64,000 nucleotides of DNA. Source: an uncultured Gammaproteobacteria bacterium. GTDB lineage: Bacteria > Pseudomonadota > Gammaproteobacteria > JACCXJ01. The DNA lies in NCBI GenBank assembly GCA_963764725.1, contig CAVXTM010000009.1:106867-170866 (forward strand), given 5' to 3'. Numbering within the stretch: position 1 is the stretch's first letter; each line of letters opens with the position of its first letter. The notes beneath the pieces are model-generated. The model was not told the DNA's origin. It saw only the letters and a list, made by a program, of their open reading frames with translations, and ran no database searches. This document shows, in pieces, positions 1 to 64,000 of this stretch. A program made the translations under genes and the position numbers.

Positions 1-429
1 AATGAATATCTCATCGGCGGCATCGGGGAGCTGCCGCCGGGCGCCTGTTGGCCGGAGCTTTGGGTGATAGAAGAGCGTGATCTGCCGCAAGCCCGCACTC
101 TCATCGATTCAGTGCTGAAAGGCGGATCCGGCACGGAGCCATGGCGCTGTCCGGCGTGCGGCGAATGGATCGAACCACAGTTCGCGGAATGCTGGCAATG
201 CGCTCAGTGTCAGGATGAGCTACCCTGCCACCTTCAAAACGCTGCATCGGCTTCGGCGCCCGGAATCCGCGCCGTTCCATATCCACCACCGCCGGGCGTT
301 TCAATGACCAGGACATCGCCGGGCCGCATCATGGTTGCCGCGCAGCCGCCCAAGGATTCCACCGTACCGTCGGCCCGCTCCACCGAGTTGCGCCCGATCT
401 TACCCGGCTCGCCGCCCGCAAGACCGTAG
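1..429 (+). CDS. DUF2007-like protein with C-terminal zinc ribbon (5' partial)
   Basis: Frame +1 from base 1 reads [22 protein letters not shown]...[20 protein letters not shown]. The ORF tail overlaps the convergent oxoprolinase gene. Confidence 0.7.
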
Positions 430-3400
430 GGCGGTATGCGCCGATGGCTCGATAGGATCGCCGCATGCGTCGTTTCCAGGAACCGCACCCGGCGCACCGC
501 GCCGTCGCCGCCGCGGTATCGGCCCCGGCCGCCGCTGCCGTGGCGTATGTGAAAGCTCTCGATCAACACCGGGAAGCGCCACTCCAACACCTCGGGATCG
601 GTCAAACGCGTGTTGGTCATGTGTGTCTGCACGCAGTCGGCGCCGTCGAAGCCCTCCCCGGCGCCCGAGCCACCGGCGATGGTCTCATAGTATTGATATT
701 CCTCATTGCCGAAGGTGAGGTTGTTCATCGTGCCTTGCGCGGCGGCCATTACACCGAGCGCCCCATAAAGCGCGTCGGTGACATACTGCGAGGTCTCGAC
801 ATTGCCCGCCACCACTGCCGCCGGGTAACGCGGGTTGAGCATCGAGCCCGCCGGGATAATGACCGTCAGGGGCTTGAGGCACCCGGCGTTGAGCGGGATG
901 TCATCGTTGACAAGGGTCCGGAAAACGTAAATCACCGCGGCCAGGGTCACGGCCGCTGGTGCGTTGAAGTTGTTCGCCTGCTGCGGCGAGGTGCCGCTAA
1001 AGTCGATCACCGCCGCGCGTGTGGTCCTGTCTATGGTGATCTTGACGTTGATCGCCGCGCCATGGTCCATCTCGTAAGTGAACTCACCGTCACGAAGCAC
1101 CTCGATCGCTCGCCGCACCGACTCCTCGGCGTTATCTTGCACGTGTCGCATATAGGCCCGCACGGTTTTCAGACCAAAGTAAGCCACCATGCGGCGGAGC
1201 TCCTGCACGCCCTTTTCGTTGGCGGCGATCATGGCGCGCAGGTCGGCCAGATTTTGGCTCGGGTTGCGTGCGGGATAGAGGCTCGAGGTCAGGATCTTCA
1301 GTAACTCGTCCTCGCGCAAGCGGCCTTGCTCGACGAGGAGGAAGTTATCGATCAATATACCCTCTTCCTCGATATGACGGCTCGCCGGAGGCATAGAGCC
1401 CGGCGTCATCCCGCCGATGTCGGCGTGATGCCCGCGCGAGCCGAGGTAGAACAAAATGCGCTCGCCCCCCTCCTCGAATACCGGTGTGATGACGGTCATG
1501 TCCGGGAGGTGCGTGCCACCGCGGTAAGGGGCGTTCAGCAGGTAGACGTCACCCGGATGCATCGTGTCGGCGTTCGCGCGCCGCACCGCTTGCACGCTCT
1601 CGCTCATCGACCCGAGGTGCACGGGCAGGTGAGGCGCATTGGCGATCAACTGCCCCTCGGCATCGAACAGTGCGCAAGAGAAGTCCAGGCGCTCCTTGAT
1701 GTTGACCGAGTAAGCGGTGTTGGCGAGCGCTGCGCCCATCCGCTCGGCGATCGACATGAACAGGTTACTGAATATTTCCAGCATCACCGGATTGGCCTGG
1801 GCGCCAAGCGCGGTGCTTTTCGGGCGGGGGATCTTGCGCGTGAGTACAAGACAGTTCTGCGGCGTGACGGCGGCCTGCCAGCCCGGCTCGATCACGGTGG
1901 TGGCGTTGGCTTCGGCGATGATCGCGGGTCCCGCGATCCGATCGCTGGGCCGCAGCGTATCCCGATCATAGATAGGTGTGGGGTGCTGACAGCCGCCGCT
2001 CCACATGGTTACTATCTCGGCGGGTGCCGGAGAGGTGGCTGCTGCTACCTTCGCGGCAGGAGACGGCGGCACCGGGCGATCTTCGGAGTCTTCTCCCAAG
2101 CCCGTCACTTCGACGGAAACCACTTCAACGACGAGCGGGCGATCGGCCATCAAAAAACCGTAGCGTTGGCGGTATACCTGTTCGAACTGCTTGACCATGT
2201 GATTCGGCGCGGCAAAATTGACCGTCAACGCAGAGTCCGTTCCCTCGTAACGCAGATGCACGCGCTTAGCTACACGCCACCGCGGCCTCGCTTGACCGCT
2301 CAATTTCTTACGGCCCTCCACTGCTAGCTCCTCGAACACGGTACGCAGGCCGGGCATGACCGCCGGATCGAGCTTTGCTTCGATGGCGCGCTCGCGCATG
2401 ACGCTCACCTCGGCGAGCCCCATGCCATAGGCGGAAAGCACACCGGCGTGAGCGTGAATGAAGATTTTATCCATCGCCAAAGCGTCGGCGACCAAACAGG
2501 CATGTTGACCGGCCGCCCCGCCGAAGCAGCAGAGACAATAGGCGGTGACATCGTAACCGCGTTGCACCGAAATCTTCTTGATGGCATTGGCCATATTTCC
2601 TATCGCGACCTGGACGAAGCCCTCGGCCACTTCCAGCGGCGATCGGCTATCGCCGGTGGCGGCCGTGATCTCCGCCGCGAGATCCTCGAACTTTCCTCGC
2701 ACGATCTCGGCATCGAGCGGCTGATCGCCGCACGCGCCAAATACGCGCGGAAAGAACCTCGGTTGCAGCTTGCCGAGCATCACGTTGCAGTCGGTGATGG
2801 TGAGCGGCCCGTCGGCTCGATAACAGGCCGGCCCGGGGTAAGCCCCAGCCGAGTCCGGGCCTACCCGATAGCGCATGCCATCGAAGTGAAGAATCGAGCC
2901 GCCGCCCGCCGCTACCGTATGGATGAACAGAATGGGGGCGCGGAACCGTACCCCGGCGACTTGCGTTTCGAAGGCGCGTTCGAGCTCGCCCGCGTAATGG
3001 GAGACGTCGGTGGAGGTGCCGCCCATATCGAAGCCGATCACCTTGTCGAATCCTGCGGCGAGCGCCGTCCTCACCGCCCCGACTACACCGCCTGCCGGGC
3101 CGGACAGGAGGCTGTCTTTGCCGCGGAACCGATAGGCCTCGGCCAGTCCGCCATTGGATTGCATGAACAGTAAACGCGAGCCATGAAGTTCCCGTTCCAT
3201 GTTCTCGACGTAGCGGCAGAGGATCGGGGAGAGATAGGCGTCCGCGACTGTGGTGTCGCCCCGGCTCACGAATTTCATCAGCGGGCTGACTTCATGCGAT
3301 GCCGAGATCTGCGTGAAGCCGATCGCACGGGCTGCCTGCGCCACCTGCCGCTCGTGGGCCGAATAACGATAGCCGTGCATGAAAACGATCGCGACCGCGC

Positions 3401-3893
3401 GCAAGCCGCGGGCGAATGCGGCCCGCAACTCATTTTCAGCCCCTTCAAGGTCGAGCGGAACGAGCACCTCGCCGCGGGCGCCGACGCGCTCCCTTACCTC
3501 GATCACGTCTGTATAGAGCATCTCGGGCATGATGATGTGCCGCGCAAAGATGTGGGGTCGGTTCTGGTAGCCGATGCGCAACGCATCGCGGAAACCCCTC
3601 GTCACCACCAACAGCGTCGGTTCGCCCTTGCGCTCGAGAAGGGCATTGGTCGCGACAGTCGTGCCCATCTTCACCGACTCGATCCACTCGCTCGGGATCG
3701 GTTCATCGGGACCGAGGCCTAAAAAATAACGAATGCCGGCGAGCGCCGCGTCGGAATACCGGCCCGGATTTTCGGAGAGCAGCTTGTGGGTCAAAAGCCG
3801 CCCGTTCGGACTGCGGGCGACGATATCGGTAAAGGTACCGCCGCGGTCGATCCAGAACTGCCAGCGGGGTTTCGATTCGGACGGCTTCTCCAT
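234..3893 (-). CDS. 5-oxoprolinase (ATP-hydrolysing), fused hydantoinase A/B family
   Basis: [54 protein letters not shown]. Likely start is ATG 3893. Confidence 0.93.
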
Positions 3894-4050
3894 CGCCGGG
3901 AAGATAGCACAAATGGCCGGTCGCGCCTCCCGCCAAGGTGCGAATCCCAAGCGTGCGCGAGGGAATCAACGTGTACTACGTGGCGGACACCCGAACGATG
4001 CGATACGACCGGCTGGCGTCGGTGGATGCACATACTGGTGGGATCTCTCG

Positions 4051-4121
4051 ATCCTGCGTTATGTCCATTGGGCCAAGGGGCGCATGATCTCATCGCCGCG
4101 CTGGACGTGGGTCATGGTTGA
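4051..4121 (+). pseudogene. C-terminal relic of a tyrosine recombinase of the type found coupled to IS91-like transposases
   Basis: ILRYVHW (resembles the catalytic Tyr segment), then in another frame GQGAHDLIAALDVGHG*. This end overlaps the ATG (4114) of the following transposase relic. Confidence 0.45.
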
Positions 4122-4330
4122 AGCCTCCTTGCAAACGGTGATGCGCCGTGGTCTCGACCGTTATCGTGCGTCCCATCGGCTGACCCCCCACCAGTGCCAG
4201 GTCTGCCATCATATCCTCGCCTGCCGCACCGAAGCCCTCGGCGGGCTCCGGCTGGATTGCGACCACCACGGGCAGCCGGCCTCAGTACTACGCCTGCCGC
4301 GACGCCACTGCCCACCTCAGGCCACCCACC
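4114..4330 (+). pseudogene. IS91-family transposase N-terminal zinc-binding domain, frameshifted and truncated
   Basis: MVEASLQ...HILACRTEALGGLRLDCDH, then QYYACRD/RHCP across frameshifts. Matches the IS91-like CRT..LGG..C..C...CR.RHCP pattern. Confidence 0.75.
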
Positions 4331-4499
4331 CACCGCCTCCTACCCGCCAGTGACTTCCACAGGCTCTCTCCTAAGGAATACAATCGCCTTTAATATAAGG
4401 ACAACTGATCCAAACCGACAAGCCCGGTGTCGTCGCGGTTTAGTCCAGCAGACATTTATCCGTCATGCTGGACAGCGCACGACGGATAAATGCATATTT

Positions 4500-5400
4500 G
4501 TTAGCCGTCATAGCTGGAACGTTTCGGCCTTGAGCTCCCTCACTTACTGTTATGTTGACGAGAGCATTCACGATTCCGTGGGCGTCGTTGTTACCGCTTT
4601 CGTTTTTAGCAATTCCGCTTTCGCAATTGCTGTAACTGAGGCCTTGCGGGACGCAGGCATCAACCCTCCGCACGACGAGTACAAAAGTAGTGCGCGGATG
4701 GACACCGACGAACGAATGCGAAGCGCGCGAGACAATTTGATGTTTTTGGCCGGTTCCGAGTCAAAGATTGCTGTGTTTATCGGCCCCTTTTATCGACCAC
4801 GATTGGGACGGCAATCACTGCAAGCACTGCAATCTGTGTTGGTGCGGAATGCGATCCCTCCCTCATCGTTGCGTGTTCATTTCGATCAGGGGATTTTTCC
4901 CTCGGCTTCAGAAGCTTCGCGCCTTCACAGGCTTTTTCATTCTCTGGCGGGTGCTGAGATCATGCCCGAGGAGGATTCACGCTCCTGTGTAGGAATCCAA
5001 GTCGCAGATGCAGTAGCTCATAGCTTCGGACAGATCATCAAGGCCGCACTAACAGGTAATGAAAAAATGATCGATATAGGGGGACCAAATACTGGGTATT
5101 CCGGAGGGACTGAAGCGCCACTAGGCTGGTCACTATTGATGAATCTGCGTTACGCGTTGCTAACCCGCCCCATCATTCATAACGGCGAACCGTATTTGGC
5201 AGAATGCGATCCAGTCGTACTAGACCCTGCTAACGATGACCCAGTAGATTTTGGTCAGCATCCGACTCTATTGGGATGGGGAGTCCAGGTAGCTCCTGAA
5301 GCGGATGCATCGCTACGACAGGCGGTTGAACAAAAACTGGGGCGTATTTGGCTAGGGTGCATTCATTGACGGCTAAGCACGTCATCGAGTTGACGGCCTA
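4500..5400 (+). mobile_element. Integron gene-cassette-like unit
   Basis: G|TTAGCCGTCA at 4500-4510 is the exact complement of TGACGGCTAA at 5367-5376, which includes the stop codon. The putative attC that follows is truncated. Confidence 0.55.
4530..5369 (+). CDS. DUF3800-family protein (RNase H-like, YVDES...QxAD)
   Basis: N-terminal YCYVDES and GIQVADAVAH motifs. GC is lower than the flanks. Start at TTG 4530 is uncertain. Confidence 0.7.
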   Translation: MSSLTYCYVDESIHDSVGVVVTAFVFSNSAFAIAVTEALRDAGINPPHDEYKSSARMDTDERMRSARDNLMFLAGSESKIAVFIGPFYRPRLGRQSLQALQSVLVRNAIPPSSLRVHFDQGIFPSASEASRLHRLFHSLAGAEIMPEEDSRSCVGIQVADAVAHSFGQIIKAALTGNEKMIDIGGPNTGYSGGTEAPLGWSLLMNLRYALLTRPIIHNGEPYLAECDPVVLDPANDDPVDFGQHPTLLGWGVQVAPEADASLRQAVEQKLGRIWLGCIH

Positions 5401-5430
5401 CCCGCAAACGCGCGTAAGGCAGAAAGCTCG

Positions 5431-5462
5431 CGTAGGGAGGAACGCCGAAGGTGGTTCCGCCG
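5431..5462 (+). repeat. GTAG-type REP-like hairpin upstream of RAYT
   Basis: CGTAGGGAGGAACGCCGAAGGTGGTTCCGCCG: GTAG followed by a GGAAC/GTTCC stem. Related relics at ~6177-6195 and ~7699-7727. Confidence 0.55.
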
Positions 5463-5490
5463 AATGAATAAGAGGTGATAATGTTTACCG

Positions 5491-5900
5491 ATGCCGGACT
5501 ACCGCCGTTACCGTGTGCCGGGAGGTACGTACTTTTTCACCATCAATCTCTTAGAACGCCGCGCCGACTTGTTGGTGCGGCATATCGAGGCGTTGCGGGA
5601 AGCAGTGAAGCGTACGCGAGCCGAGCGATCATTCCATATCGACGCCTGGGTCGTGCTACCCGATCACATGCATTGGCGTGATTACCCTACCACCCGGCGA
5701 CGATGGCTTTTCCAATCGCATTAGAGCAATCAAGATTCGCTTTGTACAGGCGCTGGCGCCGACGGAGCGGCCTTCATCGGTACGAATGGCCAAGGGTGAA
5801 CGTGGCCTGGCAACGGCGTTTTTGGGAGCATGCTATTCGGGACGAGGGAAGATTATGCGCGACATACGGTTACGTCTCAACATGGCTCGTCTTGAGTAAT
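5491..5900 (+). pseudogene. REP-associated tyrosine transposase (RAYT), frameshifted
   Basis: MPDYRRYRVPGGTYFFTINL...WVVLPDHMH | ITLPPGDDGFSNR...GERG | WQRRFWEHAIRDE, spread over three frames. Confidence 0.88.
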
Positions 5901-6256
5901 GCCCAATATGCTGGGCCTGACGTGCTCCGGTACCTGGCAGGCCGCCTGTCGGAGGCAATGGACGTGCAGGAGACGGTCAAGGCCTGATGTGGAATGCTTA
6001 GAAGCGGAGCACGTGCAGGTCGGTTGCTTCAATGGCCCGACCTTCGACCTTTCATCGTTGGTGAAGGCAGGTGCCATCGCTCGCGCTTGGGGTGGCGAGG
6101 GTGCGTTGGACGTTGCCGAGGGGAACGTGTTCCAGACGTAATGACGCTGGTAACGTGTCATGTCGGCGAAGAGCAACACCCCTGCGGGGTTCCGCGTGTC
6201 CTGGGCGGACGGCGGGGCGCTCGGCAGGTCCCCAAGCGCCGGCCAAAGACCTTGCT

Positions 6257-6841
6257 TCAAAGCCTGAGCAACCAGTAGGTTCGATCTGCAAATACGGTGT
6301 CATGCACGGGTAGCTCTTCGAAGCCGAGCTTGGCGAAAAGGGCTCGGATCGCTGTCGCGTTGGTAGCGGTGCGCGCGATTTGGTAGATGAATCCTTGACT
6401 CCGAAGCACAGGGATCAGCGCGGCGGCGAGTCCATAGGCGATCTGTCGCCTCCGGGCTCCGGGGTCCACGCAGACCGTGTCCGCGTAGAATAGGCGCTTG
6501 CCCTCCTCGAAGAGATAATCGAGCGCCGGAGTGCCGGAGATCGCGCCGAGCGTGAGGTCCCGAGGGTCGTCGCTCTCTCGAAGGATCTCGTAGCCAAGAG
6601 TATAACCGACGATTGCGCCCGAGCCCTTAGTCTTAGCAATAAAGGCCAGGGCGTTACGCCGCATCAGATCGACGCCGAGGCCGAAGTGAAGGCGCGGCCT
6701 TTCGAGATCGTCACTCCAAGGGGGCTCGCGAAAAGACCGATAGGCTAGGGATGCTATCTGCTCGATCAGGATCCCGGAGGCATCTGCCCGCAAGTCCTCT
6801 ACGCAGATCCGCTCGACCGCAATGTCGTGGCCATCAGTCAT
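6257..6841 (-). CDS. GNAT-family N-acetyltransferase
   Basis: CVDPGARRRQIAYGL acetyl-CoA-binding motif and NATAIRALFAKLGF. Start ATG 6841. Confidence 0.8.
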   Translation of the reverse strand: MTDGHDIAVERICVEDLRADASGILIEQIASLAYRSFREPPWSDDLERPRLHFGLGVDLMRRNALAFIAKTKGSGAIVGYTLGYEILRESDDPRDLTLGAISGTPALDYLFEEGKRLFYADTVCVDPGARRRQIAYGLAAALIPVLRSQGFIYQIARTATNATAIRALFAKLGFEELPVHDTVFADRTYWLLRL

Positions 6842-6896
6842 TGGCTTAGGCGCCGCGGGGGTCGAGCGGCTGACAATGCAAAGGAATGATACCGCT

Positions 6897-7598
6897 TTAT
6901 AGGGGATAATCGGCGTAGATGAGACTGCGCCACATATGAGCGGCAGGGCTAGTATCGTAGCCGAGCCCTTCTTTCGGCTGTTTGAAATGCCGGCCAATGA
7001 TGTCTGTAAATGGCTCGATTGACACCTTCGCAGTAGGATCAAAGCTGTAATCGTCGTGCAGTGTAATCAGGCGCGCTTCCGTATACCAAGGGTGATTCCG
7101 CGCATAGGTGTATGCCGCCTCGATGTAGGGCGGAGGGGCGTAGTTTTCCCCGAAGATACGGCGGTACATCTCGGGGTACTCGTATCCAACCGAAGGGTCC
7201 GGGTAGAAGCGGAGCGCTTGATGGTAGCGGATCGCCCAACTCACCTTCTCCGAGACGTAGGGCTCGACAAGTTGTGCGCTCCACCATCCGTGATTGACCA
7301 TCATGAGGTTCATCCCGATGTCGTGCAGCAAACACGCTAAAATCGTTTCTTCGGGGCATCCCTGCTTCATGGATCGGGTCGCGCTCTGCAGACAATGGTT
7401 GACTGTTCCCGAGGCAAACCGGAACGCGAAGAAGTCGGCCAAGCTTGGCGTTGCTGGCATGGGTTCGAGCGGTGTGAGCGGCCGCGACGGACACGAGGGA
7501 ACAAGCGACTTTGCGACAAATAGACAGCCCGCTCCCTGCCGGTACGTATTCGGCAAGGGAGGTACCGCGTCCGCTGTGTGTTGGTTCCCGGTCGTCAT
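6897..7598 (-). CDS. HD-domain metalloenzyme (PhnZ/MIOX-like oxygenase or phosphohydrolase)
   Basis: HCLQSAT...ACLLHDIG...NHG...IRYHQ...HDD metal ligands. Confidence 0.75.
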   Translation of the reverse strand: MTTGNQHTADAVPPLPNTYRQGAGCLFVAKSLVPSCPSRPLTPLEPMPATPSLADFFAFRFASGTVNHCLQSATRSMKQGCPEETILACLLHDIGMNLMMVNHGWWSAQLVEPYVSEKVSWAIRYHQALRFYPDPSVGYEYPEMYRRIFGENYAPPPYIEAAYTYARNHPWYTEARLITLHDDYSFDPTAKVSIEPFTDIIGRHFKQPKEGLGYDTSPAAHMWRSLIYADYPL

Positions 7599-7722
7599 AG
7601 GCTCAAATGTCCCGATAGAAAGCAGGCAGTAATACCCAAACCAACCGCCGCGTTTTTAATACTTTAATCATAGCACCTTCGACCGTTGACCTAACGCGCG
7701 TAAGGCGGAAGCCCCTTGTGGG

Positions 7723-7845
7723 GTCCCAAAAGAGGCCCGTAAGCCAGTACTGCCGGTTGATATACTGCACGTAGCACCGTCCCAACGAAATCACAAGCGT
7801 GGGTACCGTCGCGGCGTTCCTGGGGGTGAGGAGCAGGTGGACATG
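7723..7845 (-). pseudogene. Internal fragment of a second HUH Y1 (RAYT/IS200-like) transposase
   Basis: Minus strand reads HVHLLLTPRNAATVPTLVISLGRCYVQYINRQYWLTGLFWD, containing the HUH motif. Confidence 0.75.
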
Positions 7846-7851
7846 GTACGC

Positions 7852-10794
7852 TTAAAACGCTTCGTCCCGTTCGGCGCCGGGGCGCGGTTTCCATTGCAGC
7901 GAGTAATACCTTCCCCGGTCGCGAGCCCAAGGATCGAAGGCATTCACGACCGAGTCCAGCTCGGCGGCCAATTCCGGTACGGTTCGTAACAGCACGCGCT
8001 TGAGCGGAGAGACTTCCTGCGCGTGGCCGTTCGGGAGCCCTTTTTCCATCACCTTCCCATTCGGACCGTTGTCGTTGATCCAAGCGATCCCCAGCGTGGA
8101 ATAGAACTCCGGCCGGAAGCTCGAGGTAAAGAAGCGATCGCTGAATAGACGGCGCGACGCATTGAGGATAAAGACCTGAAACTGCGTTTCGGATATCGCA
8201 AAGCCGTGGGGACGCGTGCGCTCGGCCAGCCATCCGACGACGGTGTCGAGATCCTCGATATTATCCACCAGCGAGCCGTCCGGGTGTCCTAGGCAATCGT
8301 TGAACGGAGAGCCGTCGGCGTTGAGCTGCGCATCCGTGATCACTTTCGAAGCGTCGCATCGATGCTGCCCATACACTTCCCTCAATGCCTTCACGAGATC
8401 CTCTTGTTCAACCCGCTCGGGCAAATCCGCGGAAAGGTTTTGACCTACAAAGTCATCGAAGCCCGTTAGGGTCTTGAGACCGTACTGGCGGCGGAATTCG
8501 TTAAATCGCGGTACTCCGCGTTCGCGATCCCGGATCAAGTCCAAGGCGGCTACATCGATCTTGCCGGTCGCGGTATGGAGCCGCGGCATCGGCAGGTTCT
8601 GCAGAAACCGCGCGTGATTTTGCAACCACAATAGCCCTAAGCGTTGCCGTCCCATGCTGATCGCCCAATTGGCGAGCCCGCGGCTCCTCATCTCGTGCGT
8701 CGCCTTCCCGCGGAAGGTATTTATCACGGGAACCTTGTGCCGGATGGTGTTCGGATCCCTGTCCCATTCCCGATACTCGACCAGATCCGGAACCATGGGA
8801 TGTAAGCGATAGACGGTGGTGAATTCTTCCGGAAAGTTGAACGGCGATCCGAAGTGATTGATGCCTCCGTTCACATGCTCCGGATTGCGCAAATCCCAGA
8901 CATCCCGTTTGGAAACCTTGGATTCATAGATTCGATTCCCGAGCCCGACTATTCCCGGTCCGGAGGCAAACACGGAGTACCAGCCGGCTTTGCCTGAGTC
9001 GCTCGTTCGCGCGAGCTTGCCGAGGACCCGTCTCAAGGCGTCCGCGACGAGCTCGTGATCACTGAACAAACCAAACCAATTCGAGTTCATGCCGAGATAA
9101 AGTGGTTCGTCATAAAGCAATTGCGTGGTCCATTCGACGGTATGGATCTTGGCGATCTCCGCGGCAACGACGAGCCGGGCAATCTCGAACAGCTCGTTTG
9201 CACTCACGTCTTTATATTGAATTATCGCATCCGGTTTGTCGGGGTTTCTGAGCCCCGAATCGGCACCCGGCGTTTCCGCCGCCCGGTTTCTGAATTCATC
9301 GACGAAGGCGTTATGCTCGCGTGCGAACACATTATGGTAAAAGCTCAGGCCGATGTTCCAGTTGTCGGGGAAGCCGGTCGCTTCTTGGCCGCTCCACGCG
9401 GGGTTGATCGGATCAGCCGCACAGCCATCTGTGTCTGAGATTATTTTGGGGCAGATTATGAATGAGGGAAGATAGCCCAATCGTTCCGCCGGTCTGTTCC
9501 CAAACCGCAGAAGTAACAATTTGGCTTTATCGGCGGGGTCGCGCTTTACCCGCTGCAGCGATACTTCATCGTAGCCATAGAGTTGCGAGCCATCCCACCA
9601 TGCCGTCACGGTGTTCGCGGCGGTCTTGTGAGCTCTGGCCAGATACTCCTTGTCTTGATAAATGAATCGGCGTGGTTCATCGGTTTTCGCATAATAGGCC
9701 TGATCGATTTTATCCCCGGGGCGGCATTCGAGATCTCGAATGGCCTCGGGCGAGAGTGGCTTTTCCTCATTGTTTACGCGTTGCGTTGTGCACCCCATGC
9801 CGATCATGGCCGCGTCGTTATGCCCCTCGCTGAGGTGCGAAAACCAGTCATGGGTCATGAACTGGATCCAAAAAGCCGCGAGCACATTGAAGAAAGGCGC
9901 CGGTTTGTAATCGCATTGCGCGTCCTTGGAATCACCCGGCAGCCCGAATCCTTCATTGCATTTTGCAGGGTTGGATTGCTTGCGGGAAAATAGCTTTCTG
10001 CTGATGACCTGAGGGTCCGGTTTCAATAAGCTTAGGCGATCGCCGTGGCGGTTCCGAACCAGCTCCGTTTTGCCTAGGTCCGGGAAAGTGGATTCGAACG
10101 GCACATTGCGCGCAAACGGCTGATTCGTCGATCCCATGAGCGGATTGCGAAGGTCATTGCAGATCCCGGTCAGCGTTCGGTAGCGGATGAGCTCACCCTG
10201 ACAAAGTTGCTCACCGTCCCCGCCCACGTCCCGATAATTGGGATGATCGCTTGGCAGGCGCATCTCTTCCCAGATCTTAAGCACCCGTCCGTCGAAACCG
10301 TCGCGCCCTTTGACGTAATCTTCATAGGTCTGGTTGTCAAAGAGATTGAACTTGATGAGCTCCACGCGTTGATACTCTAAATCGATCAACGCCCCATCGA
10401 CGCCTCTTCCGTTCGCTTGCAAGTGCTGGCCGACTCCTGTGACGGCATCTCTTCCTGGTGCCTTGGTGGCCTCATCGCCCGTGGCCCAGTAAGTTTGCCA
10501 ATCCACCCAAGGCGTCGCCCTGTGCGCGAGGGTTTTTTCGCCGCCTCTGCAGTTGCCGGTCTCCTTTGCCACCTTTCCGAGAAACCGCAGCATGCGGTCT
10601 TCCGCGATTGGGCGAAATCCGTCCGCCGCGACTCTTGCGCAATCCCGAAGCGCTTCCAATCGCTGCGCTAAGGAATCCGCCGCTGCGCCGTCCCATCTGG
10701 TAAGCGCGAGCACCGCGACGAGCAAACGCGACCTCATTGTTCGCGCGCATCCCACGCGACGCCGAGTCGCGCCAGCGATTCCGATACAGGCCAT
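7852..10794 (-). CDS. Peroxidase-cyclooxygenase superfamily heme enzyme, alpha-dioxygenase/PIOX-like, probably exported
   Basis: FWIQFMTHDWF, TAWWDGSQLYG, AKIHTVEWT, EEFTTVYRLHP, RDRERGVPRFNEFRR. Start at 10794 or 10737. Confidence 0.88.
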   Translation of the reverse strand: MACIGIAGATRRRVGCARTMRSRLLVAVLALTRWDGAAADSLAQRLEALRDCARVAADGFRPIAEDRMLRFLGKVAKETGNCRGGEKTLAHRATPWVDWQTYWATGDEATKAPGRDAVTGVGQHLQANGRGVDGALIDLEYQRVELIKFNLFDNQTYEDYVKGRDGFDGRVLKIWEEMRLPSDHPNYRDVGGDGEQLCQGELIRYRTLTGICNDLRNPLMGSTNQPFARNVPFESTFPDLGKTELVRNRHGDRLSLLKPDPQVISRKLFSRKQSNPAKCNEGFGLPGDSKDAQCDYKPAPFFNVLAAFWIQFMTHDWFSHLSEGHNDAAMIGMGCTTQRVNNEEKPLSPEAIRDLECRPGDKIDQAYYAKTDEPRRFIYQDKEYLARAHKTAANTVTAWWDGSQLYGYDEVSLQRVKRDPADKAKLLLLRFGNRPAERLGYLPSFIICPKIISDTDGCAADPINPAWSGQEATGFPDNWNIGLSFYHNVFAREHNAFVDEFRNRAAETPGADSGLRNPDKPDAIIQYKDVSANELFEIARLVVAAEIAKIHTVEWTTQLLYDEPLYLGMNSNWFGLFSDHELVADALRRVLGKLARTSDSGKAGWYSVFASGPGIVGLGNRIYESKVSKRDVWDLRNPEHVNGGINHFGSPFNFPEEFTTVYRLHPMVPDLVEYREWDRDPNTIRHKVPVINTFRGKATHEMRSRGLANWAISMGRQRLGLLWLQNHARFLQNLPMPRLHTATGKIDVAALDLIRDRERGVPRFNEFRRQYGLKTLTGFDDFVGQNLSADLPERVEQEDLVKALREVYGQHRCDASKVITDAQLNADGSPFNDCLGHPDGSLVDNIEDLDTVVGWLAERTRPHGFAISETQFQVFILNASRRLFSDRFFTSSFRPEFYSTLGIAWINDNGPNGKVMEKGLPNGHAQEVSPLKRVLLRTVPELAAELDSVVNAFDPWARDRGRYYSLQWKPRPGAERDEAF

Positions 10795-10860
10795 ACCGGG
10801 CCCGTCCGTGTACAAGCGGAGCGTAGGCACACGCCTGGCCTGTTGAAACGCCTGAGTCGC

Positions 10861-11532
10861 CTAAAACAGGGCCCCAGCCGCGCCACGAAAATCGGTTGGA
10901 GCCGGTTGGCCTCTCTTCCGTGCCTTTTCTCGTGCTATCTCGTGATTCATGTCGGCAGGGATGAACTGGACCTTCTTGCCCAATCGCTTTGCTGCAACCA
11001 GCTCATCTCTGGACACCTCCCCTCCGCCGATTGCAACTATTACGTCACTGTTTTCGACCATGGCTGTCGAGGTCGGGGACAGTCGCTCGGTGCCCGGCGT
11101 GAACCCGCCCCAGGTCGCATCTCTTACGTAGAAGACAACGTTGACGCAGGGGGATAGCTTGACGTTGTTTTCCTTCACTTGGGTCGAGACGATACCCGTG
11201 GTCAGAAATCCCTTTCGCTTTGCTGTCTCGTACACGGTGCCCATACCCTCGGGAGTGGCTCCAATGTTCACGATCGTGGCTCTCGGGTCAAACTCGTCGA
11301 GGATTCGGATCGCTTGCTCGAGCATCGCTGTCTTGTTCTCATACTCGGCGGCTGAGTAGCCCAAGAAGGTCAGAACTTTCATTTCCTTGCCCTTGAAGAA
11401 GGAGCGGATCTCTTCAGGGGTTGCCTCTCTAATAGTCGACGGCTGGTCGCAGCTCTGCGCAATGCGTGCGAACAGCAACGCAAGCAAGGCCACATAAAAA
11501 GCGATATGCCACCTCAACTTTGCATGCTCCAT
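10861..11532 (-). CDS. Exported SLOG/LOG-like Rossmann-fold protein
   Basis: Hydrophobic N-terminus; VLTFLGYS, NIGATPEGMG...TGIVS, MVENSDVIVAIGGGEVSRDE. Confidence 0.55.
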   Translation of the reverse strand: MEHAKLRWHIAFYVALLALLFARIAQSCDQPSTIREATPEEIRSFFKGKEMKVLTFLGYSAAEYENKTAMLEQAIRILDEFDPRATIVNIGATPEGMGTVYETAKRKGFLTTGIVSTQVKENNVKLSPCVNVVFYVRDATWGGFTPGTERLSPTSTAMVENSDVIVAIGGGEVSRDELVAAKRLGKKVQFIPADMNHEIAREKARKRGQPAPTDFRGAAGALF

Positions 11533-11864
11533 GATCGTGATTCCTTCTTTCCGCTAAAAGCCGTGGCCCCGGCGCTGCACGCCGACCAATGACTCACGCT
11601 GAGGGGGCGCCACGCTTTTTGCGGTATCTCTCAATAGCAGACCCCGCGCGCCCGTCCGCTGATCGGGATTGCCTGGTTCCGGCTTGAACCCCTCGAAGTG
11701 CCGGGGAATGTCCTTAGCCGGGCGATAGGATCGCCTTGTTCGCACAATCTGAATCGCTTTTCACAATTGAGCATCGTGGAACCTCATTGAATAAAATGGA
11801 TATAACTTGCTATCGTTGCGATTGTAAGAATTGATATAATTTCAATATAACTGTATGATTATAT

Positions 11865-11941
11865 TGGCGCCCTGGGCCGGACTCGAACCGGCGACCTCCC
11901 GCTTAGGAGGCGGACGCTCTATCCACCTGAGCTACCAGGGC
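11865..11941 (-). tRNA. tRNA-Arg(CCT)
   Basis: GCCCTGG/CCAGGGC acceptor stem, GCTC/GAGC D-arm, anticodon loop CT-CCT-AA, GGTTCGAGTCC T-arm, encoded CCA; 77 nt. Confidence 0.97.
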
Positions 11942-12116
11942 GAGACAAACCCATCTTACTACAAAGACTGGGCGGAAAGGTTTTCAGAGAGGCGGCAGAA
12001 ATCGTACGGGACACCTCCCTAGCATTAGCGCGGAAATTTGCCTTCACTCGTTTTTACTCTTGACAGCATCCCAGTTTACCGGTGTACTAGTAAGGACTCC
12101 TAATAAAATAATATCA

Positions 12117-12782
12117 ATGGCGGCAACGATTTTCGATGGGATCAGCGACCCGATGCCCCAGCGTTTGATATCGGGCTTAGCGAAGATCGGGCTTGCTCTC
12201 AAAAGCCATGCGTGGAAGGACGCCGGGAGCCAAGGTCTGACGCCGACGCAGGGGGCGATCCTTGCGCTTCTGTACGCGAAGGGGAGGGGTGAGTGGAGAC
12301 TGTTTTCTATTTCTAGAGCACTGGCGGTAAGCGCCCCGACGGCAAGCGAGGCGGTGACCGCGTTAGTCCGCAAGGGACTGGTTAGCAAAGGGCGAGCGGC
12401 GACTGACCAGCGGGCGCTGCTTGTTCAGTTAACGCCCAGGGGACGCGCTGAGGCGGAACGCACGGCCCATTGGCCAGATTTTTTGATCAGTGCTGTCGAT
12501 GAACTGTCGCCGGTGGAACAAGAGGTATTTTGTCGCGGGCTGATCAAGATGATCCACGCCTTGCAGGAGCGGGGCGAGGTCCCAATTTCGCGCATGTGTG
12601 TGACGTGCCGGCATTTCCGCCCAAGTGTGTACGACGATCCGGATACTCCGCATCATTGCGCCTTTGTAAACGCGGGGTTTGGCGAGCGCCACTTGCGGTT
12701 CGATTGCCCCGAACACGACACGGCCCCCTTGGAACTGCGGCAAGAGAATTGGAACCGGTTTATTGATACCCATGGCGTTTAG
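12117..12782 (+). CDS. MarR-family regulator with Cys/His-rich C-terminal domain
   Basis: GLTPTQGAIL...PTASEAVTALVRKGLV...DQRALLVQLTPRG; C-terminal CVTC...HHC...DCPEH. Confidence 0.88.
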   Translation: MAATIFDGISDPMPQRLISGLAKIGLALKSHAWKDAGSQGLTPTQGAILALLYAKGRGEWRLFSISRALAVSAPTASEAVTALVRKGLVSKGRAATDQRALLVQLTPRGRAEAERTAHWPDFLISAVDELSPVEQEVFCRGLIKMIHALQERGEVPISRMCVTCRHFRPSVYDDPDTPHHCAFVNAGFGERHLRFDCPEHDTAPLELRQENWNRFIDTHGV

Positions 12783-13013
12783 CAGGGAGATCACACAATC
12801 CGGCCGCAACACCCCGGGTGCTTGCGCGGTGCGCGAATGTTTCCTAGGCTTACGACGCCGATTCGTTTCGCCGAAGCAGGAGGGAGCGTACTCAGATCAC
12901 GCATTGCGATTCATCGTTTCGGCTGATCGTGATCGTAGCTTTGCCGGTCCAAAGTGGTTACCTACATAGCTTCAAGCAGCGATTCCAGCCAATTGAGTAG
13001 ATGCCAGAATCGG

Positions 13014-13859
13014 GTGAAACTGAACGTCGATCAATTCAGGGCTTGGGAGAACAAGAGCGTTACGCTTCTCGGCATGTCTGGTGTCGGCAAGACGCATCTC
13101 GCGAATATTCTCAGAAGCAGTCATTGGTTTCACTATTCCGGTGATTATCGCATCGGTACCCGGTATTTGGGCGAAGCGATCCTCGACAATATCAAGCAGC
13201 AAGCCATGCAGATTCCGTTTTTGCGGGAGCTGTTTCGCGCTGACTCTATCTACATCTGCAATAACATTACGGTGGAAAATCTAAAACCCGTCTCCACCTT
13301 CCTTGGGAAGCTCGGGAATCCCGAGGCAGGTGGCTTGGGGCTCACCGAGTTTAAGCGCCGTCAGGCTCTCCACCACGAAGCGGAAATTGCGGCAATGAAG
13401 GATGTGCCCGTATTCATTCGCAAGGCGAAGGAGATTTACGGCTACCGGCATTTCGTCAACGATGCGGGCGGCAGCGTATGTGAGCTCGATGATCACGGCG
13501 TGCTGGACACCCTCGCCAAGCATACGGTGGTGCTGTATATCGAAGCAACCGAAGTTGACGAGCAGGCATTGATCCGGCGCGCTGATGAAAATCCAAAACC
13601 ACTGTATTACCGGGGTGTTTTTTTGGATGAGCAGCTCGCTGTGTTCAAGCGGGAACGCAAACTCGCTTACGTCGCGCTCATCAATCCGGATGAATTCGTG
13701 CGCTGGATTTTCCCCAGGTTATTCTACGCGCGCATCCCTCGGTATCAGGCGATCGCCAAAAGGTACGGTTACACCGTCACAACGGCGGAGATTGCCCAGA
13801 TCCAAAGCGAGGCCGATTTTCTCCACCTCGTCGAGACCGTGATCGCCCGCGAGTCCTAA
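13014..13859 (+). CDS. P-loop ATPase/kinase of unknown function, coupled to metA
   Basis: Walker A LLGMSGVGKT and DAGGS; ends 23 bp upstream of metA. Confidence 0.8.
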   Translation: MKLNVDQFRAWENKSVTLLGMSGVGKTHLANILRSSHWFHYSGDYRIGTRYLGEAILDNIKQQAMQIPFLRELFRADSIYICNNITVENLKPVSTFLGKLGNPEAGGLGLTEFKRRQALHHEAEIAAMKDVPVFIRKAKEIYGYRHFVNDAGGSVCELDDHGVLDTLAKHTVVLYIEATEVDEQALIRRADENPKPLYYRGVFLDEQLAVFKRERKLAYVALINPDEFVRWIFPRLFYARIPRYQAIAKRYGYTVTTAEIAQIQSEADFLHLVETVIARES

Positions 13860-13882
13860 GAGGTTCGGAGGGAAGACCGGTC

Positions 13883-15016
13883 ATGCCCCTCGTTGCAAAT
13901 TCGGACCTACCGGCGTTCGCGGATCTGCGGCAGGAGGGCGAGACGGTGATCTCGAACGACATCGCCCTGCATCAAGACATCCGCGAGCTGCACATCGGGC
14001 TGCTCAATATGATGCCGGACAAAGCGCTAGAAGCTACCGAGCGGCAGTTTTTGCGGCTGGTCGGGGAAAGCAACCAGATCGCACAGTTTTACGTTCATCC
14101 GTTTACGATCGAGGAGCTAACACGCGGGCCCAATGCCCGTGCTCACATTGCGCGGTATTACGAGACCTTTGATGATATCAAGGAAGCCGGGCTCGATGCG
14201 CTCATCATCACCGGCGCTAACGTGACGCAACCGGATCTCGCGTTCGAACCTTTTTGGCAGCCCTTGATCGCGATCATCGATTGGGCATATGAAAACGTGA
14301 CCTCAACCCTTTGTTCCTGCCTTGCCACCCATGCCGTGCTGCAGTTCCGTCACGGCAAGAAGCGCCGGCGTTTGAAATGCAAGCGCTGGGGGGTGTATTC
14401 CCATTACATCACGGACGGCCGGCATCCGCTCATTTCTGGCGTCAATACGCGCTTCGACGTGCCGCACTCGCGCTTCAACGAGATCGGTCGTGACCAGTTT
14501 GAATCCGCAGGGCTTTTGGCGCTCGTCGAAAGCGATGAGGCGGGCGTGCATATCGCAGTGAGTGAGGACGGTTTCCGTATCGTGTTCTTTCAGGGCCATC
14601 CCGAATACGACACCGTCAGCTTGTTGAAAGAATACAAGCGCGAAGTGCTGCGTTTCGCGAATGCTGATGTCGATGAATACCCGCCCTTCCCGGTGAACTA
14701 TCTCACACCTTTGACCCAGGCGATCCTTGAGGAATACGGCGAAGAGGTCAAAACGGCGCGGGCGCGAGTTGCTCCGATTCCCCCAATGCCGGAACACATT
14801 ATCGTTCCTAATATCGACAATACCTGGCACGACACGGCGGAGGCCGTCATAAATAACTGGATCGGCAAGGTTTACCAAACGACCAGCCTCAATCGGCGCA
14901 AACCGTTCATGGAAGGCATCGATCCCAGCGATCCGCTCGGGGTACGCGCATCGATCGAAGCCGTACCATCGAAATTTCACCAAGAGGCGGGCGCTGCGTT
15001 TGCCCCGCGAGAGTAA
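13883..15016 (+). CDS. metA: Homoserine O-succinyl/acetyltransferase
   Basis: QDIRELHIGLLNMMPD, DALIITGA, SCLA nucleophile, PHSR, GHPEYD. Confidence 0.93.
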   Translation: MPLVANSDLPAFADLRQEGETVISNDIALHQDIRELHIGLLNMMPDKALEATERQFLRLVGESNQIAQFYVHPFTIEELTRGPNARAHIARYYETFDDIKEAGLDALIITGANVTQPDLAFEPFWQPLIAIIDWAYENVTSTLCSCLATHAVLQFRHGKKRRRLKCKRWGVYSHYITDGRHPLISGVNTRFDVPHSRFNEIGRDQFESAGLLALVESDEAGVHIAVSEDGFRIVFFQGHPEYDTVSLLKEYKREVLRFANADVDEYPPFPVNYLTPLTQAILEEYGEEVKTARARVAPIPPMPEHIIVPNIDNTWHDTAEAVINNWIGKVYQTTSLNRRKPFMEGIDPSDPLGVRASIEAVPSKFHQEAGAAFAPRE

Positions 15017-15043
15017 GGTGTAGACAAGACGTTCTCCCCCAGT

Positions 15044-15070
15044 TCAAGTAATACGCTTAGCATCCGATAC
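15044..15070 (+). promoter_or_regulatory. Putative sigma28 (FliA) promoter
   Basis: TCAAG-N14-TCCGATAC, 75 bp upstream of the HD-GYP gene. Confidence 0.55.
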
Positions 15071-15145
15071 AAAGAGGTCAAGCTTTACATTTCACTTCGT
15101 TGGGATTTTAACGCTTATCTCGTCACGCGCTGGGACTGTGTCGCG

Positions 15146-16519
15146 ATGGAATCAAAAATCAGCACTCAAAACCTGCAGCTCAACATGTTCGTCTCCCGGC
15201 TTGACCGTCCCTGGCTGGGAACGCCTTTCCCGATCGAAGGTGTGTGGCTTCAAGATCAGGCGACAATAAGTTTTCTGCAAGAACACTGTCAGTACGTATT
15301 CATCAGGACGGATAGGGTGCGCGAAGCGATCGCAAAGGATCCCGAGGGAGCTAGGGTCAGACGCGAACAGAATGCTGTGCTCGATCGGCTGCTATCGCCT
15401 AGCGGGTCGCCGATAGCTTCCTCTATATCTACATCGGTGCCTGCGCCGGTCCGTATTCCACCACCAGGAGGGACCTTCGGTAGCGCAGTGGAATTTCGGC
15501 CCGCGAAACCCACGTTTTATGAAGACCGGACGACGCTCGAAGAAGAATATAGCGGCGCACAAGGTGTGCGGCGCGAACTACGTGAATCGTTAAGCGAGCT
15601 CCTGGAGGACGTAAAATACGGAAAGGCGATCCACATCGTTGCCGTGAAAGCGGCGGTGCGCGGAATGATGGAAAGTATCCTGCGAAACCCGGACGGCGCG
15701 ATGTGGCTTCGGCTCATGAAAGACAAGAATAGCTATACCCATTATCACCACATTGACACCAGCGCGCTAGCTGTAGCCATGGGACGCCACTTGGGATTCT
15801 CGTCGGGTGAGATCTCCAACCTGGGCCTCGGTGCATTGCTGAGCAACATAGGCACCGCAAATCTCCCATCGGATCTACTAATAAGCTCGAATCAGCTTTC
15901 GGAGGAGGAGATTAGCCTGGTCAGGCGCCATGTGGAATCGGCCGTAACGCTTTTAACCAAAACTCCTGGCATCGCCAAGCAGGTTATCGACATCATTGCC
16001 TGCCGCCACGAGTGGTTTGGTGGTGGTGGTTATCCAAACAGGTTAGAGGGGCGGGCAATCCCGGTGTTTGCCCGAATGGTGGCAATCGCCGAGTGGTTTG
16101 ATGCATGCACGAGCGACCGGTTACATACGCCCGCGATTTCCCCGCACGCAGCGCTCCAACAGCTTTACCGACAGCGCAATACGCGCTTTCAACCCGAACT
16201 TGTAGAGCAGTTTATTCAAACGCTCGGGGTTTACCCGACCGGGACCCTCGTCGAGCTCACCACGGGCGAGGTCGGGGTCGTGATCAGCCAAAATCGCGTA
16301 CGCCAGCTTCGGCCCCGGATCATGCTCATGCTGGGATCGGACAAGTCACATTACAAATCGTACCCGATTGTCAACCTTTTCAAACAGGCGACGGATCAAT
16401 CGGGGAATCCCTTGTCGATCGTGCGTGCGGTAGACCCCGTTCAGTACGGCATCGAAACGCAGCAATTCTTCCTCTCGTCCGTCTGTTCAAAGTTATTGGG
16501 TCATCCCCGAGGTAAGTGA
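15146..16519 (+). CDS. DUF3391 + HD-GYP domain protein, catalytically degenerate
   Basis: MFVSRLDRPWLGTPF N-domain, GYP loop and LGVYPTGTLVEL. HD is replaced by SN. Confidence 0.85.
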   Translation: MESKISTQNLQLNMFVSRLDRPWLGTPFPIEGVWLQDQATISFLQEHCQYVFIRTDRVREAIAKDPEGARVRREQNAVLDRLLSPSGSPIASSISTSVPAPVRIPPPGGTFGSAVEFRPAKPTFYEDRTTLEEEYSGAQGVRRELRESLSELLEDVKYGKAIHIVAVKAAVRGMMESILRNPDGAMWLRLMKDKNSYTHYHHIDTSALAVAMGRHLGFSSGEISNLGLGALLSNIGTANLPSDLLISSNQLSEEEISLVRRHVESAVTLLTKTPGIAKQVIDIIACRHEWFGGGGYPNRLEGRAIPVFARMVAIAEWFDACTSDRLHTPAISPHAALQQLYRQRNTRFQPELVEQFIQTLGVYPTGTLVELTTGEVGVVISQNRVRQLRPRIMLMLGSDKSHYKSYPIVNLFKQATDQSGNPLSIVRAVDPVQYGIETQQFFLSSVCSKLLGHPRGK

Positions 16520-16564
16520 CCGAAGCGCTGAACCCTATAGCCGCGCGCAGGTTCCCAAGACCGT

Positions 16565-17206
16565 TTATCGCACGCCGCAAACCACGATCGTCTTCCCTTT
16601 TACCCGAATCAGATCCTGTTGCGTGAAGATCTTTAATATCCGTCCGACAACCTCCCGTGAACAGCCGACGATACGGCCGAGTTCTCGACGCGTAACGCTG
16701 ATCTGCATCCCATCGGGATGCGTCATCGCATCGGGTTCCTTGCAAAGATCTAACAGGGTCCTAGCGATGCGGCCAGAAACATCCAGAAAAGCCAGATCTC
16801 GTACCTTGCGGTTAGTTTTCAAGAGCCGCGTGGCTATTTGCGTCGCCAGCAAGTGTACGATGTGAGGGTAGATCGCTGGAAGATTACGCAGGCGGTCATA
16901 GCTGATATGCGCCACTTCGCACTTTGTTTTTGCCCGAACAAACGCGGTCCGCTTTATGTTCTCGACGAAAAGCCCGGTTTCCCCAAAGAACTGGCCGGAA
17001 TTCAGGTAAGCAAGAACGATTTCGTGCCCACTATCATCCTCCAGTATCACGGTTACAGACCCCTTGATAACGTACAGTAGTTCGTCGGCCGGATCCCCGC
17101 GTGTTATGATGAGCGCTTTGGCGGAATACTGCGCGCGACGGCAGTGGCCTAGAAACTCTTCTAGCAGTGGATCACTAGTACGCTTAATGGGACCGAGGAT
17201 CGACAA
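16565..17206 (-). CDS. crp: cAMP receptor protein (Crp/Vfr)
   Basis: GQFFGETGLF, RTAFVRAK, LAFLDVSGRIA, HPDGMQISVTRRELGRIVGCSRE. Confidence 0.95.
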   Translation of the reverse strand: MSILGPIKRTSDPLLEEFLGHCRRAQYSAKALIITRGDPADELLYVIKGSVTVILEDDSGHEIVLAYLNSGQFFGETGLFVENIKRTAFVRAKTKCEVAHISYDRLRNLPAIYPHIVHLLATQIATRLLKTNRKVRDLAFLDVSGRIARTLLDLCKEPDAMTHPDGMQISVTRRELGRIVGCSREVVGRILKIFTQQDLIRVKGKTIVVCGVR

Positions 17207-17306
17207 GGGTTACCTCACGGTATACGATACGCTCGAAGATTGTTTAGCAAGGGGGCGTGTAAGGGTGTAACCGCGTAAAACGGTTTTAGGCAGAGTTATA
17301 AGCACC

Positions 17307-17726
17307 ATGCGTGCGGTTATCAGATGGACGGAAGATGCCTTGTTCGTGGCCGAATCGGGCAGCGGCCACACCGTCGTAATGGACGGCCCGCCAGAGTTCG
17401 GCGGCCGAAATGTCGGCATTCGGCCAATGGAGATGCTGTTACTGGGCATGGGAGGCTGCACGGCCTACGATGTGGTGTCAATACTACGGAAGGCTCGGCA
17501 AGACGTTAGGTATTGTAGAGTTGAGATCGAAGCCAAGCGCGCAGATAGCCCACCACAAGTATTTACTTCGATCCACGTGCATTTCCTCGTGCGTGGAAAA
17601 CGATTATCGCCACAGCAAGTTGAGCGAGCTATTCGGCTGTCAGCGGAGAGGTACTGCTCGGCCTCGATAATGCTCGGAAAGACAGCTGATATTACCCACG
17701 AATTTGACATTGTCGAAGCCGACTAA
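17307..17726 (+). CDS. yhfA: OsmC-family protein (YhfA-like)
   Basis: RPMEMLLLGMGGCTAYDVV...SAERYCSASIML; divergent from crp. Confidence 0.88.
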   Translation: MRAVIRWTEDALFVAESGSGHTVVMDGPPEFGGRNVGIRPMEMLLLGMGGCTAYDVVSILRKARQDVRYCRVEIEAKRADSPPQVFTSIHVHFLVRGKRLSPQQVERAIRLSAERYCSASIMLGKTADITHEFDIVEAD

Positions 17727-18601
17727 ACCACACTGACTGTCGCGGCGCCAGATGGGGGATCCCCGATTGCTACGTTAGAGGCTCGGTTAGTTAGGCTGAC
17801 GGCATCGTCACCTTTTTTCCACGCCGTGACGCCCAAGTTTATCGCCAAGCTTTCGGCCGCGGGGCCACGAGCCCATTCTAGGGAGTCGGATTTATCCATC
17901 TCCGCGCGTAGTTTTCCAGCAAGTTGCACCGCCGATTCGAGGTTGGTCTCAGGCAAAACCACGAGTATGCTGCTGCCCCCCCAATGGCCAATAATGTCTA
18001 CCCAGCGTAGCCTTTCCTTAAGGAAGCGGGCGGTCTGAATTAGCGCCGCCGCGCGGCCGGATTTGGCACTTGAATTGTTAGGCACTGACTGGCCCAGATC
18101 AATCATGAAAACCGCTAAGGCGTTGTTATAGCGTCGGCTTCTCGATACCTCGGCGACCAACTGCGCCTTCACCGACTGTTGCGTGAGCAACCCGGTATCC
18201 GGGTCAGTTTCGTTCAACGCCGCAGAGACTAAGCTTAAATGCTTGCGTTTTCGGACGATCTCGTAGTGGGTGACATCGACGACGCAAGCCACTTCGAACG
18301 CCTGTCCGGGTTCCATCTGCACGTGGCGGGCAATAAAATTCAACCAGCGTTCTGGGTGACCGGGCGTGGCAGGTAGTTGATAGGTCTCAACCGTTTTGAA
18401 TAGCGTGAGGATCCGGTTCACGGGCAGCTCGTCTCGGGATTTTCCGACGGTGGATTGGTAGGTGACGGCGAGCTGTGAACATAGAGCGTCGTTTGCCCAG
18501 ATTATCGTTCCGCCGTCGTCGGCAACGAATATCCCGATGGGAAGAGATTCTAGGATTTGTAAAGCTACTGCTGGGGAAATTGGAGTTTCTGCTTGGCTCA
18601 T
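17723..18601 (-). CDS. PAS + degenerate GGDEF domain protein
   Basis: PAS-like ILESLPIGIFVAD..IIWAN, DPDTGL, RWVD I-site; active site reads GGSSI. Confidence 0.8.
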   Translation of the reverse strand: MSQAETPISPAVALQILESLPIGIFVADDGGTIIWANDALCSQLAVTYQSTVGKSRDELPVNRILTLFKTVETYQLPATPGHPERWLNFIARHVQMEPGQAFEVACVVDVTHYEIVRKRKHLSLVSAALNETDPDTGLLTQQSVKAQLVAEVSRSRRYNNALAVFMIDLGQSVPNNSSAKSGRAAALIQTARFLKERLRWVDIIGHWGGSSILVVLPETNLESAVQLAGKLRAEMDKSDSLEWARGPAAESLAINLGVTAWKKGDDAVSLTNRASNVAIGDPPSGAATVSVV

Positions 18602-18647
18602 AGGTTCCGAGTGGAGAAGATTATTATGAAGCGGAGAGGCCGATCGC

Positions 18648-18674
18648 TTAGCGGTAAGTTGTACCTTAACTTTA
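18648..18674 (-). promoter_or_regulatory. Putative sigma28 promoter
   Basis: Minus strand TAAA-N15-ACCGCTAA, 46 bp before ATG 18601. Confidence 0.5.
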
Positions 18675-18708
18675 GATCCGCGAGTCCTGCGCGCAAACGG
18701 AGGAGGGC

Positions 18709-19434
18709 TTACGGCCTTGCGCCGACGCAGTTCAGATAAGCTTCTTCTATGCCGGTGGCGCCGAAGTGCTCGCAAAATGCCGCAGGTACGCCTTGGTAAA
18801 GGATCTGTCCCTGGTGTAATACCGCCATTCGGTCGCATAGCGCACCGATGTCAGTGAGCATGTGGCTGGTGAAAAACAACGTAAGCCCCGCTTGTTTGCG
18901 GATCAGCAAATCGCGTTTAAATAACACGCGAGCTTTCGGATCGAGACCACTCATTGGTTCATCCAGCACGTATAGATCTTTGCCACTCAGTAAAGTTGCT
19001 GCAAGACCGAGTTTTTGCGCTGTCCCTTTCGACAGATGTCGCACCGGATTTCGCAACACTGACGGATCCAGATCCAGGGTATGTAGGGTTGCCTCAACTT
19101 TGTTCAATTGCCAAGGCTGGCGGTGCAGTGCGTTCATGAAGCGAAGAAACTCGTTGCCTGTGGCAAAATTCGGCGGGATAAACTGCTCCGGAAGAAATGC
19201 AAGGCGGGATCTTGACGCGGGTTGGGAGTGCGGGAGACCAAAGATGTCGATAGATTCGCCGCCGGCATCACAAAGATCCAAGAGGCATTTGATCAAGGTC
19301 GTCTTACCGGCGCCGTTGATCCCAACGAGGCCGAGGAACTCACCTTCACGGACACGGAGATCAACGTTTTCCAAGACGCGCAGCTTTCCGAACCGCTTCG
19401 ATGCGCCCTTGAAGTGTATTGCTGCGCGATCCAC
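18709..19434 (-). CDS. ABC transporter ATP-binding protein
   Basis: GINGAGKTT, LSKG signature, VLDEPMSGLD, SH switch. Confidence 0.92.
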   Translation of the reverse strand: MDRAAIHFKGASKRFGKLRVLENVDLRVREGEFLGLVGINGAGKTTLIKCLLDLCDAGGESIDIFGLPHSQPASRSRLAFLPEQFIPPNFATGNEFLRFMNALHRQPWQLNKVEATLHTLDLDPSVLRNPVRHLSKGTAQKLGLAATLLSGKDLYVLDEPMSGLDPKARVLFKRDLLIRKQAGLTLFFTSHMLTDIGALCDRMAVLHQGQILYQGVPAAFCEHFGATGIEEAYLNCVGARP

Positions 19435-19506
19435 CGTCTTGCCGAACGGACGCGTAAGCCGAAAAAACCCGCCGGCAATTTCTATCCTATCTGCCCAGAT
19501 TGGGTA

Positions 19507-20268
19507 TTAATAGAGGAAATATCCGTTGCAGTCAGCGGAAGCACCATTAATATTCCAAATGGAGGGAGTAGTAGCAGTACCTACAGTGACACAAGCGGTC
19601 GTGGCGTCCGAACCACCCACGTTTCCAAACGATGTCGATGTATCGGTTAGCGGTGCCGACCGCAAAATCCCGCTATCGGGCAAGCTATCGTCCACCTTTA
19701 CATCCATCTCCCGCATAACATTGACCGGGACGTTGCGTCCCGTGATGAGGTGTAAACGAGGTGCCTGACCCGGGGCAGCGGGCCGATAATCGTTGGTGCG
19801 CGCAAGAAGCAAAAACCCGTTCCAAGGATTTCTCGGTGCTGCAGGCGTTGCCGTGCTTACATAAGCGCCTTCAGCATTGGCAGTCCCTGGATAGTTACCC
19901 TGCAAGAATCCTGCGAACGTCATATGTGACCAGGCTGCCGCAGCTTCGCTCCAAACGGTAGCGTCTATTTGCCCGTTGCCGCCCGGCGCGGCAGCAGCAC
20001 CGCCCACACCGGCTGGACAGCTCCATGCCGGATTGTTACCAATAGCGCCGCAGACCTGGCTTGCCAGCATATCCCCCGGCACCGCACGGTAACGGTCGAC
20101 GAACCCGTAGTAGGCGGCTTGCACGCTCGCGGCTTGATCGGCGAGATTCCGTACCCGCGCCGCGGTTATCAATTCTTGACCCTTCAAGATACCGCCGAGC
20201 AGCAGCCCGATAATGACCAGCACGATGGCGATTTCCACCAAAGTGAAACCCCGTTGCTTCTTTACCAT
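19507..20268 (-). CDS. Type IV prepilin/pseudopilin-like protein
   Basis: KQRG|FTLVEIAIVLVIIGLLLGG class III signal peptide with E5; C-terminal Cys pair. Confidence 0.9.
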   Translation of the reverse strand: MVKKQRGFTLVEIAIVLVIIGLLLGGILKGQELITAARVRNLADQAASVQAAYYGFVDRYRAVPGDMLASQVCGAIGNNPAWSCPAGVGGAAAAPGGNGQIDATVWSEAAAAWSHMTFAGFLQGNYPGTANAEGAYVSTATPAAPRNPWNGFLLLARTNDYRPAAPGQAPRLHLITGRNVPVNVMREMDVKVDDSLPDSGILRSAPLTDTSTSFGNVGGSDATTACVTVGTATTPSIWNINGASADCNGYFLY

Positions 20269-20443
20269 AATGAAATTCTCCTATTAGGACGATAGTATTG
20301 TGCAGGCCCTATACCATGTTATCATATCGTTGATAATGAAGCATATTATCGCTTCCTTTCTGGCCCGATGACCCCGCGGGCTGTCGGTTCTTTAAGACAA
20401 TCGTCGAATGATCCACAACATTTCCAGAATCAACCGGTATCGG

Positions 20444-21172
20444 TCACTTGTTCCTGGGCGGAGGATCACGTTGGGGCGGTTGCAGTTGATTTAAGCGCAA
20501 AGTAAGGAATTGGATCTCATCCGGATCGGTCACTGTGCCGCTTTCGAGCAAGGCCCCAAGTAATACCCTAGCGGTTTCGATTTCGCCCATGTCTTCGAGA
20601 ACAAAGATATGCATCTGCTTCGCCCAGTGCGGCACGTCCTTGCCGGTGGCATAGCGCGCGATTGCCTGGGCATAACGCAGTGCCAGGGGTAAGTCGGCGA
20701 GGCGGTGCTTGGCCAGCACCGCGGCGTGTGCGAGCCAAGGCCAGCGCCGGTTAGGATCGTCCAGAAACCGCTGGTACACGAATTCGAGCATTTGCCGCTG
20801 TTTGACTGGCGTCGGAACCTCGGCGTACAACCGGCTCGCGGCGAGCAACGGGTATTGAGAGCGTGGGGCAAGCGTTAAAATCGCATCGAGCCAACCGATG
20901 ACATGGCCATAGTTCAAGTTCCGGAAGGGGATACTAATGCCCGGCTGGTTATCGAAGGCCTGTAGCCAGAGCATGAGGACCCGTCCGAGCGCCTCTGGTT
21001 CCCCGAAGCCCGCAACGTTTAAGACGTCGATCCGCGGAGGCGACGGCAGCGCGCGGGCGATCGCTTGTGAGGGAGGCTGTTGAGTTTGCCAGAGGATCTG
21101 CAAGGCAAGGCCGCAACACAGTGATAACAATACCGGCACCGGCACCTCACGCAGTGGACGTTCTCTCGCCAT
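20444..21172 (-). CDS. Membrane-anchored helical accessory protein of the ABC/pilin module
   Basis: N-terminal TM followed by a helical-repeat-like body; lies between permease and pilin. Confidence 0.65.
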   Translation of the reverse strand: MARERPLREVPVPVLLSLCCGLALQILWQTQQPPSQAIARALPSPPRIDVLNVAGFGEPEALGRVLMLWLQAFDNQPGISIPFRNLNYGHVIGWLDAILTLAPRSQYPLLAASRLYAEVPTPVKQRQMLEFVYQRFLDDPNRRWPWLAHAAVLAKHRLADLPLALRYAQAIARYATGKDVPHWAKQMHIFVLEDMGEIETARVLLGALLESGTVTDPDEIQFLTLRLNQLQPPQRDPPPRNK

Positions 21173-21184
21173 GACACGTAACTC

Positions 21185-21964
21185 CTAGAAGTTCTTTCGG
21201 TACAAGTCGAATAGACCCGCGCCAATGAGCAGCACGAGGTAAATGATTGTTTGTCCGATGATCGCGACAAGGTCCAGTCCAGCGGGGGCACCGTAGATGA
21301 GCCATTGGCTAGAGGTGTAGCGATCGAGATCGGGGAGCAGGAAGGCGAGGGTGTCGATCACGTTACTGATGAACCGCTGCGATGGGGCTGAGGGATCGGC
21401 CATCGGACCGTGACCGATGAGCTGAATCGACCCGATGGTACGGGCGAGGACATAAAAACCGACTACGCTGCTTAACGCGATTGTGGCTTGCCGAAAGGTG
21501 AATAGGCAGACCATGCTGACACTCGCGACGATGAACAATTCACAGGCGAGAGATAGGACCCACGGCGCGACACGCTGGGCAGGCGAATACAGCAGCAGGC
21601 ATAATCCGATCAACGCTGCGACCACTATTGCGGTGCCGGAGAAACCGAGAAGCCTGCCGAAGAAGTAGCTTGCTCTCGAGATCGGTAGGGACAGCAGGAG
21701 ATCTAGACTCTTTTCGTGTTGTTCGCGGAGCATGCTCATCGTCACGAACAAGCTGGTCAGGATCACGGCGAAGAAACGCAATGCGCTGCTTAGTATGCTG
21801 ATCTTGGTTTCCGCGCTTTCCGTGATTGCGACCTCCCCGATAAATTCGGCGAGGCCAAAAAGCGAAACCAGGGCCGCTAGCACGAGCGAAATGAGTCTAT
21901 TCTGAATCGCTTCCCGAAGCGTAAACAAGGCGATAGTTAAGATTGCGCGAAGATGCATACGCAT
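21185..21964 (-). CDS. ABC-2 type permease
   Basis: IALFTLREAIQNR, multiple TMs, LLSLPISRASYFFGRLLG. Confidence 0.88.
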   Translation of the reverse strand: MRMHLRAILTIALFTLREAIQNRLISLVLAALVSLFGLAEFIGEVAITESAETKISILSSALRFFAVILTSLFVTMSMLREQHEKSLDLLLSLPISRASYFFGRLLGFSGTAIVVAALIGLCLLLYSPAQRVAPWVLSLACELFIVASVSMVCLFTFRQATIALSSVVGFYVLARTIGSIQLIGHGPMADPSAPSQRFISNVIDTLAFLLPDLDRYTSSQWLIYGAPAGLDLVAIIGQTIIYLVLLIGAGLFDLYRKNF

Positions 21965-21983
21965 TTCGGAGGCCGAACGCTAA

Positions 21984-22343
21984 GGAAGCTCCGAACAAGT
22001 AATCAAAAATGGTTTCGCAGCATGCATACGAATCGATTTCAGACGAAAACGCGGCCTTGAGGCCGGTTTTTTCATCGTTCAGGGGGCTGCACAAAGTAGA
22101 TGCGCAGCATCATCTGCAGCTCCTTCGGCGGGCGACCGTCCCCGGCCTTCGGGTACACCGGCCAAATCAGCGCACACAGCTCGCCCCACGGCACAATGCG
22201 GTCCATCTCGGTGAGAAATATCTCTCGACGCGTGGTCTTGCTGTACTTCTCGAAACCCGTGCCCAGTGTCATCTGTTTGCTCATTGTCGTCCTCGACTCT
22301 GTTCGGTCAACCTAATCAGATCGTGGACTTTTGCAGAGGTTCC
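21984..22343 (-). mobile_element. Internally deleted IS5-family element (360 bp)
   Basis: Ends GGAAGCTCCGAACAAG / GGAACCTCTGCAAAAG; CTAA duplicated at 21980-21983 and 22344-22347. Only the transposase N-terminus remains (22072-22284, TRREIFL...VPW...GRPP...MLRIYF). Confidence 0.88.
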
Positions 22344-24315
22344 CTAAGCTAATCAGCATCCTGATCGTGTGCGGAAAGCTGATGAATCAAACGGCCGTAT
22401 AATTCTATTCTACCCTTGATACCGCGCGAATTTCACGTGGCTGCATTCCCAGGACATCTCTCTGCCAAGAACGAATACCGTATTCTCTCGGCGATGCTGT
22501 TGCTACTCCATCTCGCCGTGTGGTGGGATTCCGGCAGCATGACATCGCGCTCCCTGCTATTAGCGCATGCCGGGGTATTTCTTATTTGGCAGCCGTTCTT
22601 GCGGCTAGAGAAGCGGTTTGGTGCTATTTTCGCTGGTTTCGATCGGTCTAGGTATTGGTTGGACCGCTGGTTGTTTTTCTGTTGGTTCCTATTGTTGATC
22701 GGGCTAATAAGCGGACTTCCAGGCTATCGCCATTATCGGCACTCCTTTCGAGCAATGGTTGTCGGAACTGGCGAAATTAGCGGACCAGCAGCAGTCCCCG
22801 TACGAATTTTTCGAGGTGTCAATCAACAAACTTATCCGCTTACCGTGGTTTGAAGGCGTCGCTTGGGTAACCAAGACGGCGAGCGCAGAGATTGGGCGCG
22901 TGTCGGAGCATAGCACGACGTTTAGGGCCGGCGACGTGAGCGTCATTTTGTATGCGCGCCGGCCGATGGGGCCAGGCTTATTACTGCATTGCAACCTGTT
23001 GGTGGAGGTGTTGGTCCAGTTTCATCTTGCGAAACTCCGCGAGCTGGAGCTCGCGAATCGTACCCACCTCCAGGCCATTTATGAAACTGGGGCGCGCGTC
23101 GCGCACGACATGAAAAATTCACTGCAGTCGCTGCATACACTGACGAGTGCCTTGAAGCTCGATGATAAGGACGATGATCAAGCCGTATCGACGCAGCCGC
23201 GTACAACACTCATTCTAAGAGGGCCAACTACCGCTTATCATTCAGCGCCTGCGAGAAATAGTCAAATGTTGTGTACGGAGCTAGGTTAGGCGGCGATTCT
23301 TTCGGGGTCTTCCCATAGGCCGTCTTTGAAAATAACTCCCTCGATGACTTGAGCGAGGCGGGGAATTCCATACAGTTTCCGCCAATGTCGCTCGGCACTT
23401 TTTACCAACATGAATACCATCGCCAAAATGCTTTCTCGAGACACGCAGCCGCGGGTTTTGTTGGTGCGCAGCCGGACCGTAGCAAAGGTGGATTCGATCG
23501 GATTCGTGGTCCGAAGATGGATCCAGTGCTCTGCCGGAAAATCGTAGAAGGCCAACAGTGACCCCCGATCTTTTTCCAAACACTCCGCAGCTTTCGGATA
23601 CTTGGGACGGTAGAGGATCAGAAAGCGATCGAAGGCGCGCTCGGCCTCCTGCCGGGTGGCTGCCATCCAGATCTCCTGCAGCGCCGCCTTGGCCTTAGGT
23701 TGCTGGCTCTTGGGTAGCTTGTTGAGCACGTTGGCAGTCTTGTGTACCCAACAGCGTTGACCACGGGTCATGCCGAAGACTTGCGGTAATGCCTTCCAGA
23801 ATCCCAAGGCCCCATCGCCGGTGGCCAGATGCGGATCGAGCTTCAAGCCACGGGCTTTCAGATCCAATAGCACTTCCCGCCAGGACGCTTCACTTTCCCG
23901 ATAGCCATCGGCGAGCGTCACCAATTCTTTCTTACCCTCAGCCGTGCTCGTCTTGCCATACCGCCTTGAGCCGACCGATCGTGCTGGCCGACAAGCCCGG
24001 CGCCTCTCGCCCCAACAAAGCCGTCAGCGCCTCCTGAAAATCACCTGTCGAGATCCCCTTCAAGTATAACCAGGGCAATAGTTCCTCCAGCGTCTTGGTG
24101 CGCCGTATATAGGGTGGCAATATCGAGGAGTTATACCGGATCGTCTTTTCCCGGTCCCGAACCCGCGGTATTTTCACCTCCACCGCTCCCACACCGGTTT
24201 GTATCGTCCGTCCCGGCAGATGACCGTTACGTACCACACGCTGGCGTCCTTCCGCCGTTTCCTGTCCCATGAAACCTTCCAGAAAAACCGCAACTTCCGC
24301 TTCAATCGCAGCCGC

Positions 24316-25477
24316 TAGTGTAATGCTTCTGAATTGATGGAACTATATGCCTTCCGGTCGATCTGATCTAGAGATCGAACGAGGAGGCGAACATGCGAAC
24401 AGCCGGTGTAATTGAGCTTACAGATGAACAACGGCAACAACTGCAACGATGGACCCGGTCGAGCACGGTCAGCGTGCGTCTGGCGCGGCGGGCACGGATA
24501 ATCCTGTTGGCGGCCGAAGGTATGGACAACCACCAGATCGCAGGAGAGGTAAGCGTTGGGCGAATTCAAGTGGGTCGTTGGCGCAAGCGCTTTGCGCAAA
24601 GCGGGCTTGCAGGCATTGAAGCCGATTTGCCGCGTAGCGGCCGCAAGCGCCGCATCAACGCTGCCAAGGTCGTGCGCCTGACCACCCAGAGCACACCGCA
24701 AGGCGCCACCCACTGGAGCACGCGCACGCTGGCGGCAAGGGTCGGGATCAGCGACAGCAGCGTGCTGCGGATCTGGCGCGCCAATGGGCTCAAGCCGCAT
24801 TTGGTCGAGACCTTCAAGGTCTCGCGCGACCCGCAATTTGTCGAGAAGCTCGAAGACATCGTCGGACTGTATTTGTCGCCGCCTGAACATGCGCTGGTGC
24901 TCTGCTGCGACGAGAAGAGTCAAGTGCAGGCCCTGGACCGTACCCAGCCTGGGTTGCCGTTGAAGAGGGGCCGCGCGGGTACGCTGACCCACGACTACAA
25001 ACGTCATGGCACCACGACGCTGTTTGCCGCGCTGAACACGCTCGATGGCTCGGTCATCGCTCGCTGTAATAATCGCCACCGTCACCAAGAATGGCTGACC
25101 TTCTTGCGCCAGATTGATCGGGAAACCCCAAAGGGCAAAGCCCTGCATCTGATTTGCGACAACTACGCCACGCATAAGCATCCCACGGTCCGGGCGTGGC
25201 TCGCGAAACATCCGCGTTTCCAGGTGCATTTCACCCCGACCTCGGCCTCTTGGCTCAATATGGTCGAACGGTTTTTCCGCGACATCACGACCGAACGCCT
25301 GCGCCGCGGTGTATTCCGCAGCCTCCCCGAACTTATCAGCGCCATCCAGGACTATATCGCCGTGCATAACCATGACCCCAAGCCCTTCGTCTGGACCGCC
25401 AAGGCCAACGACATTCTGCAAAAGGTCATTCGTGCCAATCACCGCTTAAGTTCCAAGAAAAACGAAGCACTACACTA
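24316..25477 (+). mobile_element. IS630-family element
   Basis: IRs TAGTGTA(A/G)TGCTTC at both ends; inserted at CTAG with TA duplication. Confidence 0.93.
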
Positions 25478-25478
25478 G
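24393..25478 (+). CDS. IS630 transposase (intact)
   Basis: HTH region, CCDEKS, HDYKRHGT, DNYATHK, SWLNMVERFF. The stop TAG comes from the target site. Confidence 0.95.
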   Translation: MRTAGVIELTDEQRQQLQRWTRSSTVSVRLARRARIILLAAEGMDNHQIAGEVSVGRIQVGRWRKRFAQSGLAGIEADLPRSGRKRRINAAKVVRLTTQSTPQGATHWSTRTLAARVGISDSSVLRIWRANGLKPHLVETFKVSRDPQFVEKLEDIVGLYLSPPEHALVLCCDEKSQVQALDRTQPGLPLKRGRAGTLTHDYKRHGTTTLFAALNTLDGSVIARCNNRHRHQEWLTFLRQIDRETPKGKALHLICDNYATHKHPTVRAWLAKHPRFQVHFTPTSASWLNMVERFFRDITTERLRRGVFRSLPELISAIQDYIAVHNHDPKPFVWTAKANDILQKVIRANHRLSSKKNEALH

Positions 25479-25979
25479 CATCCGTTGGGCACCCGCCCGC
25501 AGAATCTCTGTGAGCGCATCCGCGACCGGAGCCGGCGTCCCTGGATTCTTCAACGCAACTACTTTATCTTCACTCATGGCGTATTCACTCCTTTCAGTAG
25601 GAATTGATGACCTTGAAGACCATCAAGAATACGCCGCCTCCTTTACTCCTTCATCCACAACTTTCAATCATAACTCCGCATACGGCGATCCCAGCCGATT
25701 TATTCGATAGCGTGATCGACAACTTGCTGGGAAACGCCTACATCAAACGACGTGCAGAAACTGGCATAGGGATTACCGTGACTCTTCAATCCGAGGTGAG
25801 GAGTGTTTGTCTGAGGGTATGCGATCAGGGTAGCGCCATTGCTGCAGCCCGAGCCAATGAACTTTTTTAAGCAGCCTGTATTATCATATAGTGGAGTGGG
25901 TATCGGACTTTACCAGGCCGGGCAGCAAGCCGAACTCTCTGGATACACGCTTGCGCTGAGTGAAAACAAGCCTGGCCGG

Positions 25980-27358
25980 GAGCTTCCGTCAAGAGGTGTG
26001 TAAATAAGTTCAGGCGGCCTTTCTGATGGTGTCATTATTTGTTCGTATTCCATCGGCGAATGCGACGCCGTTATAGATGTCTTTCAGTAGCTCGGTGGCG
26101 TTGAGCCGGCGGAAAGTCGTTTCAGCGACCATCATGATTTTCCAGATCAGGGCGGTGGCGTTATCGACTTTCTTGAACCGCTTGGCCGCATTGGTACGTA
26201 GCCGCACAGCGGCGAAGGGCGATTCGATCGGATTGGTGGTTCGCAAGTGGATCCAGTGTTCTTTGGGATAGCGGTAGAACGCCACCATGCGCTCCCAGTC
26301 GTGATCGAGAAGCTCAGCGGCGGCTTGGAAGCCTTGTTGACGGCACCAGCGTTGGAAGGTCGCTTTGGCCTTCTCCGCTTCTTGGCGGGTAGGGGCATAG
26401 GGGATCGGACAGAGCAGCGCTTTCGCTTCGGCCTGGCGTTTCTTCGGAAGCTTATCCAAGAGGTTTAAAATGCGATGATTCCAACAGCGCTGTTCCTCGG
26501 CCTCGGGATACACCTCGGCCAGTCCACCCCAAATCCCCAGATGTCCATCACCGACCACCAGGCGCGGTGCACGTAGGCCACGTTTCTTCAAATCCCGTAA
26601 CACCGCCGACCAACTCTCGGTGGATTCCCGAAACCCGGGGGTGATGGCTAAAAAGGCCTTGCGCCCATCGCTCAGGCCCGCCACGACCACTAAGAGCGCG
26701 GCCTTCTCCTTCTCCAATCCCGCCTTGACATACACCCCGTCTACCCACAAATAAACGACCCCCAACTCCGCGAGAGGCCGTTGATTCCAAAGCGCATATT
26801 CCCCCGCCCACTTCGCTTTCAGCCGCGCCACCGAACCCCCCGAAAGCGGCGCCCCATCCCCGAGCAGCCCCCGCAGCGCAAGCTCAAAGTCGCCCAGGGA
26901 TAACCCATGGAGATACAACGTGGGAAGTAACTCCGCCACCGTCTCCGTGCGGCGGACAAATAAAGGCAACAACCTGCTCTCAAAGCGCTCCTCCACCCCT
27001 CGCACCCGCGGCCTCGCAAGCTCCACCGTCCCACAGCTGAGGCCCAACTTCCGTACCTTCCCATACCCATTGCGGTACCCGCCCGGGCCGTCTATCTCCG
27101 CCCGACGCTCCGATTTCTCTCGCCCTAAGAACACGGTGACTTCCTCTTCGAGCAGATCTTGCAAATACCCTTGAATCCGCCCACGGACCCATTCCTCGAG
27201 ATTCTCCCATACCACACTTGACCTACCCACTCCTTCGGTGCTTTGCTTCTTCATGGCGGTGTGCTCCTTTCTCTCGGGCCTGCCAGCCCGTTCTTTGTTA
27301 ATTACTACAGAAAGGGTACATCGCCTTCACCTTTTTACACACCCTTTGATGGTACCTC
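25980..27358 (-). mobile_element. IS256-family element (intact)
   Basis: IRs GAGCTTCCGTCAAGAGGTGTGTAAA / GAGGTACCATCAAAGGGTGTGTAAA; 8-bp TSD CTGGCCGG (25972-25979, 27359-27366). Confidence 0.93.
26010..27254 (-). CDS. IS256 transposase
   Basis: YRNGY, YLWVDG, VGDG, QRCWNH, LRTTNPIES. Confidence 0.95.
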   Translation of the reverse strand: MKKQSTEGVGRSSVVWENLEEWVRGRIQGYLQDLLEEEVTVFLGREKSERRAEIDGPGGYRNGYGKVRKLGLSCGTVELARPRVRGVEERFESRLLPLFVRRTETVAELLPTLYLHGLSLGDFELALRGLLGDGAPLSGGSVARLKAKWAGEYALWNQRPLAELGVVYLWVDGVYVKAGLEKEKAALLVVVAGLSDGRKAFLAITPGFRESTESWSAVLRDLKKRGLRAPRLVVGDGHLGIWGGLAEVYPEAEEQRCWNHRILNLLDKLPKKRQAEAKALLCPIPYAPTRQEAEKAKATFQRWCRQQGFQAAAELLDHDWERMVAFYRYPKEHWIHLRTTNPIESPFAAVRLRTNAAKRFKKVDNATALIWKIMMVAETTFRRLNATELLKDIYNGVAFADGIRTNNDTIRKAA

Positions 27359-27522
27359 CTGGCCGGGTATGTTTCTCGCTGTCCGCCAAGGCTACAGCCT
27401 GGACCTAGAAGCCAAGCATCGAAAGCAATGAATCCACTTCGTCATGAGTTGAAACCTTTTTCCTCACCCCCCATGGTGAGTGCGGATCCTGTGGCACGAA
27501 CGAGTACGCTGTCGAATTGGTT

Positions 27523-27909
27523 TTAGGTCTTAACGCGCTCCCATATCTTCTCAATCTTTTCTTTTAGCGTATTAGCCGTGAAGGGTTTTACGATATAGCC
27601 GTTGACGCCGACCAGCGCCGCCTCAACCACTTGATCGCGCTTGGATTCCGCGGTGACCATGAGCACCGGCAAAGTGCTTAGACGGATATCTGACCGAATC
27701 GCTTTCAGTAGATGAAGGCCGCTCATGCCAGGCATGTTCCAATCGGTGATCACGAAGTCAAAACCGCCGCTTTGAAGCAACGGTAGCGCGCTATTACCGT
27801 CATTCGCCTCGTCGGTGTTCGAAAACCCTAGCTCTCGCAATAGCATCTTAATAATGCGCCTCATGGTAGAAAAGTCATCTACTATCAGAATTCTCATGTC
27901 TTTGTTCAT
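27523..27909 (-). CDS. cheY: Chemotaxis response regulator CheY
   Basis: [30 protein letters not shown]. Confidence 0.95.
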
Positions 27910-27954
27910 GCATACCTCCTAACGCACCACGCCGACGATCGGGGCTACTAAGAT

Positions 27955-28701
27955 TTATTCGTCGTTAAGGCACTCACTCATTCGAGCTCTCAACCTGATC
28001 AATGCCTGAGCGTGAATTTGACAGACGCGTGATTCACTTACGCCCAACACTTCCCCAACCTCTCTTAGATTGAGTTCATCGTCGTAATAGAGAGACATGA
28101 CTAAGCGTTCTCTCTCGGGCAGGCCAGTGATCGCGTTCGCCAGTGCTTGCAGGAAATCTTGGTTCTCCGCGTATTCATGTGGGATCGGGAATTTCTGCGT
28201 CAAGCCCTCCGTCGTGCCCTCCACTCTCAATGGTACGTCCTCGAAGCTGAATACCTTGTGCGCTGTGGCATCGTGGAGGATTTGATAGTATTCATCGAGC
28301 GTAATGCCTAGCCGCTCGGCCACCTCCGAGTCGCGCGCATCACGCCCTTGCTCTGCTTCAATTTCTTGTACGGCTTTGGCCACCTGTCGAGCCTTGCGGT
28401 GCAGCGAGCGGGGGGCCCAATCGCCCTTACGGATTTCGTCAAGCATTGAACCGCGGATACGGATCCCGGCATAGGTCTCGAAGCTTGCTCCTTGCGAAGG
28501 ATCGTAATTGCGCGAGGCTTCCAGCAAGCCGATCATTCCCGCTTGAATCAGATCATCGATTTGCACGCTGGGCGGCAGCCGACTAATGAGGTGATGCGCA
28601 ATCCGTTTAACGAGCGGGGCATACCGCGTTATTAGATCATCAGCATATGGCTGGCTGGCGCTTTCTTGAGCAGTTGTCCTGGATACTGCCAATTCGTTCA
28701 C
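27955..28701 (-). CDS. fliA: RNA polymerase sigma-28 FliA
   Basis: DDLIQAGMIGLLEA, FETYAGIRIRGSMLDEIR, GVSESRVCQIH. Confidence 0.96.
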   Translation of the reverse strand: MNELAVSRTTAQESASQPYADDLITRYAPLVKRIAHHLISRLPPSVQIDDLIQAGMIGLLEASRNYDPSQGASFETYAGIRIRGSMLDEIRKGDWAPRSLHRKARQVAKAVQEIEAEQGRDARDSEVAERLGITLDEYYQILHDATAHKVFSFEDVPLRVEGTTEGLTQKFPIPHEYAENQDFLQALANAITGLPERERLVMSLYYDDELNLREVGEVLGVSESRVCQIHAQALIRLRARMSECLNDE

Positions 28702-29582
28702 GTCTTGACTGCCCCTGCCGCCTGGCCAGACTGGATAAGTCGTTCAACAAAAAACTCGAGTTTGCCGCTTGCCGCTGTCGGCGTGGGCCATTTATCGGAT
28801 TGGATGGCAATATTCTTGAATGCCGCCGCGGTGGTGCTCTCTGGATGAACCTCATAGAGAGCCCGCCGGTATAAAGCCAGGTTGGCGATGCGATGGTCGT
28901 ATGGGATCGAACCGATGAGGTCAAGAGCGACGTCGAGGAACTGCTCCGTGATCACTACAAGCTTTCGGAAAAGCACCTGTCCTTCTTGGGTGCTGTGCGC
29001 CATGTTCATGAGCACCCGAAACCGGGACAGCCCGTAATCCTTATGTAATATCTTGATCATCGCGTGGGCGTCCGCTACCGAGCTAGGATCATTACAGACA
29101 ACGATAATGACCTCTTGGGATGCCGTACAAAATCGTACGACGTTGTCGGATAACCCAGTAGCTGTATCAATAATGAGTACCTCGGTTATGTGTGCGAGCG
29201 CGCTGAATGCATTGACGAGCCCGGCATGTTCGGTGGCACTCAGGGCCGTCATACGTCTGATCCCGGAGGAAGCCGGAATGACGTTAATTCCGTAGGGGCC
29301 GCGTAGCACAATATCCTCAATGCCGCAGCTACCCTCGATGACATGCGATAGGTTTAGCACCGGTTTAAGATCCAGCAGAACATCGACGTTGGCCAATCCG
29401 AGGTCAGCGTCGAGCAGGGTCACGGCCTTCCCTAGGGCGGCAAGAGCGAGGCCCAGATTGATAGCGACGGTGGTTTTACCCACACCACCCTTGCCACTGG
29501 TAACAGCCAGGACGCGGATCGGGGATCGACTTCCGGCCCGCGGCGTGTGGGATAGCACGGAACTAGGCTGCGTCGAAACCAT
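28698..29582 (-). CDS. flhG: MinD-like flagellar number regulator FlhG/FleN
   Basis: VTSGKGGVGKT, DADLGLANVD, GKLEFFVERL; overlaps the fliA start. Confidence 0.9.
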   Translation of the reverse strand: MVSTQPSSVLSHTPRAGSRSPIRVLAVTSGKGGVGKTTVAINLGLALAALGKAVTLLDADLGLANVDVLLDLKPVLNLSHVIEGSCGIEDIVLRGPYGINVIPASSGIRRMTALSATEHAGLVNAFSALAHITEVLIIDTATGLSDNVVRFCTASQEVIIVVCNDPSSVADAHAMIKILHKDYGLSRFRVLMNMAHSTQEGQVLFRKLVVITEQFLDVALDLIGSIPYDHRIANLALYRRALYEVHPESTTAAAFKNIAIQSDKWPTPTAASGKLEFFVERLIQSGQAAGAVKT

Positions 29583-29701
29583 CGCGCATCTCGCCGTGTG
29601 ATTGCCGTTGATTACATATTTTGTTCAGCCCTTTGAGCATTTGATTTTATTAACAGGATTCGACAGGAATATCCTCTCGGGCATTGACTCGGCGGAAGAA
29701 A

Positions 29702-29717
29702 AGCAAAGAGTGATCCA
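29702..29717 (-). promoter_or_regulatory. Putative sigma54 promoter for flhG-fliA-cheY
   Basis: Minus strand TGGATCACTCTTTGCT = GG-N10-GC with TTGC. Confidence 0.45.
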
Positions 29718-30007
29718 GTAAACTGTTGCCTGGCATGGCGGGCGTTTCTTCCTTAGAGACCAACAAGTTAGTGGTAAGGGCGCGCAAGCCCGAGTCAGGC
29801 GCGCTCGTGCGCTTGACGGGGTCGCGCGGTTATCCCGTTTTATTCGCCAGAATCTCGACGAAGATACGTGGGCCGCGGATCCCTACTCGCGGCGCGGTCG
29901 CCACACCGTCTGCGCAGGAGTAGATTGGGGACAGCGGCGAGCCACCGGCGAGTTGCTGTCAAAGGTTGATTCTGGGACAGCACGCGGGTGCATAAGAATT
30001 AGGCTGC

Positions 30008-30034
30008 TAAAGTAATTTTCCGTAATAACGATAA
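30008..30034 (+). promoter_or_regulatory. Putative sigma28 promoter for the che operon
   Basis: TAAA-N15-AACGATAA, 63 bp upstream of cheY. Confidence 0.62.
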
Positions 30035-30097
30035 TCGTGATGCCTAAAGGCGGGGCGCTCCGTATTAATAGCGTTATAGCGCGTACAGAAAATCAAG

Positions 30098-30469
30098 ATG
30101 GCCACTGTGTTAACGATCTTGGCGGTCGATGACTCGCGTTCCGTGCGTGACATGGTGTCGTTCACCTTAAGAAGCGCCGGCTTTGACGTCATTGAGGCCG
30201 TCAACGGTGTAGACGCATTGAATCGGGCACAGAGCGGTAATGTCGATTTTGTCTTGACCGACATCAACATGCCTAACATGGACGGAATCACGCTCATCAA
30301 GGAGCTGCGCAAGCTACCCGGATATCGGTTCACCCCCATCCTGACGCTGACCACGGAATCGTCTCCAGAAAAGAAGGCGGAAGGTAAAGTGGCAGGTGCC
30401 ACGGGCTGGATGGTGAAACCGTTCAATCCCGATCAACTCATCGCGACCATCAGGCGGGTTATCGCCTAG
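30098..30469 (+). CDS. cheY: CheY-like response regulator (Che2 type)
   Basis: ILAVDDS, TDINMPNMDG, LTTES, GATGWMVKPF. Confidence 0.9.
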   Translation: MATVLTILAVDDSRSVRDMVSFTLRSAGFDVIEAVNGVDALNRAQSGNVDFVLTDINMPNMDGITLIKELRKLPGYRFTPILTLTTESSPEKKAEGKVAGATGWMVKPFNPDQLIATIRRVIA

Positions 30470-30569
30470 CGCGTATGCCTTCGGGCGCGCTGCGAGCCAA
30501 ATAAGGCATACGGCACGGCGGGACCAGCAAGCCAATCAGCAGCGGGCGGGACCTACGAGGGAATTCTTT

Positions 30570-32684
30570 ATGCCGGTAGACTTATCCCAGTTTCACCAAA
30601 CCTTTTTCGAAGAGGGTTTCGAGGGGCTCGGCGTGATGGAATCCGAGCTACTTGCCTTGGTCCCTGGGAATACCGATCCTGAATCGATTAACACCCTCTT
30701 TCGGGTAGCGCACTCGATAAAGGGCAGCAGTAGCATGTTTGGTTTCACCACGATAGCCGAGTTTGCGCACGTAGTCGAAACCCTGTTGGACAGGGTAAGG
30801 TCAGGGAAGTATGCGGTTACGCAAGGCATCGTCGATAGTCTCCTCCAAGCCGTCAACTTCCTGAGAAACATGCTTTCGGCCATGAGGGACAACACAGGTG
30901 AAGACGCCGAACGCGGCCGCAGGCTCCGAGTGCAATTGGAAGAGATAATCGAGAGCGGTAATTCAGGAAGCGTCACGGCTGGCCCGGCCGCAAAAAAAGT
31001 CGAGGGTGCCGTGAGGGACGATGCCACGCTCGGGTGGCATATCATATTTCGCCCCCATCGGCACCTGCTGACGACCGGGAATGACCCTCTGCCCATGCTT
31101 AGAGAGTTGTCCTTGCTCGGGGACCTGGAGGTATCGGTCGATGTCTCCAGGCTTCCGCGCTTCCAGGACCTCGACCCCGAGGCGTGTTTCCTTGGCTGGG
31201 GTCTTATGCTCAATGCAGCGATGCCTCGCACGCAGGTCGCGGAAATGTTTGAGTGGGTTGAGAGCGACTGTGACCTCGAAATAACACCGATCGGACGGAA
31301 TACTTCGGTGGTGAATAAAGGCCTTAGCGGCGAGGTCGCTCCGGTTCAACCCGGGGATCCCGTGCCGCATGCTAGCTCGTGGTCCGCGCTGAGGACTGGG
31401 TCAACGTCGGGCGCGGAGTTAGCGTATACCGGTGTGGAGCGTAGGAAAAATCCACGGGCGGAAGATGCTTCTTCAATCCGAGTCAACATCGAAAAGATCG
31501 ATGCGCTTATCAATATCGTAGGTGAGCTCGTCATCACCCAGTCGATGTTGAGCCAGTTCGCTGAGGATTTCGCGGCCACCAAGATAGATAAGCTCCGGGA
31601 TGCTCTGATCCAATTAGCCCGCAACACGCGCTCGCTCCAAGAGAGCGTGCTCAGAATTCGCATGTTGCCGATCAGCTTCTCATTTAATCGTTTCCCGCGC
31701 CTGGTGCGCGATATGAGCCAGCAGCTTTGCAAGAAGATCGATCTCGTGGTCTCGGGCGATCAAACCGAGATCGACAAAACCGTCCTCGAAAAGCTCAGCG
31801 ACCCACTCGTGCATCTCGTGAGGAACTCGCTCGATCATGGAATAGAGCTCCCCCAGGTGCGCAAGGCCCGCGGTAAGGACGAGACCGGTCTCGTGTATCT
31901 CCATGCTTATCACCAAGGTGGCAACATCGTGATTGAGGTTGCGGACGACGGAGCGGGATTGAATAAAACGAAGATCCTGCAGCGCGCGCGCGAGCACGGG
32001 ATCATTGGCGAGCACGAGGTGCTTGCCGAGGATAAAATCCACGAGCTCATCTTCCGGCCCGGGTTTTCTACCGTCGATACGATCACAGACGTCTCGGGTC
32101 GCGGGGTCGGCATGGACGTCGTCAGACGCAATATCAAGGACCTCGGCGGAAGCATCGAAATCAAATCCGAAGAAGGCCTGGGATTGACCTTTACGATCCG
32201 CTTGCCGCTAACGCTGGCGATCCTCGATGGTCAACTGGTTCGGATCGGGCGGCACATTTATATCATTCCGCTGGTCTCGATCGTAGCGTCACTTCAAGTC
32301 GTTCCGAAATGCGTTAGCCGGATCGCCGGTAAGGGAGAGATCTACAAGCTGCGAGCGGAATTCCTGCCTATCGTTAGGCTGTATGAGGTTTTCAATGTGG
32401 TTTCCGACAGCGAGCGGATCGAAAGCGGGATCTTGGTCGTCGTCGAAGATGATGGTCAACGCGCGGGTATCTATATCGATGAGCTGCTTGCGCAACAGCA
32501 GGTCGTTATCAAGAGTCTGGAAACGAACTATACACGTGTGCCGGGTATTTCGGGGGCGACGATACTCGGCGACGGAACGGTGGCGTTGATCCTCGATGTC
32601 CCAGGGGTGGTGAAGTTGTCCAGGAGCCTCGTACCGGTCGGATTTAGATCCGATGCCCATGAAGCGGTGATGAGGGCCGCATAG
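30570..32684 (+). CDS. cheA: Chemotaxis histidine kinase CheA
   Basis: Hpt FRVAHSIKG, HLVRNSLDHG, DDGAG, SGRGVGMDVV, CheW-like domain. Confidence 0.97.
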   Translation: MPVDLSQFHQTFFEEGFEGLGVMESELLALVPGNTDPESINTLFRVAHSIKGSSSMFGFTTIAEFAHVVETLLDRVRSGKYAVTQGIVDSLLQAVNFLRNMLSAMRDNTGEDAERGRRLRVQLEEIIESGNSGSVTAGPAAKKVEGAVRDDATLGWHIIFRPHRHLLTTGNDPLPMLRELSLLGDLEVSVDVSRLPRFQDLDPEACFLGWGLMLNAAMPRTQVAEMFEWVESDCDLEITPIGRNTSVVNKGLSGEVAPVQPGDPVPHASSWSALRTGSTSGAELAYTGVERRKNPRAEDASSIRVNIEKIDALINIVGELVITQSMLSQFAEDFAATKIDKLRDALIQLARNTRSLQESVLRIRMLPISFSFNRFPRLVRDMSQQLCKKIDLVVSGDQTEIDKTVLEKLSDPLVHLVRNSLDHGIELPQVRKARGKDETGLVYLHAYHQGGNIVIEVADDGAGLNKTKILQRAREHGIIGEHEVLAEDKIHELIFRPGFSTVDTITDVSGRGVGMDVVRRNIKDLGGSIEIKSEEGLGLTFTIRLPLTLAILDGQLVRIGRHIYIIPLVSIVASLQVVPKCVSRIAGKGEIYKLRAEFLPIVRLYEVFNVVSDSERIESGILVVVEDDGQRAGIYIDELLAQQQVVIKSLETNYTRVPGISGATILGDGTVALILDVPGVVKLSRSLVPVGFRSDAHEAVMRAA

Positions 32685-32693
32685 GAGAGACGC

Positions 32694-33194
32694 ATGAATC
32701 TAGAGCGAGAGTTAAAAGAGACGACCCAGCCTATGCCTACGGCGGCGGGTCAATATTTGACCTTTATCCTCGCCGGCACGGAATACGGCGTCGATATTCT
32801 CCGTGTGCAGGAGATCAAGGGCTGGGATACGGCCACGGAGATCCCCAACACGCCGGAGTACATTCGCGGCATCATCAACCTCCGTGGCACCATCGTGCCC
32901 ATCGTCGATCTGCGGAAAAGGTTTCATATGGAAGCGGTGGCGTATGGCAATACCACAGTGGTGGTGGTTCTCAAGGTCAAGGGCGCGGGCGGGCAACGTA
33001 CCATGGGATTCGTCGTGGACGCCGTGTCGGATGTCTACAATGTAGCGGCTGACGACATCAAAGCGGCACCCGATTTCGGCACATCGGTGAGCACGGAATT
33101 CGTTAAAGGGCTCGCCGCGGTTGGAGGCAAGATAGTAATTCTGCTGGAAATCGATCAGTTGGTCGATACCGGCGAACAAGCCGTTACCCATTAA
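32694..33194 (+). CDS. cheW: CheW adaptor
   Basis: YGVDILRVQEI, GIINLRGTIVPIVDLR. Confidence 0.96.
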   Translation: MNLERELKETTQPMPTAAGQYLTFILAGTEYGVDILRVQEIKGWDTATEIPNTPEYIRGIINLRGTIVPIVDLRKRFHMEAVAYGNTTVVVVLKVKGAGGQRTMGFVVDAVSDVYNVAADDIKAAPDFGTSVSTEFVKGLAAVGGKIVILLEIDQLVDTGEQAVTH

Positions 33195-33257
33195 GGCGGA
33201 TCCCAAACCCGCGGTGATACCTAGAAGTCCTATGAGCCGGTTCGTTCCGGAGAGGAG

Positions 33258-34556
33258 TTGACCATGAGACTGAAATTCTACGATGAATTATCCTTTGGGA
33301 AGAAGCTATTCATCCTGGCGGTGTTGTTAACCCTGCCCTCGCTTTATCTTTTGTACGACCAAGCATCGGTTCAGCACTATGCCGTCGCCAGCGGTATGGC
33401 TTTTTGCCTGGCCCTGGGCGCGTGGCTGTATTTCCACCTGATCGATATCTTCGTCAGGCCCTTCGAAGGTGCGATCCGGGTCCTGGAGAAAGTCGCGAAC
33501 GGCCAGCTTGACAACGAATTTGCCGTCGACACCCGTGACGAGGTCGGTTGGCTCCTACATACCATCAAGACCACGCAGAAGGGCTTGGCGCAGTTGGCGG
33601 TGGAGGCGCGCTCGGTGGCCCATGCCGTCCAGAAGGGTTCCCAGGAGATCGCCCAGGGTAATATCGATCTGTCCCAGCGCATCGAAGAGCAAGCCGCCAG
33701 CCTCGAAGAGACCGCATCCAGCACGGAAGAGCTTACCAGCACAGTGCGCCAGAATGCCGATAACGCCCAACAAGCGAACCAGCTCGCGGTCAGCGCGCGC
33801 GAGCATGCGGAGAAAGGCGGGGAGGTGGTCGGCAAAGCCGTCGCGGCGATGAGTGAAATCAATACCTCCGCGAAGCGGATCGCCGACATCATCGGGGTGA
33901 TAGATGAGATTGCCTTCCAGACCAACCTGCTGGCCTTGAACGCGGCAGTAGAAGCGGCGCGCGCCGGGGAGCAGGGACGCGGGTTCGCGGTGGTGGCCGG
34001 CGAGGTACGGAACCTGGCGCAACGAAGCGCCGAGGCCGCCAAGGAAATCAAGGTCCTCATCCAGGACAGCGTCAGAAAGGTGGAGGAAGGCGCGCGGCTG
34101 GTGGACGCCTCTGGGTCAACGCTCGCGGAGATCGTGACCTGGGTGAAGAAGGTCTCGGCCATCATCGCCGATATCGCGGCGGCCAGCCAGGAACAGTCGG
34201 CGGGAATCGAGCAGGTGAACAAGGGCATCACGCAAATGGACCAGGTGACGCAACAGAATGCGGCATTCGTGGAGGAGATGGCGTCCGCGAGCCAGGCCAT
34301 GAATGAGCAAGCGGTGCACCTCATCCAGGCGATTCAGTCTTTCAAGCTCAAGGACGATCACGCGGCGCAAGCGGTGTCGATGCCGGTTCCCAAGGAAGGG
34401 AAGTCCTTTGCACCCGTGGCCGAACGACGTCGATCCAGCCGGCCGTGGCGTGCCGAGAAGAACGAACCCATGCAAGGGCGAACCGCAGAGAAGACTGCGG
34501 TCAAGCGTGTCGCGGCAGCGCAAGGGAATGTCGAGGGCGGCTGGGAGGAATTTTAG
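33258..34556 (+). CDS. Methyl-accepting chemotaxis protein (2 TM, HAMP, C-terminal GWEEF)
   Basis: [30 protein letters not shown] hairpin; GWEEF tether. Confidence 0.95.
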
Positions 34557-34644
34557 CCGTGGTTTTTGCTAGTAGCTTGGATTAAACCGTGGTCGAAGAT
34601 CTGACTTCGACCGCAACGATTCATTGCGCGGGGAGGACGACAGC

Positions 34645-35184
34645 GTGGCGAGAAAGCGAAAGCGTGAGGTTGTAGGATATGAAAGTACCGCCAAGGAGAC
34701 GCTTGCGGCGGAACAAACCGCGCCGTGCACAGAGGCCCTCGCGGCGGAGATTTCCGGGACTGATCGCCTAGCCGCGGGATGCGGATCTCCGGAAAACCCG
34801 CGAACGCGAATGCAGCAGCCAGACCGCCCGCGCAAGCCGAAGCGCGGCCTGGCTCCCGAACAGAACCGCAACGACACGCCAGCCGCCTCCCCAGCCGGGC
34901 CCGTGAATCCGATCCTCGATCTGGGCGAGAGACTCACGATCGCAAAGGTGGGCGAGACCAAGGAACGCCTGGCGGCGTTTCTGCAAGTTCCCTCGGCGTT
35001 TTTGGTCGTGGACGGCTCGCGCGTCGCTGCCGTGGATACCGCGGGCTTGCAGTTGTTGACGGCTTTTTGTCATGAGATGCATGAGCGCGGGATCGAGGTG
35101 CTGTGGCGAGAAGCAAGCGCGATCTTGCGGCATGGCGCCGCGACTCTAGGTTTAGTGAAACGCTTGCGGTTGCATGAGCTTTAG
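34645..35184 (+). CDS. STAS-domain protein with low-complexity N-terminus
   Basis: LTIAKV...VDGSRVAAVDTAGLQLL; RBS GGGAGG before GTG 34645. Confidence 0.82.
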   Translation: MARKRKREVVGYESTAKETLAAEQTAPCTEALAAEISGTDRLAAGCGSPENPRTRMQQPDRPRKPKRGLAPEQNRNDTPAASPAGPVNPILDLGERLTIAKVGETKERLAAFLQVPSAFLVVDGSRVAAVDTAGLQLLTAFCHEMHERGIEVLWREASAILRHGAATLGLVKRLRLHEL

Positions 35185-35229
35185 GAAACCTTCGCCTGCG
35201 AGGGGCGCTTGGTAGCGAAAGGATCTTAA

Positions 35230-35859
35230 ATGCAACTTCGGACCGTGTCGGCCAACGATGAAACGATGCTCGACGGAGCGCAGCGCGAAACGCCCGATCC
35301 CGGTTCTTGCGATGTGCGCGAGTCCGTCATGCTACTCCATGTTGCCGTTGCGCAGATCGATTTGACGATGCACGAGGGTGATGCTTCGGTCGCGGTCTTG
35401 TCGGGAGCCTTGTCCTCGATCGCCGCCGGCCTCAAGAGCATTGGGCAGTGTGTGCAGGAGAATCCTTCCGCCGAGGAGCCCGCCCAAAAGAGGAACATGT
35501 CGGCAGCATGCTCAACACTGGCAAAAAAAATCGAAGCAGCGATCATGGCGATCCAGTTCTATGATGCCATGACGCAGAAGCTCACGCACATCTCGGAAAA
35601 TCTCCGGGCTCTCGCCGATTCTATGACGGACCCAGGCCCGGTCAACCGGCACGGCGCATGGCATGCTTTGAAGCAGCAGACGCGCGCGCGGTTCACGATG
35701 GAAAGCGAGCGGCGGGTGTTCGATGCGCTGATGCGCGGGATGACGATGGAGGAGGCCGTACTCGCGGCCAAACCGCTAGGCGCTGAGCCAACGCCCGTGG
35801 GCGTCATCGATCTCTTTCGAGGGTCGGATCGAGATGAATGCACATACGGCAGCGGCTAA
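35230..35859 (+). CDS. Helical chemotaxis protein, CheZ-like
   Basis: QFYDAMTQKL (DxxxQ) and a C-terminal IDLF motif. Confidence 0.6.
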   Translation: MQLRTVSANDETMLDGAQRETPDPGSCDVRESVMLLHVAVAQIDLTMHEGDASVAVLSGALSSIAAGLKSIGQCVQENPSAEEPAQKRNMSAACSTLAKKIEAAIMAIQFYDAMTQKLTHISENLRALADSMTDPGPVNRHGAWHALKQQTRARFTMESERRVFDALMRGMTMEEAVLAAKPLGAEPTPVGVIDLFRGSDRDECTYGSG

Positions 35860-36688
35860 GCTGGAGCGGGAGTTCGCATTCAACGACAAGCATTTCGAGT
35901 TGTTACGCGAATGCGTGCGCGAGCACACCGGGATTGCGCTCTCCGATGGCAAGCGGGAGCTGGTCTATGGTCGCTTGGCGCGCAGGCTCCGCAACCTCGG
36001 GATCGATAATTTTGACGCCTACTGCTCCCTCATCACCGCCGGCGACAAAGAAGAGATCGCCCACTTCGTCAATGCCATCACTACCAACCTCACCGCCTTT
36101 TTTCGCGAGTCGCATCACTTCGAGCACTTGGCCGCGCTCCTGCCACGCTTAATCGAGAAGAACCAGAGCACCCGCCGGTTGCGGATCTGGTCGGCGGGCT
36201 GTTCGACCGGGGAGGAAGCGTATTCGATTGCCATCACGGTACGAGAAACGATTGGCGATCCACCTGGCTGGGATGCCAAGATCCTGGCGACGGATATCGA
36301 TTCCAATGTCCTCGCGGCAGCCGCGAATGGGGTTTATCACCCGAAGGGGGCGGACGGGTTGTCCCGAGAGCGTTTGAGCCGTTGGTTTCTGCGCGGCAAG
36401 GGGAAAAACGCGGGGATGCTTCGGGTGGTCCCCAGCCTTCAGGACCTCATCACCTTCCGGCAGCTTAACCTTATGCAGTCGTGGCCACTCCGCGGCCCTT
36501 TCGATGTTCTCTTTTGCCGAAACGTTGTCATCTATTTCAGCAAGGAGACCCAACGGATGTTGTTCAATCGCTTCGCCGATGTGCTGGCGCCAGAAGGGCA
36601 TCTTTTCATCGGTCACTCGGAGTCTTTGTTCAAAGTCAGTGAGCGTTTCAAGCTCTTAGGCAAGACGGCTTACCAAAGGATCCAGTGA
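35834..36688 (+). CDS. cheR: CheR methyltransferase
   Basis: TTNLTAFFRESHHF, IWSAGCSTGEEAYS, FCRNVVIYF. Confidence 0.96.
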   Translation: MNAHTAAAKLEREFAFNDKHFELLRECVREHTGIALSDGKRELVYGRLARRLRNLGIDNFDAYCSLITAGDKEEIAHFVNAITTNLTAFFRESHHFEHLAALLPRLIEKNQSTRRLRIWSAGCSTGEEAYSIAITVRETIGDPPGWDAKILATDIDSNVLAAAANGVYHPKGADGLSRERLSRWFLRGKGKNAGMLRVVPSLQDLITFRQLNLMQSWPLRGPFDVLFCRNVVIYFSKETQRMLFNRFADVLAPEGHLFIGHSESLFKVSERFKLLGKTAYQRIQ

Positions 36689-36689
36689 T

Positions 36690-37355
36690 ATGCAATCGCA
36701 CGCGCTGAGCCATGCCCGCCAACCGCCATCCCCGCTGCCTGGCTTCGCACACATCAATCGATATTGGGACAGCTTGCATCAGCGGTTCGCCGCCAAGATC
36801 CTGCCCGGCGAATATTACGTTACCCGTCGCGAGGAGATGATCGTCACCGTCCTCGGATCATGTATCTCGGCCTGCATCCGCTGCCGTGCGACCGCGATCG
36901 GCGGCATGAACCATTTCATGTTGCCCCAGAGCCGCGCGGAGGGCGACGGCACGTGGGCCGGTACGGCGGTCAACGCGGCGACGCGATACGGCAATTATGC
37001 GATGGAGCACATCATTAACGACCTCTTGAAAAACGGGGCAAGCCGTAAATACCTTGAAGTCAAGATCGTCGGCGGCGGCCGCGTCTTGAAACAGATGAGC
37101 GATGTGGGGCAGCAGAACATCGAATTCGTCAAAGCCTATTTGCAGGCGGAGGGTCTCACCGTCAGCGCCGAGGACGTCGGCGATATCTATCCGCGCAAGG
37201 TGTACTACGATCCCCGCAGCGGCAAGGTGTCCGTGAAAAAACTACGCTTGCTGCCCAACGATACCATCTTCGAGCGCGAGAACCGGTATCGGAGTCATAT
37301 TGAAATCGCTCCTGTGGGCGGTGACGTCGAGTTATTTTACGGGGCGATTCGATGA
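36690..37355 (+). CDS. cheD: CheD glutamine deamidase
   Basis: [27 protein letters not shown]. Confidence 0.95.
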
Positions 37356-38428
37356 GCAAGATACGGGTGGTAGTGGTCGATGACTCGGCGGTGGTGCGCA
37401 AGGTCTTAACCGCAATCCTAAACTCGGACACAGGCATCGAAGTCGTCGGCGTGGCCTCCGATCCCTATCTAGCGCGTGAGAAGATCAAAAAGCTCAATCC
37501 GGATGTCATCACGCTCGACGTGGAAATGCCGCGCATGGACGGGGTCACGTTTCTCAAGAATCTCATGCGCCTGCGGCCCATGCCCGTGGTGATGGTTTCC
37601 TCGCTCACCAAAGAGGGGGCGGAAATCACGCTCGAGGCAATGGAGGCCGGGGCGGTGGATTTTGTCGCCAAGCCATCGCTGGATCTCACTAATGCGCTCG
37701 CGAACTACGGGGAAGATTTGATCGAAAAGGTTAAGACCGCCGCTGCCGCCCGGGTCCGGCGTTACACCCGAGACATTGCCTTACCCGAAGTCGTGCCAAA
37801 GTACAGCGCCGACGCGGTATTGAAAAAAATACCGGCAAGCAGGCCCTTCAAGACCAGCGAGAAAATCATCGCAATCGGGGCCTCGACCGGCGGCACCGAG
37901 GCCATCAAGGAGATTCTCGCCGCGATGCCAGCCGATGCTCCGGCCATCGTCGTCACGCAACATATTCCCGAGGCTTTCAGCGGGGCGTTTGCGCAGCGGA
38001 TGAACAGGATCTCGGCGATGGCCGTGCGCGAAGCCGAGGACGGTCAGCGGATCGTGCCGGGCCATGCCTATATCGCCCCGGGCAGCCACCATCTCCTCGT
38101 GCGCCGGGACGGTGCGCGCTATGTGTGCCGCTTGCACGACGGCCCGGCGGTCAACCGGCATCGGCCTTCGGTCGATGTACTGTTCCGCTCGGTGGCGCAG
38201 AACGTGGGCGCTAATGCGGTGGGTGTGATCTTAACGGGGATGGGAATGGACGGCGCGCTGGGGTTGAAGGAGCTGCGCGACAGCGGAGCGCCGACGCTCG
38301 CCCAGGATGAGAACACCTCCGTGGTCTGGGGCATGCCGGGGGAGGCGGTCAAACTAGGTGGTGTCGATCATATTCTGCCGTTACAGCATATTGGCGCCGA
38401 AATGTTGAAACTGGTCCAGCAGCTTTGA
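37352..38428 (+). CDS. cheB: CheB methylesterase
   Basis: REC domain; GASTGG, QHIP, HRPSVD, LTGMG.DGA. Confidence 0.97.
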
Positions 38429-38531
38429 TGCATGGGGTACACTGCGTTTCGTCCCTTCGAAAGGTAGAGAGGGAGCGGTCATTTTGGAGGCGCAGACCCG
38501 CAACTTCTCCTATCGCTTCATCCCGCAAGTC

Positions 38532-40850
38532 TCAGCTCGCGCGGGTTAAGACACGGGGGCGAAAAAAAGAGCGCGGCGCGGTGACCGCACCCGACCAGTT
38601 GCAGCCTACTAAGGCCTCGGCCAAGGGGGCCGCTTCGCCAATGGCAAAGCCCTGCGCGTAGTCGATCCCGATGGCCCTTAGGGTTTCGAGTAGCGACTCG
38701 CTTTCGACACATTCTGCAATCGTCTTGATTCCCATTAGATGGGCAACACGACTGATAGCTTCCACCATTTCGCGATCCACCGGATCGCGCATCACATCGC
38801 GGATGAAGCGACCATCGATCTTGACGTAGTCGACGGGCAGCGTTTTTAGGTAGGCGAACGAGGATAAACCGCTCCCGAAATCGTCCAAGGCAAATCGACA
38901 TCCCTTGGCCTTTAACGTCGATATAAAGTTTAGGGCGCTGGTGAGGTTAGAGATCGCCGCTGTTTCGGTGATCTCAAAACAGATGCGTTCGGACGAGACC
39001 TGCGAGCATGCCAACTCATTGATTACGAAGTCTAAGAACCCCATGTTGCCGACCGACTGCCCGGACAGGTTGATGGAAAAGGTGGACTGCGCGGGACAAC
39101 ATTGGTCGAGTGCCGCCAGCGTCGCACGGACTACCCAGCGGTCTATCGCCAGCATCTGGTGGAAGCGTTCCGCGGCCGGGATGAATACCCCGGGAAGGTA
39201 TTGTTCCCCCGTGTCGTCGCGTAATCGCAACAAGACCTCGCCGTCTATCTGATCCCCTGCCGCGTTCAGAGGAATAATCGGTTGAACGTAGAGTTGAAAT
39301 TGATTTTCGGCTAGGGCGCGATGCAATCGAGGGATCCATTGCATCTCGCTTTGCCGCCGCAAGAGGTCGATGTTTCCAGGCTCGAATACGTGCACTCGAT
39401 CTCGGCCTTGTTCCTTGGCAGCGTAGCAAGCATTGTCAGCGGCGCTTAGCAGATAGGCCGGATCGTCGCAGGCCTCGGTGATCGGCACGACGCCGATACT
39501 TGCGCCAACTCTGAAAAGCTTGGTTCCCCACGAGTATCGGTAGTCTTGGATGTTTTCCCGGAGTTGGTTTGCGATACGTACCGCCTGGTCTAGAGGACAT
39601 TCACCGAGGATCACCCCGAACTCATCGCCGCCCAATCTTGCCAGCGTATCGCGGTCACGCAATTGGCTCTTCAGTAGAGCCGAAAGTTGTCCTAGGAGCT
39701 CATCGCCGGCGCTATGACCACAGGTATCGTTTACTACCTTGAACTGATCGAGGTCTATGTAGCAAAGTGCGTGTTGCCGCCCTTGGTCTTTGGCATGCTT
39801 TTGCATGAGACGTAAGCGGCGCTCGAACTCCCGCCGGTTCGGAAGCCCCGTTAAGGAATCATGCGCAGCTTGGTACGCCGTCTCTTGAGCGACGAGACTG
39901 GCTTCGGTGACGTCGCGCATTATGGCGACCCAATGGTTGATTTCTCCGCTGGGGTCGGGCACGGGATCGATGCGCAAGTTCATGACGAACGTGGAGAGGT
40001 CCTTTCGATAGGCCGTGATTTCGCCAGCAAAGGGTTTGCCGACGCGCAGCTGATCTCGCATTTGCTCTAGGACGGAGCGGTCCGTTTGTGGCCCCGCGAG
40101 CATGAATATGCTGTTGCCTTCGGTTTCCTGCAGGGTATAGCCGGTGGTGCGGGTAAAAGCGGGATTAACATAGACGATCCTGTCGCTCGAATCATCCGCT
40201 GCTACTTGAATGATTATCGTGCTGTCTTCGGTATGCTCGATCGCCGCTTGCAGAAGGCGAAGCGTCCGCTCAGTGCGTTGTCGAACCTCGATATCGTTGC
40301 GGAGCTCGGCATTCACGCGCGCCAGCTCCGCGCTATGTGTGCGTAAATCGCGTTCGCCTTGCCACTTGGCACTTAACGCCACCGCAAACTGATACACCTC
40401 TTGAGAGAAGAACGGTTTTTGGATGAACAAGAGTTTATCGGGGGGCTGCAGGCGCGCGCCTACCACTTGAACATCCACATCGCTATAACCCGTGACCAGC
40501 ACGATGGAGATATACGGATCCAGGGCTCGCATCTGTTCTGCTGCCCAAATACCATCGAGGCCTGGAGGCATTCTTACATCCAGGAACGCTACTGAAAACG
40601 GTTGGTCGGCTATTAAAGCCTCGCGAACCGCGGCGACGGCTTGAGCGCTTTGGGAGCAAAAAGTAACGTCGAAAACGGGTTCAGCGACCGCAACCCTCTC
40701 ACTCCCGAACAGATCGACTTCAAGCTTGCACAGCATTGTCTCCCCAGGCATGCAAGCGCGCGTTGGAGAAAGGGCGTCTCGGTACGCGTCCAGGTTCGAG
40801 GTTTCATCGTCAGCGGCCAAGATACGCACGGGACGGGGATCCGACTTCAT
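38532..40850 (-). CDS. REC-PAS-GGDEF-EAL c-di-GMP enzyme
   Basis: FLDVRMPPG receiver, PAS (YVNPAF), RLGGDEF, EVLLR, DDFGSGLSS. Confidence 0.93.
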   Translation of the reverse strand: MKSDPRPVRILAADDETSNLDAYRDALSPTRACMPGETMLCKLEVDLFGSERVAVAEPVFDVTFCSQSAQAVAAVREALIADQPFSVAFLDVRMPPGLDGIWAAEQMRALDPYISIVLVTGYSDVDVQVVGARLQPPDKLLFIQKPFFSQEVYQFAVALSAKWQGERDLRTHSAELARVNAELRNDIEVRQRTERTLRLLQAAIEHTEDSTIIIQVAADDSSDRIVYVNPAFTRTTGYTLQETEGNSIFMLAGPQTDRSVLEQMRDQLRVGKPFAGEITAYRKDLSTFVMNLRIDPVPDPSGEINHWVAIMRDVTEASLVAQETAYQAAHDSLTGLPNRREFERRLRLMQKHAKDQGRQHALCYIDLDQFKVVNDTCGHSAGDELLGQLSALLKSQLRDRDTLARLGGDEFGVILGECPLDQAVRIANQLRENIQDYRYSWGTKLFRVGASIGVVPITEACDDPAYLLSAADNACYAAKEQGRDRVHVFEPGNIDLLRRQSEMQWIPRLHRALAENQFQLYVQPIIPLNAAGDQIDGEVLLRLRDDTGEQYLPGVFIPAAERFHQMLAIDRWVVRATLAALDQCCPAQSTFSINLSGQSVGNMGFLDFVINELACSQVSSERICFEITETAAISNLTSALNFISTLKAKGCRFALDDFGSGLSSFAYLKTLPVDYVKIDGRFIRDVMRDPVDREMVEAISRVAHLMGIKTIAECVESESLLETLRAIGIDYAQGFAIGEAAPLAEALVGCNWSGAVTAPRSFFRPRVLTRAS

Positions 40851-40976
40851 CGTGGTGTTAAGGCACGCCTCTCAATGTCTAGGAACATTTTAGCCATAAG
40901 GGTGCCGGACGTCGAGGGTCCTCTGCCGCTAGTGAGCCGCTTATTTTGTGGGGCCTGGCATTGGCATACCGATGTT

Positions 40977-41480
40977 TTAAGGGAGCTGAGATTGGCCACA
41001 TAGTTTGCTCGCCAAGCCGACAAACTCGACCGCTAAAAACGGCTTGCTGAAAAACAACAGCTTGGCTGGTGGCGGCACCAGTCCGGCAACGGTATCGAAA
41101 GACTCATCGGAGTAAGCCGTTATGAACACAATGGTTACGTTCCCATCAAGGTTCCGAATACGCTGAGCGGTTCGTACACCATCCATCCCGGGCGGCATTC
41201 GGATATCGAGGAAGATGATCTTGAAAGGACATTGACGCTGGAGGGCCTCTTGTACCGCCTCCAGCGCCTGTTGCCCTTGCGTGCAGGTGACGATGTCAAA
41301 GCTCATGGGATCTTGGCGCGCCGGGCTCAAATTTCCGAAGAGCCCTTGCTCCAGTTCTTCCAATAGCCTGTGCTCGGCGTCGTCCGGGTCCGGCGAAAAG
41401 GCGCGACGAAATGCCTCGAGCACCTCATCGTCATCGTCAGCGACTAGGATCCGGCAACGTTGATCGGCGGTTGCATTCAT
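40977..41480 (-). CDS. Single-domain response regulator
   Basis: LVADDD, FLDIRMPPGMDG, ITAYS, KPF. Confidence 0.9.
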   Translation of the reverse strand: MNATADQRCRILVADDDDEVLEAFRRAFSPDPDDAEHRLLEELEQGLFGNLSPARQDPMSFDIVTCTQGQQALEAVQEALQRQCPFKIIFLDIRMPPGMDGVRTAQRIRNLDGNVTIVFITAYSDESFDTVAGLVPPPAKLLFFSKPFLAVEFVGLASKLCGQSQLP

Positions 41481-41505
41481 AAGCCCAACGTCGATCTAAG
41501 CGCTT

Positions 41506-43455
41506 CTATAACGGGATCAAGATGTGAAAAACCGTCCCTTGCATCGCATTCTCTACAGAGATCTTGCCCCCCATATTGTTGAGCGTATTGGCACACCAGT
41601 GTAGTCCTAGCCCGCCCTTCCCATTGGCTTTTGTCGTAAAACCTCTCTGGAAGATGGTCTGCTGATGCCCAGGCTCGATCCCCGCGCCATTATCGCGAAT
41701 GGTTACGCGGAGCATCGGCTCGGCCCCGTCTTTCTCATGTTCGGCCGTCACCTGAATTATCCCCGCGACTCTCTGCGCACGCCGGATGGCTTCGACCGCA
41801 TTTAGGAGCACGTTGGTTATGACCTGCACTAAGGCGATGCGGCGCGTGGCAATGGTCCCGACAACCTCTACGTTCGGATCGATCTGTATCCAAGGTCGGA
41901 TCGCCGCGTGGTCTGGCAACAGGCTAATAGCTTCGTCGATTATCGCGGCCACGGTTGTCGATTCGATGATCGGATCGCTACGGCTGAGGCGTTCCTGATC
42001 GGTGATGATCCGCTCGATATGTGCCAGGTGCTGTAGAGTTTGGTAGATCTCCTCGATGGCCTGCTGGCGTTGGTGGGCATGTTGTTTCAAGGCGAGCTGG
42101 GCGTACTCGATGAGCTTACGGCGACGATCCTCTGGGATTTCCATGCCTCCTAGCTCCTGGACCGCAGTCGGCAGCCGTAAGCCCGGCGGCTCTCGCAACT
42201 TGCTGATCAGTTGTCCAAGTCGGCTGGTAAGAGGGGTCAGGGCATTACGAATATTATGCAGCACCCCCGCGGCACTGTCGGCGATCCCGGCCTTATACGA
42301 ATGCATGAGAATGGTTCGCTTCGCGATCGCCAACCTATCCTGCATCTGTTTGAACTCGCGCTCGAGCGTCCCCACCTCGTCATGGCGGGCGGTCATTAGG
42401 TGTTTTGTAAGATCCCCGCTTTGGCCGACGTAGAGGACATGTCGCGTTAAGGTCAAGATGGGGGCCAGGATCATGTAGCGCAACAGCAACCATACCACCA
42501 GCACGACCAACGCACTGGCCATTAACAGCGAGAAGAGCGCTGCCCTGATGGTCTGCGCGCCAGCGGCGGTGGCGACTCGCGGTGTATCTACACGTAGCAA
42601 TAACAGCGGCTTCCCGTGAATATCCCGCAACAGGCTAAAGGCGCGCACTACCTGGTCGGTCTCCACGTATTCCACCGTGGCTTTTCCGGCTTTCAATGAC
42701 CTCGCCGTCGCTTTGTAGGGCTCGGGGAGCGCGGCTTCGATGGCAGAATATACGGCTACATTGACCTTGGACCGCTCCTCCAGGGCGGCGATGTGTTTTC
42801 GATCCAGGAATCGGCCGAATACGCATGTTCCGGCTACGGGGCCCTCGTGGTTGGTGGTCAATATGGGGAAGGACGATACCAGCATCGGGCTCCATTCGGT
42901 TCCGAGGAGCCCTTTGATTGAGCTATCGAGCGAGGCATGCGACATCATTAGCGCATTCGGTGGCCCCCCTGCCGGGAATGCCGCCGCCATCGGTATTTCG
43001 CGATTATCCTTCAGAGACGCGAGCCGCCCCCATACTAATCGCTCAGATTGGTCAAAGAACAGCATCATGTTGAGTTCATTGTCCTGCATCCACGAGCCCT
43101 CGAGGTTGGTCGCGACATAGGCTGGATTGGACCCGCTAAGAAACTGGTGGGTCTCGTCCCAGTGGCTCCAATTCAAGTTGATCTTCGCGACCGTCTTGAG
43201 GTCGTCAGCGACCAGCTCCGCAACGCGCGTCATGTTCCTGGCCGCGCTTCCTTGATCGAGTTGCTGGAATACGGGGAACATCACGTAGTTCATGGTGATC
43301 TGTGAGAGGCCAAGATAGACCATGAGTAGCGTCGCCAACACCACGAGCACCTTGGTACGGAGCGAGACCGTGGTGCTCATAACGGAGTCATCGCTCGATG
43401 GGCTATGACCCATCGCAGAGCGAACAGAGGGTTTGCGAAAAATGTGCATAATCAT
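41506..43455 (-). CDS. CHASE4/HAMP sensor histidine kinase
   Basis: TM, NWSHWDETHQF (CHASE4-like), TM, HAMP, AGVLHNIRN, NAVEA, DNGAG, GLGL. The start may be 43413 or 43380. Confidence 0.9.
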   Translation of the reverse strand: MIMHIFRKPSVRSAMGHSPSSDDSVMSTTVSLRTKVLVVLATLLMVYLGLSQITMNYVMFPVFQQLDQGSAARNMTRVAELVADDLKTVAKINLNWSHWDETHQFLSGSNPAYVATNLEGSWMQDNELNMMLFFDQSERLVWGRLASLKDNREIPMAAAFPAGGPPNALMMSHASLDSSIKGLLGTEWSPMLVSSFPILTTNHEGPVAGTCVFGRFLDRKHIAALEERSKVNVAVYSAIEAALPEPYKATARSLKAGKATVEYVETDQVVRAFSLLRDIHGKPLLLLRVDTPRVATAAGAQTIRAALFSLLMASALVVLVVWLLLRYMILAPILTLTRHVLYVGQSGDLTKHLMTARHDEVGTLEREFKQMQDRLAIAKRTILMHSYKAGIADSAAGVLHNIRNALTPLTSRLGQLISKLREPPGLRLPTAVQELGGMEIPEDRRRKLIEYAQLALKQHAHQRQQAIEEIYQTLQHLAHIERIITDQERLSRSDPIIESTTVAAIIDEAISLLPDHAAIRPWIQIDPNVEVVGTIATRRIALVQVITNVLLNAVEAIRRAQRVAGIIQVTAEHEKDGAEPMLRVTIRDNGAGIEPGHQQTIFQRGFTTKANGKGGLGLHWCANTLNNMGGKISVENAMQGTVFHILIPL

Positions 43456-43460
43456 TATGC

Positions 43461-44831
43461 CTAAAATGAAAGGACGATCGCAATTTCGAACAAATGGTAG
43501 GTTTTATTATCCTGAAAAGCCTCCTCGGCGGCCTTTCCAGGAAAGGCCGCACCGTAAAGCGCGCTCACAGTGGCTCGCTCATTGATGGCCCAATCGATAT
43601 AGACGTTTAGCTCGTCAGCGAAATGGCTTGCACTCACCGGTGTCCCGAAATAGTTGTCCGCATCAAGGGAAAAACTATAGAAAATCGCCCCGAATGCGAG
43701 ATCCTCGTGGGGCAGGGTGCTCAGGTGGACCATGTGATTGACCTGATTACTATTGAAAAGCAGCCATTCGCCGGTGATTTCTCCTTGATACCAGGTTCCC
43801 CAGCCACGGCTCCAACCGTAGAACAGCGGATCAAAATCCTCCTCCGCAGTAGCGCCTAGATCGCCCCCGGAGAATTGAGCATAACGGTATCCCAGGGTCG
43901 GCGACCACGGCCAGTCGGCCAACGTGTACTGGGCCTCCGCATACCAGGCCCGTGCATCGATGGCACCGTCGTCGCCGCTGCCCGTCTCCACCGCGTATTC
44001 CGCCCATAAGGATAGATTCGGTGCTTGCGGTAAGCTTAGCTCATTGACGCGCCCGCTCACGAGGTGCATGCCTTCGCGGACGCCAAAATTTAGGGGGGTG
44101 GCGTCGAAGACATGAAGATAGGTAAGTCCGAAGGTTCCATATTCTTCTGAAACGCGCTCAATGTTGATCCCGATCAACTCCGTCAGTTCCTGGTCCGCGT
44201 CGGCCTCGAGGTAGAACACATCGCCGCGCACGGGCTGGGTGTTGATCCTGACGAGGGCTGCGCGCTTATACGAATAGCGCGGTGACAGCCAGGCAGCGCC
44301 CTTGCCCAGCTGATCAAGATCGCCGTCGTAGATTAGGAAACCGTCTCCTATCTTGAACTCCTGGCGACCATACGAGATGTCCAGAACATCGCGGGGCTCC
44401 CCATCGCCGACCAGCCCTGCGGAGCTCCATCCGATGTAGGCTTGCTCCAGGCCGATGTCGTCGTCGCCCCCGTCGGTGAAGCCGCCTGCGTCTCCATCGC
44501 CTATCGTTGCGGTCGCGACCCCGGCCACCCCCGCATACAAGCGACCAAGCCGATCGACCTCATAGTCGGCGCGAAGCACAGGCTTGAGGTAGGCCTCTTG
44601 CCACTCGGCGTCCCCGGTATTTGCACCGCTGCGAAGGTCGATACGGCCGAGCCCGAAATTGGTATCTTGGGTGGTGAAGTACCCAAAAGCAGCCTGCAGG
44701 CCGGCTTGGATCTCAAACCCGCCTTTTTGGAAGACGGAAATTTCGGCCCGTACCAAGGGCGAGAATATCAACGGGATCGCGGCCCAGGCGAGCTGAGCGG
44801 CTTTTTTAGTAGTGTGGCAATGTTCCCGCAT
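43461..44831 (-). CDS. Outer-membrane beta-barrel, alginate export (AlgE)-like family
   Basis: Signal peptide, GRQEFKIGDGFL, FSG..FDPLFYG, alternating beta strands, C-terminal Phe. Confidence 0.75.
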   Translation of the reverse strand: MREHCHTTKKAAQLAWAAIPLIFSPLVRAEISVFQKGGFEIQAGLQAAFGYFTTQDTNFGLGRIDLRSGANTGDAEWQEAYLKPVLRADYEVDRLGRLYAGVAGVATATIGDGDAGGFTDGGDDDIGLEQAYIGWSSAGLVGDGEPRDVLDISYGRQEFKIGDGFLIYDGDLDQLGKGAAWLSPRYSYKRAALVRINTQPVRGDVFYLEADADQELTELIGINIERVSEEYGTFGLTYLHVFDATPLNFGVREGMHLVSGRVNELSLPQAPNLSLWAEYAVETGSGDDGAIDARAWYAEAQYTLADWPWSPTLGYRYAQFSGGDLGATAEEDFDPLFYGWSRGWGTWYQGEITGEWLLFNSNQVNHMVHLSTLPHEDLAFGAIFYSFSLDADNYFGTPVSASHFADELNVYIDWAINERATVSALYGAAFPGKAAEEAFQDNKTYHLFEIAIVLSF

Positions 44832-44964
44832 GGTGCGCGCTAGTGGGCCGCGGCGGCGAGTCACTGGTGGTGGCCGTTATCTGTCCTCGGCGTCGGGAAG
44901 GCAATCCGCCATCGGGGCCGCGTGGATCGCATGCTGTCGTTGATCCTAACGGAGCGTTTGGATA

Positions 44965-45501
44965 CTAGCCGCGCGCGACCTTCTGCAAGGACAAGCCGGA
45001 ATATCGGGCCTTGGCAAAGCTTGCCGCCTCGATCTGTGCATAATGCTCTTCAACGATGAACTGCTGCACGATGCCTCTGGCCAGATATCCCTGTTTAAGT
45101 GTTTCCGAAAGCAGGTGGAAGTCCTCGATCATGCCGCGGCATTGAGCCGCGCCGCACCGACACCGCATGGTCCAGTCTCCTTCACTCATCGTCGTTGAGT
45201 AATCGAAACGGAGCTCTTCGTGCGCGCGGATGTCGCGGAGGGCCACCAAGATGATATCGTTCATCAGACCCGTGTTGGGTTGACAGGAGTGGTTAATGTA
45301 CAACCCCGGTGGCTCTACATCGATATAATGCCTGGATCCGATCTGGACGGTGTTCCCTTGTTTTTCAGCCATAGCACGAACTTGATCGACGGTAATCACA
45401 TAACCCTCGAGAACCAGAATCATCTCGCCGGCACGAATCCGTTTCAACGCGAAAAGCCCCTGGCCGATCTCGCATTCCCTTACATGCACCCTAGTGCTCA
45501 T
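44965..45501 (-). CDS. SET-domain lysine methyltransferase with post-SET Zn motif
   Basis: GQGLFA, YINHSCQPN, EELRFDY, CRCGAAQCRG. Confidence 0.92.
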   Translation of the reverse strand: MSTRVHVRECEIGQGLFALKRIRAGEMILVLEGYVITVDQVRAMAEKQGNTVQIGSRHYIDVEPPGLYINHSCQPNTGLMNDIILVALRDIRAHEELRFDYSTTMSEGDWTMRCRCGAAQCRGMIEDFHLLSETLKQGYLARGIVQQFIVEEHYAQIEAASFAKARYSGLSLQKVARG

Positions 45502-45520
45502 CGTCTAGCCCCATACGTCA

Positions 45521-45859
45521 TCAAAGGAAGCGCCCGAGCAACATCAAGGAGGCAACAGCCATGCCGATCCCTACCACCTCTCCCAGGTCCAGGCTCTCGT
45601 TAAAAAACACGATCCCAAGCAAGGTCAAGAACAGCACGAACGAAACGGAGTACACCACGCTGGCGATTGCTAACTTGATATGCAGAAAGACAAACACCGT
45701 GCCGAAGGCAGTAGAGGCGTAGATGATCAGCCCAACCGCGAACCACATGGTCTTAAAAGGGTCCGGAAGCTCCGCGGCGCGTTTTAAGAAATAATCCCCG
45801 ACTACCGCGGTGAGGCTCAGCAAAATGGTGATGACTATGGCAAGGGCGGGTTTACTCAT
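45521..45859 (-). CDS. Small 4-TM DMT/SMR-like transporter
   Basis: 112 aa, four hydrophobic helices, GDYFLK, LGIVFFNESL...VGI. Confidence 0.8.
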   Translation of the reverse strand: MSKPALAIVITILLSLTAVVGDYFLKRAAELPDPFKTMWFAVGLIIYASTAFGTVFVFLHIKLAIASVVYSVSFVLFLTLLGIVFFNESLDLGEVVGIGMAVASLMLLGRFL

Positions 45860-45931
45860 GGCTACATTGACCGGTTGTTATTAACGGCTTGCAACGTATG
45901 GATGGCTGGCGTATGAGCGAGGAGCGCCGGG

Positions 45932-46759
45932 CTAGCGATTCGGGGCAGAGTCTCCGCACAGGCCCGGGCTCTCGCATGGCGAATGACCCGTAACGACGAT
46001 CTTGCGGTTGCCGTTACCGGCGGTATAAAGTTTAAAGCTGGTCCAGGCCACGTTGTTGGTATAGTCCTTTTCCAAGAACACCCCCGCCGGATTGGCGGTG
46101 CTGACTAGATGGTAGGTTCCATTCGGTACGTCGGTGAGATCGAGGTCTTGGCCTGTTGTCGCGTGGTGGTATTGGTCCACCCAACCCGCCGACACCCCCT
46201 GATAGCCCTCGCTGCAATCCCAGAATTCGCGTTCGGAGGTGGGTGAATTCCCCTCGAGTGCGTACCAGTCGATCAAGCAAAAAGTAACCTTCACCGAGTT
46301 CTCTCCCGCAAGCACCTCCGAGGGGCCACTCTCGGGGTCGAGGGCAGGCGCGCGGATCTCGAACTGGGCGATGTCCCCGATGTGCCAGTGATTATGCGCG
46401 GGATGAAAGGCGTAGTTACTGGCCTCGCACTCTAGGACGACCTGTCCGTCTTGGTCGCGGATCTCTTGAACGGCGTGGGTTTCGTTAAGGGCAAGATCAT
46501 TGACCGGTCGAACGGCCCAGGGACCGGCACCGGTGTTAGCGATCCCATTCGAGAACCGAAGGATATCGCGTTTGTCAGAATGCACTAGCTGAAGGTGCCG
46601 AGGGACCACCGTCCGTATGTCGGGATAAAGCTCGCGGGGCCCGTCCTTTCGCGCTTGCGCGCAATCCATTTCCGCCCCTTCCGCTTGCGCGCAATCCATC
46701 CCCCCCCTCAATGCTGTGGCCAACGCGATGTAAGCCGCTGCTGTCTTAGATGAAATCAT
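45932..46759 (-). CDS. Exported lysyl oxidase family protein (LOX-1)
   Basis: ILRFS, HPAHNHWH Cu site, KVTFCLID (LTQ Lys), QGVSAGWVDQY (LTQ Tyr), EKDYTNN. Confidence 0.85.
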   Translation of the reverse strand: MISSKTAAAYIALATALRGGMDCAQAEGAEMDCAQARKDGPRELYPDIRTVVPRHLQLVHSDKRDILRFSNGIANTGAGPWAVRPVNDLALNETHAVQEIRDQDGQVVLECEASNYAFHPAHNHWHIGDIAQFEIRAPALDPESGPSEVLAGENSVKVTFCLIDWYALEGNSPTSEREFWDCSEGYQGVSAGWVDQYHHATTGQDLDLTDVPNGTYHLVSTANPAGVFLEKDYTNNVAWTSFKLYTAGNGNRKIVVTGHSPCESPGLCGDSAPNR

Positions 46760-46822
46760 GAGCCGTTATCCTCAGTTGCCGTAGTTAAGTTCTTAGCAAT
46801 AGCGGCTGAACTGTCTTCTGAA

Positions 46823-47284
46823 TCATTGAAAAATCCTAACCCGCTGGGAGTCATATTTTTGGCGGATGCCGCCCGGGTGCAGCCCGCCAACACCTGAGCG
46901 GGCGTCAACACTGAGTCGCCGGCTTGCGGAAGGCTTACGGTCCCAGGTGGAGCGGAGTTGATAGGGATGGGCGCCCAGCACTTGCTTCGTAAACCGAATG
47001 TGGAGCGCGTGCCGATCGGGCAAGACGAAAACCGGAACCGGTGTGCCGTCCGGCCACTTGGTCTGGTGCACGAAGAAGGTAGTCCGCTGCTCGCGCCCGA
47101 GAGGCGGGTTAGAATAATTCGAGCCGGCGTAGGGTCTTACGATTGAATCAGCGCTGGCGGGGCCCGCCGGCCAGAGCAGGAGCGGCAGGAGCCCACCCAA
47201 GAGAAAGCGCGCGAGTGCAGCCCGCCGCCCACGCCCCGCGTCGAAGCACGCAACACACTTTGCTCGCAGATAGAAACCGGACAT
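46823..47284 (-). pseudogene. Truncated small periplasmic substrate-binding-like protein
   Basis: Signal-like LLGGLLPLLLWPAGPASA, then WPDGTPVPVFVLPD.H.LH..F.KQVLG..PYQLR..WDR, after which similarity stops. Confidence 0.45.
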
Positions 47285-47482
47285 CTCCCTCCCCTCTCCC
47301 CGCGCGAGAAATAGTGTAGCACAGGGTTCGGTACGTAACAGCCAATCCCGCAATGCTTCGCGCTCCAGATATCAACATCTTCGCGCCCAGCACCTCAACT
47401 CCTATCTCAACTTCCACCGCCCTTGTGACGCGGCCGGCACTGGGGAGTAGAATCACCCCGCCGGACGCTCATGCCCACCCTG

Positions 47483-47501
47483 GGGGCCGTCTGGCCCCTA
47501 C
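47483..47501 (-). repeat. GTAG-type REP-like hairpin
   Basis: Minus strand GTAGGGGCCAGACGGCCCC. Confidence 0.35.
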
Positions 47502-47585
47502 GCGGTCCTAGGCTTGCTCGGGTCCGCAAACGGGGGGTCTAACATCCTCGCTTACGTTCGACGCCTACTCGATAGGGACGTACAG

Positions 47586-49421
47586 ATGAAGTACTCAGCC
47601 GTTGTGTTTACGTTGATCCTGACTGGCTCCGTCGCAGCGGATGCTCTCACCCGATCGGGGGACCAGCTCCAGCCCGACCCGGGCGGCCTCGTCGAGGTCA
47701 CGATGGACAGCACGGTCGGCGTCGTGCTCGACGAGATCCCTGAGAGCCTGCGCACACGCGCGGCCGGCTATTACCTGCAAAAGGGGGACGCGTTCTGGCG
47801 CGACCGCGCGCAGTTCCAGATCCGTCATACGACCTATCGCCTCACCTACCGGAACTTTTATTACGAGGACAAGGGTATGCTCGCGTTGCCGCCCCGGGCG
47901 CTCTGGAACATCGACCTCGATCCAAGCGGGGCGCGGCATGTCAAGATCCAAGGACACGACGCGGTGGTCATCGACTACCGGCTCGAGACGACCCTGCTTA
48001 GCGACCGCGACTCTCCCGGCGAAGCCGAGCGCAAGCTACGCCGGGTGGGCGGCGTGTGGAAGGAGCCGTTCAGTTTCCCGCTCGATCCCGAGTTCCTCTT
48101 CCAGCGCACCGGCTACGCTTGTGTGGACGAGGACGGGTATCCGCCGCGCACGGCCGAGTCGGAGAATGCCTGGCAGCTCTTCGATCAGGACTGTACCGTC
48201 GAAACGCCCGACGAGCCATTGTGCCACCTCACCGAGTTTCCCGACGAATCGTGCAAACCGGCCCTCAGGCGCCACGCGGGCCGCGTCAACACGCACCTCC
48301 GCTTCGAGCGCATCGCTTGGGACGCCGATAAGGCCGACCAGGTCCGCGTCGCTGAGTACACGAACAGCGACGGCCCCGACCTCGAGGTGATCGGTGACGG
48401 GCTCTTGAACAACCGGATCGTGTGGCGCTACATCGAGCCCGACTCCTGTGCCATCCAGGAGCAGTCCGTGGGTGGGCCCGGCTGGCGCCGGCTGCTGGAG
48501 TTCGATGCCAGCGTCCGCAACGTCAGCCGCCAGCCGCTCACCGTCGGGGAGGCCGCGCCCGGTGCGCCCTTCGTGGAGCACAACAACTTCATCCTGGCTG
48601 CGTGCCACGGTCACTACCATTACAACCATTACGGCGACTTCAGCTACTACGGCCTGCCGGGTGACAAGCGCGCCTTCTGCATCGAGTCGACGGACCGCTA
48701 CTTCAACAGCGAGGAGACCCCGCTCGTCCATCCGTACTCCTGTGGCTTCCAGGGTATCGCCAGCGGCTGGGGGGACACGTACATCGCCGGCATCGAGGGC
48801 AACTGGATCGACATCACCAACATGGACATCCCGGCCGGGGGGGCCAGGAAGGACCTGCGCTTCCGGCTGAACCCCGACAATTTCATCTGTGAGGGCACCC
48901 CCGTCCTCGACGAAGGCGGCAACCAGATCTTCGACCCGACCGTCATCATCGGCGAGAACGGGAAAACGGTCGACCGGCCGCGCTGCGAGTTCGTGGCCGA
49001 CCACGACGAAAATAACTTCGAGGAGCGCCGGATCCACATCCCGCGCGACGGCTCCTTTATCACCTCGCCTTGTACCCGCAGCCAGGCAGGCCCGCTGCGC
49101 GACTGCGGCTGGAGGGAGCAGGCGGAGAACCGCACTTGCGAGCCGGGCAGCACCGTCACCCTGAGCTGCCACACCGGGCCGCAGGCGCCACTCCAGGCCC
49201 TGCGTATCTGCGAAAACAGCTTGGAGCGCGGCGGCGTCATCGCCTGCATGTTCCGCGAGGCGCTCGCCACGGCGATTGTCGGCCCGGTACCCACCGCGGT
49301 GACCTTCGCCTGCCCCATGCCGCGCGTGCCGAACGAGCCGGGCGGATCCTACGGGTACTTCGCCGCGGCGGTCCTGCCCGCCGACCTGGCCCGCCCGGTC
49401 ACGTGCCAGGTCGTTCCGTAG
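47586..49421 (+). CDS. Large exported Cys-rich lysyl oxidase family protein (LOX-2)
   Basis: Signal peptide MKYSAVVFTLILTGSVAA; RRLLEFD, CHGHYH, KRAFCIEST, QGIASGWGDTY, NWIDIT, ENN. Confidence 0.85.
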   Translation: MKYSAVVFTLILTGSVAADALTRSGDQLQPDPGGLVEVTMDSTVGVVLDEIPESLRTRAAGYYLQKGDAFWRDRAQFQIRHTTYRLTYRNFYYEDKGMLALPPRALWNIDLDPSGARHVKIQGHDAVVIDYRLETTLLSDRDSPGEAERKLRRVGGVWKEPFSFPLDPEFLFQRTGYACVDEDGYPPRTAESENAWQLFDQDCTVETPDEPLCHLTEFPDESCKPALRRHAGRVNTHLRFERIAWDADKADQVRVAEYTNSDGPDLEVIGDGLLNNRIVWRYIEPDSCAIQEQSVGGPGWRRLLEFDASVRNVSRQPLTVGEAAPGAPFVEHNNFILAACHGHYHYNHYGDFSYYGLPGDKRAFCIESTDRYFNSEETPLVHPYSCGFQGIASGWGDTYIAGIEGNWIDITNMDIPAGGARKDLRFRLNPDNFICEGTPVLDEGGNQIFDPTVIIGENGKTVDRPRCEFVADHDENNFEERRIHIPRDGSFITSPCTRSQAGPLRDCGWREQAENRTCEPGSTVTLSCHTGPQAPLQALRICENSLERGGVIACMFREALATAIVGPVPTAVTFACPMPRVPNEPGGSYGYFAAAVLPADLARPVTCQVVP

Positions 49422-49547
49422 CGGCGTGGGCGGCTCACGACTCCTCTGGCAAAGGCGCCGTTTCCGAGACACGGCGTCGGTCACGAGGATGTACTCAGGA
49501 GCCAGGCTCCGGCCGGACCGGCGGCTTCGGGGAGGACTCCATCCGCG

Positions 49548-50534
49548 TCAGCTCGAAGCGATGTTTGGGGACGGCGCCGGGGTAGAGTACAAGAAGCAGT
49601 GGGCGTGATGAGACTGCGTGAACGCCGTGGCCGGCGGGTAGTCACGCCGGCAAGGAGAAAAGACCTTGGGACAGCGCGGATGAAAGTAGCATCCCGCGGG
49701 CGGGTCGGCGGGGGAGGGCAGTGTCCCGCCGAGGCGCACCGTTTCGCGCTGCGTGACTGTATCGATGTGCGGTACGGCCGCGAGCAGGGCTTGGGTATAG
49801 GGATGCTTCGGGTTCTGCAAGACCTCATCGGCGCGGCCTTGTTCCACGATGCGTCCAAGGTACATCACTGCGACGTAATGGGCGAGATACTCGACGACGG
49901 CGATATTATGGGTAATGAAAAGATAGGAGAGCTCAAGCCGATCTTGCAGATCTTTCAGCAGGTTCAGGATCTGCGCTTGCACGGAGACGTCGAGCGCGCT
50001 GGTCGGTTCATCGCAGATGATGAGCCTGGGATCCACGGCGAGCGCCCGTGCGATGCAGATCCGCTGGCGCTGTCCGCCCGAGAACTCGTGCGGATAGCGA
50101 TGCTTGGCGTCGGGGTGCAGTCCGACTTGTTGCAGTAGCTCATCGATACGCTGCTCGTGCACTCGGCCGCCGGTTTGCTGGGCGCGCATACCTTCTTCGA
50201 TGATCTCGGCGACAGTCATGCGCGGGTTCAGGGAGGCGTACGGATCCTGGAAAATGATCTGCATCTCCCGCCGCCGCCGGCGGAGCGTTTCTCCGCTGAG
50301 CGAGCGCAGGTCTTCGCCGTCGAACCGCAGGTCCCCCGAGGTAATGGGCGCCAGCCGCAGGATCCCTTTGCCCGCGGTGGTCTTCCCGCATCCGGATTCT
50401 CCGACCAAGGCGAGCGTCGTTCCCCGCCCGATGCTGAATGACACCCCGTCCACCGCGCGCACATAACCGACGGTGCGGCGCATGAACCCCCGCCGGACGG
50501 GGAAAAAGATCTTGAGATCGTTGACTGAAAGCAT
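49548..50534 (-). CDS. Peptide ABC transporter ATPase (DppF/OppF-like)
   Basis: GESGCGKTT, FSGGQRQR, DEPTSALD, HPYTQAL, C-terminal Cys motif. Confidence 0.92.
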   Translation of the reverse strand: MLSVNDLKIFFPVRRGFMRRTVGYVRAVDGVSFSIGRGTTLALVGESGCGKTTAGKGILRLAPITSGDLRFDGEDLRSLSGETLRRRRREMQIIFQDPYASLNPRMTVAEIIEEGMRAQQTGGRVHEQRIDELLQQVGLHPDAKHRYPHEFSGGQRQRICIARALAVDPRLIICDEPTSALDVSVQAQILNLLKDLQDRLELSYLFITHNIAVVEYLAHYVAVMYLGRIVEQGRADEVLQNPKHPYTQALLAAVPHIDTVTQRETVRLGGTLPSPADPPAGCYFHPRCPKVFSPCRRDYPPATAFTQSHHAHCFLYSTPAPSPNIASS

Positions 50535-51589
50535 CACCGGGCCGAGGTCCGGCGGGCCTGGTATAGATCCGTGGCCGGCGCCTTCCCGGTCGCCATGGAC
50601 GGGCGTTGATTCGGCGCGGACGCGGCCGTGTAAAGGAGGCAACGAACCGTGCGCTCGCCGTCGATGGCGGCTAATGCTGGAACGGATTGACGGCACTCGT
50701 CCCACGCGTATCCACAGCGCGGTGCGAACCGGCAGCCTGTGAAGCGTTGCGTTAACCTGGGCACGGTGCCGGCAATCACCGCCAGCTCCGTACCGCGCTT
50801 TGAGATCCCCGGAACGGAATTGAAGAGCTTTTGGGAATACGGGTGGGCGGGGGAATAAATAAACAACTCTCGATCGGCTTGCTCGACGATCTGCCCGGCA
50901 TACATGACCGCGACCCGATCCGCGACCTGGGCGACGACGCCGAGATCGTGCGTGATGAGCATAATCGCCATGCCCCGGTCTTTTTGTAGCACCTTCAATA
51001 GATCGAGGATCTGCGCTTGAATGGTGACATCAAGAGCGGTCGTCGGTTCGTCCGCGATCAAGAGATCTGGGGCCGCACTGATCGCGATAGCGATCATGAC
51101 CCGCTGTTTCATGCCGCCCGACAACTGATGGGGGTAATCGCCTAAGCGCCGCTGCGGGTCCGGGATCCCCACTGCATCGAGTAATTCGAGCGCGCGCGCC
51201 TCGACCGCCCGGCCGCGCAGTCCCCCGTGCCGCGCGAGTGTTTCGGTAATTTGCGCCCCCACGTTCATGACCGGATTGAGCGAGGTCTGGGGCTCTTGGA
51301 AAATCATGCTGATCCGCGCCCCGCGGATAGCGCTCATCCCCGCCTCGGTGAGTTGCAACAGATCCCGTCCGTGGAGCCGGATCCGGCCCGAGACGATGCG
51401 TCCGCCGGGAGGTAGCAATCGCAGGAGGGAGAGGGCCGTCATCGACTTACCGCATCCCGATTCACCGAGTAATACGAAGGTTTCGCCCTGATCGATGTGG
51501 AAATCGACGCCATCGACCGCGCGTACCGGACTCGGTCCGGCGCCGATCCAGGTGCGCAGGTCTGAAACTTCGAGCAGACGAGCGGTCAT
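50534..51589 (-). CDS. Peptide ABC transporter ATPase (DppD/OppD-like)
   Basis: [31 protein letters not shown]. Confidence 0.92.
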
Positions 51590-51670
51590 GGTGAGCGGAT
51601 GTGTTCCCCCTCGGCGTTACGGCAACGCCATGGACTCAGAGCTTGCTCACTACGATTTCTTCACAAACTC

Positions 51671-52090
51671 TCAGCCGTTTTCCGGAGGCACGGCGCGTGG
51701 GCAGCGGTGTTCATCCAGGGCCACGTAGGTGAGCACGGCTTGGGTCACTTTGATGCATTCGGCTCGGGCCGGGTGGCGTTCGGCGTAGACCTCGACCTGG
51801 ACCGTAATCGAAGTACGCCCGACGCGCAACACCTCGGCGTAACAGCTTACAAGATCGCCGACAAACACCGGCTCACGAAATTCCACGGAGTTGACGGCGA
51901 CCGTGGTGACCGGTCCGCGCGCCCGCCGGATGGCGGCAATGCTGCCCGCGATGTCAACGTGCGAGAGGATCCAGCCCCCGAAGATGCTGCCGGCGTAATT
52001 GGTATCCGCCGGCATGGGCACGATTCTCAAGGTCGGTTCTTTCCCTATCGGAAGGCTAACCGAAGTGGAAGAAGCTACGCTTCCCGGCAC
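51671..52090 (-). CDS. Acyl-CoA thioesterase (YciA-like hotdog fold)
   Basis: MPADTNYAGSIFGGWILSHVD, VGRTS. Confidence 0.9.
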   Translation of the reverse strand: MPGSVASSTSVSLPIGKEPTLRIVPMPADTNYAGSIFGGWILSHVDIAGSIAAIRRARGPVTTVAVNSVEFREPVFVGDLVSCYAEVLRVGRTSITVQVEVYAERHPARAECIKVTQAVLTYVALDEHRCPRAVPPENG

Positions 52091-52128
52091 GTTTATTCTG
52101 AAATACCCCGCTGTTTACGACGGGCGCT

Positions 52129-52217
52129 TTAGCATTGGGTTTCCAAAGGGGAGTAGTGCAACTCTCCCCTTTGGTCAAGGGCGGGGTTCATACTCCGCCC
52201 GCGAAGTAAAATTGATT
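52129..52217. repeat. Structured intergenic repeat, copy 1
   Basis: GGGTTTCCAAAGGGGAG..CTCTCCCCTTTGGTC plus a second hairpin; similar to 56933-57025. Confidence 0.7.
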
Positions 52218-52231
52218 CCGGGCATGGGCGT

Positions 52232-52867
52232 TCAATAGATGACCAATAAGTTGAAGACACTCGGTCTCAACTGGATCTCCTTGACCTTTAGCGTAGCCTC
52301 CGCCACACAGCTCGCATTTTCATTACCCTGCATGTCTTCAGCCACCGCGGTGACCGCCAACGACGCTTTGCATTGTTGTCCGGGCTGGAGCGAAATTAAG
52401 TGCTTCTTCGTAATTGAGGCGAATTCCCCGGAAGCAGGGTTAAGCTTGTTGCCTGCGGAATCTTGCGTCGCTTGAGCGATCGTTTTCGTCTTATTATTTA
52501 TGCGTAACTCAACCGTGATTTTTGCCTGACCGCCGGTTGGGGCCACGTTAAGACGGCTGCGGTAATCGTAGACGCCCACGACATAGTAACGCCCCGGTTT
52601 CTTTGCCTTGGCCTCGAATTCATGACCGAGCAGGGATGTCGCTTGCGCTCGCCCGGCCCCGGTGACGCTTGCCGAGACCTTGATCTGCCCGCTGGTCGCG
52701 TCTTCCTCGTGGGTGGCGCTGTTGGCGGGGGAACTGCTGTCCGCGCTACCCTCGGCAACGGTAAGCTTCGGGGGCCGAATGATCAAGGTTCTGGCATCCA
52801 ATATCATGAGGATGATGAACACAATAAACGATGCGGAAAAGAATGCGAAAAGCAAGATGAGTTCCAT
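52232..52867 (-). CDS. Hypothetical membrane-anchored beta-rich protein
   Basis: 211-aa ORF with N-terminal TM, Ser-rich linker and alternating beta pattern; RBS GGAG. Confidence 0.6.
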   Translation of the reverse strand: MELILLFAFFSASFIVFIILMILDARTLIIRPPKLTVAEGSADSSSPANSATHEEDATSGQIKVSASVTGAGRAQATSLLGHEFEAKAKKPGRYYVVGVYDYRSRLNVAPTGGQAKITVELRINNKTKTIAQATQDSAGNKLNPASGEFASITKKHLISLQPGQQCKASLAVTAVAEDMQGNENASCVAEATLKVKEIQLRPSVFNLLVIY

Positions 52868-53036
52868 GCGCGATCTCCGGTTAATTATTCTGCGGCGGCG
52901 CTCTCAGCGCTTTATCTTGTTATTCCGATCCGGTGAACTCCGGTGACGAACTCGGTAAAGGTCACAGTATCATACGCGCAGGGCTGTTCCAACGCATGGC
53001 GTTGAGACGATTTGCGGACGCACCGGCGCGAATTCC

Positions 53037-55946
53037 CTAAAGCTCATGGGTTTCGAGATTCAAGCCTGCGCACGCGCCCAATGACGCGGAGCTGGTGACG
53101 ATTGCCGTGCTCGCCCGCTCCTTGACGAGATAGGTTTGCGCCACCCTTTGTAAATCCGCGACCGTGACTCGGAGGACCCGTTGCCGCAGGCGCCGCCGAT
53201 ACTCGGGGGAGCGTCCGAAAAGCCCGGCGGCAAAGGTTCGAATCGCCTCGCCAGCCGGCGAGCTCGGGCGATCGAGTGCAGCGATGACCCCCAGGATCGC
53301 TTCTTCGAGTTTCTCGTAGCCGTCAACGTCGCGGTGCAGCCATTGCAGCGCGGCATCGAAAGCTTCCAAGGTTTCCATGACCCGCGGGTCACGATAGGAG
53401 AAAAACTTGAAGGCCCCGGTATCGCCGTCGTAGGCGGCGCCGGAACCGTAGGCCCCGCCTTGCTCGCGGATCGCCCGGTGCAAATAACCGTTGTGCAGGA
53501 AGCGGCCGAGCACGATCAACGCCGCGGCGTCCTCGTGGTCGGAGGGAACGGTGGGATAGGCGCGCGCGCAGAAGTTTACCTCCGTGTTCGTGATCCAGGC
53601 CTCATTCACGCGGGACGGTTCGATGTTTAACGAAAATGGTTTCGCATCGTGAACCTGCGGTTGAAAGGCGGCCCACTGGGATGCGAGGTTTGCATCTACG
53701 CCGGCGAGGTGCTGGTCCTCGCCTACGACGAGTAGTTGCGGGGCGGCGCGGATAAGGCGCTCATGGATGCGCTTGAGGTTGGCTGCGAATTCTTCCAGTT
53801 TATTCTGGCTCTCGATGGCCCGCTCCAAGGCTTTGAGATCGCGCAGCCCCACGAGGCCATCCCAGCGGTGGGAAAGCGCCGCCGCCGGCCCGAATCCTGC
53901 GCAGGCCGCGGTCATCGCGAGCACGTGACCCTGGTCGGTCACCGCCGATTCACGCGCGGCCCGGATTTGCGCCATGAGCTCCCGCAGCCGCTCCAGCTCG
54001 TCGAATCGGGCCTTATAAAAGGCATCGTGCAACAGTTGCGCGAGCGCTCCGTGGTTGCGGTACAGACAGTTCGATGAAAGCTGAAAGTAGGCGAGGGTCC
54101 GCTGCACGTTCTGGATCTCGGCGCGCAGCGCGCAATGCGCGGCGATTCCTCCGCTTATCGCGGCTTGATGGGTCTGCGCCGCGAGGTAATCCTTATCACC
54201 GTAACCGAGCTCGGTCACGCAGTTGCAATAGAGGCTCAACAATTCAAGCTCGCCGGGCTCCAGTGCCGGGAGCTCCACCGTGATCTCTTCATACACGAGG
54301 CCGTTGGTGCCTTGGCGAAACCAGGTGACCGGAACCTTGCCGAGGAGCGTGCGTTCGCTCGCGGGGACCTTAAAATCGGCGGGAATATCTTCGACACCGA
54401 CTTTCGGCAGCAGGGCGGCGTCGGGTGCTTGCTGCTGGCGGTCCTTTAACGCCGCCGTACGCTCGATGATCCGGGTTTTCTCGGCAACGCTGAGCGACTG
54501 CTTGGTGGCCGCCAACCGGCTTTTGAGCTGCGCTGCATGACGCGCATTGAAGCCGGTATCCGGGATCATCGCCACCCGCACTCGATGCGGATTGTCTCTC
54601 AGCCACTTACGGGCCAGGCCCGGAATGAAGCCGGGCCGTTCGATCTCTACCCGCAGGTGCTCTAAGATGGGATCGATGGCTAGGGCGGCGATCGCATCCC
54701 CCCCATGCAAGGCCACCCCAAGGGACGCCGCCAGCAACTGTAGCCCGTACGGATAGCGGCCGCCGCGGATCTCGCGCTGCGAAAGCTCCATTTGATGGAG
54801 GACCGAGGCCGCGAGATCGCGCTCGACACCTTTCTCGGCGACCTCTTGGATCACCTTCATCACCGTCTCCTCGACGGCCTCGGCGTGCTCGGGATCCGAA
54901 CCCTCGACCCCGCACACGAACGTCGCCTCGCGATTGCCTGCGTCGAGCCCGCAAAGCTCCGAGGGCGCCGTGGCCAGCGGGCACCTCTCCAGGGCGTGGC
55001 GTAAGGGTGAAGCGCTATGATCGAGCAACACGCCCGCCAGCAACTGCGCCTCCATTGTCCTTTGCAGGTCCGTGGTGTTGTTGAGCAGCCAGCCGAGCAC
55101 GATATGCGTCTTGCTGCGTGCGGGTTCCTCGCCATTGACCGGGTAGGGGATCGTGAGCGCGCGCGGCGCGCCGTAGCGCTGCTCGTCGTGGATCCCATTC
55201 GCCACGGTGCGGGCGGTAAAATGCTTTAAGGCCCACTCGTGGAAATGTTCCTGATGCTCGCGGACGTCAAAATCACCGTAGGTGCAGAAGTAAGCGTTCG
55301 AGGGGTGATAAAAACGCGCGTGGAAATCCCGCAACTGCGGCCACGTCAACCCCGGGATCTCTTCGGGATCGCCGCCGCTATTGTAATGATAAGTAGTTGT
55401 CGGGAAGAGCGCCGCGCTGAGCGCGTACCAGAGGCGAGTGGTAGGCGCGCTCAGGGCGCCTTTCATCTCGTTGTAAACGACGCCCTTATAAACTAAGTCG
55501 CTCCCCGGATCGTCGGCAACCTCGAATTCCAAGCGGTGGCCCTCTTGGGCAAAGTCGAGCTCATCGAGGATTGGGAAAAATACCGCGTCCAAATAGACCT
55601 GCAGCAGGTTGTCGAAGTCCTTCTTGTTCTGGGTGGCGAAGGGATACGCCGTCCAATCGCTGCTCGTGAAGGCGTTCATGAAGGTGTTGAGAGAACGCCG
55701 CGTCATCATGAAAAAAGGATCCCGTACCGGGAAGCGCCGGCTGCCGCAGAGCGCGGTGTGCTCGAGGATGTGAGCCACGCCGGTGGAATCCCGGGGGAGG
55801 GTACGGAATCCGACGATAAAGGCGTTGTTGTTGTCGTTCGTGCTCAAATGCAAGTGCCGGGCGCCGGTGATCCCATGCCGGTACTCCTGGGCCTCGATGT
55901 TCAAGGACTCGATGCGCTGATCGCGCATTAATTCAAAGGATGACAT
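53037..55946 (-). CDS. M16C (presequence protease-like) insulinase-family peptidase
   Basis: TGVAHILEHTALCGS (HxxEH), NAFT, GVVYNEMKG, IREQGGAYG, SYRDP. Confidence 0.93.
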   Translation of the reverse strand: MSSFELMRDQRIESLNIEAQEYRHGITGARHLHLSTNDNNNAFIVGFRTLPRDSTGVAHILEHTALCGSRRFPVRDPFFMMTRRSLNTFMNAFTSSDWTAYPFATQNKKDFDNLLQVYLDAVFFPILDELDFAQEGHRLEFEVADDPGSDLVYKGVVYNEMKGALSAPTTRLWYALSAALFPTTTYHYNSGGDPEEIPGLTWPQLRDFHARFYHPSNAYFCTYGDFDVREHQEHFHEWALKHFTARTVANGIHDEQRYGAPRALTIPYPVNGEEPARSKTHIVLGWLLNNTTDLQRTMEAQLLAGVLLDHSASPLRHALERCPLATAPSELCGLDAGNREATFVCGVEGSDPEHAEAVEETVMKVIQEVAEKGVERDLAASVLHQMELSQREIRGGRYPYGLQLLAASLGVALHGGDAIAALAIDPILEHLRVEIERPGFIPGLARKWLRDNPHRVRVAMIPDTGFNARHAAQLKSRLAATKQSLSVAEKTRIIERTAALKDRQQQAPDAALLPKVGVEDIPADFKVPASERTLLGKVPVTWFRQGTNGLVYEEITVELPALEPGELELLSLYCNCVTELGYGDKDYLAAQTHQAAISGGIAAHCALRAEIQNVQRTLAYFQLSSNCLYRNHGALAQLLHDAFYKARFDELERLRELMAQIRAARESAVTDQGHVLAMTAACAGFGPAAALSHRWDGLVGLRDLKALERAIESQNKLEEFAANLKRIHERLIRAAPQLLVVGEDQHLAGVDANLASQWAAFQPQVHDAKPFSLNIEPSRVNEAWITNTEVNFCARAYPTVPSDHEDAAALIVLGRFLHNGYLHRAIREQGGAYGSGAAYDGDTGAFKFFSYRDPRVMETLEAFDAALQWLHRDVDGYEKLEEAILGVIAALDRPSSPAGEAIRTFAAGLFGRSPEYRRRLRQRVLRVTVADLQRVAQTYLVKERASTAIVTSSASLGACAGLNLETHEL

Positions 55947-55953
55947 AGTGCCT

Positions 55954-56904
<951 letters not shown>

Positions 56905-56932
56905 TTATTCCCCGCGGTCTTGCCGCGGAACC

Positions 56933-57025
56933 TTAGCCATGGGGTTTCCAAAGAGGAGACGCGCAGCTCTCCCCTTTGGTCGCCCCACGGGTCCATCCCC
57001 CGTGGTGGCGAAACAAAATCAACTT
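56933..57025. repeat. Structured intergenic repeat, copy 2
   Basis: GGGTTTCCAAAGAGGAG..CTCTCCCCTTTGGTC plus a second hairpin. Confidence 0.7.
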
Positions 57026-57134
57026 ACTACCCTGCAAGCGATATATTTTTCTTAACCCGGCGGCATCCGGCGCGGGCGCATAGTGTACACGCCCCCCGTC
57101 CTTAGCTCCTAAACCGGCGGCGGCCGGCGTCTGC

Positions 57135-57920
57135 TCATGCATCCGAACCCTTTGGCGTCCGCGGATCAGCGGGCGCCTCGCCGCGCTTGAACAAGGGCAG
57201 CAGGACTAGGCCGAGCTCATAGAGTAACCACAGCGGTATTGCCAGCAAGGTCTGTGAGATGACGTCCGGAGGCGTCAGCACCATCCCCACCACGAAGGCG
57301 CCGACGATGATGTAGGGCCGCTTAGCGCTCAGATCTTGCTTGGTTACAAAGCCTGTATGCACTAAGAGCACGGTGGCCAGCGGGACTTGAAACGCGGCCC
57401 CGAACGCAAAGAACAGGGTCAGGACAAAGTCCAGATAGCGCCCGATGTCGGTCATGATCAAGACCCCCTCCGGGGCCGAGCCGGAGAAAAAGGCGAACAT
57501 CACCGGGAAGACTACAAAATAGGCGAACGCGATGCCGCAATAAAACAGCACCGAGCTCGACATCAAGAGCGGTAGGACCAGCCGCCGTTCATGGCGATAG
57601 AGACCCGGCGCCACGAACGCCCAGACCTGGTGCAAGACAAACGGCATCCCCACGAAAGCGGAGACCACGAGGGTAAGCTTAAACGGCGCGAAGAAGGGAG
57701 AGGCTACCTCGGTCGCGATCATTGCCGAACCTTGCGGCATTTGCCGGAGCAGCGGAAGCGCCAGCAAGTGGTAGAGATCAGTGGCGAAATAGCAGAGCGA
57801 GAGGAAAATCAGCAACACGGCGGCGAGCGCGCGCAGGAGCCGCGATCGCAATTCAACCAGATGCGATAGGAAGGGCTGTTCCTCCGCCTCCTCTGGAGCG
57901 TCAGGGGGCGTTGTCGGCAT
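57135..57920 (-). CDS. tatC: Twin-arginine translocase TatC
   Basis: [28 protein letters not shown]. Confidence 0.96.
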
Positions 57921-58215
57921 TTTCCTGACGGCCTGACTCCGGAGGCACGCGCGGCGCCGATGCCGGGCTGGATGGTGCAGCGAGATCCTGAGGCGCGGCC
58001 CGGCCGGCCTTGGATGGGTAGCTCGCGCTGATGTGTTTGAGGTCTTCCAGCTCCAGCTCTCTATTGACCTCTTCCTTGACCGTCGCCAGGGTGCGTCTCG
58101 CCTTCGCGAGCCACAATCCGGCCGTGCGCGCGGCGCGCGGAAGCTTCTCGGGTCCGAGCACGATCAGCGCCACGACCCCGACCAGGCATAGCTCCCAAAA
58201 CCCAATGTCGAACAT
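57901..58215 (-). CDS. tatB: TatB
   Basis: MFDIGFWEL...LGPEKLP. Confidence 0.95.
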
Positions 58216-58219
58216 AAGG

Positions 58220-58432
58220 CTAGGGCCGGTCGTTGCGTTTGTCGGCCGGGCCGGCGTCCGGATCGGAGCCGCTCGGAGACGCGTCGGCGGCTTCCTCGCC
58301 CTCGGCGGTGGCTTTCCTGAAGCTCTTGATGGCGGCCCCGAGATCCGTGCCGATGCTGCGTAGTTTTTTGGTGCCGAACAGTAGCGCCACGATCGCTAAT
58401 ACGATCAGTAGTTCTGAAACGCCTATACCCAT
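58220..58432 (-). CDS. tatA: TatA
   Basis: [25 protein letters not shown]. Confidence 0.95.
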
Positions 58433-58451
58433 GGGTCGGAATCTCCTCTAA

Positions 58452-58638
58452 GAGTTTGTGAAAAAACCTACTATGCTCGGAATCTCGCGCTCCGGCGGTA
58501 CTCGGAATCCTCATGTATTTCAATATACACTCCGGTTGCTCGTCTCATCCTTGAGACTCGCCCTGCGGGGCTTGCGCACCGTTTCGCTCCCAGCGAAACG
58601 CGACATCCCTTCGCTCGCGACGTTTTTTTCACGAACTC
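58452..58638. mobile_element. MITE-like element
   Basis: Terminal IRs GAGTTTGTGAAAAAA / TTTTTTCACGAACTC flanked by TAA on both sides; palindromic interior. Confidence 0.65.
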
Positions 58639-58691
58639 TAAAGATGATTGATTAAGACCTCCGCGGCCGGACGTGCATGCGTGCGCTGACT

Positions 58692-59015
58692 TTACCCCCG
58701 CTTCGTCCGGCTTTCTTTCTCGCTGATGCCCGACTGTCCGAAACGCCGTTCAAGCTCGGCCAGCACCTCGCCCGGCCCGCTGCCGGCCGCGGCCAACATG
58801 ACCAGGCTATGAAACCAGAGGTCCGCGGTCTCATGAATAAGCTGATGGCGATCACCGCTTTTAGCCGCGAGTATGGTTTCGATGGTTTCCTCACCGAGCT
58901 TTTTCAAGATCGCGTCGAGGCCCTGTGCGTAGAGACTCGCGACGTAGGACGCGCTTTGCGGCGCGCCCTTGCGCGCCTCGATGACAGTGGCGAGGCGGTC
59001 CAGGACAGTGCTCAT
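58692..59015 (-). CDS. hisE: Phosphoribosyl-ATP pyrophosphatase
   Basis: [20 protein letters not shown]. Confidence 0.95.
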
Positions 59016-59061
59016 GGCTCATGCCGCATCTTATCGCCGATCAAGCGCCCGCCGCACGCTT

Positions 59062-59484
59062 TTATCCCGAGCCGTAAATCCGGGCCGGGTCCTCGAGGAT
59101 CGCGGCATCGGCAATCCAATGATCACGCTCAAGGCGCTCGAAGAAACAACTGTGCCTACCGGTGTGACAGGCGATGCCGCCCGCTTGTTCCACGATCAGG
59201 AGCACGGCGTCGCGGTCACAGTCCAAACGGATCTCGACCACATGCTGGGTATGGCCGGATTGCTCGCCCTTGCGCCATAGCGCTTGCCGTGAGCGCGACC
59301 AGTAGAAGGCCTGCTTCGTCTCGGCGGTCAGACGCAGCGCCTCGCGATTCATCCATGCCAGCATAAGAACCTTGCCCGAGCCCGCTTCCTGCGTCACCAC
59401 GGGTGCCAGTCCGTCTTCACTCCAGGCGACTCTATCCAGCCACTCTGTCGCCTGCGACGTGATCTCGCTTTGCATGGTGCTCAC
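59062..59484 (-). CDS. hisI: Phosphoribosyl-AMP cyclohydrolase
   Basis: [29 protein letters not shown]. Confidence 0.95.
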
Positions 59485-59490
59485 GATAGC

Positions 59491-60267
59491 TTAAAGGCGG
59501 ACCTCGATGCCAGCCTCGCGCATCCGTTCCTTCGCGGCGCGCACCGTATACAGACCGAAATGAAAAATGCTCGCGGCGAGCAGCGCATCGGCTTTCCCAA
59601 TACAGACGCCGTCCACCAGGTGATCGAGGTTGCCCACGCCCCCCGAGGCGATGACGGGGATGCCCACCGCCTCGGCGATCTCTCGGGTCAAAGCGAGATC
59701 GAATCCGTCACGGGTGCCGTCGCGGTCCATGCTGGTCAGCAAGAGCTCTCCGGCGCCGAGTTGTTCCATCTTGGCGGCCCATGCACGGGCGTCGATCCCG
59801 GTGCCATTTCTTCCGCCGTGGGTGTAAACCTCCCACCGCGGCGAGCCCTCGTTCGCGGCAGGCGCGGCCCGGGCGTCGATGGCCACCACGATGCACTGGG
59901 AACCGAAGCGGTCCGATGCTAGGCGCACCAACTCCGGATCGCGCACCGCCGCGGTATTGATGCTGACCTTGTCGGCGCCCGCGTTCAGGAGCCGGCGTAT
60001 ATCTTCGACGCTTCGGATCCCGCCGCCGACGGTCAACGGAATAAATACTTGGGCCGCGACGGCCTCGACCACGTGCACTAGCGTATCGCGCGCGTCGCGG
60101 CTGGCCGTGATATCCAGGAACGCCAATTCGTCAGCGCCTTGCTCATCATAGCGGTGCGCAATCTCGACCGGATCGCCGGCATCGCGGATGTCGAGGAATT
60201 TCACCCCCTTGACCACCCGACCGGCGTCCACGTCCAGGCAGGGAATAATGCGTTTAGCGAGCCCCAT
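59491..60267 (-). CDS. hisF: Imidazole glycerol phosphate synthase HisF
   Basis: [31 protein letters not shown]. Confidence 0.96.
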
Positions 60268-61009
60268 CATCCGCAATCCGTGCGCCGTCGGCGAGCCGTT
60301 GGGCCTTCTTAAAATCAAGGCTGCCCTCGTAGATCGCCCGGCCCGTGATGGCCCCCTCGATGCCTTCGTGCGCGACTTCGCATAGGCCGCGTATGTCATC
60401 GAGATTGCGGATCCCGCCTGCGGCGATGACGGGCACGGTGATCTCGCGCGCCAAGGCCACGGTGGCCTGGACATTGACGCCGTTCATCATCCCATCGCGG
60501 CTGATGTCGGTGTAGACGATGGCGGTAACGCCTTCCTGCTCGAAACGCTGGGCGAGATCGGCCGCGGTGTGATGAGAAAGCTTCGACCAACCCTCGAGTG
60601 CGAGCTTGCCGTCGCGTACATCCAGCCCGACCATGACATGCCCCGGGAATTCTATGCACATGTCCGAGACGAAATGCGGTGTCGTCACTGCCTTGGTGCC
60701 GATGATGACGTATCGCACTCCGGCGTCGAGATAGGATTGAATCGTGTCTTCGTCGCGGATCCCGCCTCCCACTTGGACCGGCACGTCCGGGAGACTTTGG
60801 CAAATGCCGCGGATGACAGCAGCGTTGACAGGTTTACCGACCGTCGCCCCATTCAGGTCGACGACGTGGAGGCGGCGCGCTCCCGCCGCGACCCAATGCC
60901 TGGCCATGGCCAGCGGGTCTTCCGAATACAGGGTGTCTTGATCCATACGGCCCTGCCGCAAGCGCACGCACTTACCGTCCTTCAGGTCAATCGCGGGAAT
61001 CAGCAACAT
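60254..61009 (-). CDS. hisA: ProFAR isomerase HisA
   Basis: [29 protein letters not shown]. Confidence 0.96.
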
Positions 61010-61198
61010 CGGGATGGGCCGGCGAGAGGTCCGTTTCGAGGCTAGTCGCGAGTCAAAGAGGCGAGAACGTTGGTTTCCAATAATAGTAGCACAAGCCGCT
61101 CGATATGCGAGTCCCGCGCTGATCCGGGCGCGCGGCTGAATTCGCTGTGGGTATAATAGCCGGTGATCCATTGCAAGCGCTGCTTTCGGGGTTTTGGA

Positions 61199-61960
61199 AT
61201 GATGCTAGAAATCCACGCTCGGTCTACTCGGACCGGCCGCCATTTTTTGCGCGCGATTATTGTCCTCTGGGTCTTTACTGCCTCCGGCTACGCACAGGTA
61301 GAGGTGAAAGGCATCCCCGGCGCGGAGTTGCAGGCCATCCAGAAGTCCTACCAAAAGGGCGACTATGCGAGGGTCGTGCGGGATCTGACGCCGCTTGCCG
61401 AACGCGGGGATATGGAGGCGCAGTACCAGCTCGCTCGCATGTACGCGAATGGGCGCGGGGTCCCTCGCGACCAGACGCAGGCGGCGAAGTGGTTTGAAAA
61501 AGCTACAGCCGTGCTCGATCCGGGCGCCCAGTTTAACCTCGGCATCATGTATTTCGAAGGCCAGGGCGTACCCAAGGATTACGGGCAAGCCGCGCATTGG
61601 TTCAAGAGGGCCGGTGAGCGAGGTGATTCCGAGGCGCTCTTCAATCTTGGCCTGATGTACGACGACGGCAAGGGGGTGCGCCGAGACGTGACGGAAGCGG
61701 TCCTATGGTATAAGCGGGCCGCGGAACTTGGCCTCAAGCAAGCCCAACTCATGTTGGCCGGAATGTACCGCGATGGCGCGGGCGTATCCAAGGACGCAAC
61801 CCTCGCCTATTTATGGTATGCCATGGCCGCAGAACAGGACGATAAGGATGCCGCGGCTCAGCGCGATCGGCTTGCCAAGCGATTGAGCCCCTCCCAGTAT
61901 AAAGAAGCCATCCGGATGCTGCACGAGTTGCAGGTTCAGGGTCATGCGCGTGGCGGATAA
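61199..61960 (+). CDS. Sel1-like repeat protein
   Basis: Repeats of AQ(F/Y)xLGxMYxxGxGVxxD...AxxWF. Confidence 0.9.
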
Positions 61961-61986
61961 GCGACGGCTCAGCTCATTGTGAAGGC

Positions 61987-62808
61987 ATGCAAGAATTCAT
62001 TATCAGCCACGAAGCCGCTATCCGCCTGGCCTTTTTCGCCGGCGTGTTCGCGATCATGTGCCTGTGGGAATTCAAGGCGCCTAAGCGTGCGCTCGCGCTA
62101 GCGCGAGCGGAGCGGTGGAGCGGCAATCTCGCCCTCACCGCCCTGAATACCGTCCTGCTGCGATTGGTTTTCCCGGGCGCGGCGGTCGGCATGGCGCTTT
62201 TCGCGCAGCGGCAAGGCTGGGGAGCACTCAATTACATCGAATGCCCGGAAGCGCTCGCGTTCGTAATCTCCGTGATCGTGCTCGATTTCGCCATCTATCT
62301 CCAACACGTCATGTTTCATGCGTTGCCCCTATTGTGGCGGTTGCATCGGGTTCATCACGCGGACCTCGACTTGGACGTGAGCACCGGGACGCGCTTTCAT
62401 CCCCTCGAGATCCTATTATCGATGGTGATCAAATTCGCGGTGATCGCCGCGCTGGGGCCGTCGGCTGCGGCGGTCCTCGCCTTCGAGGTCCTACTCAATG
62501 CCACCTCGATGTTTAATCACAGCAATGTACGCATGCCGGAACGTATCGATCACCGCTTACGATGGTTGGTGGTGACGCCCGACATGCACCGGGTGCATCA
62601 TTCCATTGAAGAGGACGAGACCAATTCCAACTTCGGTTTCAACCTCCCTTGGTGGGATCGCCTGTTCGGGACTTACCGCCATGCGCCGAGGAAGGGCCAT
62701 ACCGAGATGGTCCTCGGTATCCGGACATTTCGCGATCCTCTGAAGGTGGATCGGCTCGGGGGCATGCTGACCCTACCGTTCATCGGAAAGTCGGCGGCTA
62801 CGCGATAA
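61987..62808 (+). CDS. Sterol desaturase / fatty acid hydroxylase family protein
   Basis: His boxes HVMFH, HRVHH, FNH, HRVHH. Confidence 0.9.
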   Translation: MQEFIISHEAAIRLAFFAGVFAIMCLWEFKAPKRALALARAERWSGNLALTALNTVLLRLVFPGAAVGMALFAQRQGWGALNYIECPEALAFVISVIVLDFAIYLQHVMFHALPLLWRLHRVHHADLDLDVSTGTRFHPLEILLSMVIKFAVIAALGPSAAAVLAFEVLLNATSMFNHSNVRMPERIDHRLRWLVVTPDMHRVHHSIEEDETNSNFGFNLPWWDRLFGTYRHAPRKGHTEMVLGIRTFRDPLKVDRLGGMLTLPFIGKSAATR

Positions 62809-62943
62809 AACGCGGACTCTAAGGGTCGAAAACTCCGAGCGAACCGCTCATCCCAAAGCGTTGGAGCACATTTTACAACGCCGCTGAGGGATAGCATCTG
62901 AATGGGATACGAGCCAACTCACTGCTATAGTAAGCATACGCCT

Positions 62944-63804
62944 ATGACCACCGATCGAAGGCATGTCCCGCAATTAGAGCCGGGCATCCATGTTGATTTA
63001 CAGGGACGCCGAACCTATGCGGATTATCTTTGCCTGGATCGGCTCCTGGATGCGCAACACCCTTTGAGCGATCCACCGCATCACGATGAATTGCTGTTTA
63101 TCATCCAACATCAGATCTCGGAACTCTGGTTCAAGTTGACTTTGCATGAGCTTACAGCGGCTTGCGCTCACATACGCAGGGATATGCTCGATCCGTGCTT
63201 CAAGATTCTCGCGCGGGTCAAGATGATCCAGCGGCAACTGTTCGAGCAATGGGGCGTGTTGGAGACGTTGACACCAAGCGAATATGCAAAATTCCGGCAT
63301 GTCCTAGGGCCGGCCTCCGGGCTGCAGTCGGCGCAATACCGTGCCATCGAATACATACTCGGCAATAAAAACGCCGCCATGCTGGCAATCTTCAAACATG
63401 ACGAAAAGACTTACCAAGCGCTGAAATCCGTTCTCGAAAGTCCGAGCATTTATGATGAGTTTCTCAGCCATTTACGGCGCCGGGGGCATGCCGTACCCGA
63501 TGCTTGCATCGCGCGCGATTGGTCACAACCCTATCAGCGCAATTCAGCACTCATCCCCGTGTTCAAGGCGATCTACGATGCGCCACATGCGCATTGGGAC
63601 GCCTACAACATGTGCGAGAAACTGGTCAACGTCGAAGAGAACTTCCTACTCTGGCGATTCCGTCATGTTAAAACCGTGGAGCGCATCATCGGCTACAAAC
63701 GCGGTACCGGGGGGTCTTCAGGCGTCGCGTTCCTGAAACAGGCCCTAGATCTAACGTTTTTCCCCGAGCTTTTCGATGTCCGTACCGAGATTGGGACCCC
63801 TTAG
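62944..63804 (+). CDS. kynA: Tryptophan 2,3-dioxygenase
   Basis: [40 protein letters not shown]. Confidence 0.95.
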
Positions 63805-64000
63805 AGAAATCGGCGCCGGTGCCAGGCGCGGCGCAACCGCTCCAATCACGCCCGCCCCCGACCGAGAACTGCGCTTGCGGAATCGCGTTGAATATCCTAT
63901 CGTTCCCCTTGGTCGGTGACGAGATCGATGACCGTCACGATCGCCGCTGCGCCGCAGGTGCTGGCCAGGCTACGAGCATCGCCCCGAGCGCACTCATCGG

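Follow-up and report, generated by a model that had tools for sequence, protein, structure and literature searches.

A conserved 4TM–SET gene pair beside two lysyl-oxidase-family genes in an uncultured gammaproteobacterium: juxtaposed modules as the favoured reading

The 64,000-nt stretch of DNA analysed here (the window) carries two lysyl-oxidase-family genes, LOX-1 and LOX-2, together with genes for a four-helix membrane protein (4TM) and a SET-domain protein (Table 1). The placement of these four genes in the first-pass annotation agrees with the ORF calls and the sequence, including the spacing of 72 nt between LOX-1 and 4TM and of 19 nt between 4TM and SET, as read off the sequence, and the divergent orientation of LOX-2. 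The longest ORF of LOX-2 begins with a TTG at 47514, as compared to the ATG at 47586. Overlooked in that annotation were a small ORF between LOX-1 and LOX-2 (ORF4) and a series of genes past SET on the same strand, namely a porin gene about 100 nt past SET, a histidine kinase gene 5 nt past the porin, and the REC and REC-PAS-GGDEF-EAL genes. The porin gene still adjoins SET in three close relatives (G003, L112 and L113). A Pfam search of the 4.2-Mb assembly returned two matches to PF01186 and one to PF00856 in all, i.e. the genes described here; every LOX and SET gene detected in the genome is confined to 4.5 kb.

Table 1 Features of the locus (positions in the window)
Feature	Position	Strand	Description
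REC-PAS-GGDEF-EAL protein	38532–40850	same strand as SET	Pfam assignment
REC protein	40977–41480	same strand as SET	Pfam assignment
CHASE4-HAMP histidine kinase	41506–43455	−	Pfam assignment
Alginate_exp-family outer-membrane porin	43461–44864	−	PF13372, 34.7 bits
SET	44965–45501	−	178 aa; SET + post-SET, SAM-dependent methyltransferase; export signal absent
4TM	45521–45859	−	112 aa; four-helix DMT/SMR-like membrane protein; conserved SET partner
LOX-1	45932–46759	−	275 aa; single-domain lysyl-oxidase-family protein, predicted exported
In-frame duplication in LOX-1 signal/cleavage region	46652–46707	−	duplicates MDCAQA
ORF4	46823–47284	−	small ORF, signal-peptide-like N-terminus; start uncertain, open frame to 47353
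LOX-2	47586–49421	+	611 aa from ATG; multidomain lysyl-oxidase-family protein, predicted exported

The identity of both oxidases was borne out by PF01186, with 56.9 bits for LOX-1 (cut-off 20.4) and 40.5 bits for LOX-2. Family alignments and alignment to human LOXL2 (chain 5ze3) likewise support the earlier observation that the copper-site histidines and the Lys and Tyr of the LTQ cofactor are kept in both proteins: H122/H124/H126, K157 and Y197 of LOX-1 are invariant in 23 of 23 sequences, and H341/H343/H345, K361 and Y399 of LOX-2 (611-aa numbering) show ≥90% conservation across 35 sequences. The catalytic core of animal LOX/LOXL2, with its H-x-H-x-H copper site and LTQ residues, can be aligned with LOX-1 and LOX-2, albeit at low similarity (E 1e-6 and 3e-5). 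Several disulfide cysteines of animal LOX have given way to other residues in LOX-1 (A121 in place of the WHDCH Cys, GW/GQ for GC/CQ), the SRCR domains and the animal propeptide are absent here, and no gene for a collagen- or elastin-like substrate lies nearby. Both N-termini display a hydrophobic stretch followed by an Ala-X-Ala-like site, and on this reading of the sequence both proteins look exported, as had been proposed.

Prokaryotic LOX genes are described in the available text of a 2015 survey as horizontally transferred and mostly consisting of the LOX domain alone, with a simple architecture in every prokaryotic LOX sequence except three (Grau-Bove et al. 2015, PMC4448552). LOX-1 resembles them in its single domain, signal-like N-terminus, three copper histidines, LTQ Lys and Tyr, and patchy spread. 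There are 934 LOX-1 homologues at E ≤ 1e-5, and identities of 55–65% extend across Actinomycetota, Chloroflexota, Thaumarchaeota and cyanobacteria, a patchy distribution that suggests transfer. LOX-2 differs from the simple architectures of that text, as its 611 residues comprise an N-terminal domain of ~300 aa (no Pfam match), the LOX domain at about residues 300–440, and a Cys-rich C-terminal region. The full-length LOX-2 family (600–700 aa) has 168 representatives at E ≤ 1e-30, with none in 40 relatives and none in 400 other genomes of the phylum. Both proteins are unremarkable representatives of prokaryotic LOX families already known. The dN/dS values (0.23 for LOX-1, 0.37–0.41 for LOX-2) indicate purifying selection wherever the genes are present. 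Their histories appear to be separate, judging from the GC3 of LOX-2 (0.88 vs 0.63–0.75 in neighbouring genes) and the dS of LOX-1 between G000 and G003 (0.54 vs 0.09–0.12 for flanking genes of the same pair). The in-frame duplication in LOX-1 consists of two 26-nt copies, 88% identical at a spacing of 30 nt, and is lacking in the G003 copy. ORF4 is probably a decaying remnant: its C-termini vary among four copies, dN/dS is 0.33–0.83, and it has no Pfam hit, with a weak PBP_like_2 hint (E 0.36) restricted to the G003 copy.

The assignment of 4TM as an SMR-like exporter stood in part. With four hydrophobic helices in ~110 aa, weak matches to PF00893 and EamA, and ArnF-like clusters as its nearest Atlas neighbours, 4TM is similar to SMR (EmrE/Qac) and ArnE/ArnF proteins. 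Still, it scores 21.8 bits against PF00893 (cut-off 23.7) and at most 26 bits against NCBIfam SMR models with cut-offs of at least 160, and no solved SMR chain was retrieved with its profile at E ≤ 1. Because 4TM falls below these cut-offs, "SMR-like" denotes resemblance rather than membership. The family is small, with invariant GDYFLK, E88, E94 and R110; helix 1 carries an invariant acidic residue, the Asp of GDYFLK, a possible counterpart of the SMR coupling glutamate. The protein is 100% identical to its G003 copy (dN/dS 0–0.21).

SET was confirmed by PF00856 (48.7 bits, cut-off 22.4) and retains the NHSC, FDY and CxCx4C motifs; dN/dS among close relatives is high (0.47–0.70) on few differences. 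A cytoplasmic location is expected since the protein has no export signal and requires SAM. Its top sequence and fold matches are eukaryotic lysine methyltransferases of the MLL/ASH1L/NSD type, which share NHSC, FDY and the post-SET zinc motif. In contrast to these, SET is a stand-alone bacterial protein of 178 aa with a long C-terminal helix (residues 147–177), whose gene forms an operon-like pair with that of a membrane protein, outside any chromatin context. Foldseek with the AF2 model (pLDDT 92) retrieved the MLL1 SET domain (E 9e-11) as well as BurB (E 3e-9, rank 28, TM 0.59/0.65). BurB from Burkholderia thailandensis (PDB 9l4t/9l4v) is a 172-aa SET-domain methionine S-methyltransferase acting on free methionine (PMC12542666), i.e. 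likewise a small stand-alone bacterial SET + post-SET protein. The two sequences align through the post-SET motif and further (E 5.5e-8 as single sequence, 9.5e-18 as profile), with DY[AS][ST]T and CxCGAxxCR common to both and Y101 of SET aligned to Y124 of BurB, whereas the SAM contacts R133 and H138 of BurB correspond to W110 and R115. BurB is no closer to SET than histone methyltransferases are (profile scores of 67 bits for BurB vs 82 bits for MLL1). The bur-like downstream genes are absent here, and the available text on BurB reports no 4TM partner.

The conserved unit of the locus is 4TM plus SET. SET comes after 4TM in the window, in the close relatives G003, L112 and L113, and in the distant loci L114, L115, L119 and G250, with distances between the 4TM stop codon and the SET start codon of 19, 18, 19, 10, −1, −1 and 15 nt. 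The 4TM proteins of L114, L115 and L119 are 56–58% identical to that of the window (tblastn), and the 4TM-linked SET of G250 is 50% identical to the window SET. In a 4TM tree of 82 rows, the window, L112–L115 and L119 form one clade (support 100/96) in which 6/6 members are SET-linked, compared to 0/74 rows in the sister group; L131, which is not SET-linked, groups with the long-branch G250. A class sample of 400 genomes contained strong 4TM hits solely in G000 and G250 (171.5 and 128.8 bits, next ≤28), and SET hits with high scores were likewise confined to these two genomes (260 and 225 bits, next 139), so the subfamilies co-occur in 2/2 cases within this one sample. As the pair recurs in distant lineages at −1 to 19 nt, 4TM and SET appear to function together. 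SET is no general companion of the wider 4TM family, since it lies beside 4TM in just 5/57 family loci for which 500 nt or more of downstream sequence exist; class-I small-molecule-type methyltransferases adjoin in 9/80 loci. No LOX gene is visible at the four distant pairs, for which L115 offers ~6 kb of flank on each side and the other three 1.3 to 3.8 kb in all. Their neighbours include CoaBC and a TonB-dependent receptor in G250, and a histidine kinase, GGDEF-EAL and PCuAC in L115; the GGDEF-EAL proteins near the pairs are 32% identical, i.e. of generic similarity.

Conversely, the LOX genes are not tied to the pair. The first-pass annotation had pointed to co-occurrence of LOX, SET and SMR genes across genomes as a check, and this co-occurrence proved rare: among 80 LOX-1-family loci the SET profile was detected in two (the congener L032, and L077 with a SET ORF 4.2 kb away) and the 4TM profile in one, leaving the congener alone with both. 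Neighbours of 16 diverse LOX-1 loci were heterogeneous. Comparison by blastn with the closest relatives revealed two LOX-1 deletions with differing breakpoints, one removing 45904–46854 and thereby the whole gene (L112), the other 45866–46680 with a 65-nt 5′ remnant left (L113). At least one further deletion affected LOX-2, with 47707–49471 missing and a 36-nt remnant left (L032 and G003, counted as one). 4TM–SET stayed intact every time. An independent metagenome run (X1) yielded contigs that span the junctions 45898→46853, 47249→49535, 47289→49551 and 47706→49485. As relatives drop either oxidase yet keep 4TM–SET, the genes look like neighbours rather than one lysine-modifying machine, and separate acquisition of two dispensable oxidases is the best reading. 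This agrees with a remark on Haloterrigena turkmenica HTU-LOX, the one characterised archaeal LOX and a promiscuous amine oxidase, that a transferred LOX gene may not be indispensable (PMC6452851, available text). Within the clade, the LOX-1/4TM/SET adjacency persists in G000 and G003, and probably on two metagenome contigs (9182 nt: P0002/P0123/P0205; 2743 nt: P0003/P0122), judged only from same-size contigs of protein hits. In L113, 4TM–SET now follow the 5′ end of LOX-1 as a result of the deletion, a hint that all three genes formerly were one transcription unit.

No description of a bacterial LOX + SET cluster was found in the literature searched. The dedicated system proposed at first, in which a surface or matrix protein receives lysine marks written by SET and cross-linked by LOX, 4TM being an accessory exporter, holds up as far as the apparent pairing of 4TM and SET is concerned. 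It would account for the clustering of the genome's sole detected LOX and SET genes and for the outer-membrane porin gene after SET, and lysine epsilon-amines are the target of both families in eukaryotes. However, LOX-1-family genes rarely accompany SET or 4TM (80 loci) and have heterogeneous neighbours, LOX-1 and LOX-2 were each deleted with 4TM–SET spared, and pairs with no LOX gene in view occur. The compartments mismatch as well, with SET lacking a signal peptide and both LOX proteins looking exported. A primary amine in free form, as required by LOX chemistry, is lost on full methylation; methylated lysine is an unlikely LOX substrate. Moreover, protein export is impossible for a four-helix DMT protein, and the locus has no gene for a lysine-rich or collagen-like substrate. 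We regard this as the least probable of the explanations considered.

Scarcely better placed, and still very improbable, is the other option raised earlier, a small-molecule pathway with methylation of an amine or thioether by SET in the cytoplasm, export by 4TM and oxidation of a primary amine to an aldehyde by LOX. The one-strand order LOX-1 > 4TM > SET with its short gaps (72 and 19 nt) and the trio retained in G000 and G003 are compatible with such a route, which is akin to the DMSP methylation pathway at its amine-to-aldehyde step (Met > SMM > DMSP-amine > DMSP-aldehyde; PMC12542666, available text); BurB, which makes S-methylmethionine, provides a precedent, and many small amines are substrates of the characterised archaeal LOX (PMC6452851, available text). 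It is at odds with the independent losses of LOX-1 and LOX-2 next to a preserved 4TM–SET, with the four distant pairs lacking a visible LOX gene (one alone with long flanks), and with LOX-1-family genes elsewhere that have no such partners; the ORFs scanned between 38.5 and 56 kb included neither a decarboxylase nor an aminotransferase or aldehyde dehydrogenase. Rather unlikely, though more plausible than either, is that SET methylates lysine in a cytoplasmic or inner-membrane protein, with 4TM as anchor, partner or target instead of transporter and the LOX genes as unrelated neighbours. Histone lysine methyltransferases are the top sequence and fold matches of SET, most characterised SET enzymes are of that kind, and NHSC, FDY and the post-SET CxCx4C are intact; a transport role of 4TM is not established as it misses the SMR thresholds, and the pair has signalling proteins nearby in the window, L114 and L115. 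Still, the pair's neighbours vary at each distant locus, no candidate protein substrate accompanies it, and the class-I small-molecule-type methyltransferases beside the 4TM family (9/80) fit substrate handling.

On balance, we favour with some reserve that the locus consists of juxtaposed modules of two kinds, a 4TM–SET cassette and two exported amine oxidases, instead of one system. LOX-1 and LOX-2 would be copper/LTQ enzymes of two different prokaryotic LOX families that convert primary amines into aldehyde, ammonia and H2O2 in the periplasm or outside the cell; both were presumably present in the common ancestor of the small clade, each with its own history and individually dispensable. 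4TM followed by SET would be a two-gene cassette, probably co-transcribed and translated as a unit. SET, a predicted cytoplasmic SAM-dependent methyltransferase, may methylate a small or lipid-linked molecule at an amine (or thioether), in keeping with the BurB precedent. The same substrate would be handled at the inner membrane by 4TM, whose features are closest to ArnE/F-type flippase subunits and which may carry the substrate or product of SET across the membrane. This 4TM–SET cassette is undescribed so far.

Profile searches recovered the genes named by the first-pass annotation at the positions it had given them: two PF01186 genes (the lysyl oxidases LOX-1 and LOX-2), one PF00856 gene (the methyltransferase SET) and the gene for a 112-aa four-helix membrane protein (4TM), with gaps of 72 nt from LOX-1 to 4TM and 19 nt from 4TM to SET. 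HMMER scores of 56.9 bits for LOX-1 and 40.5 bits for LOX-2 (cut-off 20.4), and of 48.7 bits for SET (cut-off 22.4), bear out the family assignments. The gene list was right in what it named but had overlooked ORF4 and the porin, kinase, REC and GGDEF-EAL genes further downstream. Both lysyl oxidases were found again in a scan of the whole assembly (4.2 Mb, 97% complete), in which PF01186 matched only LOX-1 and LOX-2 and PF00856 only SET; because the assembly holds no other matches, the clustering of LOX and SET in this genome is real. Promoter and terminator scans of the locus returned no excess over shuffled sequence (3 promoter sites vs 1.8±1.2; 4 terminator sites vs 5.4±2.4). The REC-PAS-GGDEF-EAL gene closes the minus-strand row and is convergent with a complete plus-strand chemosensory cluster (30570-38428), which encodes CheA, CheW, an MCP, a STAS protein, an unassigned ORF, CheR, CheD and CheB.

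Genes of the LOX/SET locus, with positions in the window
Gene	Position	Strand	Description
LOX-1	45932-46759	-	275 aa, PF01186
4TM	45521-45859	-	112-aa hydrophobic protein
SET	44965-45501	-	178 aa, PF00856
LOX-2	47586 (ATG) to 49421	+	611 aa, PF01186; divergent from LOX-1, 4TM and SET
ORF4	46823-47284 (listed also as 46823-47353)	-	small ORF between the LOX genes, signal-like N-terminus
Porin		-	Alginate_exp-type (Pfam), past SET
Histidine kinase		-	CHASE4-HAMP (Pfam), past SET
REC protein		-	REC (Pfam), past SET
REC-PAS-GGDEF-EAL protein		-	REC-PAS-GGDEF-EAL (Pfam), past SET

Alignment of LOX-1 with human LOXL2 (5ze3) places H122, H124 and H126 opposite the CHRHYH copper site, whose histidines we take to be the copper ligands of LOXL2, while K157 faces the Lys of HKASFCLED and Y197 the Tyr of DMY. 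LOX-2 aligns with H341, H343 and H345 at CHRHYH and with K361 and Y399 at the Lys and Tyr of the LTQ cofactor. The histidine triad, K157 and Y197 are invariant in 23 LOX-1-family sequences, and the LOX-2 residues are at least 90% conserved among 35 sequences of that family. By these alignments, both proteins keep the predicted copper-site and LTQ-forming residues that the first-pass annotation had ascribed to them. Its view that both look exported agrees with their N-termini, in each of which a hydrophobic stretch is followed by an Ala-X-Ala-like site, as judged by inspection of the sequence; LOX-1 and LOX-2 are thus putatively exported. In human LOX, three histidines bind copper (PMC4448552).

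LOX-1 and LOX-2 are of two different, already known kinds, and each is a new member of a known family. Homologues of LOX-1 number 934 at E≤1e-5, all of about 255-280 aa, and are 55-65% identical to it across Gaiellaceae, Chloroflexota, Nitrososphaeria, cyanobacteria and others. LOX genes from the window's own taxonomic family, known partly from the unpublished genomes G001, G002, G007, G009 and G012, reach only 30-39% identity to LOX-1. These form a third, distant LOX type (loci L006-L011, from the same five genomes and G013), and no SET or 4TM homologue was found in the genomes that carry it, which are largely unpublished. LOX-2 belongs to a family of full-length proteins of 600-700 aa (1577 representatives at E≤1e-3, 168 at E≤1e-30), and its N-terminal 300 and C-terminal 170 residues have no Pfam match at E≤1. 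This full-length type was found in none of 40 relatives searched and, at E≤1e-20, in none of 400 other genomes of the phylum. Together with a GC3 of 0.88, compared with 0.63-0.75 in all neighbouring genes, this absence is consistent with a high-GC donor for LOX-2. The signal and cleavage region of LOX-1 contains an in-frame duplication (46652-46707; 26-nt copies at 30-nt spacing, 88% identical) that repeats MDCAQA and so creates two candidate Ala-X-Ala sites. It was picked up by a general repeat search and missed by Tandem Repeats Finder, and the copy in the congener genome G003 lacks it.

The comparison of close relatives reveals that the lysyl oxidases have been lost one at a time: LOX-1 twice with different breakpoints, and LOX-2 at least once. 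In G003 the order is porin, SET, 4TM, LOX-1, ORF4 and then directly ABC ATPase genes, with no LOX-2. At its locus L032, which is probably the same record and was counted once, the blastn junction lacks window positions 47707-49471 and leaves 36 nt of LOX-2. Two close-relative metagenome contigs, L112 and L113 (flanks 95-96% identical to the window), carry LOX-2, ORF4, 4TM, SET, porin and kinase and are devoid of LOX-1. By blastn, 45904-46854 is missing from L112 and 45866-46680 from L113, where 65 nt of the LOX-1 5' end are left. Since remnants persist in deleted copies, both LOX genes are ancestral to this small clade. An independent sediment metagenome (run X1) yielded contigs that join 45898 to 46853 and, at the other gene, 47249 to 49535, 47289 to 49551 and 47706 to 49485; they were matched at 85% likeness, and some therefore derive from related organisms. 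Natural populations therefore include variants that lack LOX-1 and, through several junctions, variants that lack LOX-2. Runs X7 and X8 show covered flanks around a LOX-1 interval that no contig covers, but these cases were discarded for want of a bridging contig.

Purifying selection acts on both genes where they are present (dN/dS: LOX-1 0.23, LOX-2 0.37-0.41), and on this comparison they appear functional but dispensable. Between the window's genome (G000) and G003, dS is 0.54 for LOX-1 vs 0.09-0.12 for 4TM, SET and the porin. This excess suggests a separate history, for instance one in which only the LOX-1/ORF4 segment underwent recombination or allele replacement. ORF4 itself is kept in G003, L112 and L113 with differing C-termini, and its hydrophobic region is shorter in L112. 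Its dN/dS reaches 0.83, and it has no family assignment, although one copy weakly matches PBP_like_2 (E 0.36). ORF4 probably represents a decayed gene for a periplasmic binding protein.

The first-pass annotation had proposed a check for co-occurrence of LOX, SET and SMR genes across genomes; among LOX-1-family loci, only that of the congener shows it. Scanning species-representative genomes with the LOX-1 alignment confirmed 84 relatives; 80 loci were retained, with flanks of 8 kb in most cases. Profile HMMs for SET and 4TM matched at least 2 (L032 and L077) and at least 1 (L032) of these 80 loci, respectively, figures that are lower bounds where contigs are short. In L077, 4.2 kb separates the SET match from the LOX gene. 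L032, arranged as in G003, is the sole one of the 80 loci matched by both profiles. A Pfam scan of 87 flanking ORFs from 16 phylogenetically diverse LOX-1 loci produced no recurrent partner. Such patterns fit the published picture of prokaryotic lysyl oxidases: the genes are patchily distributed and thought to have moved horizontally (PMC4448552), and the sole characterised member, a promiscuous amine oxidase, has a cryptic function, for which nitrogen scavenging or the oxidation of amine antibiotics was proposed (PMC6452851). The authors of the latter add that LOX genes gained by transfer need not be indispensable.

The conserved unit is 4TM plus SET. Only 79 proteins of the 4TM family were found, and GDYFLK, E88, E94 and R110 are invariant in this small group. 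Scanning metagenomes confirmed 555 relatives, and 80 loci were retained. SET linkage is undecidable in 23 of them, which have too little downstream DNA; in the 57 with 500 nt or more of downstream sequence, SET follows 4TM in five, namely the close relatives L112 and L113 and the distant loci L114, L115 and L119. This count (5/80 overall) was taken from phmmer and profile searches. Neighbour clustering had returned 10 SET-bearing loci and was rejected, as 7 of the 10 rows were out-of-frame ORFs overlapping 4TM. SET profile E-values in the five loci range from 1e-67 to 1e-80, and the three distant 4TM copies are 56-58% identical to that of the window (tblastn). L114 and L119 lie on short contigs (3.8 and 1.3 kb); L115 offers about 6 kb on each side of the pair, with no LOX gene. 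Among 400 genomes sampled from the class, strong 4TM matches are confined to G000 (171.5 bits) and the distant genome G250 (128.8 bits; next ≤28). SET-domain matches occur in 49 of the 400, and the same two genomes score highest (260 and 225 bits; next 139). The G250 pair is flanked by CoaBC and a TonB-dependent receptor, with no LOX gene within the 3.2 kb seen around it, and its SET protein is 50% identical to that of the window over 153 residues, C-terminal extension included.

In a maximum-likelihood tree of 82 4TM sequences, a clade with support 100/96 unites the window, L112, L113, L114, L115 and L119. Each of these six is SET-linked; elsewhere in the tree, among the rows with enough downstream DNA to judge, only G250 is, on a long branch outside the clade with weak support. 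The distance from 4TM stop to SET start in the seven pairs is 19, 18, 19, 10, -1, -1 and 15 nt. 4TM is also under the tightest constraint in the locus (dN/dS 0-0.21), its protein being 100% identical between G000 and G003. A hybrid histidine kinase gene and a REC-PAS-GGDEF-EAL gene lie upstream of the pair in L114 and L115, and their counterparts in the window lie downstream of SET. The GGDEF-EAL proteins are only 32% identical, over generic domains, and the resemblance was not counted as synteny. The gene immediately after SET in L115 encodes a PCuAC copper chaperone, and a PvcA/DIT1-like gene is nearby (L115:6443-7354 and L115:8515-9600). Metal-related genes stand beside some 4TM relatives that lack SET, namely MerB (L146), HMA (L167, L169) and YbjQ (L137).

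The AF2 model of SET (pLDDT 92.1) comprises a SET domain and a long C-terminal helix, and the protein bears no N-terminal export signal in its sequence. The NHSC, FDY and post-SET CxCx4C motifs are kept: across 31 sequences, no change occurs at N70, H71, S72, C73, D100, C114, C116 or C121, and Y101 is shared by at least 90%. The SET subfamily comprises roughly 50 proteins. By sequence and fold the nearest proteins are lysine methyltransferases of the MLL/ASH1L/NSD type (MLL1 SET domain in Foldseek, E 9e-11). The only bacterial protein among the solved-structure matches listed is the similarly sized BurB of Burkholderia thailandensis, which ranks only 28th in Foldseek (TM 0.59/0.65). Window SET aligns with BurB through the post-SET motif and beyond, with DY[AS][ST]T and CxCGAxxCR in common and Y101 opposite Y124. 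Still, the BurB side chains that contact SAM, R133 and H138, are replaced by W110 and R115 at the aligned positions, and the ORFs scanned around the locus include no PLP decarboxylase, aminotransferase or aldehyde dehydrogenase; on both points SET departs from a BurB-type methionine S-methyltransferase. BurB is described in PMC12542666 as a 172-aa SET enzyme that converts free methionine into S-methylmethionine, the substrate being held in place through contacts with the main chain. Because this enzyme uses a free amino acid, the sequence of window SET allows either protein lysine or a small molecule as substrate. A different gammaproteobacterial SET subfamily (L205 in G274 and L206 in G077; about 120 bits on the window SET profile) is flanked by genes for an MttB-family methyltransferase, a PLP-dependent enzyme, an FAA hydrolase and a DAO oxidoreductase, a context that suggests small-molecule amine metabolism.

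The first-pass description of 4TM as an SMR-like exporter holds for size and for a hydropathy profile, admittedly crude, that fits four helices, as in SMR proteins (~110 aa, four TM). Membership was rejected, the protein scoring below the PF00893 cut-off (21.8 vs 23.7 bits) and at most 26 bits on NCBIfam SMR models with cut-offs of at least 160; it matched no solved SMR chain at E≤1. SMR proteins carry a membrane-embedded coupling glutamate in helix 1; the acidic residue invariant in the 4TM family is D22 of GDYFLK, which may or may not correspond to it. The nearest Atlas clusters are ArnF-like flippase subunits. We tentatively propose that the cassette acts on a small or lipid-linked substrate, a possibility to which we assign rather less than even chances. 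It is favoured by the obligate partnership of SET with a four-helix DMT-type membrane protein whose nearest clusters are ArnF-like, by the lack of a candidate protein substrate accompanying the pair, and by the class-I SAM methyltransferases that adjoin 4TM relatives without SET in 9/80 loci (L140, L146, L148, L158, L160, L164, L166, L167 and L169). The cassette is another form of a methyltransferase-plus-membrane-protein theme.

SET, 4TM and both lysyl oxidases might nevertheless act together on one target, as the first-pass annotation had envisaged. The recurrent pairing of SET with 4TM is the part of that proposal that stands, and several observations speak for the remainder: every LOX and SET gene found in the genome sits at this single spot, the LOX-1/4TM/SET row persists in G000 and G003, and it is probably present in two metagenome contigs (9182 and 2743 nt) at 69-83% identity, as judged only from protein matches on equally long contigs. 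Because of its deletion, L113 has the remaining 5' end of LOX-1 immediately ahead of 4TM-SET, a hint that LOX-1, 4TM and SET once shared a transcription unit. The SET dN/dS is moreover rather high among close relatives (0.47-0.70, from few differences), a further point against the reading preferred here. Yet the LOX genes are lost separately, and their supposed partners are seen in hardly any of the 80 LOX-1-family loci. The predicted compartments differ as well, with SET requiring SAM and lacking an export signal and both LOX proteins apparently exported, so that a common molecule would have to be methylated first and exported second. We know of no way for a four-helix DMT protein to export a protein, and fully methylated lysine lacks the primary amine needed in LOX chemistry. 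The writing and cross-linking of lysine marks on a surface or matrix protein, as originally suggested, is unlikely on these three points, as is joint action on one target. We conclude that SET and 4TM form a unit, next to which stand two lysyl oxidase genes that were acquired separately and can each be dispensed with. In line with the first-pass annotation, which knew of no such system, literature searches found no described bacterial LOX and SET cluster; nor was a description of the 4TM-SET pair found, in searches that were not aimed specifically at it.

A variant in which the cassette was extended, in this lineage alone, to the LOX-1/4TM/SET row and thereby to a pathway spanning two compartments appears highly improbable. 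Cytoplasmic SET would make a methylated amine or sulfonium compound (cf. BurB and S-methylmethionine), 4TM would export it, and the exported copper-quinone lysyl oxidases would turn its free amine into an aldehyde outside the cytoplasm. A small methylated molecule with another free amine could possibly serve SET and then LOX, and the scheme resembles the amine-to-aldehyde step of the DMSP methylation pathway as outlined in PMC12542666. If true, bacteria would have a new way of making sulfonium or quaternary-ammonium aldehydes and acids, and a bacterial lysyl oxidase would for the first time have an assigned physiological role.

As the native functions of bacterial lysyl oxidases and bacterial SET enzymes are unassigned, a genuine joint operon would have offered a strong lead, which the comparative data take away: the LOX genes act as transferable, disposable accessory genes, in agreement with the sparse published work on prokaryotic LOX. 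The natural LOX-1-less and LOX-2-less populations offer ready comparisons for work on these sediment and cave populations. The 4TM-SET pair is a small, tightly coupled cassette that is easy to test, consisting of only two short genes, and may provide a second hint, after BurB, of non-protein substrates for small bacterial SET enzymes.
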